DNA of 32,000 bases, from NCBI GenBank assembly GCA_020631395.1, contig JAHDHI010000002.1:34100-66099 (forward strand), given 5' to 3'. Each line of letters begins with the position of its first letter. Within the stretch, counting starts at the first letter, position 1. The notes below the pieces were generated by a model that searched no databases, was not told the DNA's origin, and saw only the letters and a program-made list of their open reading frames with translations. Below are positions 1 to 32,000 of the stretch, one piece after another. Both the position numbers and the translations under genes were made by a program. The stretch comes from Bizionia sp. Lineage in GTDB: Bacteria; Bacteroidota; Bacteroidia; Flavobacteriales; Flavobacteriaceae.

Positions 1-182
1 AATATTTCCCTTTGGTAAAAAAGAAAGATTATTTTTCAAAGCACGTAAATAGTTTGATAAAGAACTTTTTTAACGATAGCAGTTCACAATTCGCATCTTT
101 TTTCACCAAGGAAACCAATCTATCCAAAGAAGAGCTGGAGGATTTGAAAGCCATCATAGACAACGAAATAAAAAACAAGTAA
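1..182 (+). CDS. BlaI/MecI/CopY-family transcriptional repressor, C-terminal fragment (5' end cut by window edge)
   Basis: Frame 3 is open from the window edge to TAA at 180-182. The translation ...NFFNDSSSQFASFFTKETNLSKEELEDLKAIIDNEIKNK resembles the C-terminal region of Bacteroidota BlaI-like repressors as I remember them. The stop lies 2 nt before the ATG of an M56 BlaR1-like gene, the canonical blaI-blaR1 arrangement. Confidence 0.6.
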   Translation, partial: YFPLVKKKDYFSKHVNSLIKNFFNDSSSQFASFFTKETNLSKEELEDLKAIIDNEIKNK

Positions 183-184
183 TC

Positions 185-2494
185 ATGCTTTTATTCCTAT
201 TGAAATTCAGTGCCTGCTTGTCGATATTTTTAATATTCTACAAGCTATTGCTTGAAAAAGAGTCTATTCATACCTTCAAGCGATTTTATTTGCTCGCTGC
301 TTTGCTACTATCTATCATCATTCCCTTGATCACATTTACAGAATACGTAGAGCCAGAACTGGTCTTGGGCTCATTTCAACCCCTTGTCTTTGGAATGGAT
401 GTGCCTCCTCAAGAGGTGATGCAGGAAGAACCCACAAATTATCTACCCATTGTGCTTTGGAGCATCTATGCCATGGGAGTATTGCTATTTGGGTTGAAGT
501 TCTCCTTGAATTTGTTTCAAATCGTATCGAGAATAAAGAAGAATCCAAAATACAAAAGCAACATATACACTCGTGTCTTGTTGTTGGATTCCATTGCTCC
601 CCATACTTTTTTCAATTACATCTTTTTGAATAAAAACAAATTTGAAACACGACAAATACCGAAGGAGGTCATACTACACGAAGAAACACATGCCAAGCAA
701 AAACATAGTTTGGACATTCTCCTCATAGAGTTTCTACAAATCATGTTTTGGTTTAACCCTTTGATCTACTCAAGCAAGAAAGCCATCAGGTTAAATCATG
801 AATTTTTGGCTGACGAAGCCGTTTTAAACCAAGGAACAGACTCCTCTACATATCAACAAATTCTTTTGGCGTTCTCATCAAACGCATCACAAACGGCATT
901 GGCAAATGCCATAAACTATTCATTAATCAAAAAACGATTTACAATTATGAAATCAAAATCATCAAAAAAAGCCATTTGGCTGAGAAGCCTATTGCTTCTT
1001 CCCCTTTTGGGAGGATTACTCTTCAGCTTTAGCAACACCAAAGAAGTAGAAAAGGTAACAGAACCTTTAATGGAAACTTCCACCTTACAACGAACACCTT
1101 CCAAAGGAGTTACAGAATCCTTGATGAACGAGTACCGGGCATTTATGGAAGAATACAAGACGAAGAATAGAATAAATGGCGGTAAATACAAGAGAATTGT
1201 CGCTATCTATAACTTGATGTCCGACTCACAAAAGGCTTCTGTCGATAAATATCCCAAGGTTCCTGGATTGAACCTAAATGAGGTGAAGGCAAAAAAACCA
1301 ACGAAAAATCAGTATGAATCATGGAAGGACGCAAGCACATACGCCATTTGGATAGATGGAAAAAATGTCGACAACAAAGAGTTGAACAACTACTCATTCA
1401 CTGATATCGTTCATTTTATAGGTAGTTTTGTACATCTAAATGCTAGAAGCGACAAATTCTCCCAACCTTATCAATTTCGTCTTTACACAGAAAAAGGCTT
1501 TGAAAACACCTATCGCAAAGTCAAGACCAAATCCGCAATGGATGAAGTCAAAGAAGAGCTTGAACTAGCAAATTCCATTGGAGGCAATGATACCGAATAT
1601 AGGAAGACAATTCCTGTCGTTAATGGGATCAAATGTGATGACTGTACTTTGTTCTTATCCAAAAAAGGAATAGAAGGACTCATTCTTTCGACAACTACAG
1701 GAAATGCTGTCACCAAATTTAAAATTAAGTTCCCTGGCAAACCTACTGAAAGCATTACTGGAAACACATTAATCGGTAACGAAAAAGTAAGAAGGAATCT
1801 AGAAAGTGCTGCAATTGGTCAAAACATACAACTTTTCATGATCAAGACAAAAGATGAAACATTGACTCCTGTAATGATTGAACTCGTGGACAAAAACAAT
1901 AAAAAGCATTCCAATTCCCCAAAAGTCGTGAAAGGGGATTCATCAAGCTTACCACCTCCTCCACCGCCACCAAGTGCACCAAAACCAAATAGCCCAGCTA
2001 CTTTTGAAGAATACATCAAAACAATGGGGAAGAATGGAGATGTCATTTATTATGAAGGTAAAAAAATAACTGCCAAACAAGCAATAACACTATACAAAAA
2101 GTATGGGAAACTGGATATGCTTACCCAAAAGATAGCTGGTGGAAAATACATTGTTAAACTTTCTCAATCGAAAGGAACTACATCAACGGTAAAAAACGTG
2201 GATTTTTCAAAAAATCCGCCGCCTCCACCTCCGCCAGCACCGATTGCAAAGGTCGTAAAAGGAAAAAAATCTGATTTACCGCCACCACCACCGCCACCAA
2301 AGCCTCCTTTGGACTACGTTATCGACATGGCAAAAAAAGGGGCAACGTTCATTTACAATGGTAAAAAAATAACGTCGGACAAAGCAATCGAATTGCTCAA
2401 GAACAATAGAAAGCTGAACATCTCCTCTAAAACCAACAAAGGAAAAACCACGATCGAAATATCCAAAACCCCCATTACCATAAAAGGCAAATAA
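185..2494 (+). CDS. M56-family (BlaR1/MecR1-like) membrane metalloprotease signal transducer with atypical proline-rich repeat C-terminus
   Basis: 769-aa ORF starting at ATG 185. An N-terminal multi-pass membrane region is followed by HEETHAKQKH (HExxH zinc site) and NHEFLADEAV, the signature motifs of peptidase family M56. No penicillin-binding sensor domain is recognisable. The C-terminal half carries three Pro7 tracts (1952-1972, 2216-2236, 2279-2299) and a duplicated module (about 1922-2175 and 2249-2491). Confidence 0.85.
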   Translation: MLLFLLKFSACLSIFLIFYKLLLEKESIHTFKRFYLLAALLLSIIIPLITFTEYVEPELVLGSFQPLVFGMDVPPQEVMQEEPTNYLPIVLWSIYAMGVLLFGLKFSLNLFQIVSRIKKNPKYKSNIYTRVLLLDSIAPHTFFNYIFLNKNKFETRQIPKEVILHEETHAKQKHSLDILLIEFLQIMFWFNPLIYSSKKAIRLNHEFLADEAVLNQGTDSSTYQQILLAFSSNASQTALANAINYSLIKKRFTIMKSKSSKKAIWLRSLLLLPLLGGLLFSFSNTKEVEKVTEPLMETSTLQRTPSKGVTESLMNEYRAFMEEYKTKNRINGGKYKRIVAIYNLMSDSQKASVDKYPKVPGLNLNEVKAKKPTKNQYESWKDASTYAIWIDGKNVDNKELNNYSFTDIVHFIGSFVHLNARSDKFSQPYQFRLYTEKGFENTYRKVKTKSAMDEVKEELELANSIGGNDTEYRKTIPVVNGIKCDDCTLFLSKKGIEGLILSTTTGNAVTKFKIKFPGKPTESITGNTLIGNEKVRRNLESAAIGQNIQLFMIKTKDETLTPVMIELVDKNNKKHSNSPKVVKGDSSSLPPPPPPPSAPKPNSPATFEEYIKTMGKNGDVIYYEGKKITAKQAITLYKKYGKLDMLTQKIAGGKYIVKLSQSKGTTSTVKNVDFSKNPPPPPPPAPIAKVVKGKKSDLPPPPPPPKPPLDYVIDMAKKGATFIYNGKKITSDKAIELLKNNRKLNISSKTNKGKTTIEISKTPITIKGK

Positions 2495-2574
2495 CACTTT
2501 TGTAAAGACAAGCGTAGACATTTATCGTAAGAAATAAGTCAACAATTAGTCGTATTGCTAATTCAAACATGAAG

Positions 2575-2600
2575 AAAGCCTCGAAAATTCGAGGCTTTTT
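2575..2600 (+). terminator. Rho-independent terminator downstream of the M56 gene
   Basis: GCCTCG (2578-2583) pairs with CGAGGC (2590-2595), and the complementarity extends to AAAGCCTCGAA/TTCGAGGCTTT. A T5 run follows at 2596-2600. The hairpin lies about 80 nt after the stop at 2494 and before the next gene start at 2657. Confidence 0.7.
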
Positions 2601-2656
2601 ATGTAACAAATCATTAGTTTGCGCGTTCTAATACTCTATCAATCAAATTAATCGTT

Positions 2657-3757
2657 ATGCTAAAACAATTCTTTATCATCTGTTCTGGAGCAGATACCGA
2701 CATCTTAAAAGATTCTTCCATTGGTGAACAAAATAAATATGCTGGTATTGGTGCCACCGTATTCTTTACCGCATTGATGGCCTTCATTGCATCATCATAT
2801 GCTCTATATACCGTTTTCGACAATGCTTTTGCAGCTTTGGGCTTTGGCTTGGTTTGGGGCTTGCTCATATTCAATTTGGATCGCTTCATTGTTTCAACGA
2901 TCAAGAAACGCAACAACATAATCGACGAACTCATTCAAGCATCCCCACGTTTGTTGTTGGCCGTGATCATTGCTGTCGTCATTTCCAAACCATTGGAACT
3001 GAAGATTTTCGAAAAAGAAATAAATCAAGTGCTTTTAGAGCAAAAAAACGATTTGACATTGGCAAACAAGGATCAAATTGCATTGCAATACGTTCCAAAG
3101 ACAGAAGCCTTGCAACAAGGCATCGAGGCCTTGCGAAGTGAAATCGATGACAAGGAAACAGAAGTCAATGCGCTTTATGACACCTACATCAATGAAGCAG
3201 AAGGCACAGCTGGCACAAAATTGTTGGGAAAAGGACCTGTCTACAAAGAAAAGAGAGAGAAACACGATGCTGCTTTGGCCGAGTTGCAAACTCTCAAAGA
3301 AACGAACAAGTCCAAAATAGTAGCCGCCGAAACGGAAATGGTCAATCTCAAGGCAGAATACGATGCTCAAGTTTCCTCTTCTCAACCCATCATCGATGGT
3401 TTCGATGGCTTGATGGCTCGTGTAAGCGCATTGGGAACATTGCCATGGCTTCCTTCTTTTTTCATTTTTCTTTTGTTTCTAGCCATAGAGACCTCTCCAA
3501 TATTTGCCAAGCTCCTATCTCCAAAGGGTGAGTATGACTTTAAATTGGAGGATTTGGAAGGAGAAATAAAATCCTGGACAGCTCAAAAAACACATCAAAG
3601 AAGTGTGTTGCTAAATGCTGACAACGCATTGAACGACAAGGTTTATGGCGATTTATCCACAGAAGAAGAAATTTATGCCTACAAGAAGAAAATGGCAAGA
3701 GACCTCTTGAAAAAACAACAAGAGGCCTTTTACGATAGACAAACCAAAATATTATAG
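2657..3757 (+). CDS. DUF4407-like membrane protein with central coiled-coil
   Basis: 366-aa ORF starting at ATG 2657. The N-terminus (FFIICSGADTDILK..EQNKYAGIGATVFFTALMAFIASSYALYTVF and LLIFNLDRFIVST) matches my recollection of the conserved DUF4407 membrane region. The central ~170 aa are charged and heptad-like (e.g. LQTLKETNKSKIVAAETEMVNLKAEYD). A further hydrophobic segment follows (LPWLPSFFIFLLFLAIETSPIFA). Confidence 0.65.
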   Translation: MLKQFFIICSGADTDILKDSSIGEQNKYAGIGATVFFTALMAFIASSYALYTVFDNAFAALGFGLVWGLLIFNLDRFIVSTIKKRNNIIDELIQASPRLLLAVIIAVVISKPLELKIFEKEINQVLLEQKNDLTLANKDQIALQYVPKTEALQQGIEALRSEIDDKETEVNALYDTYINEAEGTAGTKLLGKGPVYKEKREKHDAALAELQTLKETNKSKIVAAETEMVNLKAEYDAQVSSSQPIIDGFDGLMARVSALGTLPWLPSFFIFLLFLAIETSPIFAKLLSPKGEYDFKLEDLEGEIKSWTAQKTHQRSVLLNADNALNDKVYGDLSTEEEIYAYKKKMARDLLKKQQEAFYDRQTKIL

Positions 3758-5065
3758 TGGGTATATTTCTATGGTTTCACCCAGCCAATCTTGTAGTTTA
3801 TCATATATTCTTTGCTGATCTGCATCGGAGAAGTGCTTGATTCTCGTTTTATGGCTTCCGCCTTCAAGCGTCATTTTCAAGGCATCTACATTTGGTTTCG
3901 GTGTAGGTGCGCAAGCTCCCCATGTGTCATAGGCACCGTTGATGTATAGTATTCTATCTCCCTTGCTTTCCACATAATCTCTCACATTCTTTATGTAATC
4001 GGGGTTGTAGGCAATGGGCACGCCTTTTGGCAAAAATCTTTTGTTGGTCGGCTCATGTACAATATTCAATAGATCTTTCACTGGTGTCGTATCAAATCCG
4101 TAATACCCCAATTCATTCATATGCTGATAAAAGGATGGCAAATATTTGTGATAGCCCTCGTCACTGTAAAAACCTACTCCCACAATTTGATTTACATATT
4201 TGAAAAGTGCTTCCGGAGTTGCTGTCTCATCTGGAATGTCTTCGCACTTTCCTCCCCATTGCCAAAACGAAAATGGGAATTCCAAAACGGCGTACTCAAA
4301 GGCTTCTTCCATCGGGACATCTGTAAATGTCATTTTGCTTTCTTTGGACACACGTTCCATTTCTGCCAAGACCGCTTCTCTGTTTTCCAGCGTCAATCTT
4401 TGAAATTTGGTAACCTTGTCCCTACATTCTGCCGTGCCTACCGAATTGATGTGCTCTTCCGTTCTCGGGTCTTCTTGCGTATTGATCAAAGGCGCAACAT
4501 ATGGCACCGCCACATCCATGTCTTCCGGATACTTGGATTTGTATATCAAAACTGTTTCCCCTCCTTTGCTAATGCCTGTAGACAACCATTTACTTTTATA
4601 CAATTTCTTTAACTTGGTTACCAGATCATGGTAATCTTCTACTGCCAAATCGTTGGTTAGGTGTTTCCATGGAAGTGGCGTTGGCCTAGAATTTCCGTAA
4701 AGTCTATATTCTACCATCACTTGATTGGATTTCAACACCTTGCTCAATTCGTACGTTCTATGTTTTGCCCCATAACCTTCGGTAACCAAAACCGTTGGCT
4801 TGGAATAGTCTGTGTGAGATAGATATATGTGGTGATCAAACGTTCCCGCATCTGGATCTTTATGATCCAATGGTTGTTTCAACACCATTTTAAAAGCTTC
4901 CGTGAAATGATCCTTGACCTCGATGGTACTAATTTCCGAGTTGGGAAAAAGTACCTTTAATTGTTCTTTAAAAGTTAGTCCTTGCAAAGGGTCTTTCTCT
5001 TCTTTACATGAAAAAAGGCAGGTAGCAGCCAAAAACAATATGAGTATTCCTTTAAATGCGTTCAT
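3752..5065 (-). CDS. Secreted lipoprotein serine peptidase, alpha/beta-hydrolase clan SC (S28 / S37 PS-10-like)
   Basis: 437-aa ORF, ATG (reverse complement of 5063-5065). Lipoprotein signal MNAFKGILILFLAATCLFSC. The N-terminal motif QPLDHKDPDAGTFDHHIYLSH..PTVLVTEGYG is like the S28/S37 QxxDHxxPxxGTF block. Nucleophile elbow GISKGG (GxSxG), with later candidate Asp (NGAYDTWG) and His (EGGSHKT) triad members. I cannot decide between S28 and S37 by eye. Confidence 0.7.
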   Translation of the reverse strand: MNAFKGILILFLAATCLFSCKEEKDPLQGLTFKEQLKVLFPNSEISTIEVKDHFTEAFKMVLKQPLDHKDPDAGTFDHHIYLSHTDYSKPTVLVTEGYGAKHRTYELSKVLKSNQVMVEYRLYGNSRPTPLPWKHLTNDLAVEDYHDLVTKLKKLYKSKWLSTGISKGGETVLIYKSKYPEDMDVAVPYVAPLINTQEDPRTEEHINSVGTAECRDKVTKFQRLTLENREAVLAEMERVSKESKMTFTDVPMEEAFEYAVLEFPFSFWQWGGKCEDIPDETATPEALFKYVNQIVGVGFYSDEGYHKYLPSFYQHMNELGYYGFDTTPVKDLLNIVHEPTNKRFLPKGVPIAYNPDYIKNVRDYVESKGDRILYINGAYDTWGACAPTPKPNVDALKMTLEGGSHKTRIKHFSDADQQRIYDKLQDWLGETIEIYPL

Positions 5066-5279
5066 CGATTTATTTTTTATTAAGGGTATTATTAATTCGT
5101 TAAAGATAGCCTTTCACAAAAAAGTCATATTGTATTATATTATCCATAATTGATATTATTTTAGTTTAAACACAGTAATATTGAAGCAGAAACAAGATTC
5201 AAATGCTTATACATTATCGTTGGATGCAACTCTTTTCCTTAATTTTCATATCTTTATCATTAATCGAAAAACTCCTCTG

Positions 5280-5876
5280 ATGAAAATGATGAAATCCCTC
5301 GTATGGTTATTGCTCATTACGACTTCAATAGCCTGCAAAGAAAAAAAAGACAAGGATTTCACAACTATGGACGAGCCATCATTGATTGAAGAACCCAAGG
5401 AAAGTGCCAGTGCCAGTTCTATGGTTTTGAAAGAAGATGCCTTAAATGATTTTCGACTAAAAAAAGCCATGATACTGGAAGCCCCCATATTGACAAAGCA
5501 TTTCCCCAATGCTGAAATAAAAAAGGAGATTGGGCAACAGGATGGTCCAGATTACGTGTATTATACGATAGACAAAGATTTGGTCTTCTCAACACCAGAT
5601 ACGAAAGGCAATGTTCTATCGCATATCACAATAAAAGGCAATTCCAAAATTTCAGATGCGTATGGCATTGCAATTGGCAATACATTGGACGACATCAAGG
5701 CTAAACGTTCCGACATTAAAATAGTGACAGATCATTTTCGCATCTATCTCCATGAGGAAGACTCCAACATTTCTTATGAAATGTCCTTGACCAATTACAA
5801 TGGACCAGACAAGGAAAACTATGCTTTCGATGACATTAAAGACTCCAAGGTAATTGCCATTCTATGGGGAAGATAG
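5280..5876 (+). CDS. Hypothetical lipoprotein
   Basis: The ORF track starts at a TTG (5181). The first in-frame ATG cluster (5280, 5286, 5289) gives MKMMKSLVWLLLITTSIACKEKK, a clean lipoprotein signal, so I place the start there. I recognise no family. Coding is supported only by ORF length, the signal peptide and ordinary composition. Confidence 0.5.
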   Translation: MKMMKSLVWLLLITTSIACKEKKDKDFTTMDEPSLIEEPKESASASSMVLKEDALNDFRLKKAMILEAPILTKHFPNAEIKKEIGQQDGPDYVYYTIDKDLVFSTPDTKGNVLSHITIKGNSKISDAYGIAIGNTLDDIKAKRSDIKIVTDHFRIYLHEEDSNISYEMSLTNYNGPDKENYAFDDIKDSKVIAILWGR

Positions 5877-6051
5877 TTTCATTTCTTCGATGCAAATACA
5901 CTAATTTTACTGATTTGAAATGCTTTTAGCATACCTTTCCCAATGAAATCGCAACACAATTAATACTATTTTATCCATATAACATACAATATTAGCCTTA
6001 ACATAGATAATATATAATTAAAGAGGTGTAAACACCTATTTTTGGAGCCAT

Positions 6052-7011
6052 ATGGATCCAATCATACAAATAGATACATCTTTTATCGAAACGCATACTT
6101 CCTTTGCAGGTTTGGTTTCAGAATTGGCCTTGGCATTTTCCTCGAAAAAGACAATTGTCCCAATGCGTCATCATCATGACTTTCCAAACCCTGAAGTAAG
6201 CACAGACTCTACTTTGTTGTTAATGCCTGCATGGAACCCCAGTGAAAGTGCCGGTGTAAAGATAGTTACTGTCAGCCCTGAAAACAATCAATTCGATTTA
6301 CCCTCGATAAATGGGACTTATATTTATTTGGATGCGACGAAAGGTACCATCAAAGCCATATTGGAAGCCAAAAGTTTGACAGCAAAACGAACTGCTGCAG
6401 CTTCTGCTCTAGCATCGTCCTTTCTCTCTAGAGAAGATTCCAATTCCCTCTTGATGATAGGAACTGGAGCATTGTCCATAAATCTGATAAAAGCACACGC
6501 TGCCGTTCGCCCAATAAAACAAGTATTTGTATGGGGACGTAACTTTGAGAAGGCTCAAGCCATTTCAAATCAATTGTCCAACGAAAAATTCACAGTGACT
6601 CCGATACGAGACATCGAAGAAAAAATTTCCAAAGTAGACATCATCTCTTCTGCTACGCTTTCCAAAACACCTTTGGTCTTAGGGAAGCATTTAAAAGAAG
6701 GGCAACACATAGATTTGGTAGGCGCTTACAAGAAAGACACAAGGGAAGCAGATGATGAAGCTGTCATAAAATCTTCGGTATTCGTAGACACCTACCAAGG
6801 TGGTTTAAAAGAAAGTGGAGACATCGTCATACCCTTGCAAAATGGCACATTGACGGTCGAAGAAATCAAAGCAGACCTATTTCAACTCTGTTCTAAAGAA
6901 AAAGTCGGAAGAACATCAGACAAAGAGATAACATTTTTTAAATCCGTTGGCCACGCCTTGGAAGATTTAACTGCTGCCAATTATTACTACAAAAAGTATT
7001 CGAATGGGTAA
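6052..7011 (+). CDS. Ornithine cyclodeaminase / mu-crystallin family NAD(P)-dependent enzyme; by context candidate delta1-pyrroline-2-carboxylate reductase
   Basis: 319-aa ORF, a typical OCD/mu-crystallin length. It contains LTAKRTAAASALAS and the Rossmann-type MIGTGALSINLIKAH motif characteristic of the family. Its 3' end overlaps the downstream proline-racemase-family gene by 8 nt (ATGGGTAA, 7004-7011). Confidence 0.75.
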   Translation: MDPIIQIDTSFIETHTSFAGLVSELALAFSSKKTIVPMRHHHDFPNPEVSTDSTLLLMPAWNPSESAGVKIVTVSPENNQFDLPSINGTYIYLDATKGTIKAILEAKSLTAKRTAAASALASSFLSREDSNSLLMIGTGALSINLIKAHAAVRPIKQVFVWGRNFEKAQAISNQLSNEKFTVTPIRDIEEKISKVDIISSATLSKTPLVLGKHLKEGQHIDLVGAYKKDTREADDEAVIKSSVFVDTYQGGLKESGDIVIPLQNGTLTVEEIKADLFQLCSKEKVGRTSDKEITFFKSVGHALEDLTAANYYYKKYSNG

Positions 7012-8047
7012 AGTCTATCAAAACATACTTTCAAAAACAGATTTTACTCCAAACGAGGATTGGCTTAAAATAAAAACCATAGACATGCATACCGGTGGAG
7101 AGCCATTGCGAGTCATAGTGGATGGTTTCCCTGAGTTGAAAGGAAATTCCGTATTGGAATACAGACATTTTTGCAGAGAAAACTTTGATTATTTACGTAC
7201 TGCCTTGATGTTTGAGCCTCGTGGGCATGCCGACATGTATGGTTGCATACTATTACCTCCAAATGACGACCAAGGCGATTTTGGAATCATCTTCTTGCAT
7301 AACGAAGGCTATTCTACGATGTGCGGTCACGCCATCATTGCCATTTCCTCCTTGGCAATAGAAATGAATTGGGTTGACGTGAAAGAAGGAGAAAACGTGA
7401 TGAAGATCGATGCGCCTTGTGGTAGGATAACCTCCTTTGCAAATGTTGAAAATGGAAACGTCACTGGAGTTCGCTTTCATTGTGTACCTAGTTTCGTTGT
7501 TGGTCTAGACAGAACCGTAACCATCGAGAGCTTAGGAAAGATAACCTATGATCTTGCATATGGCGGCGCATTCTATGCCTACGTCGACATGGCAAAAAAC
7601 AATTTCGATTTCGACTTGAGTTCCAATTCATATAGAGCTTTGATAAATAAGGGAATGGCCATTAAAAACGCAGTAATGAAATCCGACAAAGCCATAGTGC
7701 ATCCCTTTATAGATGATTTGAGCTTCCTGTACGGAACCATATTCATCGACAACGACAAACAACCTTCCGGCAACGATAGCCGCAACGTCTGCATCTTTGC
7801 AGAAGGTGAAGTGGATCGCTGCCCTACCGGTTCTGGAGTATCAGGAAGGGTGGCCATCAACAAGGCGAGAAAGGAAATCACCTATGGTGAGACCATGAGC
7901 ATCGAAAGCATTACGGTTTCGGAAGAAGATTACGGCCCTTTCACGGCGGTAATCCCCCAAGTGGAAGGAACAGCACATATTACTGGAAAGCAAACTTTTG
8001 TAATCGATCCCAATGATCCCATGAAAGATGGATTCATATTAAGATAA
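7004..8047 (+). CDS. Proline racemase-family enzyme with Cys/Thr catalytic pair: predicted trans-3-hydroxy-L-proline dehydratase
   Basis: 347-aa ORF. The first catalytic motif YSTMCGHA has Cys107 (codon 7322-7324). The second motif DRCPTGSGVSGRVA has Thr275 (codon 7826-7828) where racemases and epimerases carry the second Cys (DRSPCGTGTS). A Cys/Thr pair is the established signature of trans-3-hydroxy-L-proline dehydratases (human L3HYPDH, bacterial LhpH type). Confidence 0.8.
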   Translation: MGKVYQNILSKTDFTPNEDWLKIKTIDMHTGGEPLRVIVDGFPELKGNSVLEYRHFCRENFDYLRTALMFEPRGHADMYGCILLPPNDDQGDFGIIFLHNEGYSTMCGHAIIAISSLAIEMNWVDVKEGENVMKIDAPCGRITSFANVENGNVTGVRFHCVPSFVVGLDRTVTIESLGKITYDLAYGGAFYAYVDMAKNNFDFDLSSNSYRALINKGMAIKNAVMKSDKAIVHPFIDDLSFLYGTIFIDNDKQPSGNDSRNVCIFAEGEVDRCPTGSGVSGRVAINKARKEITYGETMSIESITVSEEDYGPFTAVIPQVEGTAHITGKQTFVIDPNDPMKDGFILR

Positions 8048-8093
8048 CACATCAATAGCTAACGTAGAACCCCTAAGAACGTTTAGATGAGTC

Positions 8094-8126
8094 AAAGACA
8101 CACTGTTTCGAACAGTGTGTCTTTTT
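8094..8126. terminator. Bidirectional intrinsic terminator shared by convergent genes
   Basis: Perfect 14-bp stem AAAGACACACTGTT (8094-8107) / AACAGTGTGTCTTT (8111-8124) with a 3-nt loop. T-run 8122-8126 on the plus strand and a short A/T run on the other side. It lies between the stop at 8047 (+) and the stop at 8141 (-). Confidence 0.75.
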
Positions 8127-8140
8127 AATTTGATGCCTAT

Positions 8141-9322
8141 TTAGATTTTGGACAATCCCAAATCCAAATCTTCAATTAAATCTTCTGCAGACTCCAGCCC
8201 TATGGATATTCTCATATCTCCCAAGCTAATTCCCATTCCTTCGAATTGCTCTTTGCTCAACTCTTTCAAGTAGCTGATCGCTGGTGCATAGATCAAACTT
8301 TCATGACCTCCCCAACTAACACCTATTTGAAATAAACTCAATCCATTGAAAAATGTCTTTATCTTATCCAGATCGTCTGTTTTCAATTGAAAACTCATCA
8401 AGCCACTATAACCAGTCATTTGTTTCTTTCCCAATTCGTATTGAGGAAAACTCTCCAATCCCGGATAATTGATCTTTGCTATTTTTGGGTGTTTTTCCAG
8501 AAAACGCGCCACGGTCAATGCACTTTTTTGATGCTGATCCATCCTTATCTTCAAGGTTCTTAGACTTCGCAACAACAACCATGCTTCAAAAGGCGCTATC
8601 TTTGCACCAAACAATTCAAACTCTTTCGTGAATAGGTCATTTATGTCTTTTTCTCCACCTATTACGACACCGGCAACGACATCGCTATGCCCTCCAATGT
8701 ACTTTGAGCAAGAATGTATTTCCAAATCTATCCCTAGACTCAATGGTTTTTGAAAGACAGGAGATGCCCAAGTATTGTCTATGATCGTTTTTATTCCTTT
8801 GGCCTTGGCAAGTTTGGCCACCGCTTCCAAATCCTGCAAGCTTAAAACGACCGAAGATGGACTTTCCAAATAGATCAAAGATGTATTGGGTTGAATGGCC
8901 TCTTTGAATTCATTGATGTCCGTTCCCGTAATGTAGGTGACCTCTATTCCGAACTTGGGCTTGAAATACTTTTGCAACAAACTATTGGCAGGACCATATA
9001 TGTTCTTTACAGTAACGATGTGATCTCCCTTCTTTATGCATGAAAGTATGGAAGCACTAATTGCTGCCATTCCAGATCCAAACAACTTTGCGCTCTCTCC
9101 TCGGGAAATCTTGGCTAGTTTTTCCTCTACGACCCTTACTGATGGATTGTTCCCTCTCGTGTATATGTAGTTGTTTACCCTATCGTCAAAGGTCTTGTCG
9201 ACATCATCCCAATCCTTCATTGTAAACAAGGAATTCTGATATATCGGTGGCACCACTGCTCCTTTGCTATGGGCTTTTTTACCATCGTGAGACAACAACG
9301 TCTCTATATTTGTTTTTTTCAT
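8141..9322 (-). CDS. Cys/Met-metabolism PLP-dependent enzyme (cystathionine beta-lyase / gamma-synthase / methionine gamma-lyase family)
   Basis: 393-aa ORF. It carries YTRGNNPS, GMAAI and the PLP-lysine motif HSCSKYIGGHSDVVAG (S-x-x-K-Y-x-GGHSD) typical of the trans-sulfuration enzyme family. Its start codon overlaps the upstream NhaC-family stop (ATGA, 9319-9322). Confidence 0.85.
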   Translation of the reverse strand: MKKTNIETLLSHDGKKAHSKGAVVPPIYQNSLFTMKDWDDVDKTFDDRVNNYIYTRGNNPSVRVVEEKLAKISRGESAKLFGSGMAAISASILSCIKKGDHIVTVKNIYGPANSLLQKYFKPKFGIEVTYITGTDINEFKEAIQPNTSLIYLESPSSVVLSLQDLEAVAKLAKAKGIKTIIDNTWASPVFQKPLSLGIDLEIHSCSKYIGGHSDVVAGVVIGGEKDINDLFTKEFELFGAKIAPFEAWLLLRSLRTLKIRMDQHQKSALTVARFLEKHPKIAKINYPGLESFPQYELGKKQMTGYSGLMSFQLKTDDLDKIKTFFNGLSLFQIGVSWGGHESLIYAPAISYLKELSKEQFEGMGISLGDMRISIGLESAEDLIEDLDLGLSKI

Positions 9323-10785
9323 TTAAATAGAATGTGTTTATAATCATTTTTTTTGTCCTTCTTCTTGTAAAAACATCCAATGCCTGTAAGTGCAAGAATT
9401 GGAGCTACAAAAACATTTAAAATAGACAGCAATTGCCAATGCCAATAATCTGCAAAAGTCACTCCCAAAGTCGATACCACAAACAAAGTCGATGCCGTCC
9501 ATGGTATCAGCGTCTCTATCATGGTTCCATAATCCTCTATTGATCTAGACAGGACCTTCCTTGGGACTTTCAAACGATCGTATGCCGATTTGAATGCGTC
9601 TCCTATGATGAAACTGGTTGCACTTTGATTGGAAGTGAATGCATTCGTAAATGCCGTTGCCACCAAAGAAGAAATTATCAATGCCCATTTTTTCTTGACA
9701 CCTTTGAAAACGATGTTGACCAACGTAGGCATTGCCTTTACCATATCCAATATCCCTATGAAGATGAACACCATGAATGTGAAGAAGATTGCCTCGTTAA
9801 GCGCATACAGTCCACCTCTATTGAAAAGAGTTTGCACGTTGTCTGGCACTGCAGTTGTCCAAGTCGCCATATTGACATCATACCCCTTCAAGAGGGTTTG
9901 CAATAGATTTTCCAATGAATAGTTCTGAAAAACCAAAGCCAAGACACAGGCAGACAATGCTGACAAAAGCATTACCGGTACTGTCGGTTTTCTTTTTAAC
10001 GAGCCATACAATACGATTGCCGGAGGAACTATCAACAAGACATTGAAATTAAACAAGGCCTTTATTGCCGCCAAAGTAGTTTGTGAAGCCATCTCATTAT
10101 TCACTTCAGCTGATGCAGGATAGACAAAAGACAAGCTGAAAAATACCACGGCAGAAATCAAGGCAGAAGGAAAGGTCGTATACATCATGGAATGGATGTG
10201 ATCATAGAGCTTTACACCTGTGGCTGCCGAAGCCAGATTTGTCGTGTCGGAAAGTGGAGACATCTTGTCCCCAAAATAGGCTCCGCCAACTATTGCTCCC
10301 GCAGTAATTCCCAAATCCACTCCTGCTATGGATGCTATCCCTATGATGACAACTCCAATCGTCCCTATGGATCCCCATGAGGTCCCCGTCAACATTGAAA
10401 AGATTATAGGCACAACAAAGGCAATGATATACATGTAATCTGGACTTATCACCTTTATGCCATAATAGACCAACATGGGAATCGTACCAGAGATAATCCA
10501 TGAGCCTATAAGTACACCTATGGAAAAGAAAATGAGAATTATAGGAAATCCCTTGGCTATCTTTTTTACGATTGCATCCTGGATCTTATTCCACTCATAC
10601 CCCAAAATCATTAATTCTATGGCAGAAAACACTGCCGATAGCAAAAAGATGATTTCCAAAGGAAATGGTTTCAAATCAAAATAGGTAGGTCCTATGACCA
10701 ATCCGAAGGTTATGAGGATGAATAAAAAGACTATTGGAAGTAGCAAATGGTGAAGCTTTAGACTGGATCGTTTCAAAGGGGTCAA
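9319..10785 (-). CDS. NhaC-family membrane transporter (Na+/H+ antiporter superfamily; substrate not assignable)
   Basis: 488-aa polytopic membrane ORF with the NhaC-like block MLTGTSWGSIGTIGVVIIGIA and GAYFGDKMSPLSDTTNL. The track start is a TTG (reverse complement of 10783-10785). The first in-frame ATG would remove about 58 aa of conserved-looking N-terminus, so a non-ATG start is likely. Only 17 nt separate it from the FGE stop. Confidence 0.85.
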   Translation of the reverse strand: MTPLKRSSLKLHHLLLPIVFLFILITFGLVIGPTYFDLKPFPLEIIFLLSAVFSAIELMILGYEWNKIQDAIVKKIAKGFPIILIFFSIGVLIGSWIISGTIPMLVYYGIKVISPDYMYIIAFVVPIIFSMLTGTSWGSIGTIGVVIIGIASIAGVDLGITAGAIVGGAYFGDKMSPLSDTTNLASAATGVKLYDHIHSMMYTTFPSALISAVVFFSLSFVYPASAEVNNEMASQTTLAAIKALFNFNVLLIVPPAIVLYGSLKRKPTVPVMLLSALSACVLALVFQNYSLENLLQTLLKGYDVNMATWTTAVPDNVQTLFNRGGLYALNEAIFFTFMVFIFIGILDMVKAMPTLVNIVFKGVKKKWALIISSLVATAFTNAFTSNQSATSFIIGDAFKSAYDRLKVPRKVLSRSIEDYGTMIETLIPWTASTLFVVSTLGVTFADYWHWQLLSILNVFVAPILALTGIGCFYKKKDKKNDYKHILFK

Positions 10786-10802
10786 ATATTTTTATGGTTA
10801 AA

Positions 10803-11849
10803 TTATTCTTTTTGGAGCATGTTAGGTGTTGCGACTGTTCTAAAACCAATGTGTTCTGCCGACGAGTTAATGCTTGAATTCATTTTTGATGATATGCGAT
10901 AGCTTGAACAATATGATGCGTTGCATAAAAACGACCCTCCTTTAATCACCTTCTCTTGAATGCTTGGATTGTATGGGTTGGGATCTTTCACTTGAGGGTT
11001 TTCGACAGGTGATTCGTTTGCTGCAAGCTTATGATTTCTGCTCTCATCATACCAGTCGGAAGTCCATTCCCAAACATTGCCGGCCATATCATACAATCCA
11101 AAGGGGTTTGGAGCATATTGCCTTACAGGGGCGCTGCGCTCATATCCATCCTTTTCTGTATTGTCCATAGGGAAATTGCCATTCCATGTATTGGCGTTTT
11201 TGGAGAGTATGGATTGATCGTTCCCCCAAAGGTAGACCACATCTTTCTGATTGCCTCTAGCGGCATATTCCCATTCTGCTTCTGTAGGCAATCGCCTATT
11301 TGCCCATTTGCAATAGGCAACTGCATCTTCATAGGCCATATGCCCCACTGGATGATCCTTCTTATCTTCTATGGAGCTTTTTGGACCTTGTGGATGTCTC
11401 CAATTGGCTCCCAAAGTCCAGTTCCACCATCTGGATACATCTCGCAGATTAGGTTGTTGCCCTATTGTCTTTTTAAATGTCAAGGACCCTGGCTGCAACA
11501 AGGAATCTTCTGGTTTTGGAGTTCCCTTGGGCAACTCCTTTTTCATTTCATCCCAATCGATGGGGCGTTCTGCCAAGGTAACATATCCTGTTTCTTCTAC
11601 AAATTTTGAAAATTGAGCATTGGTAACCTCTGAAACATCCATGAAGAAACCATCCAATTTCACTTTGAAATTTGGTCTTTCCCTAGGCAGTGCCATGGCA
11701 TCATGAGATACCGCTCCCTGCACAAAGGTTCCTTCAGGAATCCAAACCATTCCAAATGGTGCTGCCTTTGAATGGTCCTTATCTCTTTTACAAGAGAAAA
11801 AAACAAAAAAACAGATACAAATCAAGGGGACGTTTTTTTTACAAATCAT
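10803..11849 (-). CDS. Formylglycine-generating enzyme (FGE/SUMF1-type sulfatase maturase), lipoprotein
   Basis: 348-aa ORF with ATG start. Lipoprotein signal ..CICFFVFFSCKRDKD. FGE-sulfatase domain motifs: MVWIPEGTFVQG, GLYDMAGNVWEWTSDWY, VIKGGSFLC..YCSSYR. It lies immediately downstream of a Cys-type sulfatase. Confidence 0.9.
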   Translation of the reverse strand: MICKKNVPLICICFFVFFSCKRDKDHSKAAPFGMVWIPEGTFVQGAVSHDAMALPRERPNFKVKLDGFFMDVSEVTNAQFSKFVEETGYVTLAERPIDWDEMKKELPKGTPKPEDSLLQPGSLTFKKTIGQQPNLRDVSRWWNWTLGANWRHPQGPKSSIEDKKDHPVGHMAYEDAVAYCKWANRRLPTEAEWEYAARGNQKDVVYLWGNDQSILSKNANTWNGNFPMDNTEKDGYERSAPVRQYAPNPFGLYDMAGNVWEWTSDWYDESRNHKLAANESPVENPQVKDPNPYNPSIQEKVIKGGSFLCNASYCSSYRISSKMNSSINSSAEHIGFRTVATPNMLQKE

Positions 11850-11895
11850 ACTAAGCTAATATATGAAAATATTGCATTTATCCTTTTTAAACAAG

Positions 11896-11930
11896 AATCC
11901 TATTATCACGAAAATTCGGATAATAGGATT
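11896..11930 (-). repeat. Perfect 12-bp inverted repeat (strong hairpin) between the sulfatase and FGE genes
   Basis: AATCCTATTATC (11896-11907) pairs with GATAATAGGATT (11919-11930). The 11-nt spacer can pair further (CGAA/TTCG, 11909-11912 / 11915-11918). In the minus-strand transcript the hairpin sits about 45 nt after the sulfatase stop and is followed by CUUGUUU, only weakly U-rich. It is therefore an attenuator, RNA-stability element or protein-binding site rather than a clear terminator. Confidence 0.5.
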
Positions 11931-11974
11931 GCAAGCATTAATTACAATTTAACCAAAACTGTACTGTCTATATT

Positions 11975-13630
11975 TTAGGGGTTCTTTTTCTGTTTTGCCT
12001 TTTCTGTTGGTGAATTCAATTCGACCAAAGGTGCTTCGGTATATGTTGAGTCTATTAGTTTGAAACGTTCACTTTTCAAATAGAACAATGAACTTGCCAA
12101 TTCAGGGTATTTCTTTCTAAGTGTTTCGTATTCCGGATTCACTGCATGTTTCCCCCAAATACCCAACATCAACTTCAAGTTTTCCTCATCCTCCGGATAT
12201 TGCCCTTTGTCTCCGGTATCTGCTATCCATTTTTTCAAGACGACAGCATATTTTTTCAAAACAGCTTCATAATCTGGATTTGTCGCAAGGTTGTTCAATT
12301 CAAAAGGATCATTTTTCAAGTCATATAATTCTTCCAAAGGTCTTTCATTGGACATGAACCTATCTTGTATGTCATTCAATTTCCCTTCTTCATACAATTG
12401 GTGCATCACCTCTACGAATTCGATGCCATCCACATCCATATAGGTTGGTTGCGTGTATGGTCTATCTGTCATAAAATTGCGGATGTACTTGAATTCTTTC
12501 GATCTTACGGAACGAATGCGATCTATGGTAAAGTCACAACGATCTCGAGTTGAAATCACATATTTTCGTTTTTCTTTTTCGTCAAATATGTTTCGCCCTT
12601 CCATATATGCTGGTCTTTCTATTCCTGCCAAAGCCAAGGAACTTGTCCCTAGATCCAATCCTGCAATCAAGTCCTCACTGATTGTTCCTGCTGGCAGTGC
12701 ATCGTTCTGCTTGGTGAAATCTGCGATGATCAATGGTACTTGGATTCCTCCATCGTATAAAAATTGTTTGTTTCTCGTCATTCGCATGCCATGATCAGAA
12801 AAGAAGAAGACTATCGTGTTTTCAAGTATTCCTGCTGCTTTCAGCTTATTGATGATGCCGCCAACCTTCTCATCGGTTATTTGAATGGCATCCAAATGAC
12901 TTGCATATTCCTCGATGATTGCAGGATGATTTGGCAAGTAGGGTGGCAATGTGATCTTTGATCTATCTACTGGGGTCTTCACCTTGTCCTTGAAGGATGA
13001 GGAGAAGATTTCTTTCCCTCCATACATTTGTATTTGCCCAAAGAACGGTTGTTTCGTCTTCAAGCTGTCCAGATCCAATCTTACACCACTCTTCCCATAC
13101 AATGGATGCATATAGTAGTCTTGACTGTATAACTCTCGTCTATCGTAATCGAAATTGTAATCGTCTTTACCGTTGTTGAACGTAAAATACCCTGCTTCCT
13201 TAAATACTTCTGGAATCGTCTTCAAATCTTTTGGCAAATCAATAGCCGATTCCTTGGTTCTGGAACTATGATGGTTATGAGTTCCAGTAGTAGTAGACAT
13301 TACTCCTGTAATAATGCTGGAGCGACTTGCCGAACATACTGGAGCCGGCATAAAGGCATTTTCATACAAAACGCCTTGTCGTGCCAAGCTATCTATGTTT
13401 GGTGTAGAAATGAGGGTCGTTCCATAGGCACTTAACAATGGTGCCGTATCTTCCAGGTAAATCCAAAGTATGTTGGGTTTTGGCTCTGATTCCCCGGGTT
13501 GGACTTGTACCTCTGCATTTTTATTCTTGGCACAAGACAGCTGAAATAGGGTCAATAGCAACAAGATGGTCATTGCCTTTGATCTTCCTTTTGTTTTTAT
13601 CGTCATATGTTTATTTGGCATGTTATTCAT
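11975..13630 (-). CDS. S1-family (formylglycine-dependent) sulfatase, lipoprotein
   Basis: 551-aa ORF. Signal and lipobox ..AMTILLLLTLFQLSCAK. The sulfatase signature PAPVCSASRSSIITG holds the FGly-target Cys99 (CSASR encoded by 13322-13336, minus strand). Further blocks: NILWIYLEDT and FFFSDHGM. The longest-ORF ATG (13628-13630) overlaps the GH97 stop by 8 nt, and downstream ATGs (e.g. 13606) are alternative starts. Confidence 0.9.
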   Translation of the reverse strand: MNNMPNKHMTIKTKGRSKAMTILLLLTLFQLSCAKNKNAEVQVQPGESEPKPNILWIYLEDTAPLLSAYGTTLISTPNIDSLARQGVLYENAFMPAPVCSASRSSIITGVMSTTTGTHNHHSSRTKESAIDLPKDLKTIPEVFKEAGYFTFNNGKDDYNFDYDRRELYSQDYYMHPLYGKSGVRLDLDSLKTKQPFFGQIQMYGGKEIFSSSFKDKVKTPVDRSKITLPPYLPNHPAIIEEYASHLDAIQITDEKVGGIINKLKAAGILENTIVFFFSDHGMRMTRNKQFLYDGGIQVPLIIADFTKQNDALPAGTISEDLIAGLDLGTSSLALAGIERPAYMEGRNIFDEKEKRKYVISTRDRCDFTIDRIRSVRSKEFKYIRNFMTDRPYTQPTYMDVDGIEFVEVMHQLYEEGKLNDIQDRFMSNERPLEELYDLKNDPFELNNLATNPDYEAVLKKYAVVLKKWIADTGDKGQYPEDEENLKLMLGIWGKHAVNPEYETLRKKYPELASSLFYLKSERFKLIDSTYTEAPLVELNSPTEKAKQKKNP

Positions 13631-15617
13631 TTTTTGTCACAATTGCGCTCCAACCGCCACCTGAAGCCAACTTGGCGATGACAATATCTTTGTTTGTTAT
13701 TGTCTTTGTTTCTAACTTATAGTCACTGGCATATCTGTTGGCATTAACTCCATCTTTGAATATCTCGATGGTATAGCTCCCTGTTTCCAAAAAAGAAAAG
13801 TCTATTTTAAGTTCTCTCGGTGCTTCATCATTCATAACTCCTACATACCATTTCGAATCATTCTTGCGAGCTACGGCCAAATACTCTCCGATTTTCGCTT
13901 GCAAGACCTTTGTTTCATCCCAAACTGATGGAATTTTCGCTATGAATCTCGTAGATTCTTCTTCTTTCATGTAGTTGCTTGGGCTATCGCACAACATTTG
14001 CAACGGACTTTCATACAAGGTATACATAGCCACTTGATGTGCTCTTGTACCCATGGACATTGGCCTATTCCAGTGAATGGAAAAGTTTTTCTCTTGCGCA
14101 TTTACCATGGCTCCAGGAGTGTAATCCATTGGACCTGCCACCATTCTTATGAATGGAAGCGTCAGGTTGTGCTTAGGGGTTATGTATTTTGCCCATTTGT
14201 TGTTTTCTGCGCCCTTCACACCTTCTCTAGTCAACACATTTGGATATGTTCTTCTCAAGCCTGCGGGTTTGTATGAGCCATGAAAATCCACCAACAGCTT
14301 ACGTTTGGCACAAGCTTCCGCCACACGCTCATAATAGTTCACCATCCATTGGTCATCACGTTGCATGAAATCCACTTTGATTCCTTTCACGCCCCACTTT
14401 TCGTAAGCGTCCAAAGCCTTTTCCATTTTTTGATCGAAGGAACTCCAAGCCACCCATAGGATGACATCCACATTTTTAGTCTTCCCATAGTCCACCAATG
14501 CTTTCACATCGACCTCTGGCACAATCTTCAATACATCTCCCAACTCATACCATCCTTCATCCAAAATAATGTATTCGATTCCATACTCGGAGGCAAAATC
14601 GATATAATGCCTATATGTTTCCGTATTTACACCTGCTTCGAAATCTACTCCATAGACGTTGTTGAAATTCCACCAATCCCAAGCCACCTTACCTGGTTTT
14701 ATCCAAGTTGCATCTTTTATTCTTGTTGGTTCAGCCAATTGGTAGGACAATTGATTGGTAATTAAATCTCCATCTGATTTTGAAACCCCGATGATACGCC
14801 AAGGAAAAGACCTGTCTCCTTTTGCCTTTGCAATGTAATCTCCAACTTTTGATGGTTTTGTACTTCGGTCATCCTTCCATCTTTCAAAACGATCCACTTT
14901 TGTTTCCAATACGTATTTCGGAAAGGTCGCTTTCAAGCTGTTTCCTCTATTACCCGTCACCCACATTCCTGGGTAATCCAATAGCCCCGTCTCCGTGATC
15001 AATAACTTCGTTGCTTTGGAAGGTTCTATTAAAAGTGGTAGGCTAGCCAAATCTTTTGTAGACAATGTATCTAACCCACTATACTCATACAATCTTTCAT
15101 TATGTGAAAAAAACTCTTTTTCTCTAGGAAAATGGACCTTTGTTTCATCTGAGAAATTAAATATGGCTTCTTCAGATTTCACTATGATGTCTTTTTTCAA
15201 TCTTGTTTCGAATCGATATGCAACACCATTGTCATAAGCCCTGAAAAAAATGCTGTAATTTCCTTTGAACTTCAATTCCAACTCATTGAATCTATCATTT
15301 ACTTCCTTGCTCTTTACTCGCAACTGGGGGTACAAGACCTGATCTATCGATTTAACCTTTTTCCCTACCACCCTTGTGTTTCTTCCTAGGATCACATCAT
15401 CGGAAATGGCCATGGACATAAATGACGGAGCCATTACTTGCTTTCCATCTACCACCAAAGTATAACTGACACTTTCATTCACTGAAACCAAAAGTACGAT
15501 GCTTCCATCTGGAGATGTTAGCTTGTAATCTTTGGCATATGCAGTTTGGATACCGACAAGCATCAGTAAACAAGCTATGATTTGAATTCTGTAAATTGAT
15601 TTCATTCTTTTCTTCAA
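13623..15617 (-). CDS. Glycoside hydrolase family 97 (alpha-glucosidase or alpha-galactosidase)
   Basis: 664-aa ORF. The N-terminus YKLTSPDGSIVLLVSV.. and the catalytic-barrel block GIKVDFMQRDDQWMVNYYERVAEACAKRKLLVDFHGSYKPAGLRRTYPNVLTREGVKGAE match my memory of SusB-type GH97 enzymes. Signal peptide MKSIYRIQIIACLLMLVGIQTAYA. The track start at 15617 is a TTG abutting the upstream stop, and the ATG at 15605 (M5) is at least as likely. Confidence 0.85.
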   Translation of the reverse strand: MKKRMKSIYRIQIIACLLMLVGIQTAYAKDYKLTSPDGSIVLLVSVNESVSYTLVVDGKQVMAPSFMSMAISDDVILGRNTRVVGKKVKSIDQVLYPQLRVKSKEVNDRFNELELKFKGNYSIFFRAYDNGVAYRFETRLKKDIIVKSEEAIFNFSDETKVHFPREKEFFSHNERLYEYSGLDTLSTKDLASLPLLIEPSKATKLLITETGLLDYPGMWVTGNRGNSLKATFPKYVLETKVDRFERWKDDRSTKPSKVGDYIAKAKGDRSFPWRIIGVSKSDGDLITNQLSYQLAEPTRIKDATWIKPGKVAWDWWNFNNVYGVDFEAGVNTETYRHYIDFASEYGIEYIILDEGWYELGDVLKIVPEVDVKALVDYGKTKNVDVILWVAWSSFDQKMEKALDAYEKWGVKGIKVDFMQRDDQWMVNYYERVAEACAKRKLLVDFHGSYKPAGLRRTYPNVLTREGVKGAENNKWAKYITPKHNLTLPFIRMVAGPMDYTPGAMVNAQEKNFSIHWNRPMSMGTRAHQVAMYTLYESPLQMLCDSPSNYMKEEESTRFIAKIPSVWDETKVLQAKIGEYLAVARKNDSKWYVGVMNDEAPRELKIDFSFLETGSYTIEIFKDGVNANRYASDYKLETKTITNKDIVIAKLASGGGWSAIVTKNE

Positions 15618-17498
15618 TTATTTTTTCGGAATCAATGAAATTAATCCAGAAGCTGGGACATCGAACGCATGCACTCCCTTTTTCAGTTTAATTCTATCTT
15701 TCTTTACTTCTTTTCCTTTACAATCATAGATGGCATAATTGTAATCTTGTTTTTCTCCAACAACATCTATTATGATTTTGTTTGAGGTCTTGGCATTGAT
15801 TATGTCCATTTCTTTTACCGAAGAGACGTTTACGACCACATTGCCATACAATGCAACAATCTTTTTATGTCGATCTTCACTTGAGATCATCGGATAGTTG
15901 CTCTGTGGAGCATATGGAATGAATTCCCCTTCCAATATCAAGCTTCTATTTTTCAACCAATAATCGGTATAGAAGCGAACCATTTCAAAATGGTCTTTTG
16001 GAATGTCTGCCAATTTCACCGAAATTTGAGGTACGGAAAACATGACGTTCAACAATTGAAGTGCTGCATTTTCTGTAGATTCGTTATTGTGCCACATCAA
16101 CATGTCCGAATGCACTGCTGTGTTGCCACTCAACAATCTCAAATCCGTGGTAGCCACCCTATTTATCAATGCCACGTTGGGACAATCTCCTGCTCTAAGC
16201 ATATTACCATACTTTCTCATTGCTGGCCCTGTGTATGGTTGTCTGAATTCCACCATTATGTCTGGCTTCACGTCTCTCAAAGAAGACATCAAATCAGTCA
16301 TCAATCTATCTGTTCCCTCATTTACGGAAGCATAGTCACGACCTCCTTCTGCAACTAAATCCGTATCTTTTCTTGCTCTGAATGTACCCAGAAAATCCAA
16401 TTTGAAGCCGTCCAAATCCCACTCTCTAACTGCTTTTACATAAGTTTCGATAATGAACGATCTCACTTTTGGAAATCTAGGATCCAACACATAGGTTCCT
16501 TGCCCTTCCCAATAGGACAGAAATTTTCCTTTCATCTTCTCATAGGCGGCAGATTTTTCTCCAACAAACGGAACGGCATACCATAAGATGAATTTCATAT
16601 CCAAGTCGTGTACGGCCTCAACAAACCCTTTCATGTCTTCTATGCGTTCAGGATTCCAATCGCCTGTATAGGCATATCCTCTGTTGCTATCCAATGTCTG
16701 CCAACCATCATCCACTATTATGGACTCGAAACCCATCGTCTTTGCCAGTTTGCATTCTTTGACCAATTCCTCTTTTGATACATTTTGATGATAGCTGTAC
16801 CAACTTGAATACACTGGCAATTTAGCTGCTTCTGGCACAATTGCCGGCTTGTACAAGTCAAAGGTCGTCCACCAAGAAGCCACTTCCTGCAATGCTCTTG
16901 AAAAAGGAATCTCTCGTGTATCAAATCTCAATTGCACCTTGTACTCCTTGACTTCTTTATGTTTTTCAGTAAAAAGTTGCACCTCATTGTACATCATTCC
17001 GTTTTCCTCTTTTACGGAAGTGCTGGTAATTACCGTATTCAATGCTTCGGATACTGCAAAGGTTTGTCTGTTTGCATCATCATATCCAAACAAGGAAATC
17101 ACTGGGGCATGCCTTGACAGCATGGATTTCACTTTTGCTGGCCCCCAATCCGGGGTAATGGTCTTATTCAAAAAAGCACTACTACTCCAATAACCTGCAA
17201 TGTTGTTGGAAGGTACGGCCCATTTTATGGATAACTTCTCAGGAATGAACTTTTCTCCACTACTTAGTGTAATGGTGGCTATTTCCAGACCTCGTTGTTT
17301 TTTATCTACTTCTACCTTTAGTTCTGCATTGTCCGACTCGTAAATCAAATCGATGTCGTTGTCGGAGAGTTTGAAGCTTTCCTTCGATTCTTGTGCATTC
17401 CCATTCATAATACATAAGGATAACACAAAAAACAGCATTGCCCTCCCTTCTCTTTTAAAGACACAACCAATCGGTTTATCCCAATTCAAATACCTCAT
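15618..17498 (-). CDS. Clan GH-D (GH36/GH27-like) alpha-galactosidase-like glycoside hydrolase
   Basis: 626-aa ORF. It has IIVDDGWQ (DDGW motif), DGFKLDFLG (K-x-D nucleophile-type motif) and MLRAGDCP (R-x-x-D acid/base-type motif), in the order seen in clan GH-D melibiase-type enzymes. The hydrophobic signal MLFFVLSLCIMNGNAQ begins at M21, so the true start may be 17438 rather than 17498. Confidence 0.7.
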   Translation of the reverse strand: MRYLNWDKPIGCVFKREGRAMLFFVLSLCIMNGNAQESKESFKLSDNDIDLIYESDNAELKVEVDKKQRGLEIATITLSSGEKFIPEKLSIKWAVPSNNIAGYWSSSAFLNKTITPDWGPAKVKSMLSRHAPVISLFGYDDANRQTFAVSEALNTVITSTSVKEENGMMYNEVQLFTEKHKEVKEYKVQLRFDTREIPFSRALQEVASWWTTFDLYKPAIVPEAAKLPVYSSWYSYHQNVSKEELVKECKLAKTMGFESIIVDDGWQTLDSNRGYAYTGDWNPERIEDMKGFVEAVHDLDMKFILWYAVPFVGEKSAAYEKMKGKFLSYWEGQGTYVLDPRFPKVRSFIIETYVKAVREWDLDGFKLDFLGTFRARKDTDLVAEGGRDYASVNEGTDRLMTDLMSSLRDVKPDIMVEFRQPYTGPAMRKYGNMLRAGDCPNVALINRVATTDLRLLSGNTAVHSDMLMWHNNESTENAALQLLNVMFSVPQISVKLADIPKDHFEMVRFYTDYWLKNRSLILEGEFIPYAPQSNYPMISSEDRHKKIVALYGNVVVNVSSVKEMDIINAKTSNKIIIDVVGEKQDYNYAIYDCKGKEVKKDRIKLKKGVHAFDVPASGLISLIPKK

Positions 17499-17586
17499 TC
17501 ACTTTTTTTTGACTAAAATAGCGTTAAATATACAAAAAAACCAACCAGTAGCTACTAGTTTATTTTTTTATTGATATCTTCGTCAA
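17499..17586. promoter_or_regulatory. Divergent control region between the minus-strand GH/sulfatase operon and the plus-strand GntR-led operon; contains a candidate operator palindrome
   Basis: This 88-bp AT-rich spacer is the only non-coding DNA between two divergent operons. It holds a perfect 10-bp palindrome AGTAGCTACT (17547-17556). The palindrome extends to 18 bp with one mismatch pair (17543-17560) and is flanked symmetrically by A7 (17534-17540) and T7 (17563-17569). I could not place promoter boxes confidently. Confidence 0.5.
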
Positions 17587-18582
17587 ATGAATTTTATGAT
17601 TAAAGAAAATACTGGTATCCCGAAATACAAGCAAATTATCAAATCCATAGAAGAGTCCATCCTCAACGGAGTCTATAAAAGGGGTGATAAATTGCCTTCG
17701 ATTAACAGTATTAAGTTTAGATTTTCCTTGTCTAGAGACACCGTTCTACTTGCTTATAACGATCTCAAGACAAGAGGCATCATACAATCCGTACCTGGCA
17801 AAGGGTATTATGTAAAGACGGAAAACGTAGATACTCAGCAAAAGATATTCCTCCTTTTCGACGAGTTGAATGGATTTAAAGAAGAACTCTTCAATTCGTT
17901 CATAGAAAATCTTGGAGACAACATCGAGGTCGATATTTTCTTCCATCACTTCAATCACAATGTATTCAATAAACTCATATATGACAACATAGGCATATAC
18001 AACACCTATGTCATCATGCCTGCCAATTTGAAGGAAACCAATATTTTCCTAGAAAGATTGCCAACCGACAGGGTTTACATTCTTGATCAAATGCATCAAG
18101 AACTATCCAAATACCCCTCCATATTCCAAAACTTTGAAAAGGATATTTTCAGCGCATTGTCGAACGGATTGGAATTGCTAAGGAAGTATAAAAAATTGAT
18201 TCTACTCTTTCAAAAGGACATAGAGCCTACAGGAATGCTCCATGGTTTTGAAAAATTTTGTATGAAAAACGATTTTGAATACGAAGTAATAGATACGATC
18301 GGAGATAGAATACCTGAAAAGGGAGAAGTCTACTTAATCCCAGATGACAGAAATCTAATTCGGGTGATTAAGAAAATCAAAGAACTCGATTTGATTCTTT
18401 CCAAAGATCTTGGCATCATCTCATATAACGACACATTGCTAAAAGAAATTGTAGAGGATGGCATTACCACCATATCCACGGATTTCAAGGCAATGGGAAA
18501 ACGTTTGGCCGAAATGATCATCAACAAAGAGTTTGCACAAATAGAAAACCCCAACAATTTAATCATACGAAAATCCCTCTAA
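17587..18582 (+). CDS. GntR-family transcriptional regulator with C-terminal sugar-binding (LacI/PBP1-like) domain
   Basis: 331-aa ORF. The N-terminal winged-HTH IPKYKQIIKSIEESILNGVYKRGDKLPSINSIKFRFSLSRDTVLLAYNDLKTRGIIQSVPGKGYYV is classic GntR. The remaining ~250 aa have the alternating beta-alpha pattern of periplasmic-binding-protein-type effector domains. It is the first gene of the plus-strand operon, 4 nt before the next gene. Confidence 0.85.
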   Translation: MNFMIKENTGIPKYKQIIKSIEESILNGVYKRGDKLPSINSIKFRFSLSRDTVLLAYNDLKTRGIIQSVPGKGYYVKTENVDTQQKIFLLFDELNGFKEELFNSFIENLGDNIEVDIFFHHFNHNVFNKLIYDNIGIYNTYVIMPANLKETNIFLERLPTDRVYILDQMHQELSKYPSIFQNFEKDIFSALSNGLELLRKYKKLILLFQKDIEPTGMLHGFEKFCMKNDFEYEVIDTIGDRIPEKGEVYLIPDDRNLIRVIKKIKELDLILSKDLGIISYNDTLLKEIVEDGITTISTDFKAMGKRLAEMIINKEFAQIENPNNLIIRKSL

Positions 18583-18586
18583 AGCC

Positions 18587-19487
18587 ATGTTACTTTTTGA
18601 CATAGAATCCATTGAAGACAAAAACAACGCATTAGGTTATTTAAAGCTACAAAGCCCCAATAAGAGATCACATGCAAAAATTGCTCTTAATTTAGGAGCC
18701 AGTTTGCAAGAGCTATACATAAACGACAAATCCATAATTGAAACAGGCGACATGGACTATGGAAGCAGCTATGCCTCATCGGTTCTATTCCCTTTTGTCA
18801 ACAGGGTGAAAGAAGGCAAATACACTTTCGACGAAAACGAATATCTTTTGGAAACAAATGCGAAAGAAGAAAAGAATGCTCTTCATGGCTTGATTTACGA
18901 CAAGACCTTCAAGGTAATCACAAAAGAAATCACAAAAGATCGAGCTTCTGCCACATTGGAATACAAAGAAACGCGTAAACCCAAAGGGTTTCCTTTCAAT
19001 TACTCCATTGCACTCAAATACACTTTGACCAATACAGATTTAAAACTGAAAGTATCCGTAAAGAACATAGATACCAAACCCTTCCCTTTCAATATAGGTT
19101 GGCATCCTTATTTTTCGAGTAGCGATCTATACAACAGTTTCATCGGGATTGAGAGCAGTAAGAAATTCGTAGTGGATGAGGCCATGATCCCTATAAAAAC
19201 TGAGGACATATCACTCGATCAATTTCTTCAAATAAAAGATAGCTCCTTTGATGATTGCTTTATTCTGAATAAAAACAATGTAAATTTCAAAACACCAGAT
19301 TACGAAATAGAACTCAGTACTTCCTATGAGGAAAACTACCTACAGATATATACCCCAAAAAACAGAAAACACATAGCCATAGAACCAACCACCGCTCCTG
19401 CCGATAGTTTTAACAATAGTTACGGATTACAAGTTTTAAAACCTGAAGATACACACAAGATAAGTTGGATGATTAACCTGAAAAGCT

Positions 19488-19504
<17 letters not shown>
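18587..19504 (+). CDS. Aldose 1-epimerase (galactose mutarotase-like) family protein, cytoplasmic
   Basis: 305-aa ORF with no signal peptide. It has NALHGLIY and FNIGWHPYF, the conserved His-containing motifs of the aldose-epimerase fold. Its 3' end overlaps the next gene by 17 nt. Confidence 0.8.
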
Positions 19505-24810
<5,306 letters not shown>

Positions 24811-24817
24811 AATAGCA

Positions 24818-25810
24818 ATGAGCTACACAAATTTACAAATCACCATACAACAAGCCGAAAGCATCCTTTGGGATCTTTTCAACATTAGGGGCACGGCCTC
24901 AACTCTTCCAGGTGAAGTGGATTTCAACTTTAGGATAAAGATAGAAGATGAAGATGGTTACATCTTAAAGATATCACGCCCGGATGAAGATGAAACGTAT
25001 CTGGATTTTCAGCAAAAACTCTTACAGTTCGTAGAAGGTAGCAAAGCCAACATTACGGCCCCAAAGGTGATAAGAGATAAAAAGGGAAACTCCATTTCAG
25101 AAATCACCGATGATTTTGGCAATCAAAGAAAAGTGCGCTTGCTCTCTTGGATTTCAGGAAGAGTTTGGAGTGACGTGAACCCTCAATTGGATGATTTACG
25201 CTTTAGCTTGGGAGAACAATGTGGTTTGTTAACTAAAGCCCTACAAGGGTTCGACCATTCTGAAGGCCATCGAGAGTTTGAATGGGACGTATCACAATCA
25301 CTTTGGACTACAAGTCATCTCGACTTGTTCTCTTCGAATGAAAAAAAGATACTTTCCTCCTTTCAAAAACAATTTGAAGCTTCACAAAACGAGTATTCGA
25401 AATTAAGAAAGGCAATAGTTCACAATGATGCCAACGACAACAATGTCATTGTTTCCAATGACCTTTTAGCTCCCACCGTAAAAGCTGCAATAGACTATGG
25501 AGATGCCATCCATACCCAAATAATAAACGACCTTGCCATTAGCTGTGCATATTGCATAATGCATCATAACGATCCATTGGAAGCGTCCCTGCCAATTGTA
25601 AAAGGCTATCACTCCTCTTTTCCCTTACGGGAGGAAGAATTGACTCATTTGTACATTGCCATCGCCATGCGATTGGTCATCTCCGTCACCAAATCGGCCA
25701 TAAACAAAATCAAGGAACCCGACAACGCCTATTTGTTGATAAGTGAAAAACCTGCTTGGGAGGTTCTAAAGAAATGGCATTTGATTAATCCTGACTTTGC
25801 AGAATACAGC
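24818..25810 (+). other. Domain 1 of the fusion: aminoglycoside-phosphotransferase (APH)/choline-kinase-fold kinase domain (boundaries approximate)
   Basis: Catalytic loop HNDANDNN (H-x-D-x4-N, 25421-25444) and metal-binding IDYGD (25490-25504). The upstream YILKISRP provides the nucleotide-binding Lys-type motif. The order and spacing fit the APH / homoserine-kinase-II / hydroxylysine-kinase fold. Confidence 0.75.
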
Positions 25811-27844
25811 TTTAGAGCCACCTGCGGATTTACTGCTCATCCAAAACAAGAAGCATTTGAAAATTGGGCATCGAAAGAGCTATTTCAACTTTCAGATCTA
25901 TTTCCATCCATTGCAAGGAACGAAGTCCATCATTTGGATTTAAGCGTTTCAAGCAAATGGATTGGACACCAACAAGACTTCAATGACTTGGACTTATTTC
26001 AGTTCAAGATAGATCAACTTCAAAAAACGATTCCAAACAAAATTATAGCAGGAGGCTATTTGGAGCCACGTCCCATATACACTTCGACCTCCTATGACGT
26101 GATTGGAAACAAAGGGAGAGAGAGCAGAAGCATCCATTTGGGAGTAGATTACTGGCTACCCGCCAACACGCCAGTCCATGCCTTGTTGGAAGGTGAAGTT
26201 GTCATTGCCACAAATGATGCTGGCAATAAAGAGTATGGGGGTTTGGTCGTTTTGAAACATAACATCTCCAATTTGGAATTCTATACCTTGTATGGGCATC
26301 TGTCCGTTGCTAGCGCAACAGGGCACAATCTAGGAGATACCATTGAAAAAGGAGAAAAGATTGCCGAACTTGGCTCACCTTCTGAAAACGGCAATTGGGC
26401 GCCACATCTGCATTTTCAAGTCATGCTTTCCCTTTTTGGACATACCGACGACTTTCCTGGGGTAGCTTTTTTCAATCAGATGGAACAATGGAAAAGCATT
26501 TGTCCAAATCCAAATTTATTGTTTAAATCTGAAACCCTTCAAAAGAATGACGCAATCTCCAATGAGGAATTGATAAGCTACAGAAAGCAACATTTGGGCA
26601 AGAGTTTAAGCCTACAATATAAAAATCCCATTAAAATGGTTCGTGGAGCTGGTCAATATTTGATGGACCAATACGGACAAAAGTATTTGGACACGGTAAA
26701 CAATGTAGCTCATGTTGGCCATGAACATTATGGAGTAGTAAAGGCTGGACAAGAGCAAATGGCCCTTATCAACACCAATTCTCGCTACTTGCATGAAAAC
26801 ATAAATGCCTTGGCCAAAGAACTCATAGACACCCTACCTCCAGAATTAAATGTCTTGCATTTTGTCAACTCCGGCAGTGAGGCCAATGAATTGGCCATAC
26901 GAATGGTAAAGGCCAATACTGGAGAAAGAGATATCGTAGCCAGTGAGGTGGGCTATCATGGAAATGCCAACATGTGCATTGACATAAGCTCCTACAAGTT
27001 TGACGGCAAAGGTGGACAAGGTGCTCCGGAACACACCCATATTTTCCCATTGCCAGATACTTTTAGAGGAAAATACAGAGGAAAAGACGCAGCAGACAAA
27101 TATGTCGAGGAAATACAAAGGCAAATCGACATCATTCATCAAAAAGGTCGTGGTGTTGGAGCATTCATCATAGAGCCAATAATAAGTTGTGGTGGGCAAA
27201 TAGAATTGCCTGAAGGTTTTTTACAAAAAGCATACGAAACCATTAGAAACGCAGGTGGCCTATGTATTTCAGACGAAGTACAAACGGGTTGTGGAAGAAT
27301 GGGGAGAACCTTTTGGGGCTTTCAATTGCATGAAGTGGTACCAGACATCGTAACCATAGGAAAACCATTGGGCAACGGACACCCAGTAGCAGCAGTAGCC
27401 TGCACGCAGGAAGTTGCAGATGCCTTTGCCAATGGGATGGAATACTTCAATACCTTTGGAGGCAATCCCGTTTCTTGCGCCATAGCAACAAAAGTACTTC
27501 AAACCGTAAAACGAGAGGGGCTTCAAGAAAACGCATGGAAAGTTGGCGAATACTTAAAAGCCGAGTTGAAAACATTGGCTCAAGATTTTCCAATAGTAGG
27601 TGACGTACGTGGACAAGGTTTGTTTTTGGGAATTGAATTGGTTGATGCCAACTTGAATCCGTTGGCGAATCAGACCGATTATTTGGCCAACCGAATGAAA
27701 GACCATGGCATTTTAATGAGTACCGATGGTCCAGATCACAATGTACTAAAAATCAAACCTCCCATTGTATTCACCAAAGACAATGCGGAAGAGCTATTAT
27801 TCTATTTGAAGAAAGTCCTTGCTGAGGATTTCATGAAACTTTAA
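24818..27844 (+). CDS. Tri-domain fusion protein: APH/hydroxylysine-kinase-like phosphotransferase + M23 metallopeptidase-like domain + class-III PLP enzyme of the ETNPPL/PHYKPL (amino-alcohol-phosphate phospho-lyase) type
   Basis: 1008-aa ORF with no signal peptide or TM segment. Domain motifs are listed in the three sub-features below. The C-terminal third aligns by eye over long stretches with human ETNPPL/PHYKPL as I remember them ([51 protein letters not shown]). Confidence 0.85.
26060..26440 (+). other. Domain 2 of the fusion: M23 (LytM/lysostaphin-type) domain with intact zinc ligand motifs (boundaries approximate)
   Basis: HLGVD (H-x3-D, 26135-26149) and HLHFQV (H-x-H, 26405-26413), with YTLYGHLS between them. 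This is the full M23 metal-binding signature, located internally in a protein that has no export signal. Confidence 0.7.
26560..27844 (+). other. Domain 3 of the fusion: class-III aminotransferase-fold PLP domain, ETNPPL/PHYKPL-like (boundaries approximate)
   Basis: Motifs: [23 protein letters not shown], the PLP-Asp DEVQTG (Asp819, codon 27272-27274) and the Schiff-base Lys in [11 protein letters not shown] (Lys849, codon 27362-27364). The GKP(L/M)GNGHPVA and NVLKIKPP blocks are, in my memory, diagnostic of the AGXT2L1/AGXT2L2 phospho-lyase clade rather than of true transaminases. Confidence 0.75.
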
Positions 27845-30994
<3,150 letters not shown>

Positions 30995-30997
30995 ATT

Positions 30998-32000
30998 ATG
31001 CAATTTTTAACCTTTATAGGCTTTACAATTCTCGTTGCTTTAATTTCCTATCTAAAAACAAGAAAAACAAATGAAAATACTTCTGATGGCTATTTTCTTG
31101 GAGGAAGAAGTTTGACTGCAGGAGTAATTGCCGGGTCTTTATTACTCACGAACCTATCCACAGAACAAATTGTCGGATTAAATGGATCTGCCTATGAAAG
31201 TGGTCTATCGGTGATGGTTTGGGAAACTTTGGCTGCAATTGCAATGGTGGTGACTGCTATGTTTTTACTGCCAAGATATCTAAAAGGAGGGTTAACAACG
31301 ATTCCTGAGTTTTTGGCAAAGAGGTTTGATGTTGCTACAAAGACTTGGACTTCCGTCCTATTCTTAACTGGTTACGTAGTGGTATTGTTGCCAGTCATCT
31401 TGTATTCAGGATCTTTGGCAATTAGCGGCATGTTCAATATTCCCGAATTATTGGGCATTACACATACACAATCCATTTGGCTTTGTGTTTGGGGCATTGG
31501 CATAGTTGGTTCCATATATGCCGTTTTTGGAGGCCTTAAGGCAGTTGCCATATCCGACTCCATCAATGCAATAGGCTTGTTGATTGGTGGAATATTGATT
31601 CCTGTCTTTGGGTTGTTATTGATAGGAGATGGAAGCATTATTGATGGGCTTTCCGTCTTGACTACCGAAAACCCCGAAAAGTTCAAATCTATGGGAGGCC
31701 CAACAGACCCTGTTCCTTTTTACACCATCTTCACGGGAATGATGCTCGTGCAATTGTTTTATTGGGGAACTAATCAACAAATCATACAAAGAGCATTAGG
31801 AGCAAAAGACTTAAAAGAAGGGCAAAAAGGGTTGCTATTGGCTTCTTTCATAAAAATTCTAGGTCCCATAATTGTGGTGTTACCAGGATTAATTGCCTTT
31901 CATGTGTTTGATGGAAGTTTAGAGGCTTCGGATAAAGCCTATCCTATGTTAGTAAACAAAGTTCTACCGAAAGCTTGGATTGGTTTCTTTGCTGCAGTAC
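30998..32000 (+). CDS. Sodium:solute symporter (SSS/SGLT family), 3' end cut by window edge
   Basis: This gene is not in the ORF track because no stop is reached. ATG at 30998, 3 nt after the GH2 stop, is open to the window end. The translation MQFLTFIGFTILVALISYLKTRKTNENTSDGYFLGGRSLTAGVIAGSLLLTNLSTEQIVGLNGSAYESGLSVMVWE..LPRYLKGGLTTIPEFLAKRFD is the canonical SSS-family N-terminus (DYFLGGR, TN.S.EQ..G). Confidence 0.85.
   Translation, partial: MQFLTFIGFTILVALISYLKTRKTNENTSDGYFLGGRSLTAGVIAGSLLLTNLSTEQIVGLNGSAYESGLSVMVWETLAAIAMVVTAMFLLPRYLKGGLTTIPEFLAKRFDVATKTWTSVLFLTGYVVVLLPVILYSGSLAISGMFNIPELLGITHTQSIWLCVWGIGIVGSIYAVFGGLKAVAISDSINAIGLLIGGILIPVFGLLLIGDGSIIDGLSVLTTENPEKFKSMGGPTDPVPFYTIFTGMMLVQLFYWGTNQQIIQRALGAKDLKEGQKGLLLASFIKILGPIIVVLPGLIAFHVFDGSLEASDKAYPMLVNKVLPKAWIGFFAAV

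What the first reader, a model, noticed from the sequence alone, without database searches (positions are those of the whole stretch)
24818..27844. Tri-domain kinase - M23 - phospho-lyase fusion lacking any export signal
Seen in sequence: a single 1008-aa ORF with no signal peptide joins three domains. The first is an APH-fold kinase with an intact HxDxxxxN loop and DYGD. The second is an M23 domain with both zinc motifs (HLGVD, HLH) intact. The third is a class-III PLP domain whose blocks ([36 protein letters not shown]) match the ETNPPL/PHYKPL ammonia-phospho-lyase clade. Kinase and lyase together form a self-contained amino-alcohol degradation module of phosphorylation followed by 1,2-elimination. 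The internal M23 domain is the odd part. M23 enzymes are normally exported peptidoglycan or Gly-Gly endopeptidases, so a presumably intracellular one embedded between two metabolic domains needs another explanation. It could trim Gly-containing (collagen Gly-X-Hyl-Gly) oligopeptides to release the amino alcohol, or it could serve as a scaffold or oligomerisation domain. As far as I know the bacterial fusion has not been characterised biochemically.
Basis: partly seen in the sequence, partly recalled or inferred. Interest (0 to 1): 0.85.

Follow-up and report, generated by a model that had tools for sequence, protein, structure and literature searches.

The report
Hydroxylysine kinase–M23–phospho-lyase fusion enzyme
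A cytoplasmic three-domain enzyme sits in an operon with sugar-cleaving enzymes and most likely lets this marine flavobacterium consume the sugar-decorated hydroxylysine of collagen; the protein family is widespread and already catalogued, but the job of its embedded peptidase-like domain is still unknown.

Summary
Window 24818..27844 (+) is one 1008-aa ORF with no signal peptide.

The C-terminal domain belongs with the ammonia-phospho-lyases. It scores 444.6 bits and 48% identity against human ETNPPL, and 175 bits or less against transaminases.

- The gene lies inside a tight operon: GntR, mutarotase, GH63 (YgjK-like α-glucosidase), GH2 β-galactosidase, the fusion, GH2, and a Na+/solute symporter. 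An 87% relative continues with GalK and GalT.
- GH63 and/or GH2 neighbours recur next to the kinase–lyase gene in five phyla.
- Other relatives sit beside piperideine-6-carboxylate dehydrogenase plus HglS, hydroxyproline-catabolism genes, or prolyl peptidases.

Together these fit a route from Glc-Gal-Hyl to 2-aminoadipate.

The architecture itself is not new. It is NCBIfam PRK06148, with thousands of homologues in many phyla, including Asgard archaea.

The M23 site (HDHHH) is intact in 82% of diverse family representatives. It has degenerated or been deleted many times, so it is accessory. Whether it acts as a peptidase or a scaffold remains unresolved.

The parts
24818..27844 (+). Whole tri-domain ORF (1008 aa plus stop), cytoplasmic
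   Evidence: AF2 model has pLDDT 95.1 and pTM 0.93.
24818..25837 (+). APH-fold small-molecule kinase domain (aa 1-340), proposed 5-hydroxylysine kinase
   Evidence: Pfam APH E 1e-17. K51, D204, N209, D226 and D229 are invariant across the family. The family profile hits amicoumacin kinase 6sui, homoserine kinase II 2ppq and 6ef6 at about 1e-13.
25838..26092 (+). Helical connector before M23 (aa 341-425), with near-invariant G412, E416 and R418
   Evidence: It has no separate fold match in the PDB.
26093..26452 (+). M23 (LytM-type) metallopeptidase domain (aa 426-545) with H440, D444, H494, H530 and H532
   Evidence: Pfam E 1.3e-16. LytM 2b44 E 2.8e-10; profile vs 8s3m 2.4e-13; Foldseek best match LytM 4zyb at probability 1.0. 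HDHHH is invariant in 120-121 of 121 Flavobacteriaceae sequences and intact in 105 of 128 diverse representatives.
26453..26617 (+). Connector after M23 leading into the lyase N-terminal segment (aa 546-600), with conserved P563, P565 and R589
   Evidence: pLDDT is 82-96 in the full-length model but 64-72 when the region is modelled alone. I infer from this that it packs against the other domains.
26618..27841 (+). Class-III PLP domain of the ammonia-phospho-lyase clade (aa 601-1008), with K849 as the PLP lysine
   Evidence: Pfam E 5.5e-78. 6tor ETNPPL 444.6 bits and 5g4i phospholyase 304.6 bits; the best other PLP enzymes (dialkylglycine decarboxylase, racemases, transaminases) reach 175 bits or less. 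Foldseek gives 6tor TM 0.95, rmsd 1.2 A, 48% identity.
17587..18582 (+). GntR-family regulator, first gene of the operon
   Evidence: also present in L086.
18587..19504 (+). Aldose 1-epimerase (mutarotase), cytoplasmic
19488..21524 (+). GH63 YgjK-like alpha-glucosidase with a lipoprotein signal; proposed to remove Glc from Glc-alpha1,2-Gal-Hyl
   Evidence: Pfam MGH1-like_GH and YgjK_N. E. coli YgjK 3d3i 244.8 bits. Lipoprotein signal ..LFTSC.
21514..24810 (+). GH2 LacZ-type beta-galactosidase with a signal peptide
27854..30994 (+). Second GH2 LacZ-type beta-galactosidase, a lipoprotein
   Evidence: NCBIfam Bga2A 1023.8 bits against a cut-off of 999. Lipoprotein signal LAFGC.
30998..32000 (+). 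Na+/solute symporter (SSF), cut off by the window end
   Evidence: Pfam SSF 7.7e-33. NCBIfam PRK10484 532.5 bits against a cut-off of 401. In L086 it is followed by GalK and GalT.

Best explanation
The ORF encodes a cytoplasmic, rigid three-domain enzyme that catabolises 5-hydroxy-L-lysine released from collagen-type glycoconjugates. The steps below are marked as shown or inferred.

1. Inferred from context: the exported GH63 alpha-glucosidase and the two exported GH2 beta-galactosidases of the same operon strip Glc-alpha1,2-Gal-beta from hydroxylysine, or from Hyl-peptides, outside the cytoplasm. The symporter, the mutarotase and (in the 87% relative) GalK and GalT deal with the sugars.

2. 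Inferred from homology and motifs: the N-terminal APH-fold kinase phosphorylates the 5-OH of hydroxylysine.

3. Inferred from 48% identity to a characterised phospho-lyase: the C-terminal PLP domain eliminates phosphate and ammonia. The product is 2-aminoadipate semialdehyde, which is in equilibrium with piperideine-6-carboxylate. In relatives the adjacent P6C dehydrogenase and HglS carry this on to 2-aminoadipate and then 2-oxoadipate and 2-hydroxyglutarate.

4. The weakest step: the central M23 domain keeps a complete LytM-type zinc and catalytic site. It most likely acts as an accessory intracellular peptidase that frees Hyl from short collagen peptides next to the kinase site, while also serving as the structural bridge between kinase and lyase. 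It is dispensable in some lineages.
For: Domains and motifs.

Phospho-lyase clade: ETNPPL 444.6 bits and A1RDF1 304.6 bits, against 175 or less for transaminases; TM 0.95 and 48% identity; not PbfA (195 bits against a cut-off of 525).

Operon: gene gaps or overlaps are 5, -17, -11, 7, 9 and 3 nt. It contains GH63 (YgjK 244.8 bits), two GH2 genes, a mutarotase and SSF. In L086 the same operon continues with GalK and GalT.

GH63 and/or GH2 lie beside the kinase-lyase gene in Flagellimonas, Wocania, Gelidibacter and Pedobacter, and in an acidobacterium, a Neomarinimicrobiota MAG (GH2 only) and Phycisphaera (a GH63::GH2 fusion).

The product-consuming enzyme is adjacent. P6C dehydrogenase scores 805.6 bits against a cut-off of 730 in Maribacter, and a 56%-identical aldehyde dehydrogenase lies directly upstream in a planctomycete. 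HglS is adjacent in Maribacter, Flavivirga and Pedobacter.

Other collagen-related neighbours are hydroxyproline-pathway genes (L015, L018, L023 and the window itself) and S37 and M24 prolyl peptidases.

M23:
- HDHHH is intact in 105 of 128 diverse representatives, and the two catalytic His are conserved about as well as the three metal ligands.
- It is invariant in Flavobacteriaceae, and the domain evolves at the kinase's rate (71% vs 74% identity).
- The full-length AF2 model is compact and confident (pTM 0.93).
Against: - No biochemistry exists for any bacterial member, as far as the searchable library shows.
- Sequence cannot separate a hydroxylysine-phosphate lyase from an ethanolamine-phosphate lyase. 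The only solved close relatives act on phosphoethanolamine.
- Most loci (about 60 of 83) have no informative neighbours, so other family members may use other amino alcohols.
- No hydroxylysine or peptide inner-membrane transporter is evident in the operon.
- On the rough NJ tree, M23 has been deleted about 8 times and its site degraded about 17 times.
- M23-less enzymes sit in the same GH63/GH2 context (L079, L081). Catalysis by M23 therefore cannot be essential to the pathway.
- I could not inspect coordinates to see whether the M23 groove is open.
Confidence: 0.62

Rival explanations
1. The kinase and lyase work as described, but the M23 domain is not a peptidase here. It is a zinc-stabilised structural bridge or oligomerisation module that fixes the kinase against the PLP dimer, possibly for handing over the intermediate.
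For: - The domain is kept at full length in about 18 lineages whose active site is destroyed, with patterns such as LQNPF, RDGRQ and EENQK.
- There are no flexible linkers: pLDDT is above 80 throughout and pTM is 0.93.
- The flanking connectors lose confidence when modelled without the other domains.
- Degenerate LytM domains acting as non-catalytic factors are known (EnvC, NlpD, DipM and SpoIIQ appear among the hits).
Against: The two catalytic histidines, H494 and H530, are not metal ligands. They are nevertheless conserved nearly as well (84% and 90%) as the ligands (88-94%), and they are invariant in Flavobacteriaceae. A purely structural zinc site would not need them. In addition, the kinase-lyase works without any M23 in about 10 of the 150 listed representatives, so a scaffold is not required either.
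Confidence: 0.3
2. The enzyme acts on a different vicinal amino alcohol, such as ethanolamine, 1-amino-2-propanol or an amino sugar alcohol, and its position among the glycosidases is coincidental or reflects another galactoside aglycone.
For: The nearest characterised lyases (ETNPPL, A1RDF1) use phosphoethanolamine. The kinase profile is equally close to 6ef6, which I recall as the mycobacterial aminopropanol kinase. Many family loci lack any collagen-related neighbour.
Against: - The gene order GH63-fusion-GH2, with spacers of 0-10 nt, recurs across phyla.
- P6C dehydrogenase and HglS match the C6 product expected only from hydroxylysine.
- There are no ethanolamine-utilisation or microcompartment genes nearby.
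Confidence: 0.1
3. The M23 domain hydrolyses a non-peptide or isopeptide amide on a modified hydroxylysine, for example an N-acyl or cross-link-derived derivative, rather than a backbone peptide bond.
For: The catalytic set is intact. The domain is cytoplasmic and sits inside a small-molecule pathway. No peptidoglycan substrate is available in the cytoplasm.
Against: There is no precedent among the M23 hits, all of which are peptidoglycan or Gly-Gly endopeptidases or degenerate factors. No candidate substrate is suggested by the neighbouring genes.
Confidence: 0.08

Closest known systems
Human hydroxylysine kinase HYKK (AGPHD1) plus 5-phosphohydroxy-L-lysine phospho-lyase PHYKPL (AGXT2L2); Veiga-da-Cunha et al. 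2012, J Biol Chem 287:7246 (cited; content from my memory, paper not held)
   Same: The same two-step chemistry is proposed: phosphorylation of the 5-OH, then PLP-dependent elimination of phosphate and ammonia to give 2-aminoadipate semialdehyde. The folds are the same (APH kinase, class-III PLP).
   Different: The human enzymes are two separate proteins with no M23 domain, and the kinase uses GTP. Here everything is fused in one chain and embedded in a glycosidase operon. Orthology of the kinase domain to HYKK was not testable because no HYKK sequence or structure was available to the tools.
Human ethanolamine-phosphate phospho-lyase ETNPPL (PDB 6tor) and Arthrobacter phospholyase A1RDF1 (PDB 5g4i)
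   Same: These are the closest solved relatives of the C-terminal domain: 444.6 and 304.6 bits, TM 0.95 and 0.94, 48% and 37% identity.
   Different: They are stand-alone enzymes acting on phosphoethanolamine. The window protein's context points to the C6 substrate phosphohydroxylysine.
NCBIfam NF004799 (PRK06148, 'hypothetical protein') and NF004800 (PRK06149)
   Same: The match covers the full length (model positions 7-1011 of 1015) at 1127.2 bits, and the three-domain layout is the same.
   Different: The score is 0.8 bit below the curated cut-off of 1128. The model carries no functional name.
LytM / lysostaphin-type M23 peptidases (PDB 2b44, 4zyb, 4lxc)
   Same: The fold matches, as do the HxxxD and HxH motifs and the mid-domain catalytic His.
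   Different: Those enzymes are exported peptidoglycan or Gly-Gly endopeptidases. This domain has no signal peptide, is inserted between two metabolic domains, and carries its own flanking connectors.
E. coli YgjK (GH63) and vertebrate PGGHG (GH65, EC 3.2.1.107)
   Same: The operon's GH63 is a YgjK homologue (244.8 bits). PGGHG removes Glc from Glc-alpha1,2-Gal-beta-Hyl of collagen. From memory, YgjK crystal complexes contain Glc-alpha1,2-Gal.
   Different: The specificity of the window's GH63 was not tested. PGGHG belongs to a different GH family.
Aminopropanol kinase plus phospho-lyase of the mycobacterial aminoacetone microcompartment (PDB 6ef6; identification from memory)
   Same: The logic is analogous: an APH-fold kinase followed by a class-III PLP phospho-lyase degrades a vicinal amino alcohol. 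The kinase profile matches 6ef6 at 1.5e-13.
   Different: The proteins are separate, act on a different substrate inside a microcompartment, and have no M23 domain.

Membership tests
APH-fold phosphotransferases (PF01636) | Catalytic loop HxDxxxxN, the metal-binding Asp of the DxG/DFG-like motif, and the N-lobe ATP-binding Lys | tested here: met
   H202, D204, N209, D226, D229 and K51 are all present. D204, N209, D226 and K51 are invariant in the family alignments A1 and A3. Pfam E 1e-17.
Hydroxylysine kinase (HYKK) orthologues | Closer in sequence to HYKK than to other APH-fold kinases; GTP- or ATP-dependent phosphorylation of 5-hydroxylysine | not testable with these tools
   No HYKK sequence or structure could be reached. 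The nearest solved kinases are amicoumacin kinase, homoserine kinase II and 6ef6.
Peptidase M23 (PF01551) | Zinc ligands HxxxD and the second His of HxH, plus two catalytic His | tested here: met
   H440, D444, H532 (ligands) and H494, H530 (catalytic) are present. The fold matches LytM.
Peptidase M23 (PF01551) | Export and a cell-wall or extracellular peptide substrate | tested here: not met
   There is no signal peptide, and the start codon follows the upstream gene by 7 nt. An ATP-dependent kinase on the same chain implies a cytoplasmic location (inference).
Peptidase M23 (PF01551) | Bound zinc and an open substrate groove | not testable with these tools
Only pLDDT, secondary structure and fold matches are returned.
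Class-III PLP enzymes (PF00202) | Schiff-base Lys, the Asp that binds the pyridine N, and the Gln/His that binds O3' | tested here: met
   K849, D819 and Q822 are conserved in 127-128 of 128 representatives. Pfam E 5.5e-78.
Ammonia-phospho-lyases (ETNPPL / PHYKPL / A1RDF1 clade) | Clusters with characterised lyases rather than with transaminases | tested here: met
   444.6 and 304.6 bits for the lyases against 175 or less for all others. 48% identity and TM 0.95 to 6tor. No explicit phylogenetic tree with PHYKPL or AGXT2 was built.
Ammonia-phospho-lyases (ETNPPL / PHYKPL / A1RDF1 clade) | 1,2-elimination activity without a keto-acid acceptor | not testable with these tools
   This needs an enzyme assay.
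NCBIfam PRK06148 (NF004799) | Whole-protein score at or above the curated cut-off of 1128 bits | tested here: inconclusive
   The score is 1127.2 bits with a full-length alignment, 0.8 bit short.
Glc-Gal-Hyl (collagen glycan) utilisation locus (proposed here) | Co-operonic alpha-1,2-glucosidase candidate, beta-galactosidase, galactose-handling genes and the Hyl kinase-lyase, recurring across taxa | tested here: met
   Window operon. Relatives: L086, L087, L088, L006, L058, L079, L081 and, with GH2 only, the truncated L077. The enzyme specificities themselves are untested.

The most novel reading that the evidence does not exclude
The M23 domain is an active intracellular metallopeptidase that cuts hydroxylysine out of imported collagen peptides and hands it directly to the fused kinase and lyase. 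That would make it the first M23 enzyme with a cytoplasmic, catabolic role. The surrounding operon (GH63, GH2, fusion, GH2, symporter and Leloir genes) would then be a dedicated bacterial pathway for glucosyl-galactosyl-hydroxylysine, a collagen breakdown product that animals excrete largely intact. I found no description of such a pathway.
Probability: 0.3. Interest if true: 0.75.

Novelty: new member of a known kind. Interest (0 to 1): 0.55.

Why it matters
Collagen is the most abundant animal protein, and its glycosylated hydroxylysine is a dead-end metabolite for animals. If this reading is right, these operons show how marine and soil bacteria recycle it. The route runs from sugar removal through to 2-aminoadipate, and it appears in fish-associated Tenacibaculum and Wocania among others. 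That would give a functional name to a large 'hypothetical protein' family (PRK06148) found from Bacteroidota to Asgard archaea.

The finding also supplies natural controls for testing what a peptidoglycan-type M23 domain does inside a metabolic enzyme, because versions with M23 intact, degenerate and absent all exist.

The architecture itself is not a discovery. The open questions are the substrate proof and the role of M23.

Tried and rejected
- Literature: Veiga-da-Cunha 2012 is not held in the library. Searches for the fusion, for M23 with phospholyase, and for bacterial Glc-Gal-Hyl degradation found nothing relevant. Two of these were wasted on search terms that were too loose.
- A single-sequence PDB search with the kinase domain gave no hit. 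A family profile was needed.
- I hoped to inspect the M23 groove and the domain interfaces in the AF2 model, but coordinates are not exposed. Only indirect evidence was obtained, from the pLDDT of the excised region.
- Strict all-vs-all clustering of neighbouring genes split families and under-counted the associations. I replaced it with probe-based BLAST.
- PbfA-type lyase was considered and rejected (195 bits against a cut-off of 525).
- Export of the fusion was rejected (no signal peptide).
- A promoter and terminator scan of the operon gave no more sites than shuffled sequence, so it was uninformative.
Full report
**Observation**

Window 24818..27844 (+) is a single 1008-aa ORF with an ATG start. 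The upstream GH2 gene ends at 24810, so there is no room for a hidden N-terminal extension. The N-terminus has no hydrophobic signal region, whereas the flanking GH63, GH2a and GH2b proteins carry signal or lipoprotein signals.

Pfam finds three domains:
- APH at residues 28-252 (E 1e-17)
- Peptidase_M23 at 439-536 (E 1.3e-16)
- Aminotran_3 at 604-1001 (E 5.5e-78)

- Kinase: H202/D204/N209 and D226-Y-G-D229
- M23: H440/D444, H494 and H530/H532
- PLP domain: K849

**How common the architecture is**

The protein aligns end to end with the curated NCBIfam model PRK06148, named 'hypothetical protein'. It scores 1127.2 bits against a cut-off of 1128.

The word-indexed search found 2216 homologues with E <= 1e-10. 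The top 120 are all three-domain proteins from Flavobacteriaceae.

In the exhaustive search of 50%-identity clusters, the top 150 representatives break down as follows:
- 128 have three domains and are about 1000 aa long.
- 10 are kinase-lyase proteins without M23, about 750-800 aa long.

A scan of species-representative genomes found the gene in Bacteroidota, Chloroflexota, Desulfobacterota, Acidobacteriota, Gemmatimonadota, Planctomycetota, Actinomycetota, Alpha- and Gammaproteobacteria, and in two Asgard archaeal MAGs.

From memory, these bacterial 'bi- or tri-functional' proteins were the comparative-genomic clue that led Veiga-da-Cunha et al. (2012) to identify human hydroxylysine kinase and the two ammonia-phospho-lyases. 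The paper is not held in the library. It is cited as a comparative-genomics identification in PMC5714238. The fusion is therefore known as an architecture. I found no biochemical study of a bacterial member.

**The catalytic domains**

The C-terminal domain is far closer to characterised phospho-lyases than to any transaminase:

| Match | Bits | Source |
|---|---|---|
| Human ETNPPL (6tor) | 444.6 | |
| Arthrobacter A1RDF1 (5g4i) | 304.6 | |
| Best other PLP enzymes (dialkylglycine decarboxylase, racemases, transaminases) | 175 or less | |

In the full-length AF2 model (pLDDT 95.1, pTM 0.93), this domain superposes on 6tor with TM 0.95, rmsd 1.2 A and 48% identity. It is not a PbfA-type lyase (195 bits against a cut-off of 525). 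K849, D819 and Q822 are essentially invariant.

The kinase domain has an invariant K51, D204, N209, D226 and D229. As a family profile it is nearest to small-molecule APH-fold kinases: amicoumacin kinase, type II homoserine kinase and 6ef6, all at about 1e-13. Orthology to HYKK could not be tested.

**Context identifies the substrate**

The gene lies in a tightly packed operon on the + strand, with spacers of 5, -17, -11, 7, 9 and 3 nt:
- GntR regulator
- Aldose 1-epimerase
- GH63 lipoprotein homologous to E. coli YgjK (244.8 bits)
- GH2 beta-galactosidase
- The fusion
- A second GH2 beta-galactosidase
- A Na+/solute symporter that runs off the window

An 87%-identical relative has the same operon and continues with galactokinase and Gal-1-P uridylyltransferase.

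GH63 and/or GH2 genes sit beside the kinase-lyase gene in many other genomes:
- Wocania and Gelidibacter have GH63-fusion-GH2, preceded by SusC and SusD.
- Flagellimonas has the same arrangement.
- Pedobacter has SusC-SusD-GH2-GH63-kinase/lyase-HglS.
- An acidobacterium has the association.
- A Neomarinimicrobiota MAG has GH2 only, on a locus cut off just upstream of the gene.
- Phycisphaera has a symporter, a GH63::GH2 fusion protein and the kinase/lyase.

Other relatives lie next to different but related genes:
- The enzyme that consumes the predicted product, L-piperideine-6-carboxylate dehydrogenase. It scores 805.6 bits against a cut-off of 730 in Maribacter, and a 56%-identical aldehyde dehydrogenase lies directly upstream in a planctomycete.
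- HglS, the 2-oxoadipate-converting enzyme, in Maribacter, Flavivirga and Pedobacter.
- Hydroxyproline-catabolism genes in L015, L018 and L023.
- S37 and M24 prolyl peptidases in Tenacibaculum maritimum.

The window itself also carries a pyrroline-2-carboxylate reductase, a hydroxyproline-dehydratase-like gene and an S37 peptidase.

The one natural compound I know of that links an alpha-1,2-glucoside, a beta-galactoside and a vicinal amino-alcohol amino acid is Glc-alpha1,2-Gal-beta-O-hydroxylysine of collagen (structure as). The coherent reading is this route:
1. The GH63 removes Glc from Glc-Gal-Hyl.
2. A GH2 removes Gal.
3. The kinase converts Hyl to 5-phospho-Hyl.
4. The lyase gives 2-aminoadipate semialdehyde (P6C).
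5. P6C dehydrogenase gives 2-aminoadipate.
6. The pathway continues to 2-oxoadipate, which HglS converts.

All of these steps are inferred from homology and synteny. None is demonstrated.

**The M23 domain**

By sequence and predicted fold this is a genuine LytM-type domain:
- LytM 2b44 at E 2.8e-10
- Family profile against 8s3m at 2.4e-13
- Best Foldseek match LytM 4zyb at probability 1.0

The complete set of three zinc ligands and two catalytic histidines (HDHHH) is well kept:
- It is invariant in 120-121 of 121 Flavobacteriaceae sequences. There the domain evolves about as slowly as the kinase, at 71% vs 74% mean identity.
- It is intact in 105 of 128 diverse representatives.
- The catalytic histidines are conserved at 84% and 90%, nearly as well as the ligands at 88-94%. 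This argues for catalysis rather than a purely structural metal site.

Against an essential role:
- About 18 representatives have a destroyed site but keep the domain.
- 10 lack the domain altogether.
- On a rough NJ tree these states are scattered, with about 17 and about 8 independent events.
- M23-less enzymes occur in the same GH63/GH2 context in Pedobacter and Phycisphaera.
- Streptomyces and Rhizobium members are degenerate.

The full-length model has no flexible linkers. The connectors flanking M23 lose confidence when modelled alone. This suggests M23 is packed between the other two domains.

My best reading is that M23 is an accessory intracellular peptidase that frees Hyl from short collagen peptides and doubles as a structural bridge. 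A purely structural role is almost as likely.

**Verdict**

The claim that the fusion is unusual or unrecognised is overstated.

The protein is a new member of a known, widespread and uncharacterised family. Two questions remain open:
- What a cytoplasmic M23 domain does.
- Whether the operon is the apparently undescribed bacterial route for glycosylated hydroxylysine.

Noticed in passing
window 6052-8047 (+): An overlapping gene pair. The first is a bifunctional pyrroline-2-carboxylate/piperideine-2-carboxylate reductase (NF004793, 375.5 bits against a cut-off of 322). The second is a proline-racemase-family protein whose best match is trans-3-hydroxy-L-proline dehydratase (344 bits, below its cut-off of 540). 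Together they look like a second collagen-amino-acid (3-hydroxyproline) pathway in the same window.
   Followed up: partly
window 3752-5065 (-): A Peptidase_S37/S28 lipoprotein (prolyl tripeptidyl-type). The same family, together with an M24 Xaa-Pro peptidase, lies directly beside the fusion gene in Tenacibaculum maritimum (L001).
   Followed up: partly
window 10803-17498 (-): A cluster on the opposite strand of FGE-sulfatase maturase, a sulfatase, GH97 and a melibiase-like protein, all with signal peptides. It is probably a sulfated-glycan or alpha-galactoside degradation unit next to the operon.
   Followed up: no
window 185-3757 (+) and L003 15531-19600: The BlaR1-type Peptidase_M56 and DUF4407 pair at the start of the window is also found a few kb downstream of the fusion gene in Maribacter. 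This suggests that the window's 20 kb between them and the operon is a lineage-specific insertion or rearrangement.
   Followed up: no
L081 5001-9980: Phycisphaera encodes a single 1659-aa protein that fuses the GH63-like and GH2 domains. It lies immediately upstream of an M23-less kinase-lyase and downstream of an SSF symporter. This gene fusion supports a functional link between GH63 and GH2.
   Followed up: partly
L024 and L026: Two Asgard archaeal MAGs (Promethearchaeota and Thorarchaeota) carry full-length three-domain homologues (41% identity) with an intact HDHHH M23 site. This could reflect horizontal transfer or binning contamination; I did not examine which.
   Followed up: no
L023 3652-9887: In a deltaproteobacterial MAG the fusion gene follows a glycyl-radical enzyme with its activase, a GntR regulator, an OCD-family reductase and a proline-racemase-family gene. 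This looks like an anaerobic hydroxyproline route coupled to the hydroxylysine enzyme.
   Followed up: partly
L058 5696-9977: The GH2 gene upstream of the fusion in an acidobacterial MAG is split into three consecutive ORFs. It is either a pseudogene or an assembly frameshift.
   Followed up: no
window 8141-10785 (-): A Cys/Met-metabolism PLP enzyme whose best NCBIfam match is an archaeal alanine/glutamate racemase model (487 bits, below the cut-off of 629). It overlaps by 4 nt the stop codon of a NhaC-type antiporter gene. Its function is unclear.
   Followed up: no
window 5181-5876 (+): A 231-aa ORF with a TTG start and no Pfam match, with a likely signal sequence further in. It may have a mis-called start.
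   Followed up: no
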